Shown here: positions 1-64,000 of the stretch, piece after piece | Numbering within the stretch: the stretch's first letter is position 1 | Layout of the letters: every line of letters starts with the position of its first letter | Assembly (NCBI GenBank): GCA_963695875.1 | Contig: CAVOID010000015.1 | Location: 14,291 to 78,290, forward strand | Reading direction: 5' to 3' | DNA from: an uncultured delta proteobacterium | GTDB lineage: Bacteria > Desulfobacterota > Syntrophia > Syntrophales > UBA2185 | Length of the DNA stretch: 64,000 nucleotides | Made by a program: the position numbers and the translations under genes | The notes under the pieces: model-generated | The model's database searches: none | Seen by the model: the letters and a program-made list of their open reading frames with translations, nothing else | What the model was told of the DNA's origin: nothing

Positions 1-751
1 GTAGGCGTGACCTGAATCTCCCTCGAAATAGAGTACTGTATCAACCATGTGCTCCAGGACTTTCGGTCCGGCAATAGAACCGTCCTTGGTCACATGGCCG
101 ACCAGAAAGACGGGAATGCCCGTCTTTTTTGACATGAGGATGAGCCTGCGCTGATGACTCCCTGACCTGTCCGACACTTCCCGGTGCGGACGAAAGGTTC
201 GACGAATAGACAGTCTGAATGGAATCAATCACTACCACGCTCGGTGATATCTCTTTAATATGCCTGATTATATTTTCCAGATCTATCTCAACAAGAACAA
301 AAAGGTTTTTTGATGAGGCCCCTACCCGCCTTCCCCGGAGTTTTATCTGCTTTGCCGATTCCTCACCGGAAACATAAAGGATCTTTAAATCCTTTTCCGC
401 CAGATTATGAAGGATCTGAAGAAGCAGCGTCGATTTCCCGATGCCGGGGTCGCCGCCGACCAGGGTGACCGACCCGTTAACTATCCCGCCTCCCAGAACC
501 CTGTCCATTTCCACAATCCCGGTGGTAATCCGTTCTTTTTCATCAGCTACAATTTCATCGATGGGCAAAGGGGGTTCGTTGAACTGGATACCCATGGAAA
601 CTGCGGTATCGATATCCCTTATTTCTTCTTCAACAAAGCGGTTCCACTCAGCGCAGGAAGGACATTTCCCCAGCCATTTCGGTGATTGGTGCCCGCAGTT
701 CTGACAGAAAAACGTGGTTTTAATTTTCTTCAACCAAAAAACCCCTTGCAA
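1..751 (-). CDS. radA: DNA repair protein RadA/Sms, N-terminal part (3' end runs off the window); one apparent 1-nt indel near position 145
   Basis: Zn-ribbon [22 protein letters not shown] and Walker [15 protein letters not shown] are present. After ...[12 protein letters not shown] the RadA sequence [43 protein letters not shown] continues in the neighbouring frame. Confidence 0.85.
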
Positions 752-885
752 AGCTTCATTTTAATGTGAACATATGTTTTTTTACCATAACAGTCAATAT
801 GAAACCAAATCCGAAAAATCTTGAGTAATCATTTCAATGCTGATATATTTCTAAAGCTTTAAAAAAAGTCAGGAGATATTAATGT

Positions 886-2014
886 ATGCATAATCCAAAT
901 TTTAGTTCCGGCCCTTGCAGCAAGAGACCACATTGGAATCTGGAGGCACTCAAGGATGCCCTGGTCGGCAGGTCTCATCGATCTACCCAGGGAAAGGAAA
1001 AACTGGCCAAGGCCATTGCTGAAAGCAAAGAAATTTTGAAAATCCCCGCTGATTACCTTGTCGGGATATTACCGGGATCGGATACGGGCGCTTTTGAAGC
1101 AGCCATGTGGACACTCCTGGGACCCCGGCCGGTTACCGTCCTGGTTTGGGAGAGCTTTTCTGAAGGATGGGCGACGGATATAACCAAGCATCTGAAACTG
1201 AACCCCACCATCATGAAAGCCGATTACGGGAAAATACCGGACCTGAAGGCCGTTAATTGGTCCCATGATGTTGTCTTTGTCGCCAACGGCACCACCAGTG
1301 GTGTCAGAATCCCCGACTGGGAGTGGATTCCGAAAGGATCGCGAAGGGTTGTCCCTATGCGATGCCACCAGTGGCGTCTTCGCCATGACCGTTGACTGGT
1401 CGAAAGTGGATGCCTTGACATACTCCTGGCAGAAATGTCTCGGCGGTGAAGCAGCCCACGGCATGCTCATCTTGAGCCCGAGGGCTGTTCAGCGCATCGA
1501 AACCTACGATCCGCCGTGGCCGCTGCCCAAAGTCTTCCGCCTGAAAAAAGGCGGAAAGATCGACAAGGCAATCTTTGAAGGAGATACCATAAATACCCCT
1601 TCCATGATCTGCGTGGAGGACTACCTTGATGCCCTCACATGGGCAAAGGAAATAGGACTGGAGGGACTTATTAAAAGAAGTGAAGCAAATCTCAAAATTA
1701 TTGAAGAGTGGGTCGGAAATAATGACTGGATTGATTTTCTCGCTGTCTCAAAAGAAATACGGTCCAGCACTTCCGTGTGTCTCTCTGTAACCGATGAAAA
1801 AGTGAAGAAGCTGTCGAAGGACGACCAGGCAAAGTTCTTGAAGAGTATCGCCAGCGAACTCTCCAAGAAAAATATTGCGCACGATATAAATTCTTACAGG
1901 GATGCCCCGCCGGGATTCCGTTTCTGGTGCGGCCCGACTATCGAACCAAATGACATCAGGATAGCCCTCTCAGAAATGGAGAAGGTGTATCATCAGAAAA
2001 TTAAAGATCTGTGA
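886..2014 (+). CDS. serC: Phosphoserine aminotransferase (short SerC type), split by a 1-nt insertion at about 1336-1337
   Basis: ORFs 886-1395 and 1265-2014 join as ...IPDWEWIPK|[21 protein letters not shown] if one G of AAAGGATC is removed. The N-terminus reads [20 protein letters not shown] lies 9 nt upstream. Confidence 0.85.
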
Positions 2015-2066
2015 TCAGTTTTAGATCATCACACTAATTAATTTCAGGAGGGGAGGATCATTTTTT

Positions 2067-3653
2067 ATGAAGAAAGTTCTCGTGAGTGACACCCTGGCGG
2101 TAGAGGGTATACAAATATTGAAGAACGCACCCGGTATTGAGGTAGACGTGATGACAAACCTTACGCCGGACGAACTCAAAGGCGTCATCAAGGACTACGA
2201 TGGTCTGGCCATAAGGAGCGCGACCAAGGTCACCAAAGGAAATTATCGACCATGCAGAGAAACTTACCGTGATCGGCCGAGCGGGGATCGGCCTTGATAA
2301 TGTGGACATCGCCGCAGCAAGCAAACGGGGCATCGTGTGCATGAATACTCCTGGCGGCAATACTATCACTACAGGTGAACATACCATTGCCATGATGTTT
2401 GCGCTTGCGAGAAAGGTACCCCAGGCCACTGCATCCATGAAGGCAGGCAAGTGGGAAAAGAACAAATTTATGGGCGCGGAGCTCTACAACAAGACCCTCG
2501 GAATTATTGGTATCGGGCGGGTCGGCACCATTGTGGCCGACAGGGCGCAGGGTTTAAAGATGAACGTTATCGCCTATGACCCTTTTATCTCCCCGGAGGC
2601 AGCCGGAAAATTGGGGATCTCCCTCGTCACACTGGACGAACTGCTGCAAAAATCCGACTTTATCTCCGTACACACGCCGATGACAAAAGAAACGAAAGGA
2701 ATGATTAATGCAAAAGCCTTTGACAAAATGAAGAAAGGGTGTCTTCATCATCAATTGTGCCCGCGGAGGAATCATCAGCGAAAAAGACCTTTATGACGCC
2801 CTCAAATCGGGAAAAGTTGCCGGTGCCGCCCTCGACGTTTTTGAAGAAGAACCAACGAAGAATACGGAACTTATCTCCCTCAATAACGTGATCTGCACGC
2901 CTCATTTAGGTGCGTCAACAGACGAAGCACAGATCAATGTGGCCATAGCTATCGCGGAGCAGATCGTAAACTTTCTTACAAAAGGGAGAAATCAAGAATG
3001 CCGTTAATTTCCCCTCTGTCAGTGCCGAATTACTGACTGTCATCCAGCCGTTTCTGGATCTCGCAGAGAAGCTGGGGAAATTCGAGGCACAAGTTGTCAA
3101 AGGCGCTATCAAGGAAATCACCGTCGAGTATAGCGGGGAAATCCTGAACTATAACGTAGCTCCGATCACTATTTCTCTGATAAAAGGACTGCTAACACCA
3201 ATCCTCAATGAGAATGTTAATTACATCAATGCACCTGTCGTTGCCAAAGAACGCGGCATTAGGGTTGTTGAGTCGAAGAGCAGCGAGGCGAAGGATTACA
3301 CAAGCATGATATCACTGACCATAAAGACCTCGGAAGAGACAAGCTACGCCGCAGGCACCATTTTTGGTCGCCAAGATTCACGTATCGTCAGAGTTAACAA
3401 ATTCACCGTCGAGGTCATCCCAGAGGGTCACATGCTGGTTATATCCAACTACGACAAACCCGGTGTAATAGGCAATCTTGGCACAACTTTGGGAAGCAAC
3501 AGCGTCAATATCGCGAGACTCCATCTTAGCAGGGAACAGGTCGACAAAATGGCATTAGTTGTCCTGACGACAGATACAATGGTAGCGGAAGATGTGATCG
3601 GAAAGCTCCGAAGTCTGCCCAACATCATATCGGTCACCCAACTTGAGATGTAG
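2067..3653 (+). CDS. serA: D-3-phosphoglycerate dehydrogenase with C-terminal ACT domain, split by three 1-nt insertions (about 2238, 2737-2739, 2984-2986)
   Basis: Four ORF pieces join into a continuous SerA: ...SATKVTK|[23 protein letters not shown]..., ...DKMKKG|[21 protein letters not shown]..., ...NFLTKG|[11 protein letters not shown]..., through to the ACT-like tail [19 protein letters not shown]. Each break is an extra G after an A-run. Confidence 0.9.
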
Positions 3654-4967
<1,314 letters not shown>

Positions 4968-5032
4968 CCTTTTTTTCTTGACAACTTAAGAGACTTCTTA
5001 GTAAGAGGGCGAACTTTAAAATTGAATCATGG

Positions 5033-5108
5033 GGGCCGTTAGCTCAGGTGGTAGAGCAGCGGACTTTTAATCCGTTGGTCGGGAGTTCGACTCTCCTACG
5101 GCCCACCA
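5033..5108 (+). tRNA. tRNA-Lys (anticodon UUU), CCA encoded
   Basis: 76-nt cloverleaf. Acceptor GGGCCGT pairs with ACGGCCC, followed by discriminator A and CCA. Anticodon arm is GCGGA-CTTTTAA-TCCGT. T-arm is GGGAGTTCGACTCTCC. Confidence 0.9.
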
Positions 5109-5115
5109 AAAGAAA

Positions 5116-5319
5116 TCAAGGTGCTACGAGTTGTAAACCACCTTTTAAACCGCCAAGTCTGCCAAGCCCAACAGCATGAGGATTTTTATCGGATGGGATT
5201 TCTTCTGCCTTCATTTCTCCTGTAGTTTCTGCTACAATAGACGCGGCCTGTTGACTTATATCCCGTGGTCTTTTCTTTTTATCTTTCATGGCTAAAGCAT
5301 AGCATAACCGCTTAAGCAT
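5116..5319 (-). CDS. Small hypothetical protein with a truncated 'LGRLGGLKGG' motif, abutting the tRNA 3' end
   Basis: 67-aa ORF. The C-terminus ...KNPHAVGLGRLGGLKGG stops 8 nt from the tRNA-Lys 3' end. Weak support; it may be a remnant. Confidence 0.3.
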   Translation of the reverse strand: MLKRLCYALAMKDKKKRPRDISQQAASIVAETTGEMKAEEIPSDKNPHAVGLGRLGGLKGGLQLVAP

Positions 5320-5446
5320 TTCAGGATTTAAGATATTAAAACTGACCTACTACCAATCTTTCTGTTCATTATCTATTAATTAGTGTATAATTATTAACAA
5401 GATCGATCTTCTTTATATTTCACCCATAATCAGAGGCCACTATGGG

Positions 5447-6835
5447 ATGAAAGTAAAATCTAGAACAAAACAGACGAATACAACAGATAAGCAAGCTGCC
5501 GCAACGCTTCTCTGGAAGTATGGAGTATTCCAGGAGCTGGCAGATAATATCAGTGATGGCGTTTACTGCATCAACACTAACGGATATTTTACCTTTGTAA
5601 ACAAAGCAATCACAGAACGATCTGGTATGCCGCCGGATAAATTCTACAAATCCCACTTCCTCGATATCGTTCATCCCTCATATCGTGATCAGGCCGTACA
5701 GAACTTCCGGAGAGTTATGAATGGTGAGAACGGTATAGTGTATGAGTTGAGATATGAAAGTGCCGATGGACAAGCAATGATCGTGCAAGTGCATTCACAA
5801 CCGATCCGTAGCGACGGTAAGGTAATTGGCATGCTGGGTATTTCGCGAAACATCACCGAGCAGAAGCAAGCAGAAGAGTTGTTGCATAAAGCCGAAGCCC
5901 GTTACCATGCCATTGTTGAGGACCAGGAGGAGATGATCTGCCGTTTTCTTCCCGACAGCACGCTGACCTTTGTCAATAGTGCATACTGTCATTATTTCGG
6001 CAAGAGCCGGGATGAGTTACTCGGGAAGAAGTTTCTGTCCCTTATTCCGGGGAGGGAACGGAAGATGGCGGCGGAGAGGATTGCCGCATTAAGTCCAGAA
6101 AGACCGACAGACATGCATGAACAGCAGGCAATTGCCGCTGGTGGTGAGGTCCGCTGGCAGCAGTGGGTGAACAGGGCGCTGTTCGATAAACAGGGGAATC
6201 TCACAGAACTTCAGGCAGTGGGGCGCGACATCACCATGCGCAAGCTGGCTGAGGATGCCATCAAAGCATCCGAGATGAATCTGTCAAGGCTGGTCAAGGA
6301 GCGGACGGAGGAGCTCTCGAAGCGAAATATGCAACTGGAGGCAGAGATCAGAGATCGGAAACGTGTCGAGGAAACATTGAGGAAAAGAGGCCGGGAACTT
6401 AACCGCCAAGCACGCAAGCTGGAAGAACTGAATGCCGCCCTTAAAGTTCTCCTGAAGCAGCGGGAGGAAGACAGGACAGAACTGGAAGGTAAGGTGGTGT
6501 CGAATGTCAAGGAGCTTCTTCTCCCCTACGTGGAGCAAATGAAGGAGAGGAAGCTGGATTCCACGAGCAAGGTCTTTCTAAATGTTTTTGAGTCAAACTT
6601 GAAAAGCATCATCTCGTCCTTCCCCCAGAGGTTAACTTCGAAGCAATCAGGCCTTACCCCACGGGAGGTACAGGTTGCCGATCTCATCCGTCAAGGAAAG
6701 TCTACCAAGGATATCGCACGGTTTATAAGAATCTCCACGAGTGCTGTCAGTTTACATCGTTATCACATCAGGGAAAAATTGGGAATCATTGACCAGAAGA
6801 TTAACCTCCGAACCCACCTGCAATCCCTATCATAA
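5447..6835 (+). CDS. PAS-PAS / coiled-coil / LuxR-type HTH transcriptional regulator
   Basis: Two PAS modules (GISRNITEQK, GRDITMRK linkers) and a coiled coil LEELNAALKVLLKQREEDR. C-terminal LuxR HTH reads LTPREVQVADLIRQGKSTKDIARFIRISTSAVSLHRYHIREKLGI. Confidence 0.8.
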   Translation: MKVKSRTKQTNTTDKQAAATLLWKYGVFQELADNISDGVYCINTNGYFTFVNKAITERSGMPPDKFYKSHFLDIVHPSYRDQAVQNFRRVMNGENGIVYELRYESADGQAMIVQVHSQPIRSDGKVIGMLGISRNITEQKQAEELLHKAEARYHAIVEDQEEMICRFLPDSTLTFVNSAYCHYFGKSRDELLGKKFLSLIPGRERKMAAERIAALSPERPTDMHEQQAIAAGGEVRWQQWVNRALFDKQGNLTELQAVGRDITMRKLAEDAIKASEMNLSRLVKERTEELSKRNMQLEAEIRDRKRVEETLRKRGRELNRQARKLEELNAALKVLLKQREEDRTELEGKVVSNVKELLLPYVEQMKERKLDSTSKVFLNVFESNLKSIISSFPQRLTSKQSGLTPREVQVADLIRQGKSTKDIARFIRISTSAVSLHRYHIREKLGIIDQKINLRTHLQSLS

Positions 6836-7141
6836 CAGTAATTTTATCTTACTATTATTTTACTAAATATTTAATAATAATATAACTTCCATTAGACCTT
6901 GGAACGTGTATAACAATATAGTCAGAATATGTGCTTTGCAATATTTTAGATGATAAAAGTGTGACTTTCTCAACCCTAACGCGGCGGTGTTAGCGGCCCA
7001 AGTTCAGTGTTTTTTAATCCATTCAAGAAGGCAATCCATAAAGAGGAAATACATAATAATAGATATCTAATATTATAAATGGGCTTGAAAATATTCAGGA
7101 GGGACATAAGATGAAAACGATGTGCAAAGTAGCGATAATAG
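6731..7141 (+). repeat. Inverted-repeat copy A (3' end of the LuxR gene + intergenic region + first ~30 nt of the RCC1 gene)
   Basis: The reverse complement of 27321-27742 aligns along the whole length. A 53-nt block is perfectly identical (6971-7023 = rc 27445-27497). Confidence 0.85.
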
Positions 7142-9489
7142 CGATTTGCCTGTTAATCGCGCAGACGGTTCTCATGGCTGGTCCGGAGCAGGCAGGGGCC
7201 CAGATACCCAACTGCACAGTCACATCCGCTAATGGTACATATACCGCGTCTCCAATCGGGTGTAAAGTTTATGCGGCTTCTGCGTCTGGTGTACCGGCTG
7301 GGCTTATAACGACAGCGACAACTGCGCAGCGAATCTATCCTGGATCCGGTAACGATTTTACATTATTCTTTTCAGATAACGCAAAAGGTAACGGAATAAC
7401 TTATAATTTAAACCCTGCCCCAACTCTTTATCAAACTTCTAAAGCTATAACAAATTATGCGTATACCACCTTGAACAGTAGTCTTAACACAACTAAGATG
7501 TATGATAACTGGGGGACAACAATTATTCCAACCGGCAAATACCTGCAAGCAAACCCCATCAATAATGAGTCCACGGGAATAATTCAGGTTGCGGGAAAAA
7601 TAGTTAACCCTGTGAAAAATGGAGGGACGATGAAGGTCGGTGGTGAACCCGACGGAGTGATAATCGATGGCTCCCTGACGAACCAGCTGGTTTTCCCCAG
7701 GCCCTTCGCGATGGGTTATTTTCACTCTCTCGGGCTGAAATCGGACGGCACGGTCTGGGCATGGGGTGACAATTCTTTCGGTCAGCTCGGGAACGGGACT
7801 TACACGGGCAGCAGTTCTCCCGTACAGGTGAAGGACCCGAGGAACGAGACGGGCGCGACGCCCCTGACGGGAATCGTATCTGTTTCGGCGGGTGAATTTC
7901 ACTCTCTCGCGCTGAAATCGGACGGGACGGTCTGGGCTTGGGGTGACAATACTTACGGTCAGCTCGGGCACCCAATGGACTCCACCCTCAGCAATGTTCC
8001 CGTGCAGGTATTGGACCCGACGGACCCGTCGGGCATGACGCCCCTGACCGGAATCGCGTCTGTTTCAGCGGGTTTTTGGCACTCTCTCGCGCTGAAATCG
8101 GACGGGACGGTCTGGGCTTGGGGTTATGATGGTGACGGTCGAGCTCGGGACCGGCTATAACGGGGACAGTCTCTTTCTTCCCGTGCAGGTGGTGGACCCG
8201 ACGGACCTGACGACTCACCTGACGGGAATTGTGTCTGTTTCAGCGGGTTTTTCGCACTCTCTCGCGCTGAAATCGGACGGGACCGTCCGGGCATGGGGGG
8301 CGAACTCTTGGGGTGCGCTCGGGAACGGAACTAACACGGACAGTTATGTTCCCACGCTGGGTCGTTAGGGGCCTGACGGAAATCGTGTCCGTAGAGGGGG
8401 GTGCAACCCACTCTCTCGCGGTGAAATCGGACGGGACGGTCTGGGCATGGGGTGACAATTTAAACGGTCAGCTCGGGAACGGAACTACGACGGACAGCTG
8501 GGTTCCCGTGCAGGTGTCGGGGCTGACGGAAATCGTGTCCGTCTCGGCGGCGAGTTGGCACTCTCTCGCGGTGAAATCGGACGGGACGGTCTGGGCACTG
8601 GGGTGACAATTATTACGGTACGCTCGGGAACGGGACTAGCGGACCTCTTACGGACAGCAATGTTCCCGTGCAGGTGTCGAGCCTGACGGGAATCGTGTCC
8701 GTTTCATCGGGTGCAAACGACTCTCTCGCGCTGAAATCGGACGGGACGGCCTGGGCTTGGGGTTATAATGGTGACGGTGAGCTCGGGAACGGGACAACCT
8801 CTGACAGTTATGTTCCCACGCCGGTGTCGGACCCTCCAGAATGGGGTATGTCACCGGGTACCTTGTCGTTCGATATTGGGGGCACTACTCCATGCCCGTG
8901 TGGCCAAAGCTGCGGTCCGGGGTTTTACAGTCAGCTTTGTGTAACTGGCACAGTAACGCTTGATGGTGCAACAGTGATCTTGAACTTCATTGACGGCTTC
9001 ACACCGCAACAGGCTGGTAATACTATCTTCCATATAATTTCTGCAGCCGGCCAAGTGATCGGCACGCCCCTTCAAGTGCTGCAAGTAGTAAATGGGGAAA
9101 TAACGCCTTACACCGGTAGTGTTGTCTTCGATCAAAATGCTACGGGCACGACGTTACTCAATGCCATTGTGACTTTGCAAAACCAGATAAGAGATTTAGA
9201 TGTCAGTGTGTTCAAAAAACGCGACATTACGAAAACTCTCCTACTGACGGAGTTAGACGTGGTTATGGCCACAATTAACGAGGGCATCAAACATCCCAAA
9301 TACAGCAAATTTTTCTTTGGGGTTGCCCTTGCTGAGCTCCAACTTGTAATCTTGCCCGAAACCAACGGTTGTGAAAAACCGCGGGCAACGCGTCCTGATG
9401 GCGATGACTTGATAGTTAATTGTACGGCTCAGGGCCTGGTTTATCCTCTCGTTTTGAACGCGATAGATGTCCTGAGACATTTATTATGA
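7111..9489 (+). CDS. Secreted RCC1-repeat (7-blade beta-propeller) protein with an unknown C-terminal domain; three 1-nt insertions (8140, about 8359-8361, 8598)
   Basis: Signal peptide [23 protein letters not shown]. Seven [25 protein letters not shown] units. ORFs 7111-8160, 8126-8368, 8313-8606 and 8668-9489 join when the single extra bases are removed; sister repeats show the uninterrupted sequence. Confidence 0.75.
7723..8770 (+). repeat. Seven tandem DNA units of ~150-180 nt encoding the RCC1 blades
   Basis: The core CACTCTCTCGCGCTGAAATCGGACGGGACGGTCTGGGC recurs starting at about 7723, 7900, 8080, 8255, 8409, 8559 and 8719. Confidence 0.85.
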
Positions 9490-9616
9490 TTCGGTAAATC
9501 TGCATTGGTTTCTTTGGAGGCTTTGTATTTGTCTCCGAAGTTTGACTTTTGGGTTTTGTGGGATCTATTGACTCTCAAAAAATATTTTTAACATTTATTG
9601 CAAGGAGGGAATTACC

Positions 9617-10339
9617 ATGGGAAACTTTACCAGATTGATAACGTTGATTTTCGTCTTGTCAGTTTTAATGGTTACCCCAACATTGGGTGCATCAGCGCCG
9701 GTGATATACGATGTAAAATCAGATTACAATGCCATGACCCTCACTGTGATCGGGCAGAACCTTGGAAGCACATCTGGCACCGTAACACTCGGAGGTACCC
9801 CGCTTACCGTCAATAGTTGGTCTCCAAGTGCAATCGTTGCGCAGATTCCCCAAGGAACTAGCCCTGGAAGTTATTCATTGGTTGTTACAGGACCAAGAAG
9901 GGGTGATCTTAGCGCAACGGCCGAAGTAACTATAGGGGAATTGAACATCCAAGGCACATATTCCTTCACGGGTCAGGCCTCCGGTCTCAGTCTCGCACGG
10001 CGATTTCAACTCAGCTCTCTGATTCCGATAGTCAACGGGTACGTATGTTTCTGTAACGTGCAGCATGACAGGGCGTTGCGACCTTCAGTAGTGACAGGCA
10101 CGGGAACTTTGTCGGGTCAGGGGTATCCACCACCATTGGCCCGTTCTATGTATTTGGGAATTCTTGGTGATTCGGGTTCGACAAATTATACTGAACAATT
10201 CACATACACCGTCGGAACTGACGGCATCATTACTATACCGGGTAGCCTCGCGCACGGGGACATATCTCACGGGGCCCCGTACCGACCATACGTGGGTGGA
10301 ATACCCGATCATTCTCACAGGTATGATCTCGATGGATAG
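9617..10339 (+). CDS. Secreted IPT/TIG-domain protein (3' end uncertain, may continue in another frame to 10448)
   Basis: SD AAGGAGGG and signal peptide ...VTPTLGASA. IPT/TIG-like TLTVIGQNLGSTSGTVTLGGTPLTVNSWSPSAIVAQIPQGTSPGSYSLVV. ORF 10164-10448 looks coding and may be the frameshifted tail. Confidence 0.5.
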   Translation: MGNFTRLITLIFVLSVLMVTPTLGASAPVIYDVKSDYNAMTLTVIGQNLGSTSGTVTLGGTPLTVNSWSPSAIVAQIPQGTSPGSYSLVVTGPRRGDLSATAEVTIGELNIQGTYSFTGQASGLSLARRFQLSSLIPIVNGYVCFCNVQHDRALRPSVVTGTGTLSGQGYPPPLARSMYLGILGDSGSTNYTEQFTYTVGTDGIITIPGSLAHGDISHGAPYRPYVGGIPDHSHRYDLDG

Positions 10340-10716
10340 AAATAGCATAACGCTCAGCAGCCCCGATCCGCCAGTGATCACGACGTTCACAGACATACTT
10401 CTAATGGGACCGACCATCGCATCTGTCATCGATCGCGCGTCATGTTAGGACGCCAGTAGAACAAGGAGCAATGGGAACCTGATCGGGATTGCGATCACCG
10501 ATAAAGTGTTCCTGAACCGTCAACCGTGCTTTTTTTGGTTTCGGTTTAATGTCGGGTTGAGTAGGGATCAGAAGAAAGTATAAGAAGTAATGTTGGCAGA
10601 CGTCAAAAGAAAGTGTAGAAAGTTAGAATAATTCATTGTGTCGGAATGGCCCCCATGAGCTTTTTTGTTTTCGTGGGGGAAATTTTCACTATCAATATTT
10701 GAGAGGTCGGAAAAAA

Positions 10717-13700
10717 ATGGCGACACAACGACATCACTCGTGCCTTGTATCTTTGATCACGGTTTTCCTTGTTTGCGTCCTTTTTCTGGGTGTGGCCTCC
10801 GTTGCGGTTGCGGCGGGGGATGGAGTAAGACTGGACGGCAGCCTCGGTCAGACCCCGGGTATTGTGGGCGGGGGCCAAGTAAACGGCACCCCAACTACTT
10901 ACCTGATTACCGACACCCTGGGAAAGAAAGCCGGCGGCAATCTATTCTACAGCTTCGGCAGCTTCAACATTTACACGGGAGAGAGTGCCACCTTTCACAG
11001 CCCAAATAGCACCAGTTATAACAATATCATCAGTCGCGTGACCGGGGGGAGTCCGTCCAGCATCGATGGACTCCTCAGGTCGACGATTGAAGGAGCAAAT
11101 CTCTACCTGATGAACCCGAGCGGCGTCATGTTCGGCCCCAACGCGAGCCTCGATGTGAAGGGGAGCTTCCACGTGAGCACGGCGGACTATCTCAAGTTCA
11201 GTGACGGGGGTGTTTTTTACGCCGACCCCGCGAAGAGCAGCGTGCTCTCCGTGGCGGAACCGCAGGCATTCGGGTTCCTCAGCGCAAATCCGGCCGCCAT
11301 TTCCCTGGACCGATCGGTCCTCACGGTACCGGACGGGCAGACACTATCGATTATTGGGGGAGATATTAACGTTCAAAATGATCCCACATCTCCTACATAT
11401 TATGGAGCGACATATTATACTCTCTCCGCACCGGGGGGGAGGATAAACCTCGTCAGCGTCGCCTCACCGGGTGAAGTCAACCTGAGCACACTGGATATTG
11501 GTTCTTTTACAAAACTGGGGAATATCACATTCTCAAACGGAGCCAATGTGAACGTTTCCAGCAGCGATGGAACGACACCAGCAGGATCCGTCGTCATAAG
11601 GGGTGGCCAAATCCTCTTTCAAGGTTCCGCTATCGATGCGACGGGAAACCCGGGTGGCTCGATCGATATTAAGGGAGAGACCCTTCAACTGGATAATTCT
11701 TCTTTCAATATATCCACCTATGGCGATGCGGATCACCCCGGAACGGCATGTCAGATCGAGCTTTCCGGTGATTTTATCATGAAGAATGATTCGTGGATTG
11801 ACTCTGAGAGCTTTGGTACGGGGCGCGGGGGAGACATACGCATCAATGCAGGCAATGTCATGCTGGGGGATGACTCTCCCGGCAGCGGTCCATTAGCCGC
11901 CTTTGGCAATTACGGTTTTATCCAGTCGGGCTACTTTGCTTCGTCAGGTCCGGTGGTATCATATCCATTATTTCAGCCGGCGACGTGGTTGTGAAGAATG
12001 GTTTCTATATCGCCGCAATGACAGCCGGTGAAGGGAATGCCGGCAATATTACCATCCAAGCCGGCAACAATTTCGTCATGAAAAACGAGTCTTACATCGA
12101 TTCCTCGACTTGGGGCACAGGGCGCGGAGGATACATACAAATAACTGCGAGGAATATAACGCTCGGCGATGATGCCCCCGGAATACCACTCTTGGATACT
12201 TTCGATCCCTTTAACCCTTACGGCAGCATCCGTTCGTGGTCTAATCCATCATCAGGCCCAAGCGGTGATATATCTATTACAGCAGGTAATCTCATAGTTA
12301 AGAACGGTTTTTATATCGGCACCGCGGCGCTGAATCAGGCGAATGCGGGCAATGTCACGGTTCGCGCTGATACTATAAAGTTTCTGGATCAGGGAAACAT
12401 ATTCTCGAATGCTTTCGCGTCAGGGACAGGGGGTAATGTCGATGTGTCGGCCCGTGATATCCTGATTTCCGCCACGAATGAAGCAGCAGTGACAAATAGT
12501 CAATATATTACCGGCATAGGTGCGCAAACCGGTGGCACCTCTAACGGTGGTAAAATAACAGTAAACACGGACAGCCTGCAGCTCCTCGACGGAGGACAGA
12601 TAAGCACGGTCCTTCTCGGTTCGGGCCGTGGAGCGGACATTGAGATTACGGCGAAGAATATCCTGATTTCGGGATTTGTTCTTGATCCTGCCTTATCCCC
12701 CGTGCCGTATGGATTATCAGGGATAGATGCGCGTGTGGTTGGCGCGGCGACAACCGGTGGTATCGGAGGGAACATTGCCGTCACCGCAGGCAATCTGAAC
12801 ATAGCGAATGGAGGGGTTATCCGTACGAACCTCTTTGAAGATGCCCCTGGCACAGCCGGCAATATCACCGTCAATGCGGGAGCAATAAATATCAGCAGCG
12901 GCGGCCAGATCTATGCGGATTCCTTCCGGGGAACAGGCGATTCGGGAGACCTTAATATTACCGCAAACAGCATGAGCATCTCCGGCTTCGGGGGTTCGCA
13001 GGCTCCCTATCCCGTTCCCGACTTTACGGGACTTTCGACCAAAACGAATGCAGGGAAAGGCGGCACGATTAATTTAACCCTCACTGGCGATCTCTCGATA
13101 ACAAACAAAGGATCGATCAGCGCCGATACGCAGGGGACAGGTTCAGGCGGTGCCATCAATATACGCGCGCAAAATGTGATGCTTACCGATCAGAGCATTA
13201 TCAGCAGTTCAAGCTCCGGGACAGGGCCAGGCGGAGTGGTTAATATATCGACTGTCGGTGATCTCTCTGCAACAAACTACGGAACGATCAGTGCCGCTGC
13301 AAGCGGGGACGGTGTGGGCGGTGACATAAATATCAAGGCGCAAAACTTACGCCTCACCGATCAGGGCACTATCAGTAGTTCCAGCTCCGGAATCGGCAAC
13401 GCCGGAAATGTAAATATCACCGCCGCTGATTCTATACTGCTGAGAAACAGCTCCATTACCACAGAAGCCATGAAAGCGGACGGGGGTAACATCCAGATAA
13501 GCGCCTCATTCGAGGTGAGCCTCTTTGACAGTAAGATCACAGCGAGTGTGGGCGGAGGACCTCAGACAACCGGAGGAAACATCACCATTGACCCACAGTT
13601 TGTCATTTTGAAAAACAGCCAGATTATCGCCAATGCCTTTGAAGGCAGAGGAGGCAACATACTGATCAATACAGGTGTATTCCTTGCAGATCCGGATAGT

Positions 13701-13937
13701 GTAGTGGATGCTTCGTCCGCCCTGGGCATTAATGGCACGGTTGATATTCGAGCGCCCATCACCAATGTCAGCGGGCTTTTGAATCCATTATCCGCTGATT
13801 TTGTCAGCGCTACGGCACTGCTTCGAGAGCGATGCATTGCCAGGATCCAGGGGGGCAAATACAGTAGTTTCGTAGTAGGCAGTCGTGATGGGCTACCCAT
13901 TGAACCGGGCAATCTCATGCCTGGATTTCTGCACTAA
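10717..13937 (+). CDS. Two-partner-secretion exoprotein (TpsA, filamentous-haemagglutinin N-terminal domain + beta-helix repeats); 1-nt deletion near 11953
   Basis: Signal peptide, then the TPS domain GNLFYSFGSFNI...NIISRVTGGSPSSIDGLL...ANLYLMNPSGVMFGPNASLDVKGSFHVST. Reiterated units read GxGGxIxIxAxNxxL/NAGNITI. ORFs 10636-11994 and 11985-13937 join as SSGP(G)GIISIISAGDVVVKNGFYI. ATG 10717 has SD GAGAGG. Confidence 0.85.
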
Positions 13938-14008
13938 TTGCTCCCGGCTATTTAAATCAATAAAACCAATAGCTGGGGAATCAGTACCGATAATCAAGAT
14001 AAAAGGTT

Positions 14009-14063
14009 TGAATCCGGCAGCGAGCGTATTCCCCGTAGCTTGCTGCGGGGTAAGCGAGCGAAT
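14009..14063. repeat. Dispersed palindromic (REP-like) element, copy 1
   Basis: Hairpin CCCCGTAGCTTGCTGCGGGG at 14031-14050. About 55 nt is homologous to rc of 56570-56625. Confidence 0.6.
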
Positions 14064-14134
14064 GGGGAACATCATTATAGTCTCAAGAAGTCAGCATCCG
14101 ACATTAGAATTATACCGGCTAGGGGATAACTACT

Positions 14135-15949
14135 ATGAAGGCAGAGAGTTTGCTTCGCCATTGGATAAAGAAAGTCCCACTTCCTGAGATGATCAGAGAT
14201 CTTTGGCATCACAGCTCACGGGGTACTTACTTCGCATTGCGCACCTTCCTGGTCTTTCTGGTATTGATCTCTCTTATCACTTCTGCTTATGGCCAGGTGC
14301 TGCCCCGTCTCGATCCCACAGGCCGATCAGGAGATAGGCGTCCCGAGCCTCTTGAGGAAGAACTCCTAACCCCTCCTCCGACGGTGACGCTTCCTGCTCC
14401 ACCTGGTCCCGCGAAGGAACAGGCGGTACCGCTTCTCAAGAGTGTATTTGTACGTAAGATAGTTGTAACGGGAAGCACAGTCTTCAAGGCAGACGAGATC
14501 GCCAGGGTCACCGCTCCTTATGAAAACCGGAATGTGACAATGGAAGATCTGGAGTCTCTTCGCCGGGCTTTGACACTCCTATATGTGAACAAGGGTTATA
14601 TTAATTCCGGCGCCATCATTCCGGATCAGAAGGTGGTTGATGGTGTGATTACCTTTCAGATTATTGAAGGTAAGCTCACGCACATAGACGTGGAGGGGAA
14701 CAAGTGGTTTGGTGAGGCTTTTCTCAGGGATAGGATAGCTCTGGGCGCAGGAGCTCCCGTCAATATCAGTCCTTTGCAGAACCGTTTACAGATACTGCAG
14801 CAGGATCAGAGGATACAGCGTATTCATGCGGAGCTGAGACCCGGCGCCACACCCGGAGAGAGTGAGTTGAAGGTGAAGGTAGAGGAAAAACCACCATTTT
14901 ATGCATGGCTCGCATTTAACAACTACCAGCCACCGTCGGTTGGTGCTGAAAGGGGACTCCTCACACTTGCTCACCAGAACCTTACCGGCCATGGAGATAT
15001 CCTGAGTTTAACATACGGACGTTCGGAAGGTCTCAGTCCCCAGCTTGACACCTGGTATGCGATCCCCATCAATGTTTACGATACAACACTGCTTTTAAGA
15101 TACAGGATAAACGACTTTGACGTTGTTGACAAGGAGTTTGGACCACTGGACATTTCGAGTAAATCGGAAATCTATGAACTTACCCTGCGTCAGCCTATCT
15201 ACCGGACACTCAACCAGGAATTCGCCCTCGCCCTTACGTTAGAGCATGAGTACAACAAGACCTATCTGTCCGGAGAACCTTTTTCATTTGCTCCGGGAGT
15301 GCAAGATGGGCGCGAGGTAGTGATTCCAGTGCGGTTTTCACAGGAATGGACATACCGTACGCAGCGGCAGGTCATCGCGGCACGATCCCGTTTCTCCTAT
15401 GGTCTGCACACTGAGGATACGACAATAAATAATAATAAAGACGTCCCGGACGGAAGATTTTTTGCGTGGCTGGGACAGTTTCAATGGGCTCGAATCCTGG
15501 GATTCTGGGATACGCAGTTGCTCTTCCGGGCAGATATACAGCGTTCCAATGATTCTCTTCTACCCCTCGAGCAGATTACCATCGGCGGGAGATACAGCGT
15601 AAGGGGCTATAGGGAGAACTTGCTGGTCCTTGATCAAGCCTTTATTGCCTCCCTGGAAGCCCGGATCCCCATTATACAGAATAAGCGCTGGGCGGACTAT
15701 ATTCAATTGTGCCCTTTTTATGATTACGGCAGGGGGACAAACAAGGATTTTCCAACCCCCGATCCGGTAGATATTTCCAGCGTCGGCCTGGGCCTCAGGT
15801 GGGCTGCACCCTTGATAAAATCACCTTTTGAGCTGAGGTCCGAACTTGAAGTATACTGGGGGTATGCCCTGAGAAAGATCGATCTGCCGTATGACGATCC
15901 CCAGGATGCCGGGATTCACTTTCAAATCGCCATCACAGGTTTCTTCTAA
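14135..15949 (+). CDS. TpsB outer-membrane transporter (ShlB/FhaC/HecB family, POTRA + beta-barrel)
   Basis: POTRA sequence VFVRKIVVTGSTVFKADEIARVTAPYENRNVTMEDLESLRRALTLLYVNKGYINSGAIIPDQKVVDGVITFQIIEGKL. C-terminal barrel ends in aromatic ...FQIAITGFF. Confidence 0.9.
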   Translation: MKAESLLRHWIKKVPLPEMIRDLWHHSSRGTYFALRTFLVFLVLISLITSAYGQVLPRLDPTGRSGDRRPEPLEEELLTPPPTVTLPAPPGPAKEQAVPLLKSVFVRKIVVTGSTVFKADEIARVTAPYENRNVTMEDLESLRRALTLLYVNKGYINSGAIIPDQKVVDGVITFQIIEGKLTHIDVEGNKWFGEAFLRDRIALGAGAPVNISPLQNRLQILQQDQRIQRIHAELRPGATPGESELKVKVEEKPPFYAWLAFNNYQPPSVGAERGLLTLAHQNLTGHGDILSLTYGRSEGLSPQLDTWYAIPINVYDTTLLLRYRINDFDVVDKEFGPLDISSKSEIYELTLRQPIYRTLNQEFALALTLEHEYNKTYLSGEPFSFAPGVQDGREVVIPVRFSQEWTYRTQRQVIAARSRFSYGLHTEDTTINNNKDVPDGRFFAWLGQFQWARILGFWDTQLLFRADIQRSNDSLLPLEQITIGGRYSVRGYRENLLVLDQAFIASLEARIPIIQNKRWADYIQLCPFYDYGRGTNKDFPTPDPVDISSVGLGLRWAAPLIKSPFELRSELEVYWGYALRKIDLPYDDPQDAGIHFQIAITGFF

Positions 15950-15983
15950 GCAGGAGAATGAAATCTGAATTAGGGGAATTGTT

Positions 15984-18396
15984 ATGAAAATGAATAAAAC
16001 CTTTAAAAGATGCAGGGTCTCTTTCCGAAGGTTCATTCCTTTATCAGCTTTCTTATGTCTTTTCATGTTGGTTCCCGCTTTTGGAAGTCTCTTTATTGGT
16101 ACTGCCTTTTCATCGGAGGAATCGCCGGTTGTAAAGAATCCGGGTCTGAGTCCGAAGACATCAGGTTCGTCTGAAGGCCAATCGCCCGGAAAATATATAG
16201 ACCAGGGAGTCCTTTCGTTTGATCGGGGCGCCTTTGATGATGCCATTGTAAACTTCGAAGCTGCCATACGTTTGTGTGAGCAGGATACTAACAAGGTCAA
16301 GCAGTGCGAGGCACTAATAAGGCTGTCTCAGGCCAGTCATTTTACCGGCCAATACAAGAAAGCACTGCAAAGCTTGGAAAAGGCCATGACCATTGCAAGA
16401 GAATTGAATGACGGACATCAAATTGCCGCTATCTTCGGTTCCATGGGAAATGTCTATATCGGAATGGGTAATGGTAATTTGGCTTTAGAAAATTTGAATC
16501 AGGGACTCCTTATCGCAAAAGAATCAGGATATGTCAGATGTGACAGCTGTCATTCTGAACAATTTTGGGAACCTGTACGTTTCGCAGAACAAATATGATG
16601 ACGCACTCAATGCATATCGGGAAAGCGCTCAGCAAGCGAAGAAAGCGAAGAACATTTCGCTTGCAGTCCAGGCTGATATCAATGGGGCGACGGCCGCATT
16701 GAGAGGCGGTAAATATGCCGATGCCCGGAAGCAACTCGATAAGGCGGTGGGTCAACTTCGCAGTCTCGAAGATTCCTATGCCAAGGCTTACAGCCTCATC
16801 AACGCAGGCATTGTATACTCTGATCTTCGTGTGTATTATCCTGACCAAAAGCAGGTTCTTTTAAAGCAAGCTTACACTGCAATCAATGAAGCCCTTACTG
16901 TGGCCCAAAAGATAAACGACCAGAGAACAGTATCATATGCATACGGCTATCTCGGAAAACTGTATGAAGATGAACGTCAATATGAGGAGGCCCTCGAATT
17001 AACCAGACGGGCAATATTTGCGGCCCAACAGAAAAATGCAAACGAGGCTCTGTATAGATGGCACTGGCAGAGCGGACGGATTCTCGCCCATCTGGGTAAC
17101 ATAGATGAAGCAATTGTATCTTACAGAAATGCGATACATGACCTGCAGGCTATCCGGGAGGAATTTGCTTCCTGCTATGCCAGTCCTGAATCGTCCTACC
17201 AAAAAACCGCAAGTGTCGTCAGTTTTGAAATGGTGAAATTGCTCCTCGAGCGTGCCTCCGTGCTCCAGAAAGGGGAGGCTGTCGAGCCTTATCTGGTCGA
17301 AGCCCGTGAGGCTTTAGAAATCTTGAAGGTGTTTGAGTTGCGGGAGTACTTCAAAGACGATTGCGTGGATGCCGCCCGATTTGTTGAGAAAAAACTGGAT
17401 GTAGTTTCTGAGAAGGCCGTGGTAATTTATCCGATTCTGTTAGATGATCATGTGGAACTCCTGGTAAGCTTTTCAGGACGCCTCAAAAGATTTACACTCC
17501 CTGTGGGAGCAGTTGCCTTAACCAACGAGATCAGGGAATTCCGCAGAAAGCTCGAAAAACGAACCACAGGAGAGTACCTGCCCCATGCCCAGAAGCTTTA
17601 TGACTGGATCATCCGACCTCTCGAAAAAGACCTTAATTCTGTGAAAATTGATGCCGTTGTGTTCGTGCCGGATGGACCTCTCCGGACAATTCCCATGGCT
17701 GCGTTACACGATGGAAATAAATTTCTAATTAATCGTTACCCGGTTGCTATTACCCCGGGATTAAATCTTACGGATCCGCGCCCCTTCAAACGGGAGAACG
17801 CAAAAGTACTGGCCCTGGGGTTGACCGAACCCAGGCAGGGGTTTCCCGGTCTGCCCTATGTATCCGGTGAGCTCAAGGCTATTAAACAACTTTATGGAGG
17901 GCAGTTCCTGCTGAATGGGGAGTTCCGTGTGTCTAATGTGGAAAAAGAGCTGAAGAAGGAACCCTTTAGTATTGTCCATATAGCCTCGCACGGCCATTTT
18001 GGGGGGGACGTGGGTGATACATTCCTCCTGGCATTTGATGAAAAGTTCACTATAGATCGCTTCGGAGAGTATGTGGGTCTTTTCAAATTCCGTGATGAGC
18101 CCCTGGATTTACTCACATTGAGCGCATGTGAAACCGCCGCAGGGGATGACCGGGCAGCACTGGGCCTGGCTGGGGTTGCCATCCGGGCAGGCGCCAGGAG
18201 CGCTCTTGCAACACTTTGGCATGTCAATGATCCCGCATCTTATGAGTTGATCGTAGAATTTTACAAACAGCTACAGCATCCGTCTGTCTCGAGAGCCGCG
18301 GCACTCCAGGCAGCACAACTCAAACTGCTCGGAGATCTGCGCTACGATCATCCCGGTTACTGGGCGCCTTTCATTTTGATCAACAACTGGTTGTGA
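15984..18396 (+). CDS. Exported TPR-repeat CHAT-domain (caspase-like) protease; 1-nt indel near 16530
   Basis: N-terminal hydrophobic signal/anchor and TPR-like repeats. The CHAT catalytic dyad context is intact: VHIASHGHFGGD and LLTLSACETAAGD. ORFs 15984-16598 and 16531-18396 join at ...LLIAKESG|MSDVTAVILNNFGNLY. Confidence 0.85.
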
Positions 18397-18411
18397 GGTT
18401 GCCTGCAAGGT

Positions 18412-20352
18412 ATGGCACAGTTTCTCAAATTCATCCAGAAACCCATCATCGTCAAATTGATGGGAGGTCTCCTCGTTTTTCTGCTTATCGTGGGTTTGCG
18501 AAACAGCGGACATCTCGAATTTCTGGAACTCGCAGCGTATGACTGGTTCATACGCATGGAGCCGAAACTCTCCAGCGGAGATCCCAGGATAACGCTCATA
18601 GAGATTTCCGAAAAAGACATTCATGCCCATGGCCGCTGGCCCCTGACGGATGAGGCCCTCGCCAAAGCCATGAATATTCTCGTCAAGGATAATCCCCGTG
18701 CCGTTGGCCTGGACATTTATCGCGATATTCTCGTGCCTCCAGGAAGCGAAGAATTAAACGCCATCTTCGTCGAAAATCCTCAAATCATCGGGGTGATGAC
18801 ATTCGGCGAGAAGGGTGTGCGGCCGCCGGCGATCATCAGCAATACGGAGCAAGTGGGGTTTAACGACATACTTGTCGATCCCGGAGGTATTGTGAGGAGA
18901 GCGCTTATCTTTCTGGATGACGGTGAGAATGTGTATAATTCTTTTGCCCTCCGGCTCGCTTCTCTTTATCTTCATGCGGAAGGAATTGCTCTACAGGCTG
19001 ATCCGGAAAATCCGCAATACATCCGTCTGAAGGATACTACGATAAAACCTTTTGAGGCAAATGACGGGGGCTATATTAAGGCGGATGCTAGAGGTTACCA
19101 GTTTCTTCTGGACTTCGAGAACGCGGGCTTGCCTTTTCGGTCCTATTCTTTCTCCAAGCTGTTATCCGGTGAAGTTCCAGCGGAAGCGATCGCCGATAAA
19201 ATAATCCTAATCGGCGTCAGCGCCCAGAGCGTCAAAGACTTTTTTTATACACCGCTGAGCAAAGGTTTCGAAGAGGTCCAGCAGGTTCCCGGTGTTGTTC
19301 TGCACGGACACATTATAAGCCAACTGCTGAGGTTCGCCCTCGACGGAACTTCACCGCTAAAGACATTGCCGGAAACGCAGAAGCTCATCTGGATCTTGCT
19401 CTGGAGCCTCACAGGAGGTTTGATCGGACTCCGCATACGCTCCGTATGGCGCTTCTCTATGTTGATCTTAGGCGGCTTGGTGCTTCTTTGTCTTGCGTCA
19501 TATTTTGCCTTTCTTGCCCGCTGGTGGATTCCCCTGGTGCCTCCAGCTCTATCATTCTTCATATCCGCTGTTGTCGTCACGGCCTACATGTCAAGCCATG
19601 AAAAGAAAGAGCGGGCCCTCCTGATGCAGCTCTTTTCGAGACATGTGTCAAAAGAAATTGCGGAGATCATCTGGCAGCAGAAGGATCAGTTTCTGAACGA
19701 CGGCCGTCCCCGATCCCAGAAAATGACGGCTACCGTTTTTTTCTCCGATTTAAAGGGTTTTACAACGATGTCCGAAAAGATGGACCCGCAGGAGCTTATC
19801 GACTGGCTGAACGCCTATATGGAACCTATGACGCGCTTGATTATGGAGCACGGCGGGGTCATCGATGACTATGCCGGGGATGGCATCAAGGCGAACTTCG
19901 GTGTGCCGCTGCCGCGGAAAAATGAAGATGAGGTGCGCTCGGACGCCATGAATGCAATTAACTGCGCTCTTGCCATGGAGAAAGAAATGTGCCGCCTCAA
20001 TGCCTTCTGGAGCCAAAAGGGGCTTCCCGCCATGGGGACGCGGGTCGGCATCTTTACCGGGACTGTTGTGGCGGGCCTTCTGGGAAGCTCAAAGCGATTA
20101 AAGTACACCACCGTCGGCGATACCGTTAACATTGCCGCGCGGCTGGAAAGTTATGACAAAGAAGTGTGCAAAGATGCCCTCTGCCGCATCCTCATCGGTG
20201 AGCCGACTTTGCGCCATGTCAACGGCCAGTTTAAGACAGAAAGAATAGGAGAGGTCAGCCTGAAAGGAAAGGATGAAAGAATAATCGTTCACCGGGTGCT
20301 GGGTGATGAATCTCCCGGCTCTCAAGCAATATCAAAGGAGGGAATATCATGA
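18412..20352 (+). CDS. CHASE2 sensor domain / class III adenylate-guanylate cyclase
   Basis: CHASE2 region reads LELAAYDWFIRMEP...ITLIEISEKDIHAHGRWPLTDEALAKAMNILVKDNPRAVGLDIYRD. TM helices follow, then the cyclase core ATVFFSDLKGFTTMSE...GDGIKANFG...YTTVGDTVNIAARLES. Confidence 0.9.
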   Translation: MAQFLKFIQKPIIVKLMGGLLVFLLIVGLRNSGHLEFLELAAYDWFIRMEPKLSSGDPRITLIEISEKDIHAHGRWPLTDEALAKAMNILVKDNPRAVGLDIYRDILVPPGSEELNAIFVENPQIIGVMTFGEKGVRPPAIISNTEQVGFNDILVDPGGIVRRALIFLDDGENVYNSFALRLASLYLHAEGIALQADPENPQYIRLKDTTIKPFEANDGGYIKADARGYQFLLDFENAGLPFRSYSFSKLLSGEVPAEAIADKIILIGVSAQSVKDFFYTPLSKGFEEVQQVPGVVLHGHIISQLLRFALDGTSPLKTLPETQKLIWILLWSLTGGLIGLRIRSVWRFSMLILGGLVLLCLASYFAFLARWWIPLVPPALSFFISAVVVTAYMSSHEKKERALLMQLFSRHVSKEIAEIIWQQKDQFLNDGRPRSQKMTATVFFSDLKGFTTMSEKMDPQELIDWLNAYMEPMTRLIMEHGGVIDDYAGDGIKANFGVPLPRKNEDEVRSDAMNAINCALAMEKEMCRLNAFWSQKGLPAMGTRVGIFTGTVVAGLLGSSKRLKYTTVGDTVNIAARLESYDKEVCKDALCRILIGEPTLRHVNGQFKTERIGEVSLKGKDERIIVHRVLGDESPGSQAISKEGIS

Positions 20353-21102
20353 ATAACCTGAAACTAATAGTAATCGTCGGGCTTATTGCGGCGCTGCCGT
20401 TTCTCACCGGCGCAGCAGATGAGGGTAAGACAAAGCGGTCTGATGAAAATACCCAAACAGATCAAAAAGCGAAGCAGGTTACGACCGTGGGCAAGCCCGT
20501 ATACAAACCGCCTCTCCGCGGATCGCCAGCCGGGCGTGTGGGGGGTGGAACGCGCGGGATGACAGAAAGGGAGTCCTTTTCTCTACAGGTCCTGGCGCCG
20601 GACCACATTGGTTTGACGATCCAGGATCAACCCTGTCTCTACTGGTACGTATCGAAACCAATCCCTTATCCTGTTGAACTGACCGTTATTGAAAGAAATG
20701 CAGTGAAACCACTTCTTGAAAAGATCATCAAGGGTCCTGATAAGGGTGGCATCCAATTCATTCGTTTAGCCGATTATGCTGTGCATCTGCGTCGGAATGT
20801 CCCATACAAATGGTTTGTGACCCTTGTGACCGATTCCAATCACCGTTCCAAAGATATTCTGGCAGGTGGCATAATAACACTGGTTGAACCGCCGCCATCG
20901 CTATTCGGCCAAACTCAAGGCGGCAGACAGCGGCAAAGCGCCCTATATTTACGCCGAGGAGGGGCTATGGTATGATGCGCTGGGAGCGATATCAGGGATG
21001 ATCGATGCTTCACCGAATAATGTGGATCTCCGCAAACAGCGCGCCTCCCTTTTAGAACAGGTAGGTTTAAGTGAAGTTGCAGAATTTGAGAATCGGCAAT
21101 AA
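20349..21102 (+). CDS. DUF928-family exported protein; 1-nt indel near 20900
   Basis: Signal peptide, then YKPPLRGSPAGRVGGGTRG. The C-terminal motif EEGLWYDALGAISGMI lies in ORF 20884-21102, which continues ORF 20349-20975. The start overlaps the cyclase stop (ATGA). Confidence 0.65.
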
Positions 21103-21281
21103 GTGTTTAAAAAACAAATAGAAACAAAACTGACATAAATTATAGAATAGGCTGATGCTTTGTATATGATGGGCGTGAAGTCTGTGAATGCCAACCCGTC
21201 GACCAGACAACGAAAGTGACCTTTGATATAGATGGACACGTGAAGGAAGTAAGGGAAATCCATAAGGAACAGTAGACTGCC

Positions 21282-22208
21282 ATGAACGAGAACGAGAGCG
21301 GGAAAAAGGGACTTACGGGGAGCAGAGTTTTCGGGCAATTGCCCAAAGAGAAGTGGGATGAGCTCACTAGGGCTATGGAGAACCAGGTGGTAGCACGGCG
21401 TACGATCATCTTCAGGCAGGGGGATCCAGGGGACAAGTTTTACATTATCCATTCAGGGAAAGTGAGGGTGTTCAGGAAGGACGCTGATGGATTGGAGACG
21501 GACTTGTCTTTGCTGGGAGCGGGTGAAAGCTTTGGTGAGATGGCCCTGCTGACAGGTGAGACGAGATCAGCGAACGTGGAGGCGGTAGAAGAGACCCGCC
21601 TAAAGGTGCTTTCCAAAGAGCAATTTGAGCTTATTCTGAAGGACTTTCCCCATATTTCCCTGGCCTTTGTGAAGCAGATGTCGGGATGGCTTCTGAGGGA
21701 TGAGAAGACCATTGAGAAGGAAGCGCAACAACTTTACCGGGCACATCACATATCCTGGTTTGATTTTCTGCTGGTGATCGGGGTGAGTGTAATTCTAGCC
21801 CTCGTGTTCAATAAGTCTAACCCGAACGGGATACCCCTGTTTCCGAAGTTTCCTGACAGGAAAGCGATTTCCGAGATCAGCGCTGCTCAGGCGATGGAAG
21901 AGGTGAAGAAGGGCGAAGCGCTCATCGTGGATGCTGGTCCTGAAGCCTTCTATGAAAAGAAACATATCCAGGGGGCGATCAGCATACCGCTCTCTCTTTT
22001 TGATATAGTGTATACGATGGCCTTTGGAGGGAATGAGAAGGGGAAAAAGGTGATTGTGTACGGAGGAACATTCAGCAAGCTCTATGATTGGGAGCTGGCG
22101 GACAAGCTCCTTCTTCGGGGGCATAAGGATGTGAAGGTGTTGGAGGGGGGGATGGCGACCTGGGAAAAAAAGGGCTATCCGGTGGAGGAGGAGAAAGGGA
22201 AGGAATGA
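21282..22208 (+). CDS. Cyclic-nucleotide-binding domain / TM helix / rhodanese-like domain protein (rhodanese lacks the catalytic Cys)
   Basis: cNMP-binding region reads [23 protein letters not shown]...[25 protein letters not shown] helix [20 protein letters not shown]. Rhodanese fold reads [24 protein letters not shown]...[10 protein letters not shown]...[15 protein letters not shown]. Confidence 0.8.
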
Positions 22209-22708
22209 TCCATACATTTCTAAAACAGATTGTGACGAGTCCGTATCTGGCGCTGATTCTGAGGGTGTTCGTGGGCTATATCTTTCTGTACGCTAGCGTG
22301 AGCAAGATACCGCACCCTGCGCAGTTTGCGGAAGCGACGGCAGCCTATCAACTGATCCCGTACTGGTTTCTGAATGTGGGGGCTATACTATTGCCGTGGA
22401 TCGAGTTTGTGAGCGGGCTGTTTCTGATCATCGGGCTGAGGACGAGGGCGGCGGCAACCCTCATCGGTCTGATGTTGATCATGTTCACCGTGATGGTCCT
22501 GACCAACATGTACTGGGGAGCGTCTATTACGTGTGGGTGTTATGATACGGTGGGGGAGCCTATTGGGTGGAAGAAGGTCAGTGAGGACATATTACTGCTC
22601 CTCTTCACGATACAGATTTACTTCTGTGACAGGTTGTTCATCTTCCGCAGGGGGGGCTTAATGCCCAGCATAAAGGGCATGGTCGCTACTCTGACAGGAT
22701 TGCAATAA
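22205..22708 (+). CDS. MauE/DoxX-family membrane protein
   Basis: Four predicted TM helices and the motif [12 protein letters not shown]. The start overlaps the upstream stop by 4 nt. Confidence 0.7.
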
Positions 22709-22716
22709 GGTGGCCT

Positions 22717-23082
22717 ATGATGCACACATCAAGATTTCAGGATTATGGATTGATGGTTGGTCTTTGCGTGCTTCTGATGCTTCTGCTCTCATGTGAGTCC
22801 AAGGATAAATACGCGGGAGTATACAAAGCGGTGGGGAATGAGTCGGTGAAGCAGGGGGAGACCGTCTTGGAATTGAAGGGGAATGGGGATGGTCTGTGGA
22901 GAGTGGCCTCTGATGAGGTAGCGGGAACCTTCGTAGAGGTCCCCTTTGTGTGGTACATCAAGCAGGGGGAGTTGCGGGTGAACACCAGAGCAGGGGGAGT
23001 GATTGTGGGGAAGATAGGGAAGGACACCATTCAGATGACCCTCCCAGGCTCCAAAGTGATGACCTTCAAGAAGATCCAATAA
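22717..23082 (+). CDS. Small lipoprotein, unknown function
   Basis: Lipobox LLLSC after a hydrophobic signal. 121 aa, 8 nt after the MauE stop. Confidence 0.5.
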   Translation: MMHTSRFQDYGLMVGLCVLLMLLLSCESKDKYAGVYKAVGNESVKQGETVLELKGNGDGLWRVASDEVAGTFVEVPFVWYIKQGELRVNTRAGGVIVGKIGKDTIQMTLPGSKVMTFKKIQ

Positions 23083-23108
23083 GTCCAGAGGTCGAATCTC
23101 GGAAGCAG

Positions 23109-23537
23109 CTATCTATTCCCATTGGGTTCGACTGGATACTTCGCTACCTCCCAGGCCCTCCATCCGCCCTTCAATGCGTATATCTTCTTGTATCCTTTCT
23201 CCATGAACTGCAGTGCCGCACGGGCACTGGTCGCTTCATCGTGTCACTTACAATAAAAAACTAATGTTTTCTCTTTTGGATACTTGTTGATCCAGGAGGT
23301 AAGATAGCGGACGTCCTCGTGAACAGCCCCCTTGATCTTGTTCTTGCTGTTCTCCCAGTCGTGGACCGTCCTCACATCGATAACGATGACATCGGGATTC
23401 ACAAGCTGCGCTTTCAGCCCATCAATAGACATCTTCTGCACACTCTCGGGGGTGAGCTCCGTCGCGGCGAAACTAACCGTTCCCGCGAAACCCACCGCAA
23501 GCACCATCAAGGCCAGAAAGAATACTGTTTTTCTCAT
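23109..23537 (-). CDS. Exported single-domain rhodanese, candidate selenoprotein (UGA at 23244-23246 read as Sec, motif CKU)
   Basis: ORF 23244-23537 ends ...TLVFYCK at TGA. The same frame continues HDEATSARAALQFMEKGYKKIYALKGGWRAWEVAKYPVEPNGNR to TAG 23109-23111, giving a complete rhodanese. The TGA sits at the catalytic-Cys position and a hairpin follows 14 nt downstream. Confidence 0.75.
23211..23229 (-). promoter_or_regulatory. Putative bacterial SECIS hairpin (mRNA CAGUGCC-CGUGC-GGCACUG)
   Basis: 7-bp stem with a 5-nt loop, starting 14 nt 3' of the in-frame UGA. Nearly identical in the paralog at 25931-25945. Confidence 0.55.
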
Positions 23538-23565
23538 TTATCCCTCCTTTTGCGCCGGTCAATTG

Positions 23566-23760
23566 TTAAGGGTTACTTCTTAAGTCTCTTCTCATATTTT
23601 TTGGAAGGTCATTTATGGCTACTGTAAGTAAATCGGCTGGGTTCTTGTCATGCTCAACGGCAACAAATCTTAGTTTCTTTATAAACGTGCTAATCAAGAC
23701 GAAATGATACCACTTTTCAGATAGTCTTGAGCGTGTATTAATCACCCCGCATCGCTTCAA
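23566..23760 (-). CDS. Hypothetical small protein between the two UGA-containing genes (TTG start)
   Basis: 64-aa ORF filling the gap 23763 to 23537. No recognisable motif. Confidence 0.2.
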   Translation of the reverse strand: MKRCGVINTRSRLSEKWYHFVLISTFIKKLRFVAVEHDKNPADLLTVAINDLPKNMRRDLRSNP

Positions 23761-23762
23761 GA

Positions 23763-24074
23763 TTACTGGATGATCTGCGGTTTCCCTTCGATCGGGAATT
23801 CTTGCTTGGCCAGACCCTCTACAATCTTCTCGATACTGGTTTTTGCATCGTCGAATTTTACCGTGACTTCGTGAGTTAATTGGTTCGCATCATATTGCAG
23901 CACGCCCGGGATTTCCTTCAGGGTAGCACGTACCCATTTAGCCGAGTCCGGTCACTCACATCCGGGAACTACCATTTTGACAATTCTTTCGGCAGCAAAA
24001 ATGGGTTGTGATGCGACGAGCAGGAACATCACACTCAAAAGACAGACGATCAGGGAATGTTTACTCCGCTTCAT
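23763..24074 (-). CDS. Exported HMA (heavy-metal-associated)-like protein, candidate selenoprotein (UGA at 23952-23954, motif GCEU)
   Basis: Not in the ORF track because it is split by TGA. Translation: MKRSKHSLIVCLLSVMFLLVASQPIFAA-ERIVKMVVPGCE-U-PDSAKWVRATLKEIPGVLQYDANQLTHEVTVKFDDAKTSIEKIVEGLAKQEFPIEGKPQIIQ*. SD GAGGGG. U aligns with the first Cys of the HMA GMxCxxC loop. Hairpin 16 nt downstream. Confidence 0.65.
23921..23935 (-). promoter_or_regulatory. Putative SECIS hairpin (mRNA GGGUA-CGUGC-UACCC)
   Basis: 5-bp stem with the same CGUGC loop as the rhodanese hairpins, 16 nt 3' of the UGA. Confidence 0.45.
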
Positions 24075-24693
24075 GGGTATTCCCCTCAATATTTTTGGGT
24101 TAGATTATACGGATGCCTCTTTCTAAGAGATGGGTCTTCTATACATAGTTTACATTTTTTATTTCTCAAACAAATTGGTTAAATCGGATAGAAGGGTTAA
24201 GTGGATAAGATATAAATGAACGAATATAATTTTATACTTATGTGAATTTATATAGTGATTCTTCTTCTATGTCAAGCTAATTTTGTCACTAAATATGTCC
24301 GGTATAGCTGTCGATTTCCACGAGTATGCTTGTGAGAGTTTTTCGATGATCGCTGGTAGATATCAGAAGGTCAAGCATTTGTATGAATTTCTCCCCGGTC
24401 TCATGATCTCTAAAAACATAGGGAGAATTCCGTTCTCTAAACTATATGTGCCAACAGAGTAGAAGATTACCGTTAAAAACATTCACTTTCACTGCCCACG
24501 TTATGGTACCTCATAAAAAATAAATCATGCCCCTTCTCTCTTTCAAAAATTACTCTCCGGTGGATGGAAGGATGCTCATATTGGGCAAAAGTCATATCTG
24601 GCAAAGATCAGGACGCATATTTTTTACAGCGAGCAAGGCTCCTCCATGCAGCCGGAAAAAGAAAATGATCAAAGAACCAGATGACCAAATAAC

Positions 24694-25197
24694 CTATTTG
24701 GCAGAACGCACCGGGAGAACCCGGCTGCTGATGACGTACGACTGGGGATTCCAACTCCGTTCGCCGTACCGGAAATTGAAGACGGCGGCGGCGGAATCGC
24801 GCGTCGCCGAGTTCCATAACCAAAAACAGGTAATATCTATCAACTCCGTTGCGATATGAATATTATAGCTTCGATTGCATGCTCCTGGACGGGATTTACT
24901 CGCATCATACAGCCCCATCAATTCATCCTGCGTTGGCATCCGCCAGTCCGTATAGCCGCCGCCGCGATAATTCTCGCAATAACTCTTGGCATCCGCCCAG
25001 TTTATGTTGCGTTCATTGTCCTTTGCCGCCCACATTAGGTTCGTCTGTGTGTCCAGGACCGTCCCATCATCATAGGCGATGAAACGACCGTCTCTGGCGA
25101 TCTCTCCGGCTGCGGCATATTCTGCAAAAACAAAAGTACCTATATAAAAAACCAACACCATTGCCGCAATGAAAAAGCCCTTTCTCAAGTCAGTCAT
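24694..25197 (-). CDS. DUF1566 (Lcl C-terminal-like) domain protein, membrane-anchored/exported
   Basis: Matches TNLMWAAKDNERNINWADAKSYCENYRGGGYTDWRMPTQDELMGLY. ATG 25197 has SD GAGGTGA; the ORF track start 25212 is 5 codons upstream. Confidence 0.7.
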   Translation of the reverse strand: MTDLRKGFFIAAMVLVFYIGTFVFAEYAAAGEIARDGRFIAYDDGTVLDTQTNLMWAAKDNERNINWADAKSYCENYRGGGYTDWRMPTQDELMGLYDASKSRPGACNRSYNIHIATELIDITCFWLWNSATRDSAAAVFNFRYGERSWNPQSYVISSRVLPVRSAK

Positions 25198-25281
25198 ACG
25201 TTCACCTCTCATAATTCTAATCTCTAGGGGTTAAATTTCCCTAAGCTTACTTCGCTCGTAAAGGACCCGAACCTTCAGATA

Positions 25282-25302
25282 CCCCGCAGCTTGCTGCCAG
25301 GG
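25282..25302. repeat. REP-like hairpin, copy 2 (CCCCGCAGCTTGCTGCCAGGG)
   Basis: Same GC-clamped AGC-TTGC-TGC palindrome core as 14031-14050, 56517-56536 and 56585-56604. Confidence 0.45.
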
Positions 25303-25835
25303 TAGTTCATTTTGTTTTTTCCACTAACCGCTTGGCTTTCCGGCGTTGCCACAGTATTTCAACGATGTATCCGTAGGCTCCAGCCACTCACAAAAATTGA
25401 CGGATGATTAAGACACAAAACCCCGCTCTCGCTTGAGAAACGGGGTTTCGATAAGCTCTTCATGGCACCACCCTTACAAAAAGGGTTCAGACTAGTTGTT
25501 AACCTTTTGACGATGCCCTATTTAAATATGATTATTTTTTGCTCTCAATTCTTTGAAAAGTCAAGAGACAAATTTCATTGATAATCATTTGAAAGGATGT
25601 ATATCTATCAAAACCACGGGACACTGCCTTCACCCTCAGAATCTATTATCCATGAGACCTAACGATTACCATTGTAAGAATCAATATTTCCCTAACATTA
25701 ATGGTTAGGAGGAAGTAGCGGATTATCGCTGTCACCCGAGAGCTGTGCAGATCAATTTGAAAGCGATTATCATGACAAGTCGCTAAGACGAAAAATCAAA
25801 AAACCTATTACCGAGGTTACAATAAGAAAATTAAT

Positions 25836-26267
25836 TTATTTAGGTTCGATTGGATACCCCGCATCCGTCCAGGCATGAAAACCACGCTTGAGGGCGCTTA
25901 CCTTTTTAAAGCCATTGTCCAATAATATCTGTGCCGCACGGGCACTTGTCGCTTCATCGTGTCAGGTACAGTATGTAATGATCTCTTTGTCCCTCGGCAG
26001 TTCGTTGCTTCTGACCTCCAGTTGAACTATGGGAATCCTGATGGCCCCTCTTATCCTGATCTTGCTATCGGCATATTCTCGTCCCGCTCGGACATCAACA
26101 ATCACTATGTCCTCACCTTTATCCATCTTAGCCTTCAGTTCCTGCACTGTGATTCTTGGAACTACATCGTCTGCAGATAAAACAACCGATACGATCAGCT
26201 GATTCAGTACACCGAAGAGCAGAGAAAGAAAGAGACCCTTTAAAAACCATCTCATCGCCATCCTCAT
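25836..26267 (-). CDS. Exported single-domain rhodanese paralog, candidate selenoprotein (UGA at 25962-25964, motif CTU)
   Basis: ORF 25962-26267 ends ...EIITYCT at TGA. The frame continues HDEATSARAAQILLDNGFKKVSALKRGFHAWTDAGYPIEPK to TAA 25836-25838. The 31 nt after the UGA differ from the 23.2-kb paralog at one position. Confidence 0.75.
25931..25945 (-). promoter_or_regulatory. Putative SECIS hairpin (mRNA GUGCC-CGUGC-GGCAC)
   Basis: Stem-loop 16 nt 3' of the in-frame UGA. The sequence is conserved with 23211-23229. Confidence 0.5.
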
Positions 26268-26399
26268 CTCATCCTTCCGGGGTAAAATGCTTCTTAATTG
26301 CTGTGTCTAAAACTTACTGAATAACAAGTCGAGATCCAGACTTTATTATAATGCATTAAGCCAGCTCAAAAATTGGGTGGGTCGTGGGTTGCTTGTTTA

Positions 26400-26885
26400 T
26401 TATTCCTTTTTTACTGAACGGGGGAAACAGCATTCCCAACTTGGCATACCATCTTCCTCGTTGCGAAGTTTCATGGTGAAATCACCCTTGCTTATTTCCG
26501 TGGCAATGATCGCATTACCATACTTCTTACCCCTTACTTCAACCTTGTCGCCGGCCATAAATTTGATCTTCTGATTTTCAATGAACCACTTGGGTCCCAT
26601 ATAGACGACATACTTGTTATTCTGATCCGTAATGAATCTCATCTGCAGACCGTCTTTCACACCTTTCATCGGCTCAACTCTCGTTACTTTACCGGGCTCC
26701 ACCACTATTGCTTCCATTCCCGTAAATGATGTCTCGGCATCAAGTCCGGGAACTCCCAAAGTCCATGCACCCCTTGATACAGGGCCCGAGGACTGAGATG
26801 CCTGAGCAAACAGCTCTGGTGCGAAAGTCATGCTCACCAAGAACATCATTGCAACTACAACCGTCCAACGTGCTACCTTTCTCAT
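26400..26885 (-). CDS. Exported protein of unknown function (upstream of rhodanese paralog 2)
   Basis: SD GGAGG before ATG 26885. Signal peptide MRKVARWTVVVAMMFLVSMTFAPELFAQA. The C-terminus reads ...PSWECCFPRS. Confidence 0.5.
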   Translation of the reverse strand: MRKVARWTVVVAMMFLVSMTFAPELFAQASQSSGPVSRGAWTLGVPGLDAETSFTGMEAIVVEPGKVTRVEPMKGVKDGLQMRFITDQNNKYVVYMGPKWFIENQKIKFMAGDKVEVRGKKYGNAIIATEISKGDFTMKLRNEEDGMPSWECCFPRSVKKE

Positions 26886-27320
26886 ACTTTCCTCCTTGGT
26901 ATCATTGTTTTGACCCACCCGATTTCGAGCTTAACGATTTAAAAAATGAACCTTCCATACCTCGTGACATCATCTTGTATCCCCTATGGGGTGATGATCC
27001 TGTCCAACACTCTGTTCTTTTTTGCGCAATCTGCAGGGATGGCTCCGGTACAAATAATATCTTTTGACTGCTATTAGTGTCAATCTCTAAATGCTGCATC
27101 ATGCAACAGTTTATAATCAGGTATAGACTGATTTGTGGCTTCGAAATTCCTGCAGTAATCGCCCAATGTTGCATACAGGAACGGAAAAGCCCGAAGCGAT
27201 TGAGTTGGCAAAATTGGCTTCGGGCTTCTCTGGAAACGACCGGCCTCAAAGAAGGAGGAGGCATGAAAACAAAATATATTTTAATTATAAGCCTTTAGAA
27301 AGAGTCAGTCAATCCTTTTT

Positions 27321-27742
27321 CTATCAGTGCTGCTTCGCACATCGTTTTAACCTTATGTCCCTCCTTAATATTTTTAAGCCTGTTTATAATATTAGGTATT
27401 TGTTACTATTATTATGTATTCCCTGTTTATGGATTGCCTTCCTAAATGGATTAAAAAACACTGAACTTGGGCCGCTAACACCGCCGCGTTAGGGTTGAAG
27501 AAGTAATATTCTTATCATTTAGAATATTGCAGAGTACATTTTCTAGTTATATTGTTATACAGATTCTAAGGTTTAATGGAAGTTATATTATTATTAAATT
27601 ATAAATAAGAAAATAGTAAGGCAAAATTACTATTATGACAGGGTCTGCAGGTGGGTTCTGAGATTGACCTTCTGTTCAATTATTCCTAATTTGTCCCTGA
27701 TGTGACAGCGATGCGCACCGACAGCACTTGCAATCTCCAACA
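27321..27742 (-). repeat. Inverted-repeat copy B (fragment of an RCC1-gene 5' end + intergenic region + LuxR-gene 3' remnant)
   Basis: Reverse complement aligns with 6731-7141. The RCC1-like start is degenerate (GTTAAAACGATGTGCGAAGCAGCACTGATAG versus ATGAAAACGATGTGCAAAGTAGCGATAATAG). Confidence 0.85.
27633..27742 (-). pseudogene. 3' remnant (last ~33 codons) of a PAS/LuxR-family regulator gene
   Basis: Encodes ...IASAVGAHRCHIRDKLGIIEQKVNLRTHLQTLS*. Compare the intact gene end at 6735-6835, ...STSAVSLHRYHIREKLGIIDQKINLRTHLQSLS*. There is no ORF upstream of the remnant. Confidence 0.65.
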
Positions 27743-27801
27743 CATTTATCATTTGACATTAAAACATTAGAAAATTACACTATAAAAAATCTCAATTTGT
27801 T

Positions 27802-29928
27802 ATGAGATTGCTGTGTTTTTCTTATATACCAGACAGCCATGGTGAAAATGAAGGGAACAGCCCCGTGAAAAATGATTTAAAAACAACTCAGGAACTTGTT
27901 GAGGAGCTGGCTTCTGTAAAACATAGAATTGCAGAGCTGGAGCAAGCTGAGAAGAAACATCTCACAATCATTCAAAATATCCGGGACGGCATCTATATGC
28001 TCGACAGCTCCGGTAAGTTCACATTTGTCAATGATGTGATTATAGAGCGCTCTGGCTTCCCGGCAGAGTGGTTTTTAGGCAGAAGTTATCTCGATGTCGT
28101 CAGCACAGAAGACCGTGAACGCGTGCAGAGCATTTTCAACGCTTCGAAGGATGGGAGAACACGTACTTACGATCTTTATCTTTCTTATCCAACTGCCTCC
28201 GGGAAACTTATATGTGTCGAGGTGTGTGCAGTGCCTCTCTTAGACGGTGATAAAGTGATTGGTCGGATAGGTATCTCACGTGACGTCACCGAACGTAAAC
28301 AGATGGAAGAGGTCTTAAGGGCAAGTGAAACTAGTTTCCGGCGTATTTTCAATCAATCACCCATTGGAGCAGCGATTGTAACACCGAATAATCGTTTTGC
28401 CCTCGTTAATGAAGCCCTATGTCGCATGATGGGATACACGGAGAAGGAATTAACGTCGTTTACATTCACAGACATCACACACCCCGACCACTTGGCCACT
28501 GATACAGAACAGGTGAAACGTCTTGTTGCCGGAGAGATCGACGAGTATGCAACCGATAAAAGGTATATTCGCAAGGACGGCGCTGTCATCTGGGGACGAT
28601 TGTCGGTGCGGGCAATCAGAGACGCGACGGGCCGTCTTCTTTATTCTTTGCCGTTTGTAGTCGATATCACTGAACGCAAGCAGGCGGAGGAGGCTCTGAA
28701 AGAGACAGAACGAAGGTTATACGAGATTATTGAGGAGTTAAAAATTGCCAAAGAGTCAGCCGAAGCCGCCACACGTGCAAAGACGGATTTTCTGGCCAAC
28801 ATGAGTCACGAGATCAGGACACCGATAAATGCGATCATCGGATTATCCAACCTCTTCTGGAATACGGACGTCTCGGTCAAGCAACGCGATTACTTGAACA
28901 AAATAGAGACTTCGGCCAGGTCCCTGCTGGGAGTCATCAATGATATCCTGGATATCTCCAAAATCGAGGCGGGCAAGCTGGAGATGGAATACGTCGATTT
29001 CCGGTTGCATGACATCATGAACAACATAACCACCATGTTTTCCGCGAAGGCCATTGAAAAGAGGATCGAACTTATGGTGTCCATAGCAGGGGATGTGCCG
29101 TGCGAGTTGTTGGGAGATCCCTTACGCCTGGAGCAGGTGCTGGTGAATCTAACGGGCAATGCGGTCAAATTCACGGAGTCAGGATTGATTATGGTAAAGG
29201 CAGAACTGATTGAAAAGGATGCAGTGCGCTGCAGACTGAGATTTTCCGTTATGGATTCCGGCATAGGGATGACCGGAGATGAGATATCCAGGCTCTTTGC
29301 GGCCTTCTCTCAGGCGGACAGTTCCATAACCAGGAAGTTTGGCGGCACGGGTCTTGGCTTGGCCATTTCGAGGCGGCTGGTGGAGATGATGGGTGGGGAG
29401 ATACATGTGGAGAGTGAGCCAGACAGAGGCAGCACCTTCACTTTTACGGTGGAGTTCGGATGGCAGCCGGAGGTGTGGGATGATAAAAAAGGAAAGATCG
29501 CCGCTCAGCCAGCGGCGGACTTCACGGGAGCGCGGTTGCTTTTGGTTGAGGATAATCTTATAAATCAGGAGGTAGCGAGAGAGATTCTGGAAGGCGCCGG
29601 TTTCGTAGTTGATGCGGTGAATAATGGCCTTGAAGCGGTGGAGGCAGTGCGCTCAAATGACTATGACGCTGTAGTCATGGATGTGGAGATGCCGGTGATG
29701 AGCGGATACGAAGCCACACGTCTGATCCGGGGAGATGCTCGCAGCAAGGATCTGCCGATCATTGCCATGACCGCTCATGCCCTTCAGGAAGTGCGAGAAG
29801 AATGCCTGGCGGTTGGTATGAACGACTATGTTACAAAGCCGATAGAAAAGGGCTGGGTGTTTTCAGTCCTTAGCCGTTGGGTGAAGCCCCGGTCATTGGT
29901 CCGGGACAGTAAAACGGCAACTGATTAG
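27802..29928 (+). CDS. Hybrid sensor histidine kinase (PAS-PAS-HisKA-HATPase-REC)
   Basis: H-box FLANMSHEIRTPINAI and G-box GGTGLGLAISRRLVEMMGG. Receiver region reads RLLLVEDNLINQ...AVVMDVEMPVMSG...IIAMTAHA. Confidence 0.9.
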   Translation: MRLLCFSYIPDSHGENEGNSPVKNDLKTTQELVEELASVKHRIAELEQAEKKHLTIIQNIRDGIYMLDSSGKFTFVNDVIIERSGFPAEWFLGRSYLDVVSTEDRERVQSIFNASKDGRTRTYDLYLSYPTASGKLICVEVCAVPLLDGDKVIGRIGISRDVTERKQMEEVLRASETSFRRIFNQSPIGAAIVTPNNRFALVNEALCRMMGYTEKELTSFTFTDITHPDHLATDTEQVKRLVAGEIDEYATDKRYIRKDGAVIWGRLSVRAIRDATGRLLYSLPFVVDITERKQAEEALKETERRLYEIIEELKIAKESAEAATRAKTDFLANMSHEIRTPINAIIGLSNLFWNTDVSVKQRDYLNKIETSARSLLGVINDILDISKIEAGKLEMEYVDFRLHDIMNNITTMFSAKAIEKRIELMVSIAGDVPCELLGDPLRLEQVLVNLTGNAVKFTESGLIMVKAELIEKDAVRCRLRFSVMDSGIGMTGDEISRLFAAFSQADSSITRKFGGTGLGLAISRRLVEMMGGEIHVESEPDRGSTFTFTVEFGWQPEVWDDKKGKIAAQPAADFTGARLLLVEDNLINQEVAREILEGAGFVVDAVNNGLEAVEAVRSNDYDAVVMDVEMPVMSGYEATRLIRGDARSKDLPIIAMTAHALQEVREECLAVGMNDYVTKPIEKGWVFSVLSRWVKPRSLVRDSKTATD

Positions 29929-29974
29929 AGAGGACCGAACAGGCCGGCAACAATATATTTCTATGGAGCAACAT

Positions 29975-30136
29975 ATGACACAGGATGGGCAGGAAAAGAA
30001 TTACCGAATATTGGTTGTGGACGATGCTTACAAAATATACAGGTTATTGAAAATATGTTGCAAAAAGGCGGTACGAGAGGCTGTATCGATTTTTCCGTCC
30101 CCATATCCAGAAGGAGTGATTTGTCTCTGCATATAA
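29975..30136 (+). pseudogene. Truncated/degenerate receiver-domain remnant
   Basis: Begins MTQDGQEKNYRILVVDDA, then loses the REC sequence. The adjacent frame gives NIQVIENMLQKGG before degenerating. Confidence 0.4.
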
Positions 30137-30169
30137 ACTGTCAGCAAATATTAATAATACAGAATAAGC

Positions 30170-31474
30170 ATGGACTGGCTTCTACATCTCCCCGCATATA
30201 TTAAAGTAGGTGGTTCCTTCCTGGGAATTTTGATGCTGAACTATTTTGGTCTGCCCCTGGGTCTGGCTATTCTCCTTTTTTCTATTCTTCTTCCCTTGTG
30301 GGCCGGCACAGGTATGAACGGTCTTTACTACCAGATTGAAAGTTTTTCCCAGCCCCAGAATTATATACTACCCGTGATCATTCTCCTGCTTCTTTTTTTT
30401 ACCGAATCGCTGAGCAAAACGGGCCGGATGGAACGCACGATCGGGGCGCTGAAAGAATGGCTGAAGAGCAAGCATATTATCTTGGCTGGACTACCCGCAC
30501 TGGTGGGACTACTTCCTATGCCCGCCGGCGCCCTGTTTTCGGCACCCTTTGTGGCCTCCGTTGATGAAAAAAAAGAACTCGAACTGTCTCACAAAGTCGC
30601 CATCAATTACTGGTTCCGTCATATCTGGGAATACTGGTGGCCCCTTTACCCCGGTGTAATTCTTGCCATGCAGTACTCGAGACTTCCGGTAATTACCTTT
30701 TTTTTAATACAGATTCCTTTTACCCTCGCAGCAGTGCTTGGAGGGTATATCTTCATTCTGCGGAGGGTTAAAGGCGAAGATGAGCAGAACCGTGGTTATG
30801 GAAAAATGGACATCGGTGAAGTCTTCTCGGCAATGGGACCTATCGGACTCCTCGTCACTTTATCGATCCTGGGATCGGCAGTACTGCCCCTTTGGGGCAT
30901 CGAGGGTACACTTGCCAATTTGATAGCCATGCTGATCGGCCTTATCATTGCCCTTGGGTCCATTTTCTCCGGCCACGCTGCGGCATTCAGGCCGTCACTC
31001 CGCATGCTTAAACGTATGGATACCTGGCTCATGATAGCCCTTGTCGTGGGAATACAAGCCTTTTCCGCAGCCCTGCTGTGTCCGTTCAATGCTGGCGGTG
31101 ACACATTAATCACAGGGATGCGCGATGAATTCATCAGAACAGGCATTCCTTTGATCACGGTAATCATGCTTATCCCCTTCATCTCCGGCATGGTGACGGG
31201 AGTTGCTTTCGGCTTTGTCGGCGCCAGTTTCCCGATCGTATTTGCCCTCGTTGGACCGGAACCGTCTCCTGCGCTGTCCGCGGCAACTACGGCCTTTGCC
31301 TATTCATTCGGCTACATGGGAATGATGCTTTCTCCTATGCATGCCTGCTTCGTCGTTACTGCTGAATATTTCTGTACAACTGTTTTTGGCGCTTATCGTT
31401 ATATTATCGGGCCGGTAGTCATCATTCTGCTCACAGCGATTGTCCTGTCAGGCATCTATTATATTACATTCTGA
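30170..31474 (+). CDS. Polytopic membrane protein, putative permease (possibly DUF401-like)
   Basis: 434 aa with about 10-12 hydrophobic segments. The family assignment is from memory only. Confidence 0.55.
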   Translation: MDWLLHLPAYIKVGGSFLGILMLNYFGLPLGLAILLFSILLPLWAGTGMNGLYYQIESFSQPQNYILPVIILLLLFFTESLSKTGRMERTIGALKEWLKSKHIILAGLPALVGLLPMPAGALFSAPFVASVDEKKELELSHKVAINYWFRHIWEYWWPLYPGVILAMQYSRLPVITFFLIQIPFTLAAVLGGYIFILRRVKGEDEQNRGYGKMDIGEVFSAMGPIGLLVTLSILGSAVLPLWGIEGTLANLIAMLIGLIIALGSIFSGHAAAFRPSLRMLKRMDTWLMIALVVGIQAFSAALLCPFNAGGDTLITGMRDEFIRTGIPLITVIMLIPFISGMVTGVAFGFVGASFPIVFALVGPEPSPALSAATTAFAYSFGYMGMMLSPMHACFVVTAEYFCTTVFGAYRYIIGPVVIILLTAIVLSGIYYITF

Positions 31475-31638
31475 CAGAGTGGATTTGTGAACCCTTTCAT
31501 CTATCATAACGTGCAGCATCCTGTTTGGAGGAAGGACCACCTTTTCTGAAGTTTGGATGAATATTTCTCTTCCTGATCCTAGAAATTGCACCCCCGTCAT
31601 TGATGGGAGATTACGATCAACAACCCGATCCAATCAAA

Positions 31639-31668
31639 TAAAAAAAGGCAGGGTCTCTCGGCCCTGCC
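31639..31668 (-). terminator. Rho-independent terminator-like hairpin (minus-strand reading GGCAGGG-loop-CCCTGCC-TTTTTTT)
   Basis: 7-bp GC stem at 31647-31653/31662-31668, flanked by an A7 run on the plus strand, which is U7 on the minus strand. Located between convergent genes. Confidence 0.5.
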
Positions 31669-32006
31669 TTGAACTATCGTGGTTTACGTCCCCTATAGCT
31701 ATTTACTCTTCATATCTGCTCAACTTATAGGAGGAGTACATGCACCAGAAGGAGGTGTATAAGGTTTTCGAGCGCCAGTCTTTTTCCTTGATTCTTTAAT
31801 CTCATCCATTGTCATGCCTCTGCGGGGGATAACTAACTTCTGGCCCCGACAGATCAGATTCTAATTCTGATTCTTAATTTTATCTTTGGTTGCCTCGTAA
31901 ATAACCGGCCACAGGAATGGATCTCTATAAATACTTTCAGCTTGCTTATCTGCCCTGGACAATCTCTCTTCTTAGCCACATGCGACCACATCATTGACTT
32001 GTCTCC

Positions 32007-32558
32007 CTATTTTTGGGGCGTCACGACAAAATGGTCTCTCCTGTTTTTTGCCCAAGCTTCTTCGTTGTGTCCCGGATCCAGGGGTCTTTCCTTACCATAA
32101 CTTATCGTTTTTAACCTTTTCCCATCAATCCCAAGTTCAACAAGATATTTCATGGCTTCCTTAGCGCGTCTTTCGCCAAGCGCAAGGTTGTACTCAGTCG
32201 TTCCTCTTTCATCACAGTTCCCTTCAATGAGCGCATCATAATTTTTGTTTTTCGTGAGCCAGCCTGCGAGCTGTTTAACAATGTCCCTGGCTTCAGGCCT
32301 GAGACTGAATTTATCGAACTCAAAATAAATATCTTTAAATGCGATTCCCTCTTTTGCGGAAGCGGCCGTCTCCTGCGTTGCTTCTGCCTCAGCACCTTTT
32401 CCTTTTTCAGTTACGGTGCCGGCACCCGCTGTTGATTCCTTCTGGACAGCCGATTCCTCCCCCTTCACAACAGCTTTCTGTGTACATCCAATAGTAAATA
32501 ATGACAAAAGCCAAAGTATGGAAATAATCCAAACCACTAATTTCGGACGCCTTTTCAT
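32007..32558 (-). CDS. pal: Peptidoglycan-associated lipoprotein (OmpA-family C-terminal domain)
   Basis: Lipobox LFTIGC. OmpA-like region reads IYFEFDKFSLRPEARDIVKQLAGWL...IEGNCDERGTTEYNLALGERRAKEAMKYLVELGI. Confidence 0.85.
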   Translation of the reverse strand: MKRRPKLVVWIISILWLLSLFTIGCTQKAVVKGEESAVQKESTAGAGTVTEKGKGAEAEATQETAASAKEGIAFKDIYFEFDKFSLRPEARDIVKQLAGWLTKNKNYDALIEGNCDERGTTEYNLALGERRAKEAMKYLVELGIDGKRLKTISYGKERPLDPGHNEEAWAKNRRDHFVVTPQK

Positions 32559-32699
32559 CTTAACCCTCCTCTCATAAGATTATTTCAACATACAATATTT
32601 GATAATTTGCAATTTGTCAATTGATTTTTACACAAATTATTTGTATAGAAACGTAAAATGCATTAGAATAAATGCAGATGATTATAGAAAGGATCAGAT

Positions 32700-33200
32700 A
32701 TGCCCCAAAAAGCAAAAGTGGTATCGGACATTATAAACAATATTCGCAGGGTTTTTAAAGTTGTGAACGAGCAGTCAAAGAAAGCAAAAAGGGTTACAGG
32801 CATCACAGGGCCTCAACTTTGGGCAATCAAGATTATAGGAGACTTGTCGCCAGTTAGGGTCTCTGACCTGGCAAGCCGCATGTATATACATCCTGCTACG
32901 GTGGTCGGCATACTCGATCGCCTTGAATCAAAAGGGCTTGTAAAGAGGGTGAGGTCCAGAGATGACAAGAGGGTTGTAACGGTTGAACTGACGGATGTTG
33001 GCAAGAAACTCGTTAGAAAAGCGCCGGAAGTTGCTCAAGGGTTATTAGTTGCCGGTCTCGAGGTACTAACTCTTAAAAAGCTGCAAAGTATAGCTCAAGG
33101 GTTAGATGAACTCGTGCACATTCTGGGAGCCCAAGAATTACCACCGCGATTGATTCTTCTGCCTGAGGTGAATCGGCCTAAAAAGCGAAAAAAGGAATAA
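32700..33200 (+). CDS. MarR-family transcriptional regulator
   Basis: Winged HTH reads VSDLASRMYIHPATVVGILDRLESKGLVKRVRSRDDKRVVTVELTDVGKKL. Confidence 0.85.
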   Translation: MPQKAKVVSDIINNIRRVFKVVNEQSKKAKRVTGITGPQLWAIKIIGDLSPVRVSDLASRMYIHPATVVGILDRLESKGLVKRVRSRDDKRVVTVELTDVGKKLVRKAPEVAQGLLVAGLEVLTLKKLQSIAQGLDELVHILGAQELPPRLILLPEVNRPKKRKKE

Positions 33201-33672
33201 GATGGCACACATCACAAAAGATTCCAAGATACCTGCAATGCTCCATTTCCATCCACTATTTCCACCTTATTAAATATATCCGGGGTAACACTTTGTGAAA
33301 GAGACCATGTTTAGCATCAGGCCGGTGATCCTCAATCCAATGAAGTGAAAAATCCCGAATTTCCCCTGTAGTCATTCTTGGGCATAATGATGCCTCCATC
33401 ATCTTCATTACAAATTTTGTCCGAGAAGGTTTTTCTTTTTTGCTGATATTACTAATTTTTTTATTTCTTTTGCCGATATAAGACACAGATGCTTATATCC
33501 GTTGTGCCAGGTCTTGTTGGAAGAATTCTTTGCCTTTGACACTGGTATCAATCTTGCCTCTTTTCATCTTTCCATGAAGGAATGGAGAAAAGATTTCCCA
33601 GATTGTATTGGTTGAGGAATTGCCGGAAAAATGAGCCACGTAGCGATCAGACTTTTAAAAAGAGGCGGAGAA

Positions 33673-33828
33673 ATGGTCCACCGTTTTCAAGACTATATTA
33701 AAACCAGGCCATGGAATGATAACATGGATGATATTGAAGATGTCATCAAACCCTTTATGTGGGTAGTAATCGCCTTCACTTTTGTTTTTATCATCCTTCA
33801 GGTAGTTGTCTCGATCCTTCTGATGTAA
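33673..33828 (+). CDS. Small membrane protein, unknown function
   Basis: SD GAGGCGGAG before ATG 33673. C-terminal TM helix FMWVVIAFTFVFIILQVVVSILLM. Confidence 0.3.
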   Translation: MVHRFQDYIKTRPWNDNMDDIEDVIKPFMWVVIAFTFVFIILQVVVSILLM

Positions 33829-34007
33829 CTTTACAGCTAACAGTTCTTTCTATTAAATTTCCCGTCACATGCCATGAAAAAGATTCTCATCACCGCTGCT
33901 AACGTCTTCATTGGGTTCCATCAACCGGCGCGTTACCCGATTATTAATCATAAAATTATGGGTGCGAAATGCCCGGCTGCTAATTCTTGCCTTTCAAATG
34001 CCGCGAC

Positions 34008-35102
34008 TTAGTCCCCGAAAGAGATCCCAATTTCCCGAGCCGTCTTAATTTTATCACTATCAATGGGAACATTTTTTATGCGTCCGATTATCTTCTCAAG
34101 GGGCACTGCTTTTATATGCGGCGGATCAAGGGCCACCATGGTACCGAACTTTTGCTCCCCAATACTGCGAACGGCCGCCGCACCGAAACGGAGGGCTACC
34201 AGCCGATCAAATGTTGTAGGAGGACCGCCGCGCTGTAAATGGCCAAGAACCAGGGACCGTGTCTCTTTACCCGTACGTGCCGCAATCTCCTTTGCTAAAT
34301 ACTCCCCTATACCACCCAGAACGACATCCTGCCGGCCAATTTCTCCCTTGCCTTTGTCCATTGTACGACCGCCGGCAGGGGATGCCCCTTCTGCAACGAC
34401 AACAATTGAGTAATGTTGGCCGCGAACATCGTAGTCCATTATGTGATCGCAGACCTTATCAATATGAAATGGTATCTCCGGAATGAGAATAACATCCGCT
34501 GATCCGGATAAGCCACTATTCAACGCAATCCACCCTGAATGACGCCCCATAACCTCTACAACCATTACCCGTTCATGTGACTTGGCTGTGGAATGAAGAC
34601 GGTCAATGGCCTCTGTAGCTATACTTACGGCAGTGTCAAAACCGAAGGTGATTACTGTCTCACAGATATCATTATCTATGGTCTTGGGCACACCAACGAC
34701 AGGTATTCCTTTCTTAAATAAATCATAAGCAATACCTAAGCTGCCATCACCGCCTACCGCTACCAGGCAATCAAAACGAAGGCGTTTAAAATTTTCGATG
34801 ACTTTATCCGATACATCACGTATTTCAACCTCACCGGCCATATTTGTTACCGGCATTTGAAATGGATTGCCCCGGTTTGTTGTCCCCAGGATCGTCCCCC
34901 CGGTGTTGGAAATGTGACTTACTATTTCAGGAGTCAAACGGATAACTTCATCAGTATTCAGGAGACCGGTGTAACTATTCTTGATACCATATACTTCCCA
35001 ACCTCTGTTGTAGGCCGCCATGACAACAGCTTCAATAACTGCATTAAGTCCGGGTGCATCGCCTCCCCCGGTATTTATGGCAATTCTCATCTTCTTTTCC
35101 AT
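34008..35102 (-). CDS. pfkA: ATP-dependent 6-phosphofructokinase
   Basis: Motifs MRIAINTGGGDAPGLNAVI, AVGGDGSLG, VGVPKTIDND and MGRHSGWIAL. Confidence 0.9.
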   Translation of the reverse strand: MEKKMRIAINTGGGDAPGLNAVIEAVVMAAYNRGWEVYGIKNSYTGLLNTDEVIRLTPEIVSHISNTGGTILGTTNRGNPFQMPVTNMAGEVEIRDVSDKVIENFKRLRFDCLVAVGGDGSLGIAYDLFKKGIPVVGVPKTIDNDICETVITFGFDTAVSIATEAIDRLHSTAKSHERVMVVEVMGRHSGWIALNSGLSGSADVILIPEIPFHIDKVCDHIMDYDVRGQHYSIVVVAEGASPAGGRTMDKGKGEIGRQDVVLGGIGEYLAKEIAARTGKETRSLVLGHLQRGGPPTTFDRLVALRFGAAAVRSIGEQKFGTMVALDPPHIKAVPLEKIIGRIKNVPIDSDKIKTAREIGISFGD

Positions 35103-35320
35103 TATGCCCCCTTTTAGACACTATGTTTTGTATTTTATTAGCAAATATTGTACCATACTATGTTCCCTGAGATCATACAAAAAGGCCGGCTAATAAGAAT
35201 ATGAGGGATCAAATTTGCTATTGTACTATCAAACAGCATACAATTCCTCCCTGATCCCAATGGTTAAGTTGCAATTTCGGACAAATACTATTATAAACAG
35301 GCCACCAAATTGGAGAGCAT

Positions 35321-36547
35321 ATGGAAAAGCCTGTCCTAAGAAGGGACATTCAACCTGTCGCCACAACAGTTAAAGGTCGTCAAATGATCGTCTTTCATGA
35401 TCCTTACCATTTGACCGACCATAGCATCGCTATCGATAAGAAGGCCCTTCCCATCCTGCAGTTGCTTGACGGGACGCATGACCTCAGAGATATTCAAATG
35501 ATAATGATGAAACAGCAGGGTGGCAGCATTGTTTACATCTCTGAAATCGAATCTTTTATTGAAATGCTTGACAGTGCCTGTCTTTTAAACAGCGAATTCT
35601 TTAACAATAGAATGAGCAGGCTTCGATACGAATTCGGCAGCCGGCAAAATCGTCTCCCTGCACATGCCGGAAAATCCTATGCGGCAGAGCCTGGTCAGTT
35701 TGCCCAGTTCATACATGACGTTGAAAACAATCTCAACCAAGATAATTTACGATATACAAGGGATAATATTACCGGCATCCTCGCTCCACATATAGATATC
35801 AAGGTTGCCAAGGAAACCTATATTAACTCTTACCGCTGTTTAAAGGGCAGGAATTATGATCTCGTCGTTATTTTCGGAATCAACCACCACGAACAGGAAG
35901 GGCTTTATTGTGTTTCAGAAAAGAATTATGTGACACCTTTCGGGGAAATCAAATCCGACAGAAATTTCATTTCAGGATTAAAGAGCAATTTACCCGAGGG
36001 AACGTTTGCAGCAGATGATTTTGGCCATATGATGGAACATTCCATCGAATTTCAAACCATTTTTTTGCACCATTATCTGCAGGGACCGTTTTCAATAGCA
36101 GCGATTCTGTGTGGGGGCGTTCATGAGTTTATCTACCAAAAGAAAAATATCCTCGCCGATGAGAGATTCCGGGGGATGGTAGATGCGATGAAGAAATTAA
36201 TGCAAAAGGGAAACAACCGTACCCTTATTGTGGCAGGTGTCGACCTCTCCCATATTGGAATCAAATTTGGAGACCAATTGCCGGCGGATGCCATTCTGCC
36301 TCAGGCGACATCTAATGATAAAACGATATTGTCTTTCCTTGCGCGGGGAGAACCGGAAAATATTTTCCAAAACGCAGTCGAAACCCAGGACAGATACCAT
36401 GTCTGCGGTCTTCCTGCCATCCTGCTTTTTGCCAGCCTGTTTGCAGAAAGCCGCGCAGACATTCTTCATTTTGACACTTATAATGAGCGAGAAACACACA
36501 GTGCCGTAAACTATGCATCCTTGATTTTCTTCTCCAAATCGGAATAA
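35321..36547 (+). CDS. MEMO1 / AmmeMemoRadiSam-system protein B family protein with N-terminal extension
   Basis: Motifs GILAPHIDIKVA, GHMMEHSIEFQTIFLHH and VAGVDLSHIG. Confidence 0.65.
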   Translation: MEKPVLRRDIQPVATTVKGRQMIVFHDPYHLTDHSIAIDKKALPILQLLDGTHDLRDIQMIMMKQQGGSIVYISEIESFIEMLDSACLLNSEFFNNRMSRLRYEFGSRQNRLPAHAGKSYAAEPGQFAQFIHDVENNLNQDNLRYTRDNITGILAPHIDIKVAKETYINSYRCLKGRNYDLVVIFGINHHEQEGLYCVSEKNYVTPFGEIKSDRNFISGLKSNLPEGTFAADDFGHMMEHSIEFQTIFLHHYLQGPFSIAAILCGGVHEFIYQKKNILADERFRGMVDAMKKLMQKGNNRTLIVAGVDLSHIGIKFGDQLPADAILPQATSNDKTILSFLARGEPENIFQNAVETQDRYHVCGLPAILLFASLFAESRADILHFDTYNERETHSAVNYASLIFFSKSE

Positions 36548-36692
36548 AGCCGGTAAAGGAGCATTTAACACTTACCCCAATCCTATATATTTACATTCTT
36601 ACCCATATAGCCCAAATTGATGAATGTGATTGACATAATTGTATATTTAAAGTACTTTGAAAAGAATATTCGACATTAGGAGGAACAAAAGG

Positions 36693-37163
36693 ATGGCTGC
36701 TAATAAATTGCGTGTTTTAATACCAGCGGTGTCCTTGATGCTGGTAATGGCTGCATGGATTACTATATCGGGAGAAGTATACGGAGGCACACTTTACCAA
36801 TATATAGATAAGGACGGCTCCACCGTAATTACCGACAACCCCCCGGAGGGAGTCCAAGCCGAACCTCTGATGTCATTGCCCGATATGACAGAAGAACAAA
36901 AGGCAGAGACTGAAAAAGAGGATGACGCAAAAATTCAAAAAAATCAGCAGGCTGATATAAAAAGGCTGGAGAAGGATGAAAAAATCAAAACTGCCAGAGA
37001 AGAATTGGAGAGGGCAAAAAATGATGCAGACCTCTACAGATCGAATATGAACCAATCTGCCAATTATTCGCAAAGGCATCACTGGCGGGTTATGTTAGAC
37101 GAACAACAAAAAGTGATTGAGGAAAAGCAGAAATTGATTGATGAACTTGAAGCACAACCATGA
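36693..37163 (+). CDS. DUF4124-domain protein with charged coiled-coil tail
   Basis: SD AGGAGG, a signal/anchor segment, and TLYQYIDKDGSTVITDNPP. Confidence 0.6.
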   Translation: MAANKLRVLIPAVSLMLVMAAWITISGEVYGGTLYQYIDKDGSTVITDNPPEGVQAEPLMSLPDMTEEQKAETEKEDDAKIQKNQQADIKRLEKDEKIKTAREELERAKNDADLYRSNMNQSANYSQRHHWRVMLDEQQKVIEEKQKLIDELEAQP

Positions 37164-37181
37164 CATAGATAGTTGTTCAAC

Positions 37182-38006
37182 ATGGTTGAAAAAAGACACT
37201 TATCACAACGCAGTTTCTATATCCATGCCGCCCGCCATCGCCTCTTTGCTCAATTCATCGATTCAGATTCTGAGGATCCCAAAAAGAGTCCAACAACCTT
37301 AGTCTTTCTGCATGAAGGACTCGGCAGTATCGCTCAGTGGCGTGATTTCCCTGCTTGCCTGAGCGCGATGACCGGATTACCCACATTGGTATATGAGCGA
37401 TGGGGATACGGAAGCTCTGACACCCTAAATGTCCCAAGAACCATGGGCTACCTTCATGATGAGGCTTTGATAAGCCTCCCCGAGGTGTTGGAGCAGGTAA
37501 ATATCAATGATGCCATTCTGATCGGTCACAGCGACGGCGGCTCTATCGCCCTTATTTTTTCGGCCATTCATGGAGACAAGGTTCGCGGAGTTATCACAGA
37601 AGCGGCACACGTCTTTGTTGAAGATGTAACAATAGCCGGTATACGCCAGGCCTTCGAGCTGTACGGGACAACCGATCTCAAGGATCGTCTGCATAAATTT
37701 CACAAGAATAACACTGATCTGATGTTTCGCTCCTGGGCCGACACGTGGCTTGCCCCATGGTTTCGCAATTGGAATATTGAAGAATACCTTTCACGAATTA
37801 CCTGTCCTCTCCTCGTGATCCAGGGGGAAGACGACGAATACGGAACAAGTGCACAGGTAGAATCGATCATATCGCAGGCAGGAGGTCCGGCGGAGGGCGT
37901 CATCGTATCAAACTGCGGGCATGTTCCGCATCACCAAGCCCGTGAGCGTGTGCTCGATAGAATGGCCCGTTTCATCAGTTCTCTTGCTCATTCGAAGCAA
38001 ATCTAA
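37182..38006 (+). CDS. Alpha/beta-fold hydrolase
   Basis: Reads LVFLHEGLGS, nucleophile elbow GHSDGG, and C-terminal GHVPHH. Confidence 0.75.
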   Translation: MVEKRHLSQRSFYIHAARHRLFAQFIDSDSEDPKKSPTTLVFLHEGLGSIAQWRDFPACLSAMTGLPTLVYERWGYGSSDTLNVPRTMGYLHDEALISLPEVLEQVNINDAILIGHSDGGSIALIFSAIHGDKVRGVITEAAHVFVEDVTIAGIRQAFELYGTTDLKDRLHKFHKNNTDLMFRSWADTWLAPWFRNWNIEEYLSRITCPLLVIQGEDDEYGTSAQVESIISQAGGPAEGVIVSNCGHVPHHQARERVLDRMARFISSLAHSKQI

Positions 38007-39208
38007 TCATCTTTCAGAATACGAACCCCTATTCTTGTCTTGTCATAACAGTATGCCTCAAGCCCCGGCACGATCATGCGTACAGTCGGAATGCCTGTGT
38101 CCGGTCTTGTAAGATCTACCGCAATTACCCGAGCCAAGCCCCTTGCCCACAGTTTCGCAATCATAGTTCTGATATCCAGCAGTATGTCCTTACTGAAATC
38201 CACTTCAATATCTCGAAGTCCCTTCCGAGCATACGCATAGAACCTCGGATCATCGTCGCCTTCACGATCACCAAGATAGGCCGTTATGGGTTCGCATATT
38301 CCCTCGATACCGAATTTTTGGATCAACAAAGCCCTGGTGGTCACGATTTCGAGAAGTGAACGGATCATGGCGACGCGGGGATCAAGATGGGCGCCAAAAC
38401 CGTCTATAGGTTTCATTGTTGGATGAACCAAGTCGTGGGAAAAGGCGGCAATGACAGGAACTCCAATGTCCGAAGTTATGTCCTTAGCGACTATCTCAAT
38501 ACCGGCATGCTCGAATTTTTCGAAGATTTTAATTATGAACTGGTTGGCCGGCTCATCCTCGATAAACAGGGCATCGCTGTAACTACGTGTATACCGCACT
38601 ATGCTCCATGCGTCTCGCTCGATAACCTCGGCAAGACCGTGAACGACGGCCTCTTCAATGGTATTCCCCGCAGCAATGCCGTTTGTATGAGTATCCATAA
38701 GAAAGACATCGTCCAGATGGCAAGGATGGTAGACCGCGCAGGCGGGGACCAGGATATCTTCGTTGCGCGCCAAATCGCATCCCCAGACCCAGTGAATATC
38801 CCGATCATGGTTGTAATCGCTGTCGTTGGACAGAATCAGCTCGTGAGGATCAAGAATGTTGAACTTCTGTTTCAATTGGTTATAGCTGCCTTTGACCAGT
38901 TTATTCCTGTACTCGTCCATGAATTCTGACGAATAGCGCTCGATGGATTCCATCGTCAAAGACACCTGGGCCTGAATCTGAGATACTCCCTTGCCCGTAT
39001 GACTCGTTTTCGAATTGTCCGGTCTGATCCGGTGACAGGTAAAAACCGGAATCCCGATCCTGTCGAGATCCGATGCTTCCCTAAAGTCAATCATGCTGAC
39101 CAGGTGTCTAATGCTTTCGACAAAATGAAGTGTGGACTCCGGTGTCCTGGAGCGGTGTGTTTCCAGAATGTATACCTTGGGACATTCTCTTAGAATCATG
39201 CCTGGCAT
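38003..39208 (-). CDS. Stand-alone YcaO-family protein
   Basis: Reads LDRIGIPVFTCHRIRP...HTGKGVSQIQAQVSLTMESIERYSSEF and TNGIAAGNTIEEAVVHGLAEVIERDAWSI. Confidence 0.85.
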   Translation of the reverse strand: MPGMILRECPKVYILETHRSRTPESTLHFVESIRHLVSMIDFREASDLDRIGIPVFTCHRIRPDNSKTSHTGKGVSQIQAQVSLTMESIERYSSEFMDEYRNKLVKGSYNQLKQKFNILDPHELILSNDSDYNHDRDIHWVWGCDLARNEDILVPACAVYHPCHLDDVFLMDTHTNGIAAGNTIEEAVVHGLAEVIERDAWSIVRYTRSYSDALFIEDEPANQFIIKIFEKFEHAGIEIVAKDITSDIGVPVIAAFSHDLVHPTMKPIDGFGAHLDPRVAMIRSLLEIVTTRALLIQKFGIEGICEPITAYLGDREGDDDPRFYAYARKGLRDIEVDFSKDILLDIRTMIAKLWARGLARVIAVDLTRPDTGIPTVRMIVPGLEAYCYDKTRIGVRILKDD

Positions 39209-39440
39209 TTTTATACTCCTCCATTCATATTATTCTTGCCTGGAGTATAACACAATAGGACCATACTTCCAAATTCGTGAGAGAACTTTAAGAACTTGGA
39301 AAAGATCCTGGAACAATATGAAGGGTTGAAGAAACCCCTTCATATGATCTGCAGGCATATCAGTATTTAAACAATTTGTTTCCTTCAGTGAGTCTTGAGG
39401 ACTTACAACTTAAAAGAATGGGCAATTGCAGAAGTCTCTT

Positions 39441-40406
39441 TCAAATACATCCCTGCAGGTATTTTCGGGCAATCTCCTCGGCCAGTGTACAGGGATCTGA
39501 TTCCTTGTTGAGTAATTTTTCAATCATTCGATCGAGTTCCCCGGTGCTGACCAGGATTTTCAGCACCGGTTCAAGAATATTCGATCGGAGCGCCTCATTC
39601 AACTCATGCACTGTCTTTCTGCGGATGCGATCACCAATGAAATCATTCTTTACGAGGAAGTCATAGTGTTCATGAACCTTGTCGGATAGTTTTTCAATAT
39701 CCCCCTCAAATTCATCCGGCTTGAAAGAATTCCCAATCGTCACAATCGGTGGACGCCAGCCGCCAGGCGGTATGGGAGACATTTCAATCATGGCCATCAA
39801 CTCCCGCTGGAGCTTACCCGATCCCTCACGGTCAGACTTGTTGATAACAAATACGTCCGCAATTTCCATGATTCCCGCTTTGATCGCCTGGATCTCGTCT
39901 CCCATTCCCGGCACAAGGACAACAAGGACCGTATGAGCATAGTTGATGATCTCCACCTCCTGCTGCCCCGTACCAACAGTTTCCACAAGTACAAGATCTT
40001 TCCCCATGGCATCCATAACATGGATGGCATCACCAACCGCCTTTGAGAGCCCACCTAGGGATCCCCGGGTGGCAAGGCTCCTGATAAAGACACCGGGGTC
40101 TTCAGAGTGCCGCTGCATGCGGATCCTGTCGCCAAGTGTTGCTCCTCCCGTAAAGGGACTGGTAGGATCAACAGCAAGGACGCCGATCGTCTTTTCCTTC
40201 CTTCGGCATGTTTCAATCAGACCGTCAATTATAGTGCTCTTCCCCGCCCCCGGCGAGCCCGTAATACCCACCACCTGCGCTTTGCCCGTATAGGGGAAAA
40301 TGTGTTTGATCGTCGATTTTGCTCCAGGAATATTATCCTCTATATCTCTTATAAGGCGGGATGCAGCCCGGATGTCTCCCGCCTTAATCTTCTCATCTAT
40401 TTCCAT
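39441..40406 (-). CDS. meaB: Mutase-associated G3E GTPase (MeaB/ArgK)
   Basis: P-loop GITGSPGAGKSTIIDGL. ATG 40406 overlaps the upstream stop as TAATG; the ORF-track GTG 40445 is 13 codons upstream. Confidence 0.9.
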   Translation of the reverse strand: MEIDEKIKAGDIRAASRLIRDIEDNIPGAKSTIKHIFPYTGKAQVVGITGSPGAGKSTIIDGLIETCRRKEKTIGVLAVDPTSPFTGGATLGDRIRMQRHSEDPGVFIRSLATRGSLGGLSKAVGDAIHVMDAMGKDLVLVETVGTGQQEVEIINYAHTVLVVLVPGMGDEIQAIKAGIMEIADVFVINKSDREGSGKLQRELMAMIEMSPIPPGGWRPPIVTIGNSFKPDEFEGDIEKLSDKVHEHYDFLVKNDFIGDRIRRKTVHELNEALRSNILEPVLKILVSTGELDRMIEKLLNKESDPCTLAEEIARKYLQGCI

Positions 40407-40816
40407 TACATCCTTTCCGACGGCTTTACATTCTTGCTGACCCACTCTACGATCGAATCCAGGGTAGTACCTGGCACAAAGATCGCCTTGATACCGGCGT
40501 CTAAGAGCTTCTTAAAATCCTGCTCGGGAATGATACCACCTCCTATTACGGTAATGTCATCCGCTCCTTTTTCCTTCAATAAAGTGACTACCTGGGGGAA
40601 TAAATACCGGTGAGCTCCTGATAGACAACTCAAGCCGACAACATCAACGTCTTCCTGGATTGCAGAAGCCGCGATCTGCGCCGGTGTCTGATGGCATCCC
40701 GTGTAGATTACTTCAAATCCCGCATCCCGGAAACACCTGGCTAAAATTCTGGCTCCCCGATCATGACCGTCCAGCCCCGGCTTTGCCACCATTATACGAA
40801 TCTTTCTCTCAGCCAT
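40406..40816 (-). CDS. Acyl-CoA mutase small subunit (cobalamin-binding domain)
   Basis: B12-binding sequence RIMVAKPGLDGHDRGARILARCFRDAGFEVIYTG, with the DxHxxG signature. Confidence 0.9.
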   Translation of the reverse strand: MAERKIRIMVAKPGLDGHDRGARILARCFRDAGFEVIYTGCHQTPAQIAASAIQEDVDVVGLSCLSGAHRYLFPQVVTLLKEKGADDITVIGGGIIPEQDFKKLLDAGIKAIFVPGTTLDSIVEWVSKNVKPSERM

Positions 40817-40840
40817 CTCCTTCTCCTTCCTTATTTACTT

Positions 40841-42523
40841 CTAATAGAGTCCCGGATCACGGTATTCACCATAGAGTTCACGATAGACATCGCATATCTC
40901 TTGGACACTGGCCAGATTCTTCACGGCCGCAATGCAGTAGGGCATGACATTTTCACCCTTCTTGCAGGCATTCTTAACATCTTCGAGACTCTTCTTGACT
41001 GCCTTATTGTCCCGTTTCCTGCGCACGGCATTCAAACGTGCGATCTGGTCTTCTTCAACTTTATCGTCAATCTCTAAAAGAGGGATGGGTATCGCTTCAT
41101 CTGTGACATATTTGTTGACACCGACCATAATCTTTTCGCAGGAATCTATTTGCCGCTGGAACTTGTATGCCGAATCTGCAATCTCTAACTGCGGGAACCC
41201 TTTCTCAATCGCGGCTACCATACCGCCCATCTCGTCAATCTTGTTGATGTAGTCCCATGTCTGCTCTTCCATTTCGTTCGTCAGGGCTTCTATGAAATAC
41301 GAACCGGCCAGCGGATCAATCGTACTGGCAGCACCAGTCTCTTCAGCAATGATCTGCTGGGTTCTGAGAGCGATCTGAACAGCAGAATCCGAAGGGAGGC
41401 ACATCACCTCATCGAGTGAATTGGTATGCAGGGACTGAGTACCGCCAAGGACAGCGGCGAGAGCTTCAGTTGCCGTTCGCACGACGTTGTTGTATGGCTG
41501 CTGCGCCGTCAACGAGCACCCGGCGGTCTGTGTGTGGAAACGCATCCACCAGGACCTCGGATCTCTGGCTTTATAGCGGTCGCGCATGACCTTCGCCCAG
41601 ATCCTCCGGGCGGCGCGCATCTTACAGATCTCCTCGAAGAAATCGATGTGGGAGTTGAAGAAAAACGAGAACCGTGGAGCAAATTCATCGACATTCAATC
41701 CCTTCCTGTTGATGACATCCTCCACATACTCCATCCCATCACGGAGGGTAAACGCGAGCTCCTGAACCGCTGTGGATCCCGCTTCCCTGATATGGTACCC
41801 GCTGATGCTGATGGTATTCCACCGGGGAACATGCTTCGTCCCGAATTCTACGGTATCGCTGATCAGTCTGACCGAAGGCTCCGGTGGACACATAAATGTC
41901 TTCTGCGCGATGAATTCTTTCAGCATATCATTCTGGATAGTGCCGCCAATCTTGCTGAGAGGTATACCCTTGATCTCTGCCGCTGCACAGTACATCGCCC
42001 AAAGTATTGTAGCCGGCGGATTGATGGTCATGGACGTGGTTACCTGATCCATGGGAATTCCATCCACCAACTGAAGAAAATCCTCGAGAGTATCTATGGC
42101 AACCCCACACTTCCCGCACTCACCGAGGGCCTTGGGAGAACCCGAGTCATAGCCCATCAGGGTCGGAAAATCAAAGGCCGTACTGAGGCCGGTCTGCCCC
42201 TCTTTGAGAAGCATGTGCCAGCGTTTGTTGGTATCTTCAGCGCTCCCCATGCCGGAGAACATTCGGAATGTCCAGTACCGCCCGCGATAACCGGTCACCT
42301 GGTTGCCCCGTAAATACGGAAACTGTCCTGGATATCCGATATCCTGTACAAAGTCCATGTCTTTTATGTCTTCAGGACCATAGAGCCTTTTGATTTCGAG
42401 GTCTGAAACGGTAGACCATCGTTCCCTCTGGTCGGGAACTTTGCTGACCACCTTCCGCACCTCGTCCTCCCACTTCTTTCGAAGTTCACTGGAATGACTC
42501 AGTACATCTTTTGCAAAATACAT
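40841..42523 (-). CDS. Acyl-CoA mutase large (substrate-binding) subunit with isobutyryl-CoA-mutase-type signature residues
   Basis: Methylmalonyl-CoA mutase family, 560 aa. WTFRMFSGMG has Phe where MCM has Tyr89. GTIQNDMLKEFIAQKTF has Gln where MCM has Arg207. Confidence 0.85.
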   Translation of the reverse strand: MYFAKDVLSHSSELRKKWEDEVRKVVSKVPDQRERWSTVSDLEIKRLYGPEDIKDMDFVQDIGYPGQFPYLRGNQVTGYRGRYWTFRMFSGMGSAEDTNKRWHMLLKEGQTGLSTAFDFPTLMGYDSGSPKALGECGKCGVAIDTLEDFLQLVDGIPMDQVTTSMTINPPATILWAMYCAAAEIKGIPLSKIGGTIQNDMLKEFIAQKTFMCPPEPSVRLISDTVEFGTKHVPRWNTISISGYHIREAGSTAVQELAFTLRDGMEYVEDVINRKGLNVDEFAPRFSFFFNSHIDFFEEICKMRAARRIWAKVMRDRYKARDPRSWWMRFHTQTAGCSLTAQQPYNNVVRTATEALAAVLGGTQSLHTNSLDEVMCLPSDSAVQIALRTQQIIAEETGAASTIDPLAGSYFIEALTNEMEEQTWDYINKIDEMGGMVAAIEKGFPQLEIADSAYKFQRQIDSCEKIMVGVNKYVTDEAIPIPLLEIDDKVEEDQIARLNAVRRKRDNKAVKKSLEDVKNACKKGENVMPYCIAAVKNLASVQEICDVYRELYGEYRDPGLY

Positions 42524-42746
42524 ATTACCTCCTCCTTTTAATAAATCTTATAAAACTGATATGCCAAATCAAGACTCCAAGGTGAATATCTTAACCCGCA
42601 AAAGTCCTGATTAATCCTGCTCTTTGCATGCAGGCTCGTCAAACGGAAAATAGACATGCGCATCTCTCATTGAAAATGGACAATTATCTTAAGCCATGTT
42701 ATATAATTTTCATCTCTCACCAAAACCAATTACGGAGGTAAAAGCG

Positions 42747-43046
42747 ATGAAAATCAAAATGCCCATAAAGTTTCACGGCAATTATCGGGTGATCATTCGC
42801 CAGGGCGATTGGGAAGCCCGGGAACGATGCCAAAAACTCATCATCAGAGAGATAACACCAGCTGAGAAAGAGCAATACTACAAAGAGATGGATGAAAGAG
42901 ATATCCCTACGCACCAGGTCAATTTTTTTGACTTTGGTTGCCGCCGCATCATAGAGGGCAAACTCACGGTAAACGAAGAAAACAGAGTGGCTTTCGCAGT
43001 TGAAGAAAAGGAGTACGAATTTTCACCCTTCGTCCCCGGAAGATGA
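42747..43046 (+). CDS. Hypothetical small protein
   Basis: SD GGAGG before ATG 42747. 99 aa with no recognised motif. Confidence 0.4.
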   Translation: MKIKMPIKFHGNYRVIIRQGDWEARERCQKLIIREITPAEKEQYYKEMDERDIPTHQVNFFDFGCRRIIEGKLTVNEENRVAFAVEEKEYEFSPFVPGR

Positions 43047-43091
43047 TCCGGCAACATCATAATATATAAAAGAGCCTGGTTATTCTTGCCC

Positions 43092-44241
43092 TTATCGCAT
43101 GCCTAAGAGCTTTCTCGAGATAACTACTCTCTGAATCTCGTTCGTGCCTTCATAAATCTGGCAGATCTTTGCATCCCGCATGTGCCTTTCGGCCGGATAC
43201 TCTTTGGTGTAACCGTAACCGCCGAATATCTGCACACCTTCAACGGATGCTCTCATCGCGACATCGGACGCATAACACTTTGCCATCGCCGATTCCTTCT
43301 CGTAATCAAGGTGATTATCCTCCATCCACGCGGCGCGAAGGAGCATCAGCTCCGCTGCATCAAGCTCCATTGCCATATCGGCAAACTTGAACTGGATTGC
43401 CTGGAAGGTCGAAATCGGCTTACCGAACTGCACTCTTTCTTTTGCATAAGCGAGGGCATCTTCCAGAGCGGCCCGACCGATACCGCAGGCCTGGGAACCT
43501 ATTCCGATCCTTCCCGCATCGAGCCCCATCATCATCTGCTTGAAACCCTGGCCCGGCTTACCGAGGAGATTTGCCGCCGGTATCTCGGCATCCTCAAAGA
43601 CCAGTTCCGCCGTTCCGGACGCCAGGATTCCCATCTTCTCCTCGATCTTTCCTACTTTAAAACCAGGGGTGTTCTTCATGTCCACGATGAGATTGATGAC
43701 CCCCTTGTATCCTAATGCAGGATCTGTCGTGACAGCCAAAACGCAGTAATGGGCTACATTGCCGTTCGTTATGAAGATTTTGGTCCCGTTGACAATATAT
43801 TTGTCCCCCTTCAATACGGCCCGGCACTTGAGCGCAGCGGCATCCGAACCGGCGCTGGGTTCCGTTAAGCCATAGCAGCCTTCAACCTTTCCGCTTGCCA
43901 CCGGCGTCAGGAACTTCTTCTTCTGCTCTTCCGTACCAAACGTCAAGACCGGATATCCGTACAGTGAATTGTTGACGGAGACAATGACGCCACAGCTTCG
44001 CGCAGGCCTTGGAAATCTCAATCATGCACAGAACATATGTCACTACATTCATGCCCGCCCCGCCGTATTCCTGCGGTACGGCGACGCCCATGATTCCCAT
44101 CTCGCCCAGTTTGCGGCAGATCTCTTCCGGATGCCTGTGGGTTTTGTCCAGATCTGCGGCGATCGGTTTAATCTCCTGCTCCGCAAACTTTCTTACCATA
44201 TCTCGCACATCTCGCTGATCTTCTGTCAATCCAAAATTCAT
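43092..44241 (-). CDS. Short-chain (butyryl-CoA-type) acyl-CoA dehydrogenase; 1-nt insertion near 43997
   Basis: ORFs 43882-44241 and 43092-44021 join as ...MIEISKACA|SCGVIVSVNNSLYGYPV. The C-terminus reads QIYEGTNEIQRVVISRKLL. Confidence 0.85.
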
Positions 44242-44297
44242 GGCTCATAACCCCCTTATTAATGATACGTTATTAATGCATTGTAGCAAACTGCAAA

Positions 44298-45080
44298 TCA
44301 ACTTCCTGTGAAGACAGGCTTTCTTTTTTCAAGAAAGGCTTTCATTCCTTCTTTCTGATCATCCGTACTGAAGCACTGGGCGCAACACTCCATCTCAAGC
44401 CTGATGGCGTTATCGAGAGAAAGATCATACCCAAAATTGATTGCATGCTCGGCCATCTTGATGGCGAAACCGGGCATACGTGCCAATTTTCCGGCAAACT
44501 TTTTTGTTTCAGGGAGGAGCTGATCGAGCGGGAATATCCTGTTTACGAGGCCGATTTCATAAGCCCTCTTTGCATCGATCTGCTCGCCACTCATGATGAG
44601 TTCCTTAGCCCTACCCATTCCAACTAAACGTGAAAGCCTCTGAGTTCCTCCCCATCCCGGTATTAAGCCAATCAATATTTCGGGTTGGCCGAATCGGGCT
44701 GTCTCTGATGCGAATCTCATATCGCAGGCCATCGATATTTCTGTGCCACCACCAAGGGCAAAACCGTTCACGGCGGCGATCGAAGGCTTGGGTAAAGTCT
44801 CAATCAAGCGGAGCGTTTCATTACCCAGTTCCATGAAAGCAAGGGCGTCCTTGGGCCTCAAGTTCTGCATTTCCGATATGTCTGCACCTGCTACAAAGGC
44901 CTTCTCTCCCGCCCCGGTGAGGATGAGGACCTTGACGCTGTCATCATTTTTGCAGCAGGTAACAGCATCAAATAATTCCTTCATGGTTTCCGTATTCATG
45001 GCATTCAAGGCCTTGGGCCTGTTAAAAGTTATCGTAGCGATGCCCTCCTCCGCTGCAAACAAGAGGTTTTTATATTCCAT
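44298..45080 (-). CDS. Enoyl-CoA hydratase (crotonase)
   Basis: Reads ITFNRPKALNAMN, GAGEKAFVAGADISEM and GFALGGGTEISMACD. SD AAGGAGGT before ATG 45080. Confidence 0.85.
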   Translation of the reverse strand: MEYKNLLFAAEEGIATITFNRPKALNAMNTETMKELFDAVTCCKNDDSVKVLILTGAGEKAFVAGADISEMQNLRPKDALAFMELGNETLRLIETLPKPSIAAVNGFALGGGTEISMACDMRFASETARFGQPEILIGLIPGWGGTQRLSRLVGMGRAKELIMSGEQIDAKRAYEIGLVNRIFPLDQLLPETKKFAGKLARMPGFAIKMAEHAINFGYDLSLDNAIRLEMECCAQCFSTDDQKEGMKAFLEKRKPVFTGS

Positions 45081-45161
45081 CTCACCTACCTCCTTTTTCA
45101 CTTTCTTTTAATGCCCAGAAAAGTGCTCCAAGCACCGAAGAACATTTCTCGAAATCAAGTA

Positions 45162-46019
45162 TCACTTGCCGTACTCGTAAAAACCCCTCCCCGTTTTTCT
45201 CCCCATGTATCCCGCATCCACATATTTTTTCAAAAGCGGACAGGGGCGGTATTTGGAATCACCGAATCCCTTGTAGAGAACATCCATAATGGCCCAGCAG
45301 GTATCCAGACCGATCAGATCTGCTAAGGCCAGGGGACCCATGGGATGATTCATGCCTAAAACCATGATGTCGTCAATTGCCTTTGGCGTACCCACACCTT
45401 CCATGAGGGCATAAACGGCCTCATTGATCATCGGCATGAGAATTCTGTTTGATATAAATCCGGGGAAGTCATTGCATTCCACTGGGATCTTCCCGAACTG
45501 TTTGGAAAGCGCCTCGGTCGTATTGTACGTCTCCTGAGAGGTGGCCAAACCCCTGATGATCTCAACGAGCCTCATTACAGGTACAGGATTCATGAAATGC
45601 ATCCCGATGACAAGCGCCGGCCTCTTTGTCGCACCGGCTATCCTTGTGATTGGAATAGACGACGTATTAGTGGCCAGAATTACGCCGGGCTTGCAAAATT
45701 CATCAAGCTTTCTAAATATCCCAAGTTTCAGATCCTCTCTTTCCGTTGCCGCTTCCACAACGAAATCGGCATCCTTCATATCTTCCAGGTTAGTACTCTT
45801 CTTGATACGGCCCATGATCTCCTTTTTCTGGTCCGCCGTAAGCTTCTCTTTTGCTATGAGTCTATCAAGGTTCTTGGAAATTGCATCATAGCCTTTATCT
45901 ACGAACTGGTCTGCTATGTCATTCATGATGACATTCAGTCCTCCCGGGTTTGCCGCAACCTGAGCGATGCCGTTCCCCATCTGACCGGCTCCGATAACGC
46001 CGAATGTTTTAATTGCCAT
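45162..46019 (-). CDS. hbd: 3-hydroxybutyryl-CoA dehydrogenase
   Basis: Rossmann motif [16 protein letters not shown], plus TNTSSIPIT and [14 protein letters not shown]. Confidence 0.9.
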
Positions 46020-46082
46020 CGCTTCCTTTCTCCCTTCATTTAATTATGAACATTTCGTGTACCTGAAAATTAACTTCGCAAT

Positions 46083-47341
46083 CTATACCTTGATCAACAT
46101 CGCATCACCCTGGGCATGACCCGAACATATTCCGCATATTCCTATACCACCGCCTCTACGCCGCAGTTCATAGGCCAGCGTCATGACGATTCTGGCGCCC
46201 GTAGCGCCGATCGGGTGGCCATATGCAATAGCACTTCCGTTCACATTGATCCTCTTGAACATGTCTTCTTTAGTCATTCCCAGAATACTTCGCGCACTTA
46301 CGAGCACTACAGCTGCAAATGCCTCATTGATCTCGATGAGGTCAATCTTATCGAGTGTCATATCATTCTGCTCCAGAATCTTCTTGATGGAGAGCCCCGG
46401 TACCGTTGCTATATCCTTCGGAGGCTGAGAGACCTCGGCGTAATCAAGTATGGTAAACAGAGGCTTTATCTCCAGTTCATCAGCCTTTTCCCTGCTCATA
46501 ACCAGACAGACATCACCGCCGTCATTCACGCCCGGCGCATTACCGGCTGTAACACTGCCAGGATCTACCGGTAACGGGACTTTTATGGTTGAAAACCGGC
46601 GGCAGTTTGGCCAAGCCTTCCATGGTCGTTTCCGGCCGCGGACCTTCATCTTTATCAAAGATGATTATCTTTTTCCCCTGTTTTACCTCGACAGGAAATA
46701 TCTCATCATCCAGCTTCCCCGTCTTCATGGCCTCCACAGCTGCCATCTGCGAACGCAGAGCCCACTCATCCTGATCCTGCCGTGTAATTCCGAATTCATC
46801 ACCCACTTCCGAGCCGTGAACAGCCATATGCCGGTTATAGAAAGCATCCCACAGGCCGTCGTAAACCGTCAAATCGATGACTGACCGACCGGGAAGGCCC
46901 ATCCTCACGCCCCATCTCATTTCGGGAAGAGCATACGGACCATTGCTCATGCTTTCCTGGCCTCCGGCAACGCAAATCTCAGCCCTTCCCAGTTGAATCA
47001 TCTGGACCGCCAGATCGATTGGTTTGATGCCCGAAGAACATACCTTGTTGATTGTAATGGAGGGAACGGATTCCGGAAGACCCGCCAGAATTGTCGCCTG
47101 CCGGCTGGGAATCTGCCCGCAACCGGCGGGTACAACCTGCCCCATGAAGACATAATCCACATCCGAAGGCTTGACCTTTCCGTTTGTCCGCCTGAGAACC
47201 TCCTTAATTGCCAGAGCTCCCAGTTCGGGAGCGGTAAAGTCCTTCAGCGCTCCGCCGAATCTGCCGTACGGCGTCCGGCATGCCTCTACGACGACAACTT
47301 CTCTGAAATTTCCTGTACTGATTTTTTATCTTCCGCCCCAT
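46083..47341 (-). CDS. Acetyl-CoA acetyltransferase (thiolase); two 1-nt homopolymer insertions (about 46581-46584 and 47322-47327)
   Basis: Reads EVVVVEACRTPYGRFGG, active-site NKVCSSGIKP, and C-terminal NVNGSAIAYGHPIGATGARI...GICSGHAQGDAMLIKV. Removing one A from A4 and one from A6 restores a single ORF starting MGRKIKISTGNFREVVVV. Confidence 0.8.
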
Positions 47342-47649
47342 TGTCGAAAAATCCGGCTTTCTCTGACCGAATTTTGCGATTGGCGCATTTGCATACATCT
47401 CCGCCCTGGTTTTTTCCAGTTTCTGCGGTACCTTATCCATTCCTTCCCCCTTGATTTTACCTTATTAGGTCTTTATATAAGTAGCAGAAGAGATCCTCAG
47501 ATGCGAATCAAAGCTTTATTCGATAGCTGTGCTATGCAACTGTGTATTTTTATAGGCTTTTTGCTTCCATCACATGCTCGAAAAAATATTTTGAGCCGCG
47601 ACGAATCCCTTCTGCAAGACTTCCCTAATATCAGATGCCGGTAATTAGA

Positions 47650-48809
47650 CTATTTCAGACTGTTTAAAATATCTCTGGCAATAATCATTCTTTGTATCTG
47701 GTTGGTTCCCTCATAGATTAACGTAATCCGGACATCCCTTGCGTAACGTTCAACGGGGAATTCTTTGGTGTATCCATACCCCCCAAGCATCTGTATAGCA
47801 TTGAAACACGCCCTATCCGCTGCTTCCGTCGCGTAATACTTTGCCATGGATGCTTCTCTTGCAAAGGGTTTGCCTGTCTCTTTTTTATACGCGGCATTCA
47901 TAAGGAGGAGCCTCGCCGCCTCCAGCTCCGTATAGGATTCCGCAATCATCCACTGGATAGCCTGAAAATTCGTTATCGGCTGGTCAAACTGCTTTCTATC
48001 CATGGCATATCGTGTGGCATAATCCATCGCAGCAAGTCCGATACCCAAGACCAAGAGATCCGATACCGATACGTCCACCCGCCAGTTCCCCCGTGGCTGT
48101 CTTGAAACCGCCGTTCAATTTCCCCATAAGGGCCGATTTCGGTATCCGACAGTCTTCAAAGATGAGTTCGTTTGTCACAGAAGCGCACTGCCCCATTTTA
48201 TGCTCTTCTCTTCCAACGGTGAGACCGGGGATGCCATTTTCCACCAGAAACGTGCTGATGCCGCTGCCCTTTTTTGCTGTCTTATCGGTCACTGCCCAGA
48301 CAACGAACACACCCGCATATTCAGCGCTGGTAATGAACATCTTATTACCGTTAAGAACCCATTGATTTCCATCAAGGACAGCAGAGGTCTGGAGCGCGGC
48401 AGCATCGGAACCCGCCACGGTTTCAGTCAAACCAAATCCACCGGCATAGTATTCACCCGAGCAAATCTTCGGGATGTACAACATTTTCTGCTCTTCGGAG
48501 CCAATAGCCTGAATTACCTCACAGACCATGTTATTGACCGACATGGTCACTGCCGTAGAAGCACAGGCCCTTGCAATCTCTGTGACCGCCAGACTGAAGG
48601 CCACAACACCTGCTTCAGAGCCTCCATATTCGACTCTTCACATTGATGCCCATCAAACCGAGCTCGGCAAGTTTCCTTAAATTTTTCAAGAAGGTTTCAC
48701 GATCGCCAACTTGGTCCAGCTTTGCCGCTACAGGCTCAAGCTCCGTCTTTGCGAAGCGCCTTGCTGTGTCTTGAATGATTATTTGCTCTTCTATCAGTTC
48801 TAAATTCGT
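47650..48809 (-). CDS. Second acyl-CoA dehydrogenase; two 1-nt indels (about 48051, about 48637); ACG at the expected start position
   Basis: Pieces join as TNLELIEEQIIIQDTARRFAKTELEP...GINVKSEYGGSEAGVVAFSLAVTEIA...GGRIGIGSL|VLGIGLAAMDYATRYAMDRKQF...IYEGTNQIQRMIIARDIL. Confidence 0.8.
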
Positions 48810-48890
48810 AGCTCTTCCCCCTCTCTTCTATTAATCTATAATATATTGTATCCCTTGCTTCACCTTCAGGCAAAGCAAGGGATGCATTTT

Positions 48891-49796
48891 TCATTTTTCA
48901 ATAATAGCCTTGATCACAGGCGGATATTCCGTCTTTGCAGGCAGGAAGATCAGCTCCGGATCAACAAACTCTCTGAGGACGAATAGTTCTTTGTAAGTCG
49001 GATTTGGCGTTTCACCCTTAACTTTTGAAACATTCAAGTCAAACCCGCAATTTTCTTTGACCTTCTCCACAGTGACACTGGGGTGTAAGGTTTCCAGGTA
49101 GATGATTCCCTCTTTATCAAACCGGTATACGCCCATATTGGTCACTACTCCCACCGGCCCACAGTCCGCATAGGGCGTCCCTTTCCAGACTTCCTTCTTC
49201 GGTTTCCATTCCCTTGTCTTGAAATCCCAGCACCACCAGCCCGGTGTTGTGGTATAATCATTCCTCTCCAGAAACCTCCTTTTCTCCTGGAGGATGATGT
49301 AGGCGACCCTTTTCGACATGGTTCCTATGTCGGAATTTCCTCCGGAACCTGTGAAGCGGTGTGCCGGGGCATAGTAATCACCGATCGATGTAACATTCAC
49401 GCCGCCGTATTTGTCGATAGCGGCGCCTCCGAGGAACCCCAGGGTCACAAAACCCTGCTGCAAATAATACCCAAAGGTATCCACCAATCCTCCAAGGGTG
49501 GAACACATATTGGCCGCCCTCTGGTCACTCACAGACATGGGCACATGCATGGTTTTCCCGTCACATATCCCGGATTCGTAGATCAACACCGCATTCGGTG
49601 CATTCAGCATATTGGCCGCCATAATCCCCACCATGGGAAGTCCCGTACCGGCAAAGACGACATCATCGTTCAGAACCTCATGAGCAATGGCAATCGCCAT
49701 TAATTCGGGCAGAATAAATTCACCTGCCTTTGCTTTCTCATCGGGCATCTTATCGATTAACTCCATCAATTCTTCCATCGATTTAGCCATTTTCAT
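48891..49796 (-). CDS. Family-I CoA-transferase, subunit B (glutaconate CoA-transferase-like)
   Basis: SD AGGAAAGGGGGG before ATG 49796. Reads LMAIAIAHEVLNDDVVFAGTGLPMVG...IYESGICDG...FTGSGGNSD. Confidence 0.75.
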   Translation of the reverse strand: MKMAKSMEELMELIDKMPDEKAKAGEFILPELMAIAIAHEVLNDDVVFAGTGLPMVGIMAANMLNAPNAVLIYESGICDGKTMHVPMSVSDQRAANMCSTLGGLVDTFGYYLQQGFVTLGFLGGAAIDKYGGVNVTSIGDYYAPAHRFTGSGGNSDIGTMSKRVAYIILQEKRRFLERNDYTTTPGWWCWDFKTREWKPKKEVWKGTPYADCGPVGVVTNMGVYRFDKEGIIYLETLHPSVTVEKVKENCGFDLNVSKVKGETPNPTYKELFVLREFVDPELIFLPAKTEYPPVIKAIIEK

Positions 49797-49810
49797 TTCC
49801 CCCCTTTCCT

Positions 49811-50867
49811 TTAATAACCACTTCGAGCTACGGATAAAGGCATCTTCATCCTGGGCGCCGGGTTCTTTCCCCGCATCATCCTGGTGCTGTATCCGGTGGT
49901 GCTGTCCGCTTTGAGAGACAACAGTTTCTTTGCACCGAGCTTCACAACGAAGTCTTCCCAGCTCTTCGGACCAAAGACCCATTCATCGAGCCATTTTTTC
50001 AAATCCTCTGCGTTTCTTGATGCTTTATCCATCTCCCTCATAAACGGTGCGTCATAGTCATAATAGAAAGGGACACCGCTCGGAAAGGCTCCCCAGGGCA
50101 CTTCCACAATGGCATCAACGGTAAAGAAGGGAATCTGATTGGCTTCAGGTTCCTTCCTCATCTCCGCCTCGGGAACGATCTCTTCGGCAGTGATGACAAC
50201 CTTGTCGCAGGCAAAGGCGATTTCCTTATCAATCGTACCTACACCGCGCCACCGCGCCGTACCCTTATCACCCACCTGTGATACGTGGATGATTGCCAGT
50301 TCGGGCCTCGCTGCGGGAAGAAGGACAACATCCCCATCGCCAAAGAAGGGTTCTTCAATCTGTATGAATTTTTTCTTCGAAATTCTCGGATTCTTACCGG
50401 TTCTGAGACCTGCTTTCCCCAGTGCATCATAGTCCGGATTGTAGAGGTCCGATCCCAATGGTGCATAATAGGGAATGAATGGCGCTCCGATGGCGCCGGC
50501 AAGGAATCTCATGGCCATGGAGCCGTGAGAGTAATCCTCAAGGATTATCTTTCCTGCCTTGTAGATCCTTTCCATGTTGATGTCGAGTTTTCCCGCCATC
50601 TCCCCCCAGCCCATCCAGTCGGTTTCATAAATCTTAATGGCGCCGACGGTATTAAGGAGCCAGGTGCAGCAACTGCCATGCCTGTCGATAACATGCAGGT
50701 CTTTGAATCCCTGCCTTACTGTCTCCCAGGCAAAGGCCATCGGATTTCTGTTAAACCCCGTAAACCCGCTGAAGGCACACCTGGATTCCGTTATGCATGT
50801 ATTTCTTGACTGCTTGTTCAAGGGTCATAATTTCAGCTTTTTTAGCTTTTCCGCGAATTCTCGCCAT
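49811..50867 (-). CDS. Family-I CoA-transferase, subunit A; 1-nt insertion near 50778
   Basis: MARIRGKAKKAEIMTLEQAVKKYMHNGIQV| joins |AFSGFTGFNRNPMAFAWETVRQGFKDLHVI. SD AAAGGAGGAAG. Confidence 0.75.
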
Positions 50868-50961
50868 AACTTCCTCCTTTCAAAAAAACATTACCAATTC
50901 GCACACCCTTCTCGTTACCAGAATCACAATCTCTGTACATGAGCAACATAGTCTTCAATAT

Positions 50962-50993
50962 GAGGTAAAGGGGACCTAAATCCCCTTTACCTC
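50962..50993 (-). other. Perfect 13-bp stem-loop between the membrane-protein gene and the CoA-transferase genes
   Basis: GAGGTAAAGGGGA-cctaaa-TCCCCTTTACCTC. There is no U-tract, so it is not a canonical terminator. Confidence 0.5.
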
Positions 50994-51002
50994 CAATATT
51001 AT

Positions 51003-52295
51003 TTAGTGATGCTCATCATGAACATAGAAGGGCCATTTGTGGAAGAACCACTCGTTCCAGAGAAGCGGGATGATCCACCAGAAGTTCCAGATGAGGGATT
51101 CACCACCTGATCAATCTTGCAGCAATATCGTGCTCCATGTGGTGATTGCCCAGTCCCCAGTGACCGAAGTTGACGTAGTAGAACAAATAATAATTGATAA
51201 CTGTCAGCACAAGCACACCGAACGTTCTGAACCAGAAGGCACCCCAGGAATCTACATCCTTCTGCGGGCACATATCATCGAAATAATGGTGCCACTGGAG
51301 GAACGGAATCAGGGTCATACCGGCAATCTCCGCTGCATGTATCCACAGGAAGCGCGCCGGGTTCCCCTTGTCCCCCGCCGGCAGATGCATGAATGACATC
51401 GATCCATGTTCGCCCAAAGCGGAATGCCGTTATAACAAATCAGGGCTATTGCATATCCACCCACAACGGTTAAACAAAAGGAAATTATACCTTTCCAGGG
51501 CTGAGGCAGCTTAATGAGCGTCCAGGGTTTCATGCGCCAGACGTTCGGCGTCATGAAGAGGATGATGATCATCCACTCCCACCAGCCGAAGACCCAATAC
51601 ACATGGGGAGTGCCACCAGACAGACCGACCCACCAGGGAGTGTTGAATCCAATAGAATTACCGAACATCTTGCCCCAGACCAGACCAAAGAAGGGAACGA
51701 TAAGAACGACATAGAAGAAAAGTGTGAGTAAGCTGCACCAGCCGATCTCGGCGAGACCGGCGGCAGGCTGCTCAAGGTTGCTGGGACGGATCGGCCATTT
51801 GCCAAAGTAGATCGTCACAAAGGGATATGAGAAGAATCCGATCAGAACAAATCCCACGATTGCACTCTGGGCAAGGTGCGCTTTTTGCATTACCTCCAAG
51901 GTAATTATTTTCCCGTCGGGCAACACTATCGCCCCTGCGGCTGCCAGTGCATTAATATTGGATTGGCTCAAGAAATTGAACCCTAAACCAAAAATCCGAT
52001 AAAAAATCACTTCGATAACAAACCATGTGAGGGCCGCGTTCACGATGGTCATGACAACGCCTCTGACGACGGGCGACAACTTCTGAAAGGGCCAGTCACC
52101 CAAAAACATGTGCTGCCATAACCCCACCAGAATCATCACGGCGAGTATCATAACCATCGGGTAAGGAAACCAACCTACGGGCCCACGAGGATCGCTCAAA
52201 ATATACCAGGTAATCCACGCGATCAGAAAAAAAGCTATGGTAGAAATAATGCCTGTCATGGGTTGCCCCCAACGAGGCCGTAATGCTCCTGCCAT
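51003..52295 (-). CDS. Polytopic membrane protein of unknown family (His-rich loops); two 1-nt indels (about 51414, about 51105)
   Basis: Three ORF pieces join: ...CYNGIPLW|GEHGSMSFMHLPAGD...HWGLGNHHMEHDIAARLIRW|..LIWNFWWIIPLLWNEWFFHKWPFYVHDEHH*. SD AAGGAGGA. Confidence 0.5.
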
Positions 52296-52741
52296 AATGT
52301 CATCCTCCTTTTTTAATTCTTAATGACTTTGCTTAGTTGCTTACATCTTCCTGAACCTGTTTGCCGCAATTCGTCTTTAAGTTGATTATCACCTCCTTCA
52401 CTATTATTGAGAAACCTAATTATTACCCCTTTGAATGTCCTAAATAAATTCCCGTTGTCCATAAGTTTCCCTTAAATTATTATTAAAGAGGCCATGGACA
52501 TCCACCCGTGGTCTCAAAAAACACTCAGCTATCATTGATCTCCTAAAAATGAATAGGCGAGAATCACCACATTTCCAAGGAACAGGATTTCTTCATTAAA
52601 CAGTACGCTTTAATTACGTCTTTCTCCTGATTGTTAAATTAATTTTAGAAACTCTTTCATTTTATAAGAATTTTTATAAGAATGGAGCCAAAAAGACAAT
52701 ATTAAAAGATTAGTAAGTAATATTAAAAAATGATTAATATT

Positions 52742-55700
52742 TTAGATTAGCGATGATAGGTAAGACCGAAGATTATGCTTTTTTGTTAGGCTTAGTTTAC
52801 GTCTGATATGATAACGGTATACGTTGACTGCACTTTCAGAAACATTCAGGAATGATGCTATCTCTTTAGTAGTTTTCCCCTCATTGATAAGATTGGCGAT
52901 CTGCACTTCTCTATTGGTAAGATTCAAATATTTGACTGACAATTTCTGTGCAAAGGGGGATACGATGTCTTTTAAATTAGATTCGAGGACATTGATATAA
53001 GACATGCCCTTCAGATCCAAATGGTTTTTCATTTTTTCTATTTGGGGCAGAATAAGTACCTTTACGTTAGACAACACCTTTTGTTCGAGCTCGCTTCTAT
53101 CCTCCTCTCTCTGTTTCAGCAAAACTCTTAGGGCAGCGTTCAGGTCTTCAAGCTCAAGCGTCTTGGTCTCAAGCTCGTTTTCCCTATTCTCCAGCGCTTC
53201 CTCCGCCTGCTTGCGCTCGGTAATATCGCGGATCGACTCAATAGCACCCACGATGTCACCTTTGCTATCATAGAGGGGACTTGCCTTTGCCCAGAGAAAG
53301 GCCCTTCTCCACTTTAAAAAGGGAACCCACGTTTCCACGATCAGGAGATCCTTCTCCTTCTTGAGAATAGAATAATAACTCCGCTCAATTTTTTTATCCG
53401 GCTTCAGCACCAGATCAAGCAAGATAGGCCTTCGTATACTATAAAACGGCAGGGCATACTCATAGTCCCCTTTGCCCAGCATGTCGGAAGCCTTAACTCC
53501 CGTCATTTCCTCAATGGCACGATTCCAGGCAATAACCTTTCCCTGCCGGTCTATTGCAAGCGTCGCATCGGGCAAAAAATCTATGATATCCGCTAATCGC
53601 CTCTCTGATTCTCTCAGCGCCTCCTCCGCCTGCTTGCGCTTGGTGATATCTTTCCCTATGCCCAGGACCACATTCTTACCCTGCCAAGTCGTCGGTGTAA
53701 TGGTCATTTCCATAAATTTGATCTTGCCACGGATGTAGTACTCAGCTTCCACAGTGCCGCCCGATCTCCACAGGGCTTTATACAGCGCTCGCTCACGCCG
53801 TTCCTTGTTCGGAGCAAGGAAATCAAGCACATTTTTTGACAGAATTTCTTCCTGTGTACACTGGAAAAACTGAAGTGCTGCATTGTTGCAAGTGATATAA
53901 TTACCCTCCGAATCGATGACTAGAATGGGATTTACCGTACTCTCAAACAACGTACGGTATCTTTCCTCACTCTCTCTTATTGCCTCTTCAGCCCGCTTGC
54001 GGTCGGTAATGTCCCGGACAACAATACATATTACGTCCCGGCCCCCCAGGTTAAACATACTCGTGGATGCTTCTACGGGAAACACTGTTTCGTCATTTTT
54101 CCTATGATATCGAAGCGGTACTCTGTGCATTTTCCCGGCGATAGTTATCTCTATAGCTTTTTCTGATTCCTCCGGTTCCGCAGTGATATCTGCATATTTT
54201 AGCTTGAGAAATTCGCCCCTTGAGTAGCCATACAACCTTAAGGAGCTCTCATTTACATCGATGATCCGGCGCGTTTCCGCGTCAAAAATAAAAATGGCAT
54301 CCGGTACCGTTGTAAAAAGTTGCCGGTACTTTTCTTCACTCATTCGCAGCAACTCATCCAGCTGCTTGCGTTCGGTGATGTCCCGGATCGACTCTATGGC
54401 GCCTACAACGTCACCCTTGCTGTCATAAAGGGGACTTGCCTTGGCCCAGAGCACGTACTGTCCCCCTCTTAAAGGCACATCCGCTTCCGTCAAAAGTACA
54501 TCCCCTTCTTTCCTGATAAAACGATACTCCTTTTCAACCTCTTCATCATATCCGAAAACCAGATCGATCAGTATGGGCCTCCTGGCACCATAAAACGGCA
54601 AGGAATATTCGTAATTGCCTCTCCCCAGCATCTCGGAAGCCTTAACCCCTGTCATTTCCTCAATGGCACGATTCCAGGCAATTACCCTTCCCTCTCTGTC
54701 GATCGCCAGAGTAGCATCCGGCAGAAAATCAATAATGTCAGCCAACCGTCTCTCCGATTCTCTCAGCGCTTCCTCCACCCTCTTGCGCTCTGTTATATCC
54801 TTGGAAACTACAGTTACGGCCGTAGTTATTCCATCAGGATCTTTAACCGGACTTAATGTCCGAAGAAAGTATCTCCCATCTCTTCCGCTCCTGTGTTCAT
54901 GTTGAACGGCCTGCCCTGTCTCGAAAATGCGTTTCACGATTTCTGTAAATTCTCTCGCATCCTCTTTGGAATGGAACTCTTTGTAAGACCTTCCTTCCAT
55001 CTTGTCTAACGGAATACCAAACCTCAACAGATGTCCGTCATTCATGAACAGATACCTGCAATCTTTGTCAACCAGATACATCAAATCAACGGTGGATGCG
55101 AGGGACCGGTATTTCTCCTCTGATTCCTGGATTATTCTTTCTGCCTTTTTGTGCTCGGTTATGTCCCTGATTGACTCAATGGCTCCTACGACGTCACCCT
55201 TGCTGTCGTAAAGGGGACTTGCCTTTGCCCAGAGCACATACTGTCCTCCCCCTAAAGGCACATCCGCTTCGGTCAATAGGACATCTCCCTCTTTTTTTAT
55301 AAAACGATACTCCTTCTCAATCTCTTCATCATATCCGAACACCAGATCGATAAGTATGGGCCTGCGAATGCCGTAAAATGGCAAGGAATATTCGTGATTC
55401 CCTTTTCCCAGCATCTCGGAAGCCTTAACCCCCGTCATCTCCTCTATGGCGCGATTCCACGCAATAACCTTCCCCTTACGATCAATCGCCAGCGTTGCGT
55501 CAGGGAGAAAATCAATAATATACGCCAACCGCCTCTCCGATTCCCTCAGCGCCTCCTCGGCCTGCTTCCGCTCCGTAACGTCTATGGCATTACCTAAGAT
55601 AGCCCGCCTGCCATTGTATTGAATCGGAGAGACTATTTGAATTATGAACCTGATCTTGCCCTCTTTGGTCACCATTCTGAATTCATACGGCGAAGAGTCT

Positions 55701-56008
55701 CTACCCTGCAGCATCTCACGAGCCTTGTCCTTTACCATTTCCCTATCGGCCGGATGAACGATGATATCGGAATTCTGGCCTATGAGCTCTTCCGCAGTAT
55801 AACCGGCATAAACAATAGCACTTGTGTTAATATAGCGGAATCTTCCATCCTGTACGATAAACGCGGCAGCTAATGATTTTTCTGTGAGGCTTCTAAAGAG
55901 CTGCTCATTCTCCCGGAGCTTTCCTTCCGCCTCCACACGCCCAGTGGATACTGTTTCCGGACTTGATGCTTTTTGAAGTGGATTTTTGCCAAATGGTTTT
56001 TCCGACAT
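52742..56008 (-). CDS. Multi-PAS (at least 6 modules) / coiled-coil / LuxR-HTH regulator, paralog of 5447-6835
   Basis: Intact 1088-aa ORF. C-terminus reads LEDLNAALRVLLKQREEDR...LTNREVQIANLINEGKTTKEIASFLNVSESAVNVYRYHIRRKLSL. Confidence 0.85.
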   Translation of the reverse strand: MSEKPFGKNPLQKASSPETVSTGRVEAEGKLRENEQLFRSLTEKSLAAAFIVQDGRFRYINTSAIVYAGYTAEELIGQNSDIIVHPADREMVKDKAREMLQGRDSSPYEFRMVTKEGKIRFIIQIVSPIQYNGRRAILGNAIDVTERKQAEEALRESERRLAYIIDFLPDATLAIDRKGKVIAWNRAIEEMTGVKASEMLGKGNHEYSLPFYGIRRPILIDLVFGYDEEIEKEYRFIKKEGDVLLTEADVPLGGGQYVLWAKASPLYDSKGDVVGAIESIRDITEHKKAERIIQESEEKYRSLASTVDLMYLVDKDCRYLFMNDGHLLRFGIPLDKMEGRSYKEFHSKEDAREFTEIVKRIFETGQAVQHEHRSGRDGRYFLRTLSPVKDPDGITTAVTVVSKDITERKRVEEALRESERRLADIIDFLPDATLAIDREGRVIAWNRAIEEMTGVKASEMLGRGNYEYSLPFYGARRPILIDLVFGYDEEVEKEYRFIRKEGDVLLTEADVPLRGGQYVLWAKASPLYDSKGDVVGAIESIRDITERKQLDELLRMSEEKYRQLFTTVPDAIFIFDAETRRIIDVNESSLRLYGYSRGEFLKLKYADITAEPEESEKAIEITIAGKMHRVPLRYHRKNDETVFPVEASTSMFNLGGRDVICIVVRDITDRKRAEEAIRESEERYRTLFESTVNPILVIDSEGNYITCNNAALQFFQCTQEEILSKNVLDFLAPNKERRERALYKALWRSGGTVEAEYYIRGKIKFMEMTITPTTWQGKNVVLGIGKDITKRKQAEEALRESERRLADIIDFLPDATLAIDRQGKVIAWNRAIEEMTGVKASDMLGKGDYEYALPFYSIRRPILLDLVLKPDKKIERSYYSILKKEKDLLIVETWVPFLKWRRAFLWAKASPLYDSKGDIVGAIESIRDITERKQAEEALENRENELETKTLELEDLNAALRVLLKQREEDRSELEQKVLSNVKVLILPQIEKMKNHLDLKGMSYINVLESNLKDIVSPFAQKLSVKYLNLTNREVQIANLINEGKTTKEIASFLNVSESAVNVYRYHIRRKLSLTKKHNLRSYLSSLI
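53216..53641 (-). repeat. Intragenic ~420-nt repeat, copy 3 (more diverged)
   Basis: Encodes RKQAEEALRESERRLADIIDFLPDATLAIDRQGKVIAWNRAIEEMTGVKASDMLGKG...WAKASPLYDSKGDIVGAIESIRDITE. Confidence 0.8.
54371..54790 (-). repeat. Intragenic ~420-nt repeat, copy 2
   Basis: Encodes ERKRVEEALRESERRLADIIDFLPDATLAIDREGRVIAWNRAIEEMTGVKASEMLGRG...GGQYVLWAKASPLYDSKGDVVGAIESIRDITE. Confidence 0.8.
55154..55573 (-). repeat. Intragenic ~420-nt repeat, copy 1
   Basis: Encodes ERKQAEEALRESERRLAYIIDFLPDATLAIDRKGKVIAWNRAIEEMTGVKASEMLGKG...GGQYVLWAKASPLYDSKGDVVGAIESIRDITE. Confidence 0.8.
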
Positions 56009-56338
56009 TTATGATTCTCCATCTCCTAAAATCAACCATCCATTAGAAATGGCATTGTAAGAAGTATTATCCATGATAGCTTTATTGCCGCATACCTATA
56101 TATTAAATATATATTTTTTAATTGTGGCTACAGGCTCCTTAGAGATGAAGCCGGAATCACTTTTTCTTCAATTGCAGGATGATATCCATTTAGAGTATTT
56201 TTAACGCAATTTGTCTCAAGAAGTAAAGATTTTTTACTCATAATTGACGGTACCGGGAAAAGTCTCCCCGTTTCACACTAGTTTCCCATTACGGGGCATA
56301 GATAAATGTTCTTATAAAAAAAACAAATTGGATTATCA

Positions 56339-56367
56339 TTGACAACCCACCGTCTCTTTTCTATACT
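56339..56367 (+). promoter_or_regulatory. Near-consensus sigma70-type promoter (TTGACA-17 nt-TATACT)
   Basis: TTGACA at 56339-56344, a 17-nt spacer, TATACT at 56362-56367. It sits in a ~800-nt gene-poor gap and faces the gene at 56826. Confidence 0.4.
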
Positions 56368-56516
56368 ATTCAACATAGCAGAAGCTGAATTTATGAAAGA
56401 AAATAAATATTAGTTCCAAAAATAAGGGTGCAGTTTGGCATGGAACCCCGGCGTAGCCCACAAAATACTATAAAGATGAACCACCAGGAAGAACTTAGAG
56501 ACATAAATTTGAAGCT

Positions 56517-56536
56517 CTCCGGAGCAAGCTCCGGAG
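56517..56536. repeat. REP-like hairpin, copy 3 (CTCCGGAG-CAAG-CTCCGGAG)
   Basis: Perfect 8-bp stem with the same GCAAGC core as the other copies. Confidence 0.5.
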
Positions 56537-56569
56537 AATCTCCAATCCTTGAGGAAGAATCTTCAAACA

Positions 56570-56625
56570 TGATTCACTCGCTTCCCCCGCAGCAAGCTAC
56601 ATGGAATGCGCTCGCTGTCGGATTC
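56570..56625. repeat. REP-like element, copy 4 (hairpin CCCCGCAGCAAGCTACATGG at 56585-56604)
   Basis: About 55 nt homologous to rc of 14009-14063 (TCxCTCGCTTxCCCCGCAGCAAGCTACxxGGAATxCGCTCGCTGxCGGATTCA). Confidence 0.6.
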
Positions 56626-56825
56626 AGGATTGATTGGCAGGGTTACAATACCGATGATCCCAGGACTCGCGAGGAAAGAGTTGATGTATCTCCTGCCGGC
56701 ACTGAGGGAATCTTTATAGATCTGGAATCTCCCGAAAATGACTGTGAAAAGGCATAATGTAAATTATACCAATTGTCTCGCAATACCACAAAGAACAATA
56801 TATCCAAGGGTACATTTTCGAGGGT

Positions 56826-57131
56826 ATGTCTATGTTTGAAGAAACCGCAGGACTATGGATACGTGAAATGATCCAGGAATGCAAATTACAAGGGGACGAC
56901 CAAGAATTCCTGAGGCAACTCACTGAAGATTACGCACGCCGACTTGAAGATATTTTTTATTGTGAGGTTAGAAATAATTTAGAAAAATCAGGAAAGGTAG
57001 AGGAATTTGAAAGAATGCTGCTCTATGATAGTCAATATATAAATAAGTATTTGAACCAGCTTATTCCCGGTTACACAGGTTTTAAGGCAGATACCTTTGA
57101 AAAAGCAAAAAAGATGATCCTGGAAACTTGA
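56826..57131 (+). CDS. Hypothetical protein
   Basis: 101-aa ORF, 18 nt upstream of the next gene. No recognised motif. Confidence 0.4.
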   Translation: MSMFEETAGLWIREMIQECKLQGDDQEFLRQLTEDYARRLEDIFYCEVRNNLEKSGKVEEFERMLLYDSQYINKYLNQLIPGYTGFKADTFEKAKKMILET

Positions 57132-57149
57132 AAGGCTGGGAAGGCATTC

Positions 57150-57899
57150 ATGAGAGTTATCTTCCTGGGCACCAACGGCTGGTATGATACTGATACCGGT
57201 AACACTATCTGCATACTTATAAGAACAACGGATTATGAGATTATATTGGATGCCGGAAATGGATTTTATAAAATAGACCAGTATATCCCGAAAGGGAATT
57301 CGAAGCCCGTCTATCTCTTCCTAAGCCATTTTCATTTAGACCACATCGTAGGCTTACATACACTGATGAAATTCGATTTCTCCCTTGGTCTGACCATTTG
57401 CGGTCCAACCGGCACGAGGGACATCATGGGAACATTTATCAATAACCCTTTCTCGGCGTCCTTTTCACAACTCCCATTCTCAGTAATCATATATGAACTG
57501 CCTGAAGAACACTCTAAGCTTCCCTTCAGAGTTGAAGCCAAAGAACTCTACCATGCTTCCCTTACTTTAGGATACAGGATCGAGATAGAAGGGAAGGTGA
57601 TAAGTTACTGTCCTGATACAGGTTACTGTGAGAATGCCGTCGATCTAGCTAGATCGTCAGATCTCTTGATAGCTGAATGCGCATATAAAAAAGGTCAGTC
57701 CTCTGAAAGCTGGCCGCATCTTAACCCGGAAACTGCTGCAAGGATTGCCAGGGAAGCCAAAGCAAAAAGTTTAGCCCTTGTTCACTTCGATGCTGAAACA
57801 TATAAAACTATAGCGGAAAGAAAAGAATCAGAGAGGGTGGCCCAAGAAATATTCAAGAACGCATTTATAACAACCGATACTATGGCAATAGAAATATAA
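57150..57899 (+). CDS. MBL-fold metallo-hydrolase (RNase Z/BN-like)
   Basis: HxHxDH motif LSHFHLDHIVG, and a later conserved His/Asp (LVHFD). Confidence 0.8.
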   Translation: MRVIFLGTNGWYDTDTGNTICILIRTTDYEIILDAGNGFYKIDQYIPKGNSKPVYLFLSHFHLDHIVGLHTLMKFDFSLGLTICGPTGTRDIMGTFINNPFSASFSQLPFSVIIYELPEEHSKLPFRVEAKELYHASLTLGYRIEIEGKVISYCPDTGYCENAVDLARSSDLLIAECAYKKGQSSESWPHLNPETAARIAREAKAKSLALVHFDAETYKTIAERKESERVAQEIFKNAFITTDTMAIEI

Positions 57900-57932
57900 G
57901 CTCCGGCGCACTCAGGATTAAGGAGAGCTTTC

Positions 57933-58322
57933 ATGGTGAAAAAAATACTGGTAGTCGATGACGACGCATCGGTTCGGGATTTGCTTAAAGATACTTTCTG
58001 TAATGAAGGTTATAAAGTCCAACTGGCAGAAGGGGCCGAGCCGGCCTTTGAAATTCTGAAAGAAGAAAACATTAAGGTCATATTTCTGGATCTCAAGCTA
58101 TTCGGGATGAACGGCATAGAGCTGTGCAAACAAATAAAGAAAAACAACCCCACTGCTATTATCTTCGCGATGACCGGCTGGGCAGCATTATACGATATAG
58201 AGGAATGCAGGGAGGCCGGATTCGATGACTTCTTCACAAAACCGGTCCAGATTGATATGCTTTTGAAGGCTGTTGATGATGCATTTGAAAAGCTCGATCG
58301 CTGGCGAATAAAGTATCGTTAA
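57933..58322 (+). CDS. Stand-alone response-regulator receiver protein
   Basis: Reads KILVVDDDASVRDLL...VIFLDLKLFGMNG...IIFAMTGWA...FFTKP. Confidence 0.85.
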   Translation: MVKKILVVDDDASVRDLLKDTFCNEGYKVQLAEGAEPAFEILKEENIKVIFLDLKLFGMNGIELCKQIKKNNPTAIIFAMTGWAALYDIEECREAGFDDFFTKPVQIDMLLKAVDDAFEKLDRWRIKYR

Positions 58323-58372
58323 TTTCTTTAAAACGAGATGCCCTGTTCGAGCTTCTCGTCGAATCGGTGCTC

Positions 58373-59167
58373 TTATTTTTGCATATTAAATGATTCCGCG
58401 GCATATTTATACTGCATCGGCAGCAGAATGATACTTATCCTTCTGTTACGCGGGTCATTCGGGTAAAGCTTGATCAACAAATCGTTATCCGCATATCCTA
58501 TTACTTTGGCAATCCTGTCCGGCGTTATTCCGTCATTTTCAAGAACCCTTCTTGCCGCCGACGCCCTGGCGGTAGAGAGTTCCCAGTTAGTCATTTCACC
58601 GCCTCTATAAGGAAGCGCATCGGTATGTCCTTCAACAACAATTTTATTTGGTGTCTCTTTTATCGTTTCAGACACCAGCGACAGTATTTCTAACGCCTTG
58701 TCGGTGGGCTTTGCACTGCCCAGAAGAAACATTTGGCTCCCCTCATTATCTACAATCTGGATCCTGACAGCTCCTTCATGAACATCGACGAGAACCTGAT
58801 CTTTCAGTGTTTTTAGGTTCGTGTCCACTGCTGTTTTAATTTTTGTTTTCAATTTCTCAGGAGATATCTCTTCTTTCTTCCCCGGTGCCACATCCGAAGT
58901 TCGGCCCAGACCCCTTTGTTCAAGGATTCCCGCTCCCCCCCTTGTAAACGTCTCCCCCTGTTCTTTGAAAACGTTGAATTCCTTGAAGTACTGCGATAAT
59001 GCGGCCCTTCTGTCAGGAGATACCATTGAGAGTAACCAGAGCAGTAAAAAAAAGGCCATCATCGCCGTAACAAAGTCCGCATAGGCAACCTTCCATTGTC
59101 CACCATGGTGTGCCGCATGTTTCTTTATCTTCTTGACAACAATGATAGGTCTTAATCTTTCAGCCAT
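58373..59167 (-). CDS. motB: Flagellar stator protein MotB (OmpA-like C-terminus)
   Basis: Reads GGQWKVAYADFVTAMMAFFLLLWLLS (plug/TM with the conserved Asp) and C-terminal VEGHTDALPY...NWELSTARASAARRVL. Confidence 0.85.
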   Translation of the reverse strand: MAERLRPIIVVKKIKKHAAHHGGQWKVAYADFVTAMMAFFLLLWLLSMVSPDRRAALSQYFKEFNVFKEQGETFTRGGAGILEQRGLGRTSDVAPGKKEEISPEKLKTKIKTAVDTNLKTLKDQVLVDVHEGAVRIQIVDNEGSQMFLLGSAKPTDKALEILSLVSETIKETPNKIVVEGHTDALPYRGGEMTNWELSTARASAARRVLENDGITPDRIAKVIGYADNDLLIKLYPNDPRNRRISIILLPMQYKYAAESFNMQK

Positions 59168-60027
59168 TATTTCCTTACCTTCCTCACAGCTTCCTCAACT
59201 TCTATAAAGCTAGGCCTCTGCTTTGCCGGAATGACCCTCCGTCCGAATTCGATCGCAACCATTGGTGCTGCATTATTGCTTACAAAGGACTTGAGGGCAA
59301 TTTTCAGGACATTCAAATATTGTAGTTCTTCCTGAGCAATAAATTCCAGGTTCTTTGCAACAGGCCCTACAAAGCCATAGCACATCAAGACCCCGAGGAA
59401 CGTACCTACCAGTGCCGCTCCAATACTGTGTCCCAAAACCTCCGGCGGTTCACCTATCTTCCCCATGGTTAAGACGACCCCTAATACGGCAGCTACGATA
59501 CCAAGTCCGGGTAAGGCATCTGCTGTGGTCGCCATGCTTTTCGACGGTATCAGGGCATCTTCATGATGTTCTTCCAGTTCAGTCTCCATCAGTGATTCCA
59601 GCTCGTGTGGCTCAATCGTAGTCGTTATGACCATTCTCAATGTATCCGTAATAAAGGTAATGGCATGGTGGTTTTTAAGGATCTTCGGATAATTTTTGAA
59701 AATTGAACTTTCGTCCGGCGCATCCACATCGCCTTCAATAGACACCAAACCCTGCTTTCTGATCTTGTAAAATATCTCGCTCAATAACATCAGGATTTCC
59801 AGGTAATCAGCTTTTAAATAGGGTTTGTTATTGAATATTGTTAAAACGCTGCCCGCGGTTGATTTAATTACCCTCATAGGTGATGCAATCAGAAAGGCTC
59901 CAAAGGCTGCACCAAATATAATAAGCACCTCGGCAGGCTGGAGCAGAACATAAAGGTTACCGTGCTCCATGAGATAGCCGCCGGCGATGGCCCCTGTAAC
60001 AACTATGAATCCTATCACAACTATCAT
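59167..60027 (-). CDS. motA: Flagellar stator protein MotA
   Basis: 286 aa with 4 TM segments. Reads ALPGLGIVAAVLGVVLTMG...GAALVGTFLGVLMCYG. Its stop overlaps the motB start. Confidence 0.85.
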   Translation of the reverse strand: MIVVIGFIVVTGAIAGGYLMEHGNLYVLLQPAEVLIIFGAAFGAFLIASPMRVIKSTAGSVLTIFNNKPYLKADYLEILMLLSEIFYKIRKQGLVSIEGDVDAPDESSIFKNYPKILKNHHAITFITDTLRMVITTTIEPHELESLMETELEEHHEDALIPSKSMATTADALPGLGIVAAVLGVVLTMGKIGEPPEVLGHSIGAALVGTFLGVLMCYGFVGPVAKNLEFIAQEELQYLNVLKIALKSFVSNNAAPMVAIEFGRRVIPAKQRPSFIEVEEAVRKVRK

Positions 60028-60040
60028 ATATTATTTAAAA

Positions 60041-60565
60041 CTATCCCCTTTTCGCACTCAGGATCTCCCTCTGTCTTCTGAAGACGAATTTTATGATCTC
60101 ATCTCTTATATCATCACTCATTTCCGTAAACTTGACGGCCGTATTGAAGTGATCACCTTCCTGTTCAGACTTGACCACATCGCCATATAAGTAAAGAGCC
60201 ACGTGAGGGTACATGTAAAGCAACATCTTTATTTCCAGGAAATCGCCCTTATTGTACTTTCCCTTGGACTTGAAACCCATCCCGTTGCCGCTGATATTCA
60301 ACATTTGGTAGGTTAAAGTGCTGAACCCTTCACGTTCGACCGAGAGGGAACTGATGATCGAGTCAAGTTTTGCATTTAACATATCAAGCCACTGTGCCAG
60401 AAGCTTGTCGTCCGGTTCAGGCGGTTTCGCAAAATCGTTTAGGACTGCCACTCCGGAAATTCGAGGTCTGCGGACCTGCCGCTCTGCCGGTGGAACGAGA
60501 CGAATCTCAAATGGTAGATATGCAGTTACCCTGGCGTATTCTCTCTTGTCATCAACATAATCCAT
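60041..60565 (-). CDS. PilZ-domain (c-di-GMP-binding, YcgR-like) protein
   Basis: RxxxR-like REYARV...RRPRISG and the D/NxSxxG motif NISGNGMGF. Located directly upstream of motAB. Confidence 0.7.
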   Translation of the reverse strand: MDYVDDKREYARVTAYLPFEIRLVPPAERQVRRPRISGVAVLNDFAKPPEPDDKLLAQWLDMLNAKLDSIISSLSVEREGFSTLTYQMLNISGNGMGFKSKGKYNKGDFLEIKMLLYMYPHVALYLYGDVVKSEQEGDHFNTAVKFTEMSDDIRDEIIKFVFRRQREILSAKRG

Positions 60566-60661
60566 AATCTAACTCCGATTTATGTAAGGGCCATAATCCT
60601 TCGACGATTTCGTAAAGAGTCTCCCTGCCCGCATCAGAGGCAGGCTTCTGCTGAAGAAAAC

Positions 60662-61129
60662 TTATTGCGGATCACCCATACATACATCCACCACGAATGG
60701 TCCTTCATCCATTTCAAAAGGAATAACAACGCTGGGACCACCCAGCACATGCGTAATTGAATGTTCTTTACCTGAAACGACAGTCGGAATGGAGGCAGAT
60801 AGACTATAGCCCATCGCTTCAATTTTTTTCCTTGCCGCACCGGATACCATATTCGTGATCTCGCCAACAGCATCCCTGATATCCCCATTGATAGAGGTCA
60901 TCTCCTCACCCAGCATGTTTGATACTATTTTAAGTATACTGCCAGCAGAGAAACTCAAGGCAAGCGAACCCTTTATCGTTCCTGTGATACCGATAATTCC
61001 GGAAACATCACCTTTGGCTAAATTGTTCTTCTTGAGATAAGGCTTACCGGGCCTGGGGTTCACAAAGGCCATCGTTGTTAATACCTCAATGGTTCCCTCC
61101 AGAAAGGGATTAATAAATTTAACATCCAT
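60662..61129 (-). CDS. cheX: CheX-type chemotaxis phosphatase
   Basis: Reads MDVKFINPFLEGTIEVLTTMA...GDVSGIIGITG...DAVGEITNMVSGAAR. Confidence 0.75.
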   Translation of the reverse strand: MDVKFINPFLEGTIEVLTTMAFVNPRPGKPYLKKNNLAKGDVSGIIGITGTIKGSLALSFSAGSILKIVSNMLGEEMTSINGDIRDAVGEITNMVSGAARKKIEAMGYSLSASIPTVVSGKEHSITHVLGGPSVVIPFEMDEGPFVVDVCMGDPQ

Positions 61130-61536
61130 GACTCAATGCCTTTCAAAATTATTTGATAGTTCTTCATGATCTTGTCTATTTTTTCACCGAGGACTTCGTG
61201 AGTAAATGGTTTCACGATATAATCGTTCACACCGGCTTTAACCGCTTCCACCACATTTTCCTTAAGGGACTCCGCTGTCACCATAAGAAAAGGCATTGCG
61301 CTCAGCTCACTATCTGACCTGACAGCCCTTAAAAGCTCAATCCCCGTCATATTGGGCATATTCCAGTCGGAGATGACAAAATCTATTTTTGTCGACTTCA
61401 GTTCCTTCAAAGCAAGCACACCGTCCTCAGCTTCGGTAACATTTTCAAAGCCGGACTGTTTCAAAAGGTTCCTTATAACTTTTCTCATTGTTGCAAAGTC
61501 ATCGACTACCAAGATTTTAATTTTTTTAACATCCAT
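61078..61536 (-). CDS. cheY: Chemotaxis response regulator CheY (3' end overlaps cheX by 52 nt as assembled)
   Basis: Reads KILVVDDFATMRKVIRNLL...FVISDWNMPNMTG...FLMVTAE...YIVKPFT. Confidence 0.85.
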   Translation of the reverse strand: MDVKKIKILVVDDFATMRKVIRNLLKQSGFENVTEAEDGVLALKELKSTKIDFVISDWNMPNMTGIELLRAVRSDSELSAMPFLMVTAESLKENVVEAVKAGVNDYIVKPFTHEVLGEKIDKIMKNYQIILKGIESWMLNLLIPFWREPLRY

Positions 61537-61590
61537 AATGCTTCCTCCCGCGTTAGATCAATTCCTCAAGTTTCTTTTACTTTGAAAACT

Positions 61591-63798
61591 TTACATTTCA
61601 CTCAATTCGAATAAACCTTCCGGATCCAGTATCAATCCTATGTTCCCATCTCCCAGGATCGCACCGCCGGAAACCCCTTTTACATGTCTTAAGCTTTCAC
61701 TGAGACCTTTAATGACAACCTCTTCTTGACCAATGATCTCATCTACCAGCAGGCATTTCGATCCGTTTTCACCATCAACAACCACGACTGTCGCTTCCCA
61801 GGGATTCCGGCAATCAGGTTCTATTTCGAATAGATCATGCAGCCGTACCAAAGGCAGAAGGTTACCCATAACATTTATAACCTCACCTCGACCGATGACA
61901 GTGTTGTAATATTCCTTATTGGGACGGAGCAATTTCCTGATCGCGACGGTAGGAACAATATATTTTTCGTGACCTACCCTCACAATCATTCCGTCTATAA
62001 TGGCCATCGTCAGAGGGAAGCTTGTCACGAACGTTGTTCCTGACCCGTAATGACTGTTGATCTCTATCTTCCCTCTCAATTTGTCTACCGCTTGCTTTAC
62101 CACATCCATTCCGACTCCCCGGCCGGAAACATCCGTTATCTTTTCGGCCGTCGACAATCCCGGCAGCAAGATAAAACGATATATATCCTGATCTGAAAGG
62201 CCGGTTGCAGAATCAATAATCCCGTTTGTAAGGGCCTTGTTGAGTATCTTTTCTTTATTTAAGCCCTTCCCATCATCGGATATCTCAATCAAGATGTTAC
62301 CGCCTTTATGGTAAGCCTTCAGCTGGATTGTGCCTGTCTCTTTCTTACCCGCTTTTATTCGCTCCTCCGGAGATTCAATGCCATGATCCACTGCATTTCT
62401 GATCAGGTGGACAAGAGGGTTATAAATCTCCTCCACCATATTCCTGTCTATTTCCGTATCCTCACCAACTGTGACTACATTAACCGCTTTTCCGGCGGAT
62501 TTTGACAGATCTCTGACCAAACGAGACATCCTCTGAAACGTCTGCTTTATGGGAATCATCCTCAAACTCGTGGATGTCCTCTGCAACTCCGATGTGATAC
62601 TGGCACAGCTGGGAGATATCTCTAAAAAATTTTCTGTCCGTATTCGACTGAACGATAGGGCTCTGCCTGATCATCGACTGGGTAATGACCAACTCCCCCA
62701 CCATGTCTATCAGATCATCCAGCTTCCTTGTATCCACTCTGATGGAAGTCGTATCGACTACCTGACTTGTCTGTTTTCTCAGTGCCTGAGATACCTGTTT
62801 GGGAGTTGCTTTACCTTCGGCAATCAGTACTTCACCGATCTTTTTGTCGGGTGATGTCTTTGCAGCTTCGAGAGCTTCCTCCAGGGTATCTTCGGAAATG
62901 AGACCGTCTTCTACGAGAATTGCCCCTATCTTCTTCGGCTCTGACCTGTTCATACTTACCCTCTTGCACACTTTTTATCCGTTTCTCCAATGACGGTATA
63001 TCGATTTCAAGTGATGCATCTGCCTTGCCTTCCAGACGATCTTTCACCTGCCCGATCATTGCCTTCAAGGCATCAGCCCCGTCAAGAATAACATCAATAA
63101 CCTGAGGCGTCACGGACAGTTCATTATTTCTCACCTTGTCAAGAAGATTCTCCAGATTATGGGCAAGATCACGAATCTTTTCCAGGTTGAGGAAGCTTGC
63201 CACACCTTTGATGGAGTGAAATGGTCTGAAGATGGTATTTACATAATCCTTGTTCTCGGGATCCTGCTCCAGATTCAAGATATTCACTTCAATCTCGTTG
63301 ATATATTCAAGCCCTTCAATAATAAAATCCCTCAATAAAGATTCGTCCTGAGCTTCAACTTCTTTTCCTGTTGCGGCGCTTACTTCTTTGTCCGGCTCCT
63401 GCACATATTTCGACCGCAATTATTTTGGCTTCAACAGCAGGTGAGGTGCCCGTCAGGCGGCAAACAGATTCCATGAAACCACTTATGTCTCCCTGATAGC
63501 CACCAGTTTTGGTAAAACTCTGATCAATCTCCTGCATCATAGTTATACCCTTTTCGAAGGTGGCAAAGGCACTCTCGATATCTTTGATTTCATCGAGGAT
63601 CTTCTTTTCTAAGAGACAGCTCAACCCTTTAGCTACGCAACACATAGGATCTATCTTCAGAGTCTCGGCACCTTTGATAATAGCGTCAAGCTGATTGAGC
63701 AAGTTTCCGGCTGTCGGGATATCGATATCCCGATCTTCTAAAAACAAAAATTTCGAAGCAATTACATCGATTAATTTCAGCAATTCATTATGTGACAT
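61591..63798 (-). CDS. cheA: Chemotaxis histidine kinase CheA; at least three 1-nt indels (about 62600, about 62960, about 63410)
   Basis: Four ORF pieces in CheA order: an N-terminal helical domain; Hpt (FRPFHSIKGVASFL); the dimerisation region (LDDLIDMVGELVITQS ... LRMIPIKQTFQRMSRLVRDL); HATPase (HLIRNAVDHGIE, GRGVGMDVV); and the CheW-like tail. Confidence 0.85.
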
Positions 63799-63801
63799 TG
63801 T

Positions 63802-64000
<199 letters not shown>

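Follow-up and report, generated by a model that had tools for sequence, protein, structure and literature searches.

This window, a 64-kb stretch of DNA, contains five co-oriented genes packed almost end to end whose products are all directed to the cell envelope, among them a secreted exoprotein, a caspase-like protease and a nucleotide cyclase. Do these genes form a single system, and what might that system do? The features of the locus, with its open reading frames (ORFs), are as follows, and protein lengths marked as corrected allow for frameshifts discussed below.

10717..13937, + strand: tpsA, two-partner-secretion (TPS) exoprotein, ~1074 aa once corrected
14013..14068, + strand: palindromic interspersed repeat of ~55 nt in the tpsA-tpsB gap
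14135..15949, + strand: tpsB, ShlB/FhaC-type Omp85 transporter (signal peptide, POTRA domain); intact ORF
15984..18396, + strand: TPR-CHAT caspase-like cysteine protease, predicted to be exported, ~803 aa once corrected
18412..20352, + strand: CHASE2 receptor fused to a class III nucleotide cyclase; intact ORF
20349..21102, + strand: DUF928 protein, predicted to be periplasmic, 250 aa once corrected
21282..22208, + strand: cNMP-binding protein with one transmembrane (TM) segment and a rhodanese domain, probable lineage-specific receiver
22205..22708, + strand: MauE/DoxX-family membrane protein, local output outside the conserved core

The five genes lie where the earlier note had placed them, and the gaps that it gave (197, 34 and 15 nt, with an ATGA overlap at 20349-20352) are all verified. 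Profile HMMs from Pfam uphold each of its domain assignments, DUF928 and CHASE2 included, and the motifs NPSGV, HIASHGHF, LSACETA and YKPPLRGSPAGRVGGGTRG are all found in the sequence. N-terminal hydrophobic signals and cyclase TM segments are also predicted as claimed, supporting the picture of a tight, co-oriented and envelope-directed module.

The gene set is conserved across phyla

We assembled 80 DUF928-anchored loci from different species of about five phyla (Nitrospirota, Desulfobacterota, Methylomirabilota, Verrucomicrobiota and Beta/Gammaproteobacteria), 30 of which are fully flanked, with at least 9 kb on either side of DUF928. Within this flanked subset, the CHASE2-cyclase occurs at 28 loci, CHAT and TPS proteins at 27 each and TpsB at 26, and all four partners stand together at 23 of the 30. 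The CHASE2-cyclase is the tightest partner of DUF928, present at 70 of the 80 loci with a median gap of 0 nt. The set is kept despite a shuffled order or strand in several lineages, where tpsBA is divergent or DUF928 comes first (Gallionella-type loci), while Nitrospirae and Desulfuromonadaceae metagenome-assembled genomes, annotated from called genes and Pfam, show the same gene order as here. Look-ups anchored on the TpsA tail instead regained the full module at two of three places, and 160 kb of control DNA downstream of 16 canonical loci contains no ORF of a partner family. The neighbourhood test that the earlier note had called for thus shows the five families to be strongly and specifically linked; the five-gene module is real and stays together in bacteria of at least five phyla.

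The five genes are not strictly obligatory together, because some loci keep subsets. Three (L016, L073, L081) have the CHASE2-cyclase and DUF928 alone within 10 kb, and three others (L031, L038, L067) have CHAT, DUF928 and Tps genes without a nearby CHASE2.

A predicted surface fibre and an exported protease

TpsA matches the Pfam TPS domain (137 bits) and TIGR01901 (76 bits), and runs from a signal peptide through the TPS domain and a beta-helix passenger to a disordered C-terminal tail (...LLRERCIARIQGGKYSSFVVGSRDGLPIEPG...) that is conserved among 42 module TpsAs. In the AF2 model, the beta-helix is followed by ~60 low-confidence residues with one helix, and the tail stops shortly past a GR(D/G)G(L/I/V)P motif. 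TpsB matches POTRA_2 (72 bits), ShlB (103 bits) and Omp85 (48 bits) in Pfam, carries a hydrophobic N-terminal segment at residues 33-51 and is 70% identical to the TpsB of Ca. Sulfobium. From these domains, we infer that a beta-helical TpsA is exported by TpsB. As in the type Vb systems FhaB/FhaC, ShlA/ShlB and HMW1, TpsA combines an N-terminal TPS domain with a beta-helix passenger, the ShlB-type Omp85 transporter encoded next to it includes POTRA, and both proteins bear signal peptides. Unlike FhaB/FhaC-type systems, the module has three extra conserved partners (exported TPR-CHAT, CHASE2-cyclase and DUF928), and no prodomain, toxin or adhesin tip closes its TpsA, whose C-terminus is instead a short, conserved disordered tail. 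TpsA has neither a VENN motif nor a Pfam toxin domain, and its passenger matches nothing in Pfam. Lacking these hallmarks, the locus is unlikely to be a CDI or haemolysin one, as the earlier note had judged.

The third gene product contains a CHAT domain (Pfam, 189 bits) and multiple TPR matches, which fall in both pieces of its ORF; a PDB sequence search returned no CHAT match. The His of the SHG motif and the Cys of the SAC motif are invariant in 47 of 47 module homologues, bearing out the intact dyad read from this one sequence. A hydrophobic N-terminal signal or a lipobox-like end is found in 30 of 44 CHAT homologues, the others mostly carrying high-GC ORF extensions that are uninformative. 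TPR-CHAT is therefore predicted to be a protease with an intact dyad that is exported to the periplasm, apparently as a lipoprotein in some lineages.

A membrane receptor-cyclase with variable cyclic-nucleotide receivers

The fourth protein matches CHASE2 (206 bits) and Guanylate_cyc (79 bits) in Pfam, and predicted TM segments order it as an N-terminal TM, a periplasmic CHASE2 domain, a TM bundle and a cytoplasmic class III cyclase, whose nearest solved structures are CyaB (3r5g) and Cya2 (2w01). The pair of metal-binding Asp residues is invariant in 70 of 70 sequences, along with the Asn and the Arg, as expected of an inner-membrane CHASE2 receptor with a catalytically complete cyclase. Whether it makes cAMP or cGMP is uncertain, because the specificity residue here is Asp, where adenylyl cyclases have Lys and guanylyl cyclases Glu, and the position varies across the module (D30/K21/Q11/S4/N3/R1).

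The gene at 21282 had been read as encoding a cNMP-binding membrane protein and a plausible receiver, and the protein indeed matches cNMP_binding (90 bits) and Rhodanese (46 bits) in Pfam and has a single TM at residues 157-175; the rhodanese domain should be periplasmic. Its stop overlaps, at 22205-22208, the start of the following gene, whose product matches MauE (92 bits) and DoxX (41 bits). Contigs of 97% identity retain the cNMP-rhodanese gene, a more distant locus (L001) lacks it, and different cNMP-binding proteins occupy the same place elsewhere. At 18 of the 80 loci a receiver of this kind adjoins the module, and its output domain varies widely: transporter, sigma-54 AAA+, Ser/Thr kinase, patatin, CRP HTH and glutaminase are among those seen. 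A class II/MBL phosphodiesterase accompanies one locus as well.

DUF928 resembles MtxA in fold and gene context

The last protein matches both halves of Pfam DUF928 in two pieces (68.6 and 39.6 bits). It starts with a signal peptide and a disordered linker, followed by an Ig-like beta-sandwich and then a TPR-like helical domain. The linker motif, YKPPLRGxPxGRxGGGTRG, is near-invariant at the 80 loci, a conservation partly built in by selection since the motif was one of two patterns in the locus search. In the AF2 model (pLDDT 81.9), the motif falls in the lower-confidence N-terminal part. Foldseek gives MtxA (4z29) as the top and sole clearly significant PDB match of this model, with E 2e-5 over 180 aligned columns. 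DUF928 is therefore predicted to combine Ig-like and TPR-like folds in the manner of MtxA, and its signal peptide places it in the periplasm. Relatives of DUF928 include fusions to the peptidoglycan-binding domain PG_binding_1.

MtxA (MGR_0208; PMC4439547) is likewise periplasmic, with a signal peptide and an Ig-like plus TPR-like C-terminal fold, and its N-terminal part is protease-sensitive. Both are encoded beside a CHASE2-cyclase gene: mtxA precedes a CHASE2-adenylate cyclase gene in its genome (PMC4439547), whereas DUF928 usually lies directly 3′ of the cyclase gene and here overlaps its stop codon (ATGA). Sequence similarity between the two is undetectable, and the DUF928 sequence profile does not find MtxA, so that the proposed tie is one of modelled fold and gene context. 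MtxA, unlike DUF928, has been described as magnetotactic-specific and without homologues, and its deletion in Magnetospirillum gave no phenotype under standard conditions (PMC4439547). The recurrence in cyanobacteria that the earlier note suggested has one pointer in the literature, which puts CHASE2 beside DUF928 in Nostoc punctiforme (PMC5587647). The earlier statement that this gene combination has no assigned function thus stands in part: our literature search found no published description of the five-gene module, but the statement misses a solved fold relative whose gene adjoins a CHASE2 cyclase.

The pairing of DUF928 with CHASE2 recalls LuxP-LuxQ, TorT-TorS and ChvE-VirA, in which a small periplasmic protein is encoded beside its membrane receptor, and the DUF928 and CHASE2-cyclase genes are probably translationally coupled, judging by their overlap. 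DUF928 differs in lacking a periplasmic-binding-protein fold, its contact with CHASE2 is a prediction, and the output is a nucleotide cyclase rather than a histidine kinase.

A model for coupling a surface fibre to cyclic-nucleotide signalling

We propose, with a probability of about 0.5, that this conserved envelope-spanning module links cyclic-nucleotide signalling to a surface fibre exported by two-partner secretion. DUF928 would serve as the periplasmic partner or co-sensor of CHASE2, and TPR-CHAT would bind and cleave a conserved disordered motif that lies in the linker of DUF928, in the tail of TpsA or in both. CHAT cleavage would report the secretion or surface state of TpsA, and DUF928 altered by cleavage would set the activity of the cyclase. 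A nearby, lineage-variable cNMP-binding protein may then read the nucleotide signal; here the candidate reader is the cNMP-binding, TM and rhodanese protein encoded with its MauE/DoxX partner. The G-R-x-G shared by the DUF928 linker and the TpsA tail is compatible with such a cleavage-and-sensing scheme, as conserved disordered Arg-Gly motifs occur in both. The DUF928 motif also stays intact at loci without a nearby CHAT gene, which would suit a site for binding CHASE2 no less than one for cleavage.

The TPS adhesin CdrA is set free by LapG, a periplasmic Cys protease controlled by LapD. By this precedent, the module could instead govern the regulated release or maturation of an adhesin, with CHAT mainly trimming the TpsA tail, DUF928 acting as inhibitor, adaptor or pseudo-substrate, and the CHASE2-cyclase being a separate environmental sensor that does no more than regulate expression through cNMP. 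The logic is similar: both have a large surface protein with an outer-membrane exporter, a periplasmic cysteine protease whose target (presumed, in the module) is a terminal stretch of that surface protein, and a cyclic-nucleotide-based signalling protein in the inner membrane. The conserved disordered TpsA tail, ending soon past its GR(D/G)G(L/I/V)P motif, and a CHAT protein with export signals and intact catalytic residues would suit this arrangement, as would the three loci that hold TpsAB, CHAT and DUF928 with no CHASE2 nearby. It is harder to reconcile with the CHASE2-cyclase being the partner most tightly linked to DUF928, with the CHASE2-DUF928 pairs of three loci that lack CHAT and Tps genes within 10 kb, and with the existence of the MtxA-cyclase pair. 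Pfam shows neither a LapD-like c-di-GMP receptor nor a LapG-family protease, CHAT belonging to clan CD whereas LapG is transglutaminase-like, and the Lap system has no DUF928 equivalent. The direction of signalling also differs, since the module cyclase would make cNMP from periplasmic input (outside-in) and LapD binds cytoplasmic c-di-GMP (inside-out). We regard adhesin release as a possible but doubtful account of the module.

Frameshifts in this copy

The tpsA, CHAT and DUF928 genes are each broken by one 1-nt frameshift, which the first account had missed. The tpsA break near 11952 yields ORFs 10636-11994 and 11985-13937, and the CHAT gene breaks at ~16520-16531, inside the TPR region, into ORFs 15984-16598 and 16531-18396. 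In DUF928, a 1-nt insertion at 20903 brings in a stop at 20975; the insertion was pinpointed against three contigs of 95-98% identity in which the gene is intact. With one indel corrected per gene, TpsA and the intact TpsA proteins of Ca. Sulfobium and Geoanaerobacter align as a single HSP, as do CHAT and its intact homologues, and DUF928 aligns end to end with its homologues.

If the three frameshifts were real, this copy would be non-functional, and the operon could be a decaying pseudogene cluster. Three of its five genes are interrupted, and none of the indels lies in a long homopolymer. The breaks are, however, not specific to the operon: six further genes in the window carry at least 10, among them an RCC1-repeat gene (7111-9489) spread over four frames and core genes (a split thiolase, CheA in three pieces and two truncated acyl-CoA dehydrogenases). 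The window thus has at least 13 breaks in 64 kb, ~1 per 5 kb, compared with 3 in the 10.4-kb operon. Apart from one indel each, the three ORFs contain no stops or deletions and align in full to homologues, and contigs resembling long-read assemblies fragment the same module genes. Because the breaks run window-wide and DUF928 is intact in three independent contigs at 95-98% nucleotide identity, the frameshifts are most likely assembly indels, and gene decay is an improbable reading.

Similarities to anti-phage systems

Craspase, whose protease (Csx29, type III-E CRISPR) has a TPR-CHAT architecture, shares TPR and CHAT domains and the His/Cys dyad with the module protein, as do other CHAT/separase-type proteases; it is a highly specific, partner-activated endopeptidase whose own locus encodes its substrate. 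PADLOC, too, links the cyclase domain to PycC models (best score 97 bits) and the cNMP domain of the cNMP-binding neighbour to Pycsar effector models. Together with a neighbour resembling an Apyc1/MBL phosphodiesterase at one locus, this could suggest an anti-phage or conflict system in which a caspase-like effector acts beside a Pycsar-like cyclase and cNMP-activated effectors. We consider this very unlikely. The PADLOC matches are generic domain matches, CHAT giving a weak TPR match (19 bits, E 1.5e-4) and TpsA, TpsB and DUF928 matching no model; CRISPR/gRAMP genes, including those for Cas7-11, Csx30 and Csx31, are absent nearby. Unlike Craspase, the module CHAT is predicted to be exported, as is DUF928, the cyclase is receptor-type with an extracytoplasmic CHASE2 sensor, and the regulators and transporters that bind cNMP beside the module are of housekeeping type.

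Could unrelated envelope genes simply have come together by chance? Only the occurrence of each family alone elsewhere speaks for this reading, which is effectively refuted by the co-occurrence counts (23 of 30 flanked loci, about five phyla), the survival of the set through rearrangement and the empty control flanks.

An interspersed repeat in the tpsA-tpsB gap

The hairpin noted in the tpsA-tpsB gap exists, with its core at 14029-14069. The gap as a whole has a fold z-score of just -1.2, and the repeat matches no Rfam family. Its 22-nt core recurs with 2 mismatches, where 0 matches are expected in shuffles, and the label 'REP-like' is reasonable because the ~55-nt element has a second intergenic copy at ~56570-56625 on the - strand.

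Organization of the module

The ORF listing and translation place five co-oriented genes on the plus strand of the window at 10717-21102, just where the earlier note had located them. A Pfam profile-HMM search bears out the domains assigned there to all five proteins; the matches for these genes, and for the two that follow, lie well above the curated cut-offs (33.5 for TPS), and every motif quoted in the note is found in the translations.

Genes of the module and the two genes that follow it (window coordinates; Pfam scores in bits)
10717-13937, + strand: tpsA; TPS 137
14135-15949, + strand: tpsB; POTRA_2 72, ShlB 103
15984-18396, + strand: TPR-CHAT gene; CHAT 189 and many TPR models
18412-20352, + strand: CHASE2-cyclase gene; CHASE2 206, Guanylate_cyc 79
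20349-21102, + strand: DUF928 gene; DUF928 68.6 and 39.6, in two ORF pieces
starts 21282: next gene; cNMP_binding 90, Rhodanese 46
starts 22205: following gene; MauE 92, DoxX 41

Successive module genes are separated by 197, 34 and 15 nt, and the CHASE2-cyclase and DUF928 genes overlap as ATGA. Kyte-Doolittle scans reveal N-terminal hydrophobic signals in TpsA, TpsB, CHAT and DUF928, as well as TM segments flanking the CHASE2 domain of the cyclase. The two DUF928 ORF pieces match positions 2-138 and 136-181 of the 184 in profile PF06051, and neither DUF928 nor the cyclase has a named model in NCBIfam. Promoter and terminator scans gave counts at or below shuffle expectation.

A palindromic element of ~55 nt with the core GCTTGCTGCGGGGTAAGCGAGC has two intergenic copies in the window, at 14013-14068 (+) and ~56570-56625 (-). 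It resembles a small interspersed repeat of the REP/MITE type, and no Rfam family matches it. Rfam finds no known RNA in the tpsA-tpsB gap, its sole match in the window being a tRNA elsewhere, and the fold z-score of this gap is not significant. Upstream of tpsA, adjoining genes at 7111-10339 encode an RCC1-repeat protein and a TIG/IPT-domain protein, both probably surface or secreted proteins; these neighbours are not kept beside the module in other genomes. Further along, the window holds a beta-oxidation-type cluster at 43000-50900 (acyl-CoA dehydrogenases, enoyl-CoA hydratase, 3-hydroxyacyl-CoA dehydrogenase, thiolase and CoA-transferase) and a chemotaxis cluster at 60000-63500 (CheA, a CheW domain, a CheY-like receiver and CheX), neither of which is related to the module.

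Frameshifts in the window copy

The gene set described in the earlier note is real, but three frameshifts within it had been overlooked. Two ORFs make up tpsA (10636-11994 and 11985-13937), and two make up the CHAT gene (15984-16598 and 16531-18396), where the break falls within the TPR region, upstream of CHAT. In its starting frame DUF928 stops at 20975; the rest of the gene, encoding the conserved C-terminus (…YAEEGLWYDAL…RQ*), is read in a different frame up to 21102. Mending one 1-nt indel per gene yields proteins of 1074 (TpsA), ~803 (CHAT) and 250 aa (DUF928). The corrected TpsA and CHAT give single HSPs against their intact counterparts in Ca. Sulfobium mesophilum and Geoanaerobacter, and the corrected DUF928 can be aligned over its whole length with at least 120 homologues. 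DUF928 is intact in three independent metagenome contigs with 95-98% DNA identity to window 16639-22589, and comparison with these contigs locates the lesion to one extra A at 20903.

Breaks of this kind are spread over the 64 kb window, with at least 13 in all (~1 per 5 kb) and three in the 10.4-kb operon. Outside the module, split or truncated genes lie at 7111-9489, 43092-44021, 46083-47160, 47996-48604 and 61591-63419. They comprise the RCC1-repeat gene (7111-9489), which is spread over four frames, a split thiolase gene, two truncated acyl-CoA dehydrogenase genes, and a CheA gene in three pieces (Hpt; dimerisation domain; HATPase plus CheW). This distribution points to an indel-rich assembly or genome-wide decay and to nothing specific to the module locus. 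The module is similarly fragmented in two other contigs (L011 and L089) whose naming suggests long-read assemblies. Because the breaks are window-wide, DUF928 is intact in near-identical contigs, and long-read-style contigs show the same fragmentation, the three module frameshifts are likely to be assembly indels rather than signs of decay.

Linkage across genomes

The census of gene neighbourhoods was anchored on DUF928, using a profile of 32 homologues (A1) that gave 80 loci in the GTDB genome set, all of different species. The DUF928 motif itself was one of two search patterns, and the census covers the window's DUF928 subfamily only; the whole family, by profile A2, comprises 6137 representatives at 50% identity (E≤1e-3). 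To detect partners, the six-frame ORFs of the 80 loci were searched with iterated profiles made from the domains in the window.

Partner families near DUF928 (all loci; loci with ≥9 kb on both sides)
CHASE2: 70/80; 28/30
CHAT: 56/80; 27/30
TpsB: 57/80; 26/30
TPS: 50/80; 27/30
All four partners: 43/80; 23/30

The earlier note had read the five genes as one unit, and the neighbourhoods agree, with all five families together in 23 of the 30 fully flanked loci. The taxa given in the locus titles are Nitrospirota, Desulfobacterota (with Geobacterales/Desulfuromonadales, Desulfobacterales and Syntrophobacterales), Methylomirabilota (Rokubacteria), Verrucomicrobiota, and Beta- and Gammaproteobacteria; a few further bins bear Bacteroidales or Actinomycetota labels and may be mis-binned. 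As a rule, the CHASE2-cyclase gene lies directly against DUF928 (median gap 0 nt). Gene order is otherwise flexible, with the set still together: Sulfuricellaceae, Rhodoferax, Rokubacteria and Verrucomicrobiia have tpsB-tpsA in a divergent or downstream position, DUF928 is the first gene in Gallionella-type loci, and the CHAT gene stands directly upstream of DUF928 in some Burkholderiales. The identical five-gene order recurs between unrelated flanks in one Nitrospirae and one Desulfuromonadaceae MAG (called genes, precomputed Pfam), and reciprocal look-ups anchored on the TpsA C-terminal tail recovered the full module in two of three places. Flanking sequence served as an internal control: no ORF of the partner families was present in 160 kb taken from the downstream side of DUF928 at 16 canonical loci. 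Chance juxtaposition of these genes is excluded, and the module is established as a co-inherited set of envelope proteins.

Partial gene sets are also found. In L016, L073 and L081 the CHASE2-cyclase and DUF928 are on their own, and L031, L038 and L067 combine the Tps genes, CHAT and DUF928 but lack CHASE2, which places DUF928 at the hub of the module. The closest species representative for the module, Ca. Sulfobium mesophilum, shares only 40-70% protein identity with it. TpsA is the least conserved component (40-50% identity to Sulfobium and Geoanaerobacter, loci L006 and L007), against 64-70% for the other four partners. Such divergence is the pattern expected of a surface-exposed protein under diversifying pressure.

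The two-partner secretion pair

The usual view of TPS systems is that of simple exporters encoded by two genes. By its predicted defining features, tpsA/tpsB is a bona fide two-partner secretion (type Vb) pair: TpsA carries an N-terminal TPS (haemagglutination-activity) domain, recognised by TIGR01901 (76 bits) beside Pfam TPS and containing an NPSGV motif, and the gene for a ShlB/FhaC-type Omp85 transporter with POTRA adjoins it 197 nt downstream. The last ~60-70 residues of TpsA are conserved in 42 homologues, following the pattern …DASSxLGxxGxVxIxAP…LP…LLRxxCxAR..G..SSFvvxGR(D/G)GxPxEP, and the protein ends right after. In the AF2 model a beta-helix extends up to …VDIRAP and is followed by ~60 low-confidence residues with one helix; residues 427-1074 have no Pfam match. 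The tail contains one invariant Cys, within LLRxxCxAR.

A CDI (CdiBAI) or haemolysin-type TPS was rejected, in keeping with the earlier note, which had seen no such locus. TpsA has no VENN or pre-toxin motif and no toxin domain, its C-terminus is a conserved disordered tail shared among homologues, and the next gene is tpsB. A five-gene version feeding a cyclic-nucleotide pathway would add a signalling role to two-partner secretion.

The predicted fold of DUF928 resembles that of MtxA

The AF2 model of DUF928 (46 sequences, pLDDT 81.9) consists of a signal peptide, a disordered stretch (16-44), a lower-confidence motif segment, a beta-sandwich (78-178) and five helices (183-249). Across loci, no part of the protein is better conserved than the motif, Y-K-P-P-L-R-G-x-P-x-x-R-[VI]-G-G-[GA]-[TS]-R-[GS], which includes two conserved Arg-Gly dipeptides. 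The DUF928 linker and the TpsA tail are both strongly conserved yet unstructured, and each contains G-R-x-G. Two family members, P0313 and P0411, have DUF928 fused to an N-terminal peptidoglycan-binding domain, which fits a periplasmic location. Tandem duplicates or two-domain DUF928 proteins occur in Methylomirabilota/Rokubacteria and some Nitrospiraceae (loci L027, L037, L045, L077 and L083), and the proteins P0269, P0270, P0316 and P0369 are listed with these cases. We did not accept P0408, a 906-aa CHASE2-cyclase-DUF928 'fusion', as Rosetta-stone evidence, since a 1-nt indel at the ATGA overlap would fake such a fusion.

When the DUF928 model was compared with the PDB by Foldseek, two chains of 4z29 were the only matches with E<1e-3. 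This structure is the C-terminal domain of MtxA, a periplasmic protein of Magnetospirillum gryphiswaldense, and the alignment spans both domains (E 2e-5, probability 1.0, 180 columns, Foldseek TM 0.54 normalised to the target). A PDB search (E<=10) with a DUF928 profile built from 46 sequences did not retrieve any chain of MtxA, and the two proteins are thus connected by fold and gene context. MtxA has a signal peptide, a trypsin-labile stretch of 141 N-terminal residues, and Ig-like and TPR-like domains, and mtxA is followed by a conserved CHASE2-adenylate cyclase gene (PMC4439547). The original description has it restricted to magnetotactic bacteria and lacking homologues, with 'no homology' by sequence, and its deletion had no phenotype (PMC4439547).

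MtxA with its CHASE2-cyclase is the closest characterised relative of any accessory part of the module, and a general envelope-signalling family probably includes MtxA as a divergent member. Such membership would explain why its deletion leaves magnetotaxis unaffected, and the fold link suggests revisiting the label 'magnetotactic-bacteria-specific, no homologues'.

A predicted exported TPR-CHAT protease

The catalytic dyad, described as intact in the earlier note, is invariant, with the SHG His and the SAC Cys present in 47/47 module CHAT homologues. A clear signal peptide or lipobox-like N-terminus is found in 30 of 44 homologues, most of the others being uninformative high-GC ORF extensions. 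Conserved residues and export signals together identify the CHAT protein as a predicted exported protease that is catalytically competent, and R-G dipeptides conserved both in DUF928 and in the TpsA tail suggest that it may be specific for Arg. A PDB sequence search with the CHAT half returned TPR proteins only. A non-catalytic residue, Cys461 (…DDC…), is also at least 95% conserved.

To our knowledge, characterised TPR-CHAT proteases (Craspase, separase and HetF) reside in the cytoplasm or nucleus. The module shares the TPR-CHAT architecture with Craspase but lacks the Craspase partners, and it would put a protease of this kind in the periplasm with candidate substrates encoded alongside.

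The receptor cyclase and its probable receivers

The nearest solved relatives of the cyclase are P. aeruginosa CyaB (3r5g) and Synechocystis Cya2 (2w01). Its metal-binding Asp pair, transition-state Asn and Arg are invariant in 70/70 sequences, so the receptor cyclase looks active, and we conclude from these residues that it is predicted to be catalytically competent. Neither the canonical adenylyl (Lys-Asp/Thr) nor the guanylyl (Glu-Cys/Gly) class fits the window cyclase (domain 19600-20352), whose substrate-specifying pair is Asp-Thr; the first position is Lys in CyaB and Glu in Cya2. Across module cyclases this first position varies (D30/K21/Q11/S4/N3/R1), and the second is mostly Thr. Different lineages may have different product specificities, or the specificity may be non-canonical, and the non-canonical Asp raises the possibility that the product is not cAMP. 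CHASE2 domains are widespread sensors for which we know of no defined ligand; the co-conserved, probably translationally coupled, periplasmic DUF928 provides a concrete handle on what they sense.

The gene at 21282, put forward in the earlier note as a plausible cNMP receiver, retains that standing (cNMP_binding, 90 bits), and such neighbours recur: 18 of the 80 loci have cNMP-binding genes no more than 10 kb away, often directly beside DUF928. Outputs fused to these neighbouring domains include a Na/sulfate symporter, a sigma-54 AAA+ activator, a Ser/Thr kinase, a patatin/NTE-like phospholipase, a CRP-type HTH and a glutaminase-STAS protein, and one locus adds a class II/MBL-type phosphodiesterase. 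The cNMP-TM-rhodanese gene of the window is kept only in near-identical contigs and is absent from a locus whose DUF928 is 75% identical; its predicted product is a probable lineage-specific receiver, outside the core. With a single TM between its cNMP and rhodanese domains (window 21282-22708), the rhodanese should face the periplasm, and the gene overlaps that of a MauE/DoxX membrane protein. With the rhodanese on that side, cNMP would be coupled inside-out to sulfur or thiol chemistry in the periplasm.

A proposed model of module function

In general terms, a functionally linked envelope module leading from TPS to cNMP is well supported, with a probability of roughly 0.85. Of the earlier interpretation, the linkage, the location in the envelope, the intactness of the catalytic residues and the plausibility of the receiver hold up, on evidence that is comparative only, and the window copy is of imperfect sequence quality. 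We propose that DUF928 is the partner of the CHASE2 domain and that TPR-CHAT would recognise and cut one or both linear motifs, in the DUF928 linker and the TpsA tail. Cutting would tie TpsA export, or the state of the surface fibre, to DUF928, whose own state would then set cNMP synthesis. As the best explanation overall this has about even odds, and the specific order of cleavage and sensing is tentative. A full outside-in pathway, in which TpsA fibre secretion, tension or contact leads CHAT to cut the Arg-Gly motif and the product binds CHASE2, which switches the cyclase, is rather doubtful. In it, processed DUF928 or the released TpsA tail would be the CHASE2 ligand or co-receptor. If true, this would be the first defined CHASE2 input, and MtxA would be reassigned from 'magnetotaxis' to general envelope signalling.

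The strongest competing reading is a release system akin to Lap/CdrA: the principal task of CHAT would be to process TpsA, and the cyclase would do no more than regulate expression. This reading is compatible with the signalling model. The module resembles Lap systems in logic only, since Pfam detects neither a LapG-family protease nor a LapD-type GGDEF-EAL c-di-GMP receptor at the locus. An anti-phage or other defence system (Pycsar or other) is unlikely: PADLOC returned generic PycC and cNMP-domain matches and a weak generic TPR match for CHAT (19 bits), but nothing for TpsA, TpsB or DUF928, and the export signals count against it.

We found no description of the combined module in the open literature; two papers touch on parts of it, the MtxA study (PMC4439547) and a note recording that CHASE2 adjoins DUF928 in Nostoc punctiforme (PMC5587647). 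What appears new here is a TPS system with a predicted dedicated periplasmic protease and receptor-cyclase arm, a module that is both widespread and undescribed. Its carriers are environmentally important anaerobes and iron/sulfur cyclers, among them Geobacterales, Desulfobacterales, Nitrospirota, Gallionellaceae, Sulfuricellaceae and Methylomirabilota.

Follow-up and report, generated by a model that had tools for sequence, protein, structure and literature searches.

An in-frame UGA probably read as selenocysteine in a putatively exported rhodanese of an uncultured Syntrophales bacterium, with a paralogue and a MerP-like neighbour that also carry in-frame UGA codons

Rhodanese-U gene 1 occupies positions 23109..23537 on the minus strand of the window, i.e. 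the whole 64-kb stretch of DNA analysed here, and comprises 142 codons followed by TAG. A ribosome-binding site, AGGAGGG, is located 5 nt 5' of its ATG. The ORF called in this frame (23537 to 23244) ends with ...LVFYCK and is then interrupted by TGA (23246..23244), which corresponds to residue 98. Beyond this codon the frame remains open for exactly 44 sense codons, HDEATSARAALQFMEKGYKKIYALKGGWRAWEVAKYPVEPNGNR, and closes with TAG at 23111..23109. Read-through gives a rhodanese of 142 aa that starts with a predicted signal peptide, bears the motif FYC96-K-U98-HDEATS and contains a complete PF00581 Rhodanese domain (54.9 bits, residues 39-130). An earlier reading, made from the sequence alone, had described an ORF that stops at TGA and stays open for 44 further codons, which supply the missing half of a rhodanese domain; the stop and the open frame were both found as described, on the minus strand, and the full PF00581 match bears out the completion of the domain.

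The predicted Sec-type signal peptide of gene 1, as read from the sequence, spans 23466..23537 on the minus strand (MRKTVFFLALMVLAVGFAGTVSFA, with cleavage before A), and an N-terminal hydrophobic segment is common to the homologues. A structure model of P0023, a true Cys orthologue, was used to stand in for the gene 1 protein. In this AF2 model the N-terminal 46 residues have pLDDT < 50, the domain is modelled with pLDDT > 90, and all of the top PDB matches are rhodaneses.

The UGA is followed by the hairpin CAGUGCC-CGUGC-GGCACUG (23211..23229, minus strand), which begins 14 nt past the codon. Its stem has 7 bp, its loop is 5 nt long with G second and U third, and the distance from the UGA to the apical loop is 21 nt. 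The published constraints for bacterial SECIS elements (bSECIS) are: (i) a loop of 3-9 nt on a stem of 4-16 bp, (ii) a G within the first two positions of the loop, (iii) a distance of 16-37 nt from the UGA to the apical loop and (iv) a minimum free energy <= -7.5 kcal/mol (PMC13188914). The gene 1 hairpin agrees with all four, with a folding energy of -11.3 kcal/mol when taken alone; for the UGA together with the following 45 nt the energy is -16.5 kcal/mol (z = -1.9 versus shuffles).

The hairpin is also maintained across the family. In an alignment of 92 sequences, 99.8% of 460 stem cells were paired, and compensatory changes, with both sides altered, were found in 4 of the 5 stem pairs (e.g. 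pair 21-33 is U-A in 51, C-G in 36 and U-G in 5 sequences). The observed pairing was not approached by any of 500 shuffles or in any slid register. The loop G (position 26) is invariant (92/92) and the next base is either U or G. Two homologues with TGC in place of the TGA have broken stems, namely L004 (C-A at pair 21-33) and L045 (G-A at pair 20-34), the latter also having the loop G replaced by A. As the hairpin lies within the coding sequence, over codons for Ser (AGY), Ala (GCC), Arg/Ser/Gly/Trp (NGN) and Ala (GCR), it encodes a conserved peptide, T-S-A-[RSGW]-x-A; third-position entropy falls here to 0.64 bits, a sign that the RNA itself is constrained. Thus, the proposal that a SECIS element is present at the expected position is upheld by the four bSECIS constraints and by covariation. 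Rfam searches returned no SECIS family match in the whole window at the gathering score and no bacterial SECIS family match in 23000-26400 at E <= 10.

Gene 1 is a member of a catalogued family and does not represent a new kind of system. With U written as C, its product scored 160.9 bits against NCBIfam NF041203 ('rhodanese_LYCAU', "rhodanese-related (seleno)protein"), the curated cut-off being 115. In a 2026 review the family appears as "rhodanese-like form 3, CxU", a predicted selenoprotein for which a 2005 prediction is cited, and is filed under 'predicted with high confidence'. The sequence-only reading had proposed a C-K-U selenoprotein and had pointed to Sec-containing rhodaneses in computational surveys; the proposal is supported by the NF041203 match and by the literature motif CxU, with one selenocysteine (Sec). 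In the literature consulted we found neither experimental proof of Sec insertion for any NF041203 member nor a functional or biochemical study of the family.

We compared 97 homologous copies (80 loci from species-representative genomes, other loci fetched and the window itself), mostly from Thermodesulfobacteriota and Nitrospirota. The Sec column is TGA in 94 copies and TGC in 2 (L004/P0023 and L045), so the suggested Cys/Sec pairing at this column is real. It had been reasoned that the reading would fail if the homologues all terminated here. They do not: in all 94 TGA copies the frame runs on without a stop for no fewer than 39 codons (39-48 or more), and 88 of them keep a GG[WF]xxW-type motif. 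Downstream of the UGA, entropy is 1.6 bits at third codon positions versus 0.87-0.95 at positions 1 and 2, which is the signature of a coding sequence. The upstream Cys (C96 column) is nearly invariant among the homologues, and fusion to an octahaem cytochrome c occurs in two of them. It was also observed that six homologues have Sec at the position of the upstream Cys as well (U-x-U).

More than 470 relatives of the family were found among species-representative genomes. Most of the homologues are stored in databases as stubs of 87 or 97 aa (including P0001-P0008), as anticipated from the truncation of gene 1 by standard ORF calling. The 'full-length' records P0009, P0017, P0019 and P0022 show W at the Sec column because the gene caller switched to genetic code 4.

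A second copy, rhodanese-U gene 2 (25836..26267, minus strand; 143 codons and TAA), is located 2.7 kb from gene 1 and bears the motif TYC-T-U-HDEATS. The two genes share 36% amino acid and 52% overall nucleotide identity. Gene 2 matches PF00581 (58.3 bits) and, with U written as C, NF041203 (123.7 bits, cut-off 115). Its UGA (25964..25962) and the hairpin GUGCC-CGUGC-GGCAC (25945..25931) lie within 25931..25964 on the minus strand, and over 36 nt counted from the UGA it is identical to gene 1 at 35 positions. The hairpin has a 5-bp stem, the loop CGUGC, a 21-nt spacing and an energy of -7.9 kcal/mol, in agreement with the bSECIS constraints. The region folds no better than its shuffles (z = +0.22); its support comes from conservation and not from thermodynamics. 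A terminator-like match at 25945..25931 was rejected as a terminator, since it consists of the SECIS followed by a chance A/T-rich stretch within the ORF.

An in-frame UGA is also present in a gene located 226 bp upstream of gene 1 on the same strand (23763..24074, minus strand), which encodes a putatively exported MerP/HMA-like protein with the motif VPGC-E-U-P. The UGA (23954..23952) is followed by the hairpin GGGUA-CGUGC-UACCC (23935..23921, minus strand). The loop CGUGC is thus identical in the hairpins of all three UGA genes, which lie within 3.2 kb. The TGA and a conserved hairpin were found in the window and in all 4 homologues whose DNA was read, and C-x-C forms of the protein also exist. 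No curated selenoprotein model matches the protein above its cut-off, and the selenoprotein table of the 2026 review has no entry for PF00403; this C-x-U candidate selenoprotein therefore appears to be uncatalogued. Its pairing with rhodanese-U is kept in L001 and is seen in close relatives only, while in L086 and L087 the HMA-U gene adjoins a Prx-U gene. A scan of the window for in-frame TGA codons gave 78 candidates with long flanking frames, among which the three genes reported here alone combine a suitable hairpin with homology.

The window contains no selA, selB, selC or selD: a tRNA scan returned only tRNA-Lys, and Pfam or NCBIfam scans of about 55 window ORFs revealed no SelA, SelB or SelD. 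Sec decoding in the source genome is therefore assumed. In one genome of the family set, L036, a tRNA-Sec (Rfam RF01852, 75.1 bits) is located 5 kb from the rhodanese-U copy, beside uvrB, rmuC and dusB and with no adjacent sel genes.

The in-frame TGA could be explained in other ways. It might be a true stop, with gene 1 being a truncated pseudogene or encoding a 97-residue half-domain, and with the downstream frame being a relic. It is true that gene callers terminate at this codon, hence the 87- or 97-aa stored products, and that other broken genes occur in the window. A relic would decay, however, whereas the TGA is shared by 94 of the 97 copies over many bacterial families, and the frame behind it is always open, varies at third positions as coding sequence does and retains the rhodanese motifs. 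Moreover, a 97-residue product would leave the rhodanese fold unfinished, as it would lack the helix and strands needed to complete it. We regard a true stop as very improbable. That an original TGC/TGT (Cys) or TGG was misread in sequencing or assembly deserves a thought, as the window has split, frameshifted genes (a thiolase, an acyl-CoA dehydrogenase and a CoA-transferase, each in overlapping halves), and so its assembly appears indel-prone and is not error-free. The faults seen are frameshifts and not substitutions, though, and the same TGA recurs in gene 2, in about 90 other genomes and in L001 and L002, relatives with 92% identity that were obtained from separate samples; an error is hardly credible. 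The reassignment of UGA to Trp (code 4) or Gly (code 25) might be suggested by the W stored at this column in P0009, P0019, P0022 and P0017. These W residues nevertheless correspond to TGA on short contigs that cannot be translated to the stored protein under table 11, and thus are a gene-caller artefact. In addition, TGA is the ordinary stop of 12 of the 34 well-supported (Pfam-matched) window genes, so the organism is not a code-4 or code-25 one, and a codon change would need no dedicated covarying hairpin. The chance of such a reassignment is negligible. Based on these observations, we suggest, with a probability of about 0.9 and on sequence grounds, that the in-frame UGA of gene 1 is a Sec codon in a member of NF041203.

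Little separates the two window genes from the catalogued family. They share with it a length of ~140 aa, the Y-C-x-U motif, the position of the UGA, the type of SECIS and the taxonomic range (Thermodesulfobacteriota and relatives). The family takes its name from the A between C and U, where gene 1 has K and gene 2 has T. Nothing essential differs, the window being distinguished by two diverged copies that share a near-identical 36-nt SECIS patch.

The rhodanese fold is shared with GlpE and PspE of E. coli and with 6mxv. In ungapped comparison with these proteins the U column falls on the catalytic Cys, and the spacing of the G-Y and GG[WF]xAW motifs is the same. Rhodanese-U differs in having Sec in place of Cys, an extra conserved Cys two residues upstream, and an acidic loop (H-D-E-A-T) where those of GlpE, PspE and 6mxv are neutral or basic. 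The GlpE model gave 35.4 bits for gene 1 and 33.9 for gene 2, below its cut-off of 102, and the PspE models matched only gene 2, again below their cut-offs (24.0 versus 102 and 20.6 versus 126.3 bits). Like rhodanese-U, Sud of Wolinella succinogenes (1qxn) is exported, consists of a single rhodanese domain and occurs in an anaerobic respirer, and the two proteins resemble each other at the level of sequence (E = 9.8e-8 with the 1qxn profile) and of structure. Unlike rhodanese-U, Sud has one Cys and no Sec; no polysulfide reductase genes were found beside the rhodanese-U genes of the window. TsoB (NF045694, UxxxxU), a rhodanese/DsbD fusion-like selenoprotein, combines a Sec-containing rhodanese domain with a DsbD-type membrane module; several rhodanese-U homologues have a DsbD_TM gene directly upstream, the modules here being encoded separately and not fused. 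TsoB differs in its motif and number of Sec residues, and the single-domain products of the window scored 33.0 and 32.5 bits against NF045694, far below its cut-off of 805.

The sequence-only reading had placed the UGA exactly on the catalytic Cys, and this stands in part. It agrees with ungapped alignments to 1yt8 and to each of the two domains of 6mxv, whereas gapped alignments to 6pfz and YnjE put C96 there. From U98 to the GY motif there are 16 residues, as in the alignments with 6mxv and 1yt8; GlpE, aligned by hand, has the same 16-residue spacing to its GY motif. On the other hand, the secondary structure of the P0023 AF2 model puts C96, not U98, at the canonical catalytic position. The nucleophile at the first position of the six-residue loop is accordingly U98 by the ungapped alignments and C96 by the gapped ones and the AF2 model. 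The loop after U is acidic (H-D-E), unlike those of the aligned thiosulfate sulfurtransferases, and its E is invariant in a six-sequence alignment (A2), with only D or N replacing it among the 97 copies.

By analogy with the established bacterial Sec pathway, the following mechanism may be proposed. While the ribosome reads the mRNA, SelB-GTP-Sec-tRNA(Sec) would bind the hairpin 14 nt past the UGA, which consists of a 5-7 bp stem with a 5-nt loop of the form N-G-[U/G]-N-N. SelB would then bring Sec to the UGA, competing with release factor 2, and translation would continue through 44 codons to the TAG. Sec-dependent export and cleavage of the signal peptide would yield a periplasmic protein of ~118 residues whose rhodanese active-site loop holds a Cys-x-Sec pair. 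Its selenol would probably act as the nucleophile and cycle with the neighbouring Cys through a selenenylsulfide. Our best guess is that rhodanese-U serves as a periplasmic Cys/Sec redox or sulfur-carrier module and not as a classical thiosulfate:cyanide sulfurtransferase, a functional reading that is much less certain than the Sec codon itself.

A conventional periplasmic thiosulfate/polysulfide sulfurtransferase like PspE or Sud, working through a selenopersulfide with the upstream Cys as a bystander, is a possible but doubtful alternative. The fold matching GlpE, PspE and Sud, the export common to Sud and PspE, and the occurrence in sulfur- and metal-respiring anaerobes would all suit such an enzyme. 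The scores with the GlpE and PspE models are far under their cut-offs, though, and conserved acidic residues after U would be unusual for anion binding. The near-invariance of the upstream Cys and its replacement by Sec in the U-x-U homologues argue for a two-residue redox pair, and the DsbD-type neighbours and cytochrome fusions point to electron transfer. It seems less likely still that the rhodanese and the MerP-like C-x-U protein have a periplasmic role in the handling of soft metals or metalloids (Hg, As, Se, Te), e.g. as a selenol-based reductase or a selenium carrier. The adjacency of the HMA C-x-U gene, kept in L001, would speak for it, as would a weak match to the chromate-resistance protein ChrE (33.4 bits), which belongs to the rhodanese superfamily. 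The superfamily also includes the Cdc25/Acr2-type arsenate reductases. Furthermore, many predicted selenoproteins are tied to metal or metalloid resistance according to the 2026 review. Against this, the pairing is confined to close relatives and gives way to a Prx-U partner in L086 and L087, and no mer, ars or chr genes were found within the window.

Returning to the redox or sulfur-carrier module, we tentatively propose that the 3.2-kb cluster constitutes a periplasmic selenol relay, in contrast to a sulfurtransferase working alone, and that the MerP-like protein founds an uncatalogued selenoprotein family, although we would not count on it. If this were the case, the two C-x-U rhodaneses and the MerP/HMA-like C-x-U protein would act together on a soft metal, a metalloid or a sulfur species, either binding or reducing it, and the U-x-U variants together with the fusion to an HAO-like octahaem cytochrome would mark the rhodanese family as an electron-transfer module. 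As NF041203 was already known as a predicted selenoprotein family, gene 1 is a correct but ordinary member of it. Nevertheless, public gene calls, almost without exception, truncate or mistranslate both gene 1 and its paralogue, and the selenoproteomes of soil and sediment anaerobes are therefore under-counted. Judged from sequence, the C-x-U/U-x-U pair, the acidic loop, export and the links to DsbD and multihaem cytochromes may make the family a reasonable target for selenium's role in periplasmic redox.

The neighbourhood of rhodanese-U is variable, the best non-self cluster occurring in 8-9 of 86 loci, and as a guide to function it was dropped because it was too variable for a decision. A DsbD-type transmembrane protein gene lies directly upstream of rhodanese-U in 6 loci, and MauE/DoxX is found nearby in 8. 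In the window, a convergent three-gene unit (21282..23082, plus strand), which is kept beside rhodanese-U in close relatives, encodes a cNMP-binding protein whose rhodanese domain lacks Cys (21282-22208), a membrane protein of the MauE/DoxX type (22205-22708) and a protein of 121 aa that matched no family (22717-23082).

Gene 1, a rhodanese gene on the minus strand, begins with ATG at 23537, preceded by AGGAGGG, and ends with TAG at 23111..23109. Its first 97 codons run up to ...KTLVFYCK and are followed by TGA at 23246..23244, past which 44 further sense codons, HDEATSARAALQFMEKGYKKIYALKGGWRAWEVAKYPVEPNGNR, remain open before the TAG, as the sequence-only reading had described when it proposed a selenoprotein with a C-K-U motif. 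With U read as C, the product has 142 residues and contains a signal-peptide-like segment at its N-terminus, ahead of a complete Pfam Rhodanese domain. The read-through protein matches NCBIfam NF041203 ('rhodanese_LYCAU, rhodanese-related (seleno)protein') with 160.9 bits against a curated cut-off of 115; scores to the GlpE and PspE models lie far under their cut-offs. The NF041203-type family is listed in two reviews (PMC9312934, PMC13188914), both citing for it the bSECISearch paper that Zhang and Gladyshev published in 2005, and the 2026 review places it in the category 'predicted with high confidence' (PMC13188914). The sources consulted yielded no experimental study of this family. Gene 1 adds a member to a predicted selenoprotein family that had been catalogued before and, for that reason, is on its own of modest interest.

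A homologue scan in which a single genome stood for each GTDB species found over 470 relatives; the 80 best loci belong to Syntrophobacterales, Syntrophorhabdales, Geobacteraceae, Desulfobacterales, Desulfatiglandales, Nitrospirota, Methylomirabilis and others. Local tblastn across all loci gave 97 copies, with TGA at the UGA column in 94 and TGC in two, which confirms the suggested Cys/Sec pairing; the last of the 97 is a paralogous domain that lacks the Cys. One of the TGC copies is a true Cys orthologue (P0023, on contig L004). Past the UGA the frame stays open in all 94 TGA copies, for 39-48 codons or, in two fusion proteins, for at least 133, and a GG[WF]xxW-type motif is kept in 88 of them. 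In this stretch entropy is much higher at third codon positions (1.60 bits) than at first and second ones (0.87-0.95 bits); therefore the region downstream of the UGA is translated. Standard ORF calling does truncate the gene, since the proteins called for close relatives in public databases are nearly all stubs of 87 or 97 residues, ending at the same ...YC[KA]. The few 'full-length' database entries carry W at the UGA column; as the contig codon is TGA and these stored proteins disagree with the table-11 translation of their own contigs, the W is an artefact of gene callers that changed to genetic code 4.

The 7-bp hairpin noticed earlier, CAGUGCC-CGUGC-GGCACUG, is present at 23229..23211 (minus strand), starting 14 nt past the UGA. 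According to the bacterial SECIS model, the apical loop has 3-9 nt with a G in its first two positions, the stem 4-16 bp, the UGA-to-loop distance is 16-37 nt and the MFE is no higher than -7.5 kcal/mol (PMC13188914); the gene 1 hairpin agrees on all four points (7 bp, loop CGUGC, 21 nt, -11.3 kcal/mol). In an ungapped alignment of 92 distinct sequences (UGA plus 42 nt), the core stem of 5 bp (columns 20-24 against 30-34) forms pairs in 99.8% of 460 cells, with two-sided changes in four of the five pairs; for instance, 51 sequences have U-A at pair 21-33, 36 have C-G and five have U-G, and none is unpaired there. None of 500 shuffles matched the observed pairing and covariation, and every slid stem register falls to 20-55% paired. 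The covarying bases are synonymous third positions of Ser (AGY) and Ala (GCR) codons, and third-position entropy drops to 0.64 bits within the hairpin. All 92 sequences have G as the second loop base, followed by U (74) or G (18). The loop-encoded residue varies (R, S, G or W) among NGN codons only, as would be expected if the RNA and not the protein were constrained. In both TGC homologues the stem is broken, by C-A at pair 21-33 in L004 and by G-A at pair 20-34 in L045, where the loop G is also replaced by A; such decay would be expected after replacement of Sec by Cys.

Two further UGA genes, both on the minus strand, lie nearby, and the loop CGUGC is common to all three. The second rhodanese gene, paralogue 2 (26267->25836; NF041203, 123.7 bits, cut-off 115), has the motif TYC-T-U-HDEATS. 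It shares 36% protein and 52% nucleotide identity with gene 1 overall, whereas from the UGA through the hairpin 35 of 36 nt positions match. This near-identical patch in two diverged paralogues, which points to gene conversion or to a SECIS tuned to the SelB of the host, is among the more interesting peripheral material.

Between the two rhodanese genes, and co-directional with them, sits the HMA-U gene (24074->23763; UGA at 23954..23952), encoding an exported MerP/HMA-like protein (PF00403 in homologues) whose motif VPGC-E-U-P shortens the usual CxxC to C-x-U. Its hairpin, GGGUA-CGUGC-UACCC (23935..23921), begins 16 nt past the UGA. The homologues on L086, L087, L088 and L001 all have TGA and the same hairpin, and their database copies contain W or stop at ...PGCE. 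The Cys forms P0047, P0048 and P0050 read C-x-C, and the contig encoding P0047 (L089) is without the hairpin. None of the curated selenoprotein models scored above its cut-off against the HMA-U protein (NF041115 UxxU, 21.8 versus 95), nor did MerP TIGR02052 (41.8 versus 92.55), and PF00403 is missing from the 2026 selenoproteome table (PMC13188914). The gene possibly represents an uncatalogued small selenoprotein family, and is more interesting than gene 1 itself. On two metagenome contigs (L086:1038-1562, L087:656-1210) the HMA-U gene is adjoined by an AhpC/TSA peroxiredoxin gene with an in-frame TGA (FTPV-U-TGE), a known Prx TxxU selenoprotein type that the gene caller split into two ORFs.

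An alternative genetic code, reading the UGA of gene 1 as a standard amino acid, is excluded because 12 of the 34 Pfam-supported genes of the window end in TGA. A sequencing error is contradicted by the same TGA in paralogue 2, in two 92% nucleotide-identical relatives from different samples (L001 and L002) and in about 90 other genomes. A decaying pseudogene, in turn, is incompatible with a TGA, an open frame and a C-terminal motif that are conserved among homologues, and with the coding-type variation at third positions. The family match, the conserved TGA and the SECIS constraints make it almost certain that this codon stands for selenocysteine, and the sequence-only reading was right in observation and interpretation alike. 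The tRNA scan and profile scans of ORFs found no selA, selB, selC or selD within the 64-kb window; the three UGA genes with like hairpins, together with a tRNA-Sec located 5 kb from a family member in L036, lend Sec decoding indirect support.

In six family members (L013:2005, L026:245, L034:5944, L047:8292, L052:8274, L062:8247) a second TGA stands two codons ahead of the one at the catalytic column (Y-U-x-U), and one hairpin would be at distances of 21 and 27 nt from the two UGAs. Both reviews give the family the motif CxU and one Sec (PMC13188914, PMC9312934). Two U-x-U members (L062:7905-9578, L026:2-1573) carry an in-frame fusion with a cytochrome c domain, which is about 400 residues long and has eight CXXCH motifs. 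In L062, the one scanned against NCBIfam, the rhodanese domain scores 156.8 bits with NF041203 and the cytochrome part gives a weak hydrazine-dehydrogenase/HAO-like match (61.6 bits). These fusions suggest that the Sec pair exchanges electrons with the haems, and with the U-x-U variants they also rank among the more interesting peripheral finds.

If decoding follows the pathway established for bacteria, SelB with its Sec-tRNA(Sec) would bind the apical loop as the hairpin leaves the ribosome and insert Sec at the UGA of gene 1. The product would be a single-domain rhodanese in the periplasm, about 118 residues long and carrying a Cys-x-Sec pair. The two residues of this pair probably form a selenenylsulfide redox couple, or else the protein is a sulfur carrier that works through its selenol and is kept reduced from the membrane; a classical thiosulfate:cyanide sulfurtransferase is less likely. 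We infer this because the upstream Cys is nearly invariant in the family and is itself Sec in the U-x-U members, because octahaem cytochromes form part of two homologues, and because DsbD-type and DoxX/MauE proteins recur nearby. The surroundings vary across 86 loci: a DsbD-type transmembrane protein is encoded directly upstream in six, MauE/DoxX occurs near the gene in eight and a multihaem cytochrome in five. The loop past U, H-D-E-A-T (E is invariant in the six-sequence alignment A2, with D or N as its only substitutes, in some of the 97 copies), is acidic, unlike the anion-binding loop of rhodaneses; this and the low GlpE and PspE scores fit the redox or carrier role.

On the claim that the UGA falls exactly on the catalytic Cys, the alignments disagree. 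Those to 6mxv (both domains) and 1yt8, made with HMMs and free of gaps, place U98, the UGA-encoded residue, on the canonical Cys, in agreement with the 16-residue spacing to the GY motif, whereas gapped alignments to 6pfz and YnjE place C96 there. In the AF2 model of the Cys orthologue (domain pLDDT >90), the strand ends one residue before the upstream Cys and the helix starts six residues later, which likewise speaks for C96; the model's top PDB matches are rhodaneses throughout, including GlpE, Sud and SseA, and the model confirms the predicted rhodanese fold.

Convergent to gene 1 is a three-gene unit, kept beside the rhodanese gene in L001, L002 and L006. One of its genes (21282-22208, plus strand) encodes a cNMP-binding protein that also contains a membrane segment and a Cys-less rhodanese-like domain; the others encode a MauE/DoxX membrane protein, whose gene overlaps that one by 4 nt, and a 121-aa protein. 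As G-G-T replaces the catalytic C-x-U, this rhodanese domain is presumably inactive or regulatory. Upstream of paralogue 2 lies a gene for a MamS/MamX-like exported protein (26918->26400, minus strand), 70.7% identical to an L001 protein matching PF26390, and a gene past paralogue 2 encodes an Lcl_C-domain protein (25212->24694, minus strand). Compared with L001:8616-9387, window positions 24254-26934 hold about 1.9 kb extra between the MamS/MamX-like and HMA-U genes, containing paralogue 2 as well as the Lcl_C gene, which L001 has upstream of the MamS/MamX-like gene instead. Elsewhere in the window, genes at 46083-47160, 47650-48604, 48891-50821, 15984-18396 and 43092-44241 are split into two overlapping ORFs (acyl-CoA dehydrogenase, CoA-transferase, a TPR/CHAT protein, and thiolase, which is divided into an N- and a C-terminal half), and look like assembly-indel frameshifts or pseudogenes.

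Follow-up and report, generated by a model that had tools for sequence, protein, structure and literature searches.

A probable selenocysteine at the first ligand position of an exported MerP-like HMA protein encoded beside rhodanese selenoprotein genes

The window, by which we mean the whole 64-kb stretch of DNA analysed here, contains a gene for an exported HMA protein whose reading frame is interrupted by UGA at codon 41. Based on the conservation of this codon across homologous loci, its replacement by a cysteine codon in related genes, and the presence of a hairpin at a fixed distance downstream, we propose that the gene is intact and that UGA41 is decoded as selenocysteine (Sec), a reading to which we assign a probability of about 0.85. 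The protein would thereby belong to an apparently uncatalogued selenoprotein family, in which Sec takes the place of the first Cys of the GMxCxxC metal-binding loop and is preceded, two residues upstream, by an invariant Cys.

The gene runs on the minus strand from an ATG at 24074-24072 through the in-frame TGA at 23954-23952 to a TAA at 23765-23763, and read-through yields a 103-aa product made up of MKRSKHSLIVCLLSVMFLLVASQPIFAAERIVKMVVPGCE, the residue encoded by the TGA, and PDSAKWVRATLKEIPGVLQYDANQLTHEVTVKFDDAKTSIEKIVEGLAKQEFPIEGKPQIIQ. The same frame and length were found in 34 of 34 close homologous loci. A mechanical list of open reading frames contains this gene only in two pieces (45 and 46 aa), in line with a preliminary description of the window, which had reported an uncalled gene split by the TGA into pieces shorter than 60 aa. 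The 103-aa read-through product, GAGGGG Shine-Dalgarno sequence, hairpin sequence, and C-x-U spacing given in that description all match the DNA as well, and the strand, which it had left unstated, is the minus strand. Its proposal that the product is exported appears plausible, as the N-terminus (MKRSKHSLIVCLLSVMFLLVASQPIFA followed by AE) is signal-peptide-like by eye and the N-terminal region of a modelled orthologue forms a single helix at residues 2-21, with the MerP model aligning from residue 12 (Table 1). A 64-aa reading frame located between the HMA and downstream rhodanese genes (orf64, 23566-23760) was considered as a possible additional gene and rejected, as its conservation falls below that of its neighbours and the spacer between the two genes is only ~30 nt in two of the homologous loci (L011 and L016).

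Table 1. Positions in the window of the HMA gene, its predicted elements, and neighbouring genes
Feature	Position	Strand	Basis or remarks
cNMP-binding/rhodanese protein	21282-22208	plus	Pfam; conserved convergent neighbour
MauE/DoxX membrane protein	22205-22708	plus	Pfam; conserved convergent neighbour
121-aa lipoprotein	22717-23082	plus	conserved convergent neighbour
Predicted exported rhodanese selenoprotein, FYCK-U-HDEATS	23109..23537	minus, downstream	UGA 23246-23244; hairpin 23229-23211, loop CGUGC
CDS of the predicted HMA selenoprotein	23763..24074	minus	103 codons including UGA41, plus TAA stop; translation, Pfam HMA
Mature HMA (ferredoxin-like) domain, residues 29-103	23766..23990	minus	Pfam, PDB profile search, model, Foldseek
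Putative bSECIS apical hairpin, GGGUA-CGUGC-UACCC	23921..23935	minus	loop 23930-23926; in most orthologues 7 bp, equivalent to 23937-23919
Putative Sec-UGA, codon 41, Cys1 position of the HMA loop	23952..23954	minus	TGA in Sec-type copies, TGT in Cys-type
Cys39 codon TGT, 2 residues before Sec	23958..23960	minus	invariant in family alignment; on Met of GMxCxxC
Putative signal peptide, ~residues 1-27 (KRSKH n-region, hydrophobic core, IFA/AE)	23994..24074	minus	by eye
Shine-Dalgarno-like GAGGGG	24082..24087	minus	7 nt before ATG; read from sequence
Predicted second exported rhodanese selenoprotein, TYCT-U-HDEATS	25836..26267	minus	UGA 25964-25962; hairpin 25945-25931, loop CGUGC

The identity of codon 41 was examined across 46 loci collected from genome and metagenome scans. 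All 35 Sec-type copies (the window and 34 loci, the latter representing 26 distinct full-length sequences) carry TGA at this position, and neither TAA nor TAG was ever observed. The preliminary description had pointed to Cys-containing orthologues as a check on its reading, and such orthologues do exist, with TGT placed exactly at the UGA column in 10 of 10 distinct Cys-type loci (L004/L009 and L037-L045); Cys is also found at this column in two database proteins (P0076 and P0039). The surrounding motif reads VPG-C-E-U-[PQA] in Sec forms and M-[EG]-C-x-C-[PAQS] in Cys forms. A protein search recovered homologues with Trp at the UGA column, along with a clade at 60% identity with Cys there, and every public Trp that was checked at the DNA level corresponded to a TGA that had been translated using genetic code 4. 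An exhaustive profile search further extended the family to distant exported single-domain relatives displaying PGCV-W-PG, PTCA-W-PG, PACV-W-DD, or PGIT-W-SAS, as well as to distant Cys forms with LGCGCP and PGITCAST, and the Trp codon was again TGA in 4 of 4 distant relatives (~35-45% identity).

Comparison of the 26 distinct Sec-type sequences gives a pN/pS of 0.19 upstream of the UGA (codons 29-40) and of 0.20 downstream of it (codons 42-103), and this equal purifying selection on both sides suggests that translation continues past the UGA. The possibility that UGA is a true stop, leaving either a pseudogene or a 40-residue peptide, perhaps accompanied by a 46-aa product initiated separately at GTG 23903, is consistent with the splitting of the locus by standard gene callers and with three database entries (P0020-P0022) that terminate at ...VPGCE. 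However, a true stop would account neither for this pattern of selection nor for the confinement of TGA to one column in the 26 distinct Sec-type sequences and 4 distant relatives, without TAA or TAG, and the HMA fold spans the UGA while Cys orthologues encode it without interruption. We thus consider a true stop very improbable.

In bacteria, SECIS elements are recognized by SelB, together with Sec-tRNA(Sec), on the translating ribosome. The candidate hairpin of the HMA gene begins 16 nt past the UGA and its loop 21 nt past it. The 21-nt distance to the loop holds without exception among Sec forms, while Cys forms cannot form the hairpin. The commonest version among orthologues is CAGGGUA-[CG]GUG[CAU]-U[GA]CCCUG, and the family as a whole combines a stem of 5-7 bp with a 5-nt loop of the pattern N-G-[U/G]-[U/G]-N, in which G at position 2 is invariant. 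The four distant relatives display a hairpin in the same register built from other stems (AGGGUA/UAUCCU, GAGAGUA/UGCUCUC, CAGUAUA/UAUACUG, and GACGAUA/UUGUCGUC), with loops GGUUC, AGUUC, AGGUA, and AGGUU. Base pairing was counted in a representative set of 15 sequences, to which the rhodanese elements described below also belong: 95.2% of cells are paired, compared to 28-50% in slid controls, and changes on both sides affect 5 of the 7 pairs, a value reached by 4 of 500 shuffles. The hairpin codons (46-52) also display a synonymous diversity of 0.05, vs 0.29 across the remaining mature codons (Mann-Whitney p=2e-4), and rank among the lowest 7-codon windows of the gene, with the two lower ones overlapping them.

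These features can be compared to a published bacterial SECIS model, which specifies a loop of 3-9 nt, a stem of 4-16 bp, a spacing of 16-37 nt, and an MFE of at most -7.5 kcal/mol, and requires one of the first two loop nucleotides to be a G with G or U after it (PMC13188914). With a 5-nt loop, a 5-7 bp stem, a G at loop position 2, a distance of 21 nt, and an MFE of -12.8 kcal/mol, the hairpin falls within all four constraints of this model. With a stem of 5 bp, the copy in the window is about as stable as its shuffled counterparts (z = -0.03), and its significance hence derives from register, conservation, and covariation rather than from energy. Rfam scans (gathering thresholds, and E<=10) yielded neither a SECIS model nor any other RNA family of relevance. 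Overall, the hairpin is, on this comparative evidence, a SECIS-type recoding element located within the coding sequence, in agreement with the SECIS reading originally put forward, and it would direct SelB-dependent Sec insertion at UGA41.

The HMA gene is flanked by two genes whose products read through UGA as FYCK-U-HDEATSARAA (downstream) and TYCT-U-HDEATSARAA, with Sec predicted in a C-x-U active-site loop. Both exceed the cutoff of 115 for NF041203, with 160.9 bits for the former and 123.7 bits for the latter; this "rhodanese-related (seleno)protein" family corresponds to rhodanese form 3, motif CxU, in a 2026 review. Their CGUGC loops also begin 21 nt past the UGA and their C-x-U spacing is that of the HMA protein, so that the shared loop and distance noted in the preliminary description hold for all three genes. 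The window was screened on both strands for TGA codons that lie in an open frame and are followed, 18-26 nt on, by the NGUGN loop of a hairpin of at least 5 bp; this recovered the HMA gene, the two rhodanese genes, and one further match at 39126, and the reversed window sequence gave no match. The match at 39126 (plus strand) was attributed to chance, as its loop is GGUGU at a distance of 25 nt and it lies antisense within a YcaO gene. When the scan was narrowed to 19-23 nt and applied to related loci totalling 222 kb, every match belonged to an HMA or a rhodanese gene and lay at a distance of 21 nt.

The ability of the host to decode Sec is indirectly supported by the two NF041203 genes in the window and by its affiliation, the nearest genomes being Syntrophales MAGs. 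Within this order, Syntrophus aciditrophicus is reported to encode 19 selenoproteins, including SelD (PMC1794560). No selA, selB, selD, or tRNA-Sec was found among the screened ORFs and sequence of the 64-kb window and the fetched loci. Decoding of the UGA as a standard amino acid (Trp or Gly), whether by near-cognate read-through or because the code is reassigned (table 4 or 25), would match the Trp of public gene calls but is highly improbable, given that homologues substitute Cys (TGT) rather than TGG, that a SECIS-type hairpin accompanies the UGA and disappears where Cys is used, that the related genomes belong to Syntrophales, for which the Sec trait is documented, and that TGA terminates 13 of the 35 long ORFs of the window, including a purA matched by its model from end to end, an ordinary use as stop which excludes genome-wide reassignment.

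Several predictions place the read-through product in the HMA family. With U written as C, residues 36-89 match Pfam HMA (PF00403) with 38.3 bits (gathering threshold 24.8, E=1.8e-9), and among NCBIfam models the product best matches MerP, the mercury-binding protein of the periplasm. A family profile searched against PDB sequences recovered the HMA domains of CopA, MerP, and CopZ without gaps across the loop, and the loop, measured between VPG and the G-V turn, is as long as that of MerP. For structure prediction, we used the AlphaFold model of a natural Cys orthologue (P0014), 60% identical to the window protein, which displays a mean pLDDT of 87.6 (>94 over the mature domain) and the topology b1(29-36)-loop(LMECAC)-a1-b2-b3-a2-b4. 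Its best Foldseek match is MerP (1osd, TM 0.87), followed by CopA, HMA7, and CopZ. The beta-alpha-beta-beta-alpha-beta fold that had been proposed from sequence pattern alone is hence upheld by a Pfam score above gathering and a confidently modelled orthologue, and the product is, as predicted from sequence and model, an exported single-domain MerP-like HMA protein with a ferredoxin fold.

The ungapped alignment to MerP and CopA also agrees with the earlier assignment of U to the first Cys of GMxCxxC, with Ser at the second Cys and a Cys two residues upstream. In this alignment, the Sec column coincides with Cys1 of GMTCxxC, Cys39 with Met, and Ser/Thr44 with Cys2, and the Sec site lies at the N-terminus of helix 1. 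The window loop, G-C-E-U-P-D-S, does not contain the two Cys of GMxCxxC; the family pattern is instead C-x-U-x-x-S/T, with Sec for Cys1, Ser/Thr for Cys2, and an extra invariant Cys at the Met position.

The genomic context of the family varies between clades. In the window's own clade (at least 80% identity), the HMA gene is followed on the same strand by the Sec-rhodanese gene, an order retained in L005, L010-L012, L014-L016, L018, and L020, and synteny extends to the convergent neighbours (21282..23082) in L005, L011, L012, L014, and L018. The HMA genes of a second Sec clade (66-83% identity) are directly followed by a gene for an exported peroxiredoxin (PF00578, E=7.5e-24) with TGA at the peroxidatic position (FFPAAFTPV-U-TGEM) and no other Cys in its mature part, while in a distant relative (L051/L052) the upstream gene encodes an exported thioredoxin-like protein with FSNST-U-AVC. 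Cys-type genes follow a sigma-54 two-component pair and, in 3 loci, face arsR-arsD-arsA genes on the opposite strand. Sec-type loci have no metal transporter, MerT/MerA, or efflux pump next to the HMA gene, and MerT, MerA, and MerR were absent among the neighbours examined. An upstream oxidoreductase in L008/L035, checked as a possible MerA, was closest to dihydrolipoyl dehydrogenase and scored below all cutoffs. Separately, an exported 172-aa neighbour gave no Pfam or NCBIfam match, and its homologue in L001 is labelled MamS_MamX in the JGI precomputed Pfam annotation.

For the function of the protein, we tentatively favour the capture or hand-over of a soft metal(loid) by Cys39 and Sec41, a reading based on sequence and analogy that we see as nearly an even bet. 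The signal peptide would send the HMA selenoprotein out of the cytoplasm, where the low-pKa selenolate of Sec41, aided by Cys39, would provide the classical ligand site of the HMA fold with a very soft nucleophile. The protein could then capture or hand over a soft metal(loid) such as Hg, Cu(I), or As(III) in the periplasm as a thiolate-selenolate chelate, and may in this way shield or service the co-encoded exported selenoenzymes. This reading follows from the identity of fold and site with MerP and CopZ, and the location of Cys-type orthologues beside arsR-arsD-arsA in 3 loci also speaks for it. In addition, the known HMA-type selenoproteins, NF041115 with UxxU and a cation ATPase with UxxC, are regarded as metal binders (2026 review). 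Against a metal-binding step, however, the second metal-ligand Cys is gone, some relatives retain a single chalcogen residue (GIT-U-SAS, GITCAST), and the conserved same-strand neighbours are redox selenoenzymes. The missing metal transporter, MerT/MerA, or efflux pump at Sec-type loci and the opposite-strand placement of the ars genes beside Cys forms count against it as well.

The lost Cys2, the relatives with a single chalcogen residue, and the linkage to exported redox selenoenzymes argue for a selenenylsulfide or chalcogen relay, in which the HMA fold would now serve in the periplasm as a carrier for redox equivalents or chalcogen. Its Sec41-Cys39 pair would alternate with a selenenylsulfide or bear a sulfane S or Se, recycling or feeding the exported selenoenzymes encoded beside it (C-x-U rhodanese, Sec-peroxiredoxin devoid of a resolving Cys, or UxxC thioredoxin-like protein). 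We regard such a carrier as possible, if not the expected outcome. It would be consistent with the finding that the adjacent same-strand gene, depending on the lineage, specifies a redox selenoprotein that is exported and adopts one of three folds, with the conservation of a MauE/DoxX membrane protein as neighbour, with the absence of a nearby metal transporter, and with U/C-x-x-S/T at the helix N-terminus as the remaining conserved motif, a type of redox-motif pattern listed for many selenoproteins (PMC1976440). Conversely, clustering of selenoprotein genes may simply reflect co-regulation by selenium supply, and no DsbD/CcdA-type electron source was found among the neighbours examined. Moreover, we know of no HMA-fold protein shown to act as an oxidoreductase. 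A more specific version, in which the HMA fold has been turned into a selenol-based redox or chalcogen shuttle that serves as dedicated partner of the exported selenoenzymes and forms with MauE/DoxX an all-selenium extracytoplasmic redox module, appears less likely than not; if true, syntrophic anaerobes would possess a type of module that has so far gone undescribed.

Whether as a metal(loid) trap or otherwise, the protein would carry Sec at a ligand position of a classic metallochaperone site, and its gene is tied to those of exported selenoenzymes, which raises the question of an ultra-soft metal(loid) trap vs a periplasmic redox partner in syntrophic anaerobes. While HMA-type selenoproteins with UxxU (NF041115) or UxxC (cation ATPase) are already known, a PF00403/HMA CxU family is not included in the table of the 2026 review, the BSepDB text, or the deep-Sep paper, and we found no description of a Sec-containing MerP-like HMA protein in the literature searched, although an earlier listing elsewhere is possible. 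The exported C-x-U HMA proteins hence form an apparently uncatalogued family, whose members are misannotated in public databases in three ways: cut at ...VPGCE, given a late start, or assigned Trp under code 4. The 5-nt NGKKN loop located exactly 21 nt past the UGA further provides a usable SECIS signature for this lineage, which picked out selenoprotein genes in 222 kb of related DNA with zero false matches.

Among known systems, the window protein is closest to MerP/CopZ-type proteins (PF00403; PDB 1osd, 1afi, and 2qif), with which it shares the b-a-b-b-a-b fold and size, a reactive residue in the b1-a1 loop, and the FDD.KT motif, along with, for MerP, an N-terminal signal peptide. It differs from them in displaying C-x-U-x-x-S/T instead of M-x-C-x-x-C, in scoring 41.8 bits against the MerP equivalog TIGR02052, below the cutoff of 92.55, and in lacking a mer/cop operon context, with exported selenoenzymes encoded there instead. 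Like NF041115 (UxxU) and the UxxC cation-transporting ATPase, both from anaerobic, Sec-rich bacteria and regarded as metal binders, it would carry Sec in an HMA-type metal-binding loop. However, these proteins keep both ligand positions, whereas the window protein has Ser/Thr at the second and an additional Cys at -2, and it scores only 21.8 bits against NF041115 (cutoff 95), being exported and having a single Sec in a CxUxxS motif. The NF041203 family (rhodanese_LYCAU) resembles the HMA gene in another way: its adjoining members are exported and share the C-x-U spacing and the CGUGC loop at 21 nt, but they adopt the unrelated rhodanese fold and belong to an already catalogued selenoprotein family. 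Finally, compared to the bSECIS consensus (PMC13188914), the 5-nt loop, 5-7 bp stem, and G at loop position 2 followed by U/G are typical and 21 nt lies within the 16-37 range, yet two unrelated gene families of one lineage show unusually little variation in spacing and loop.

In the window, the HMA selenoprotein gene is accompanied by two exported rhodanese genes, each split by an in-frame TGA, and in both of these a SECIS hairpin with the loop CGUGC lies 21 nt downstream of the UGA. Standard gene calling would cut their products short at 97 and 101 aa. The intergenic spacer between the HMA and rhodanese genes spans ~225 nt and contains a 64-aa ORF whose conservation is lower than that of the genes on either side; in two homologous loci, L011 and L016, the corresponding spacer measures just ~30 nt. 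This spacer, with its ORF, is probably inserted non-coding sequence. Elsewhere in the window, an open-frame TGA followed by a 5-bp hairpin was judged a chance match, given its loop (GGUGU) at 25 nt downstream and its position antisense inside a YcaO gene.

Features of the window surrounding the HMA selenoprotein gene, and the rejected hairpin
Feature	Position	Strand	Remarks
CHASE2 adenylate/guanylate cyclase, DUF928, cNMP-binding + rhodanese protein, MauE/DoxX, lipoprotein	18412-23082	+	apparent operon
Exported rhodanese gene	23109-23537	-	FYCK-U-HDEATS; passes cutoff of rhodanese-related (seleno)protein family NF041203
64-aa ORF in spacer	23566-23760
Exported rhodanese gene	25836-26267	-	TYCT-U-HDEATS; passes NF041203 cutoff
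Exported 172-aa protein	26400-26918	-	C-terminus ...MPSWECCFPRSVKKE
YcaO gene	38003-39208	-
TGA with hairpin	39126	+	rejected

Further genes with an in-frame TGA adjoin HMA homologues in other loci. In a sister clade, an exported peroxiredoxin gene lies immediately downstream of the HMA selenoprotein gene (L007, 2965-3519; also L001, L006, L008, L025, L027, L028, L030, L032, and L035), with a TGA in place of the peroxidatic Cys codon (FFPAAFTPV-U-TGEM). The mature protein contains no Cys elsewhere, and the hairpin downstream in this gene is longer and does not follow the NGUGN, +21 pattern. Upstream of a distant Sec-type HMA relative, an exported thioredoxin-like gene (L051, 195-773; L052, 511-1086) displays an in-frame TGA within a U-x-x-C motif (FSNST-U-AVCQ); its call as a single 191-206 aa protein is due solely to the use of code 4 in gene calling.

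The gene for the exported 172-aa protein recurs beside the HMA and rhodanese genes (L001, L005, L014, L018, L020, and L023). Pfam and NCBIfam searches with the window protein returned no match, and its L001 homologue is labelled MamS_MamX in the JGI precomputed Pfam annotation. Convergent with the selenoprotein genes is an apparent operon whose gene content suggests a membrane rhodanese/DoxX module under cyclic-nucleotide control. At Cys-type loci (L038, L040, and L044), the HMA gene is preceded by a sigma-54 histidine kinase/response regulator pair, and opposite it lies a convergent arsR-arsD-arsA cluster, along with genes for a Cys-rich protein of ArsD size and a zinc-ribbon protein.

Among public protein homologues from short contigs, metagenome gene callers rendered the Sec-UGA as Trp under genetic code 4 (P0001-P0013, P0018, P0019, P0075, P0085, P0093, and P0165). 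In small redox or metal proteins, a “W” column that aligns with Cys thus offers an inexpensive pointer to hidden selenoproteins.

Follow-up and report, generated by a model that had tools for sequence, protein, structure and literature searches.

Rhodaneses that carry selenocysteine (Sec, U) in a CxU motif are listed in reviews as a predicted family of prokaryotic selenoproteins (PMC13188914, PMC9312934), under the name "COG0607 form 2 (CxU)" in one of them (PMC9312934), and both reviews credit the family to the bSECISearch paper (Zhang and Gladyshev 2005). No report of selenium incorporation was found for any member of the family, which the reviews list as predicted.

The 64-kb stretch of DNA analysed here (the window) carries two genes of this family, both on the minus strand. 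With Cys substituted for U, the NCBIfam model NF041203, whose curated equivalog cut-off lies at 115 bits, matches the protein of the gene under study (paralog 2, 25836..26267) with 123.7 bits and that of the second gene (paralog 1, 23109..23537) with 160.9 bits. A single Pfam Rhodanese domain (PF00581) spans the TGA in both proteins, scoring 58.3 bits over residues 40–135 of paralog 2, with Cys in place of the stop, and 54.9 bits in paralog 1. Because NF041203 is curated and the reviews name the family among predicted selenoproteins, the family to which both genes belong was known and curated beforehand, and the window extends it by two members.

The UGA codon and its reading frame

Paralog 2 is a complete gene of 143 codons, with the proposed selenocysteine codon UGA at codon 102 and a TAA stop at 25836–25838. 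The minus-strand ORF from 26267 runs through ...PRDKEIITYCT to the TGA at 25962–25964 (motif Y-C-T-U) and continues in frame as HDEATSARAAQILLDNGFKKVSALKRGFHAWTDAGYPIEPK to the TAA, in agreement with the coordinates and sequence given in the original prediction. The paralog to which the prediction had ascribed the same in-frame UGA was likewise recovered on the minus strand, where ...TLVFYCK is followed by a TGA at 23244–23246 (motif Y-C-K-U) and then by HDEATSARAALQF..., the frame past the TGA reading HDEATSARAALQFMEKGYKK...

A homolog search among GTDB species representatives, with a single protein as the query, found a TGA at the identical codon in homologs from 17 other genomes, which gave 19 aligned genes, or 21 once extra paralogs were added. 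The genomes are Syntrophales/Syntrophaceae MAGs, other "Deltaproteobacteria" MAGs and two Anaerolineae MAGs, at least two phyla in all; both Anaerolineae MAGs hold a second copy about 1 kb or less from the first, and that copy carries the TGA too. The context YC[T]-TGA occurs in 16 of the 17 other genomes, the exception being L008, in which the Cys codon is also TGA. On a separate 4.7-kb JGI contig (L081) an identical 101-aa product is encoded, with the gene call ending at the same point. The frame beyond the TGA is exactly 41 codons long in all 16 deltaproteobacterial genes tested (paralog 2 of the window and 15 others) and ends at a homologous ...YP.EPK, and across these 16 genes pN/pS is 0.23 over codons 15–41, downstream of the hairpin described below. 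The post-UGA frame is thus, on the evidence of these alignments, under purifying selection, and the earlier argument that a chance stop or a sequencing error is improbable is borne out: the recurrence of the TGA in the L081 contig and in 17 other genomes excludes an assembly or sequencing error, and the selected frame behind it speaks against a chance stop. In 7 of the 16 genes the true stop is a second TGA, and the same triplet is therefore both recoded and used as a stop within one gene. Full-length homologs of the Cys form (P0078, P0083–P0088 and P0110) read YCAC at the site, and one of them, P0078, scores 117.7 bits on NF041203, above the cut-off.

In public gene calls this gene and most of its relatives either stop at the UGA (most database homologs end at 97–101 residues) or, in a few entries (P0002, P0121–P0128), show W at the codon. 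Databases therefore lack the catalytic loop and the final third of the protein or give them wrongly; a pipeline that uses NF041203 should already be in a position to fix such gene calls. These annotations might be taken at face value. If the TGA were a genuine stop, the gene would be a decaying pseudogene or would encode a 101-residue N-terminal fragment, with the downstream frame open by chance, and the point at which gene callers end most entries is what such a stop would produce; the lack of Sec machinery in the sequence searched (the window and the fetched loci) would also fit. However, 41 downstream codons kept open to a homologous end at a low pN/pS are hard to attribute to chance, the shortened product would lose the active-site loop together with the final third of the Pfam domain, and the hairpin is conserved at synonymous sites; a genuine stop is considered very improbable. 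The entries with W, for their part, would fit decoding of the UGA as Trp or Gly, the standard amino acids that it specifies in genetic codes 4 and 25, or unspecific read-through with no Sec involved. This reading, too, meets with contrary evidence, as full-length homologs with a sense codon in the Sec column have Cys, not Trp or Gly, seven orthologs have the internal TGA together with a second TGA as their true stop, and TGA ends 25 of the 61 long ORFs of the window, among them the well-matched housekeeping genes purA, meaB and those for enoyl-CoA hydratase and 3-hydroxybutyryl-CoA dehydrogenase, all four of which match their profiles up to a few residues from the C-terminus. It is regarded as extremely unlikely, and the W entries would most simply be a gene-caller artefact of an alternative genetic code. 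Genome-wide reassignment of UGA is ruled out by the stop-codon usage of the window.

The machinery for Sec insertion was sought in the sequence at hand. ARAGORN found no tRNA-Sec in the 64-kb window or in 17 loci, NCBIfam models found no selA, selB or selD among 20 large ORFs of the window, and tblastn gave no match to SelA, SelB or SelD in the window or in 87 loci, with approximate E. coli sequences as queries. Syntrophus aciditrophicus is a cultured member of the Syntrophales. It has been reported to encode 19 selenoproteins (PMC1794560), and this selenoproteome, the conservation of the recoding signal and the presence of three UGA-plus-hairpin genes at one locus provide an indirect basis for a working Sec system in the source organism. 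The proposal of a Sec UGA with a SECIS is borne out by the conserved TGA, the selected downstream frame, the Cys-form homologs, the constraint on the hairpin and the NF041203 match, and a probability of about 0.9 is assigned to the reading of UGA 25962–25964 as a Sec codon with a bacterial SECIS in a putatively exported CxU rhodanese.

The RNA element downstream of the UGA

The SECIS candidate of paralog 2 lies at 25920..25959 on the minus strand. It is composed of a lower stem (25954–25959 paired with 25920–25925), an upper stem (25941–25945, GUGCC, paired with 25931–25935, GGCAC) and the apical loop CGUGC at 25936–25940; the same hairpin, GUGCC-CGUGC-GGCAC, occurs in paralog 1 at 23213–23227 (minus strand). 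RNAfold predicts the 5-bp helix GUGCC/GGCAC closed by the CGUGC loop and beginning 16 nt past the UGA, with CGAUGA and UUAUUG forming the lower helix in paralog 2. The element can accordingly be described as a 6-bp lower stem, an internal loop of 8/5 nt, a 5-bp upper stem and an apical loop C-GUG-C starting 21 nt after the UGA. Folding of the single sequences is not significantly more stable than that of shuffled ones (z = -0.24 for paralog 2 and -1.75 for paralog 1), and the evidence for a SECIS must therefore be comparative.

In an alignment of 19 sequences (A2, the TGA plus 60 nt), 94.7 per cent of cells in the upper helix are paired. One upper-stem pair changes from U-A to C-G in six sequences, and since this pair joins the third base of a Ser codon (AGU/AGC) to that of an Ala codon (GCA/GCG), two synonymous sites covary. 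This is the sole covarying pair of the upper stem; within the 4-bp core the remaining three pairs never vary and are hence uninformative, and 4 of the 19 sequences fail to form the outermost G-C pair. The lower helix (columns 6–11 with 40–45) is paired in 83 per cent of cells and shows compensatory changes in four of its six pairs. For the whole structure the paired fraction is 88.5 per cent, compared with 25–63 per cent when the 3' partners are shifted by 1–3 columns. An alternative lower stem in the register of paralog 1 (columns 8–12 with 40–44) was rejected, with 60 per cent of cells paired, a value like those of the shifted controls.

The coding sequence of the hairpin is restricted beyond what its amino acids would require. 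The four-fold sites of hairpin codons 7–9 (GCC, CGU/GGU, GCG/GUG) are invariant in all 19 sequences, and neighbouring Ala, Thr and Gly codons use all four bases; the amino-acid changes that do occur within the hairpin (R to G, A to V, and R to S in orthologs of paralog 1) touch the outer loop bases only and spare the GUG core and the stem. The invariant four-fold sites and the covarying synonymous third positions argue that the hairpin core is constrained as RNA, as the original prediction had held. Its further statement that the conservation is confined to the hairpin does not stand, as the 16-nt spacer is also covered and forms the 5' arm of the covarying lower stem.

No Rfam SECIS model, nor any other relevant one, gave a hit at the gathering threshold anywhere in the window, and none gave a hit at E <= 10 over 22900–26400. 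A covariance model built from 18 rhodanese elements (R1) recovers the two window rhodanese sites only, with E = 4e-14 and 1e-11, which is so by construction; the 68.3-bit hit to the element of paralog 2 is to be expected because that sequence went into building the model. What is gained is a family-level SECIS description (UGA, N16, a 5-bp stem and an NGUGN loop) for a family of selenoproteins whose status is still that of a prediction.

The 31 nt that follow the TGA read CACGATGAAGCGAC[A/C]AGTGCCCGTGCGGCAC in the two window paralogs, so that the claim of a single-base difference holds (30/31 identical, with ACA versus ACC as the one mismatch). Divergence elsewhere had been claimed as well, and it is found in both protein (38 per cent identity) and DNA, where 183 of 372 positions outside the block are identical (about 49 per cent), with 39/90 nt matching upstream of the TGA and 57/92 nt past the block. 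In the codon-aware comparison of the pair, columns with the same amino acid have identical codons in 9 of 10 cases within the block and in 16 of 38 outside it (Fisher p = 0.011), and the block is by this measure more conserved than the rest.

There is reason to ask how much of this near-identity reflects the RNA. When 34 nt are compared (the TGA plus the 31-nt block), the window paralogs match at 33 positions, whereas in other genomes the members of these two paralog lineages agree at 26–29. Paralog 1 departs from its own orthologs in L082 and L085 (81 and 79 per cent identical in protein, and themselves carrying the TGA and the hairpin) at five block positions, reading CAC-GAT against CTG-AAT and C..C against A..U in the loop, and at all five it agrees with paralog 2. 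The near-identity may on these grounds stem mainly from recent short-tract gene conversion or concerted evolution in the source genome and not from RNA constraint; GAT (Asp) is present in both window copies and absent from the closest orthologs, and the 16-nt spacer is free to vary among orthologs. Yet the sole mismatch (ACC versus ACA) falls inside the supposed tract and keeps the ancestral state of paralog 1, which means that a conversion tract would have been patchy or later mutated, and the same pattern might also have arisen by convergence of both elements on one shared SelB. In addition, the block is the best-conserved segment between the paralogs in every genome examined (26–29/34, against 42–53 per cent in the flanks), and constraint alone therefore explains most of the identity. 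Conversion as the principal cause is thus given slightly less than an even chance; that gene conversion, concerted evolution or co-adaptation contributes alongside RNA constraint is probably the case, an opinion held with some reserve. Such a process rivals only the argument drawn from comparing the two copies and is compatible with the SECIS reading.

A third UGA gene and the genomic neighbourhood

A read-through scan of the window yielded 87 ORF pairs joined by a single TGA, among which only the two rhodaneses and one further gene look coding on both sides of the TGA. This third gene (23763..24074, minus strand) encodes an HMA/MerP-like CxU candidate selenoprotein, putatively exported, that reads VVPGCE-TGA-PDSAKW... 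with its UGA at 23952–23954 (VVPGCE-U-PDS). Its hairpin, GGGUA-CGUGC-UACCC (23921–23935, minus strand), has a stem that differs from the rhodanese stem and shares with the rhodanese elements the CGUGC loop and the 16-nt spacing. When both strands of the window were scanned for a TGA, 14–19 nt, a 5-bp stem and a [C/G]GUG[C/U] loop, three occurrences were found versus 0.3 in shuffled sequence, all three with a 16-nt spacer and located at the three in-frame TGAs. Both the TGA and the hairpin are retained by five Syntrophales orthologs, among which a U-A pair changes to U·G, and a Cys-form homolog (TGT, motif CAC) has neither. The protein matched no curated selenoprotein model above cut-off. The nearly invariant sequence of its stem positions led model R1 to miss the HMA hairpin at E <= 10, and support for this hairpin therefore comes from the structural-motif scan and the orthologs. 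The uncultured, Syntrophales-like organism would in this way have at least three putatively exported CxU selenoproteins inside 3.2 kb.

Export is suggested by the N-termini. The first 32 residues of paralog 2 (26172..26267, minus strand) form a putative Sec-type signal peptide that ends ...VVLSA before DD; its charge profile has three K/R among the first 10 residues, and hydropathy (15-aa windows) peaks at 2.33 over residues 16–30 and stays at or below 0.65 past residue 35. Four small proteins of the cluster have, by heuristic profile only, a positive N-terminus, a hydrophobic stretch of about 20 residues and a short c-region, which ends ...LSA in paralog 2 and ...SFA in paralog 1. These features are consistent with export of all four by the Sec pathway, as predicted from that heuristic profile.

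Directly upstream of paralog 2, across a gap of 132 nt, lies a gene for a MamS/MamX-like, putatively exported protein (26400..26918, minus strand), and one operon probably holds both. The gene also stands directly upstream, on the same strand, of the paralog 2 orthologs in each of the ten Syntrophales loci L001–L010; the Pfam MamS_MamX family matches the identical neighbour in L081, and the C-terminus ...MKLRNEEDG.P.WECCFP, with its terminal W-E-C-C-F-P, is invariant in 10 of 10 full copies (window, L001–L006 and L008–L010). On the other side, the HMA-like gene and then paralog 1 are convergent, in the window as in L082 and L085, with a three-gene unit (21282..23082, plus strand) that encodes a cNMP-binding/rhodanese-domain protein, a MauE/DoxX membrane protein and a small, putatively exported protein. 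The rhodanese domain of the cNMP-binding protein is without Cys at the catalytic-loop position. Elsewhere the window holds purA, PAS kinases, a two-partner secretion system, a CHAT-domain protein and pfk, as well as methylmalonyl-CoA mutase with MeaB, beta-oxidation genes, motAB and cheA, and is the ordinary chromosome of a Syntrophales-like anaerobe.

The arrangement invites the speculation that the Sec-rhodaneses are part of a conserved, hitherto undescribed periplasmic selenol/thiol module of Syntrophales, which would comprise the two CxU Sec-rhodaneses, the HMA/MerP-like CxU protein, the WECCFP protein, the MauE/DoxX protein and the cNMP-binding rhodanese-domain protein. By analogy, the MauE/DoxX protein would recycle periplasmic selenenylsulfide or persulfide carriers, for the handling of sulfur, selenium or metal(loid)s. 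SseA is a rhodanese-family sulfurtransferase. In mycobacteria a DoxX membrane protein is found in complex with SseA, described as a predicted thiol oxidoreductase (PMC6930017), which is a loose precedent for the pairing of a MauE/DoxX protein with rhodaneses here. The module, in this composition, is considered unlikely. Among the results, it is the conserved neighbourhood and the HMA-like CxU protein, and not the rhodanese finding itself, that might repay more work.

Proposed active site and comparison with known systems

In the mechanism envisaged, the mRNA past the UGA would fold into a bacterial SECIS with its lower stem, internal loop, upper stem and apical loop, and SelB carrying Sec-tRNA(Sec) would bind it while the ribosome stands at the UGA, so that Sec is inserted and translation does not terminate. 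Translation would then yield an exported, single-domain rhodanese at its full length of about 143 residues, with Sec at the catalytic-cysteine position of the active-site loop, and Cys-100 at position -2 (CxU) could serve as a resolving partner and form a selenenylsulfide with the Sec. SelB binding, Sec insertion, export and chemistry are all inferred for the window rhodanese.

Placement of Sec in the active site draws on alignments with solved rhodaneses, in which U falls, with no gap needed, on the catalytic Cys of 1yt8 domain 2 and of both 6mxv domains, and thus takes the catalytic position in three of the four domain alignments that include a catalytic Cys. In the 6pfz alignment the upstream Cys, not U, falls at the catalytic position, by way of a 2-residue gap. 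The residue is most likely the catalytic one of a six-residue loop (U-HDEAT-S), as read from these alignments.

As an RNA, the element can be set beside the E. coli fdhF and fdnG elements, the archetypal bacterial SECIS. Its sequence is unrelated to theirs, and it differs in having a 5-nt NGUGN loop, a 5-bp G+C-rich stem and an internal loop above a weak lower stem. The bSECISearch model reportedly allows 16–37 nt between the UGA and the apical loop, and the 21 nt seen here fall inside that range. In common with bacterial SECIS elements generally, it is a stem-loop immediately 3' of the UGA and within the coding region (PMC9312934, PMC1088965), and its apical loop is small and includes G.

As a protein, paralog 2 has the fold (PF00581) of single-domain Cys rhodaneses, such as the domains of 6mxv and 1yt8 and the E. 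coli proteins GlpE and PspE, and in it, as in the solved Cys rhodaneses, the catalytic position is followed by an active-site loop of six residues and then by an S-x-x-A-A helix start. GlpE has a like loop length and helix start, and PspE is also periplasmic. The window protein differs from the Cys rhodaneses in having Sec at the catalytic position and an extra Cys at -2, in an acidic loop (HDEAT) that is without the usual Arg, and in its putative N-terminal signal peptide. TsoB (NF045694), a rhodanese/DsbD fusion-like selenoprotein, likewise has a rhodanese domain with Sec, but its match is weak and partial (32.5 bits against a cut-off of 805) and its architecture and motif (UxxxxU) are unlike those of the window CxU rhodaneses. 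The closest described system is therefore NF041203 itself ('rhodanese_LYCAU', rhodanese-related (seleno)protein), which has the same single rhodanese domain and Y-C-x-U motif, unites Sec and Cys forms within one family, and holds both window proteins above its equivalog cut-off. No essential difference from that family is apparent; paralog 2, with T at the x position, lies closer to the family edge than paralog 1 and has its own conserved partner gene, that of the MamS/MamX-like WECCFP protein.

Sequence shared after the UGA and duplication of Sec-rhodanese genes

The two Sec-rhodanese genes of the window (paralog 1, 23109-23537, and paralog 2, 25836-26267, both on the minus strand) each contain an in-frame TGA that is very probably read as selenocysteine (Sec, U), and the 31 nt that follow it are near-identical between them. 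When this block of paralog 1 with its TGA (window 23213-23246) was compared with its own orthologs in two other Syntrophales genomes (L082, 3389-3422; L085, 3802-3835), five positions differed, and at all five paralog 2 of the same genome was identical to paralog 1. Such a pattern points to gene conversion over a short tract, or to concerted evolution, as a plausible process acting on both SECIS regions, the candidate RNA hairpins 3' of the UGA.

Duplicated Sec-rhodanese genes recur across other genomes, and every copy has its own TGA and hairpin. Two Anaerolineae MAGs each carry a pair of neighboring copies that lie within ∼1 kb of one another (L016, 3265 and 3661; L017, 1653 and 2427), and in one MAG the copies occupy two contigs (L006 and L007); paralogy is therefore common for this selenoprotein.

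Active-site variants and database annotation

In one ortholog (L008, ∼3220-3228; Syntrophaceae UBA10514, DNUI01000220.1) the upstream Cys codon is likewise TGA, giving TAT TGA ACC TGA (Y-U?-T-U), which could represent a UxU form of the motif or else have arisen by mutation or misassembly. Among more distant homologs, five Anaerolineales proteins (P0115-P0119) end abruptly in ...EIITYCARC, where the active-site loop would lie, and these protein sequences may reflect a further in-frame-stop variant in which C-A-R-C is followed by a stop.

The Sec codon is rendered as W in several metagenome gene calls (P0002, P0121-P0128 and P0138), apparently through the use of an alternative genetic code in gene calling, and most of the remaining database gene calls end at the TGA. 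Both the Sec-rhodanese and the HMA-like families are systematically misannotated in gene calls.

Conserved gene neighborhoods

A putatively exported MamS/MamX-like protein (window 26400-26918, minus strand) adjoins paralog 2 on its upstream side, and a gene of this kind lies directly upstream of, and on the same strand as, the paralog-2 orthologs at 10 of 10 Syntrophales loci (L001-L010). Its C-terminal W-E-C-C-F-P, with vicinal cysteines, does not vary across 10 full copies (the window and nine loci). In L082, a 32-residue fragment (4330-4425) resembling the paralog-2 N-terminus follows a MamS/MamX-like gene and may be the remnant of a paralog-2 copy lost from that genome.

Convergent with paralog 1 and with the gene for an HMA/MerP-like candidate selenoprotein is a three-gene unit on the plus strand (window 21282-23082), whose products are a cNMP-binding protein, a MauE/DoxX membrane protein and a small, putatively exported protein; the first of these also contains a rhodanese domain, in which the catalytic-loop position is not occupied by Cys. 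The recurrence of this convergent arrangement in the window, L082 (unit at 4510-5869) and L085 (3971-5768) suggests that the unit, the HMA/MerP-like gene and paralog 1 may constitute a functional module.

Elsewhere in the window, an apparent acyl-CoA dehydrogenase (43092-44241, minus strand) is split over two reading frames, its N-terminal part (43657-44241) overlapping the ORF at 43092-44021; the split may stem from a frameshift, mark a pseudogene or result from misassembly.

An HMA/MerP-like candidate selenoprotein

This third candidate selenoprotein, putatively exported (window 23763-24074, minus strand; TGA at 23952-23954, hairpin at 23921-23935), is encoded between paralogs 1 and 2, and its HMA/MerP-like domain carries the motif G-C-E-U-P at the proposed Sec site. 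Its SECIS-like hairpin is identical to the rhodanese hairpins in the CGUGC loop and the 16-nt spacing but differs in the stem. Five Syntrophales orthologs retain both TGA and hairpin, whereas a Cys-form homolog (motif CAC) lacks the hairpin. Since the protein reached the cut-off of no NCBIfam model, scoring 21.8 bits against a cut-off of 95 for the UxxU metal-binding selenoprotein (NF041115), its sequence may represent an uncatalogued CxU form.
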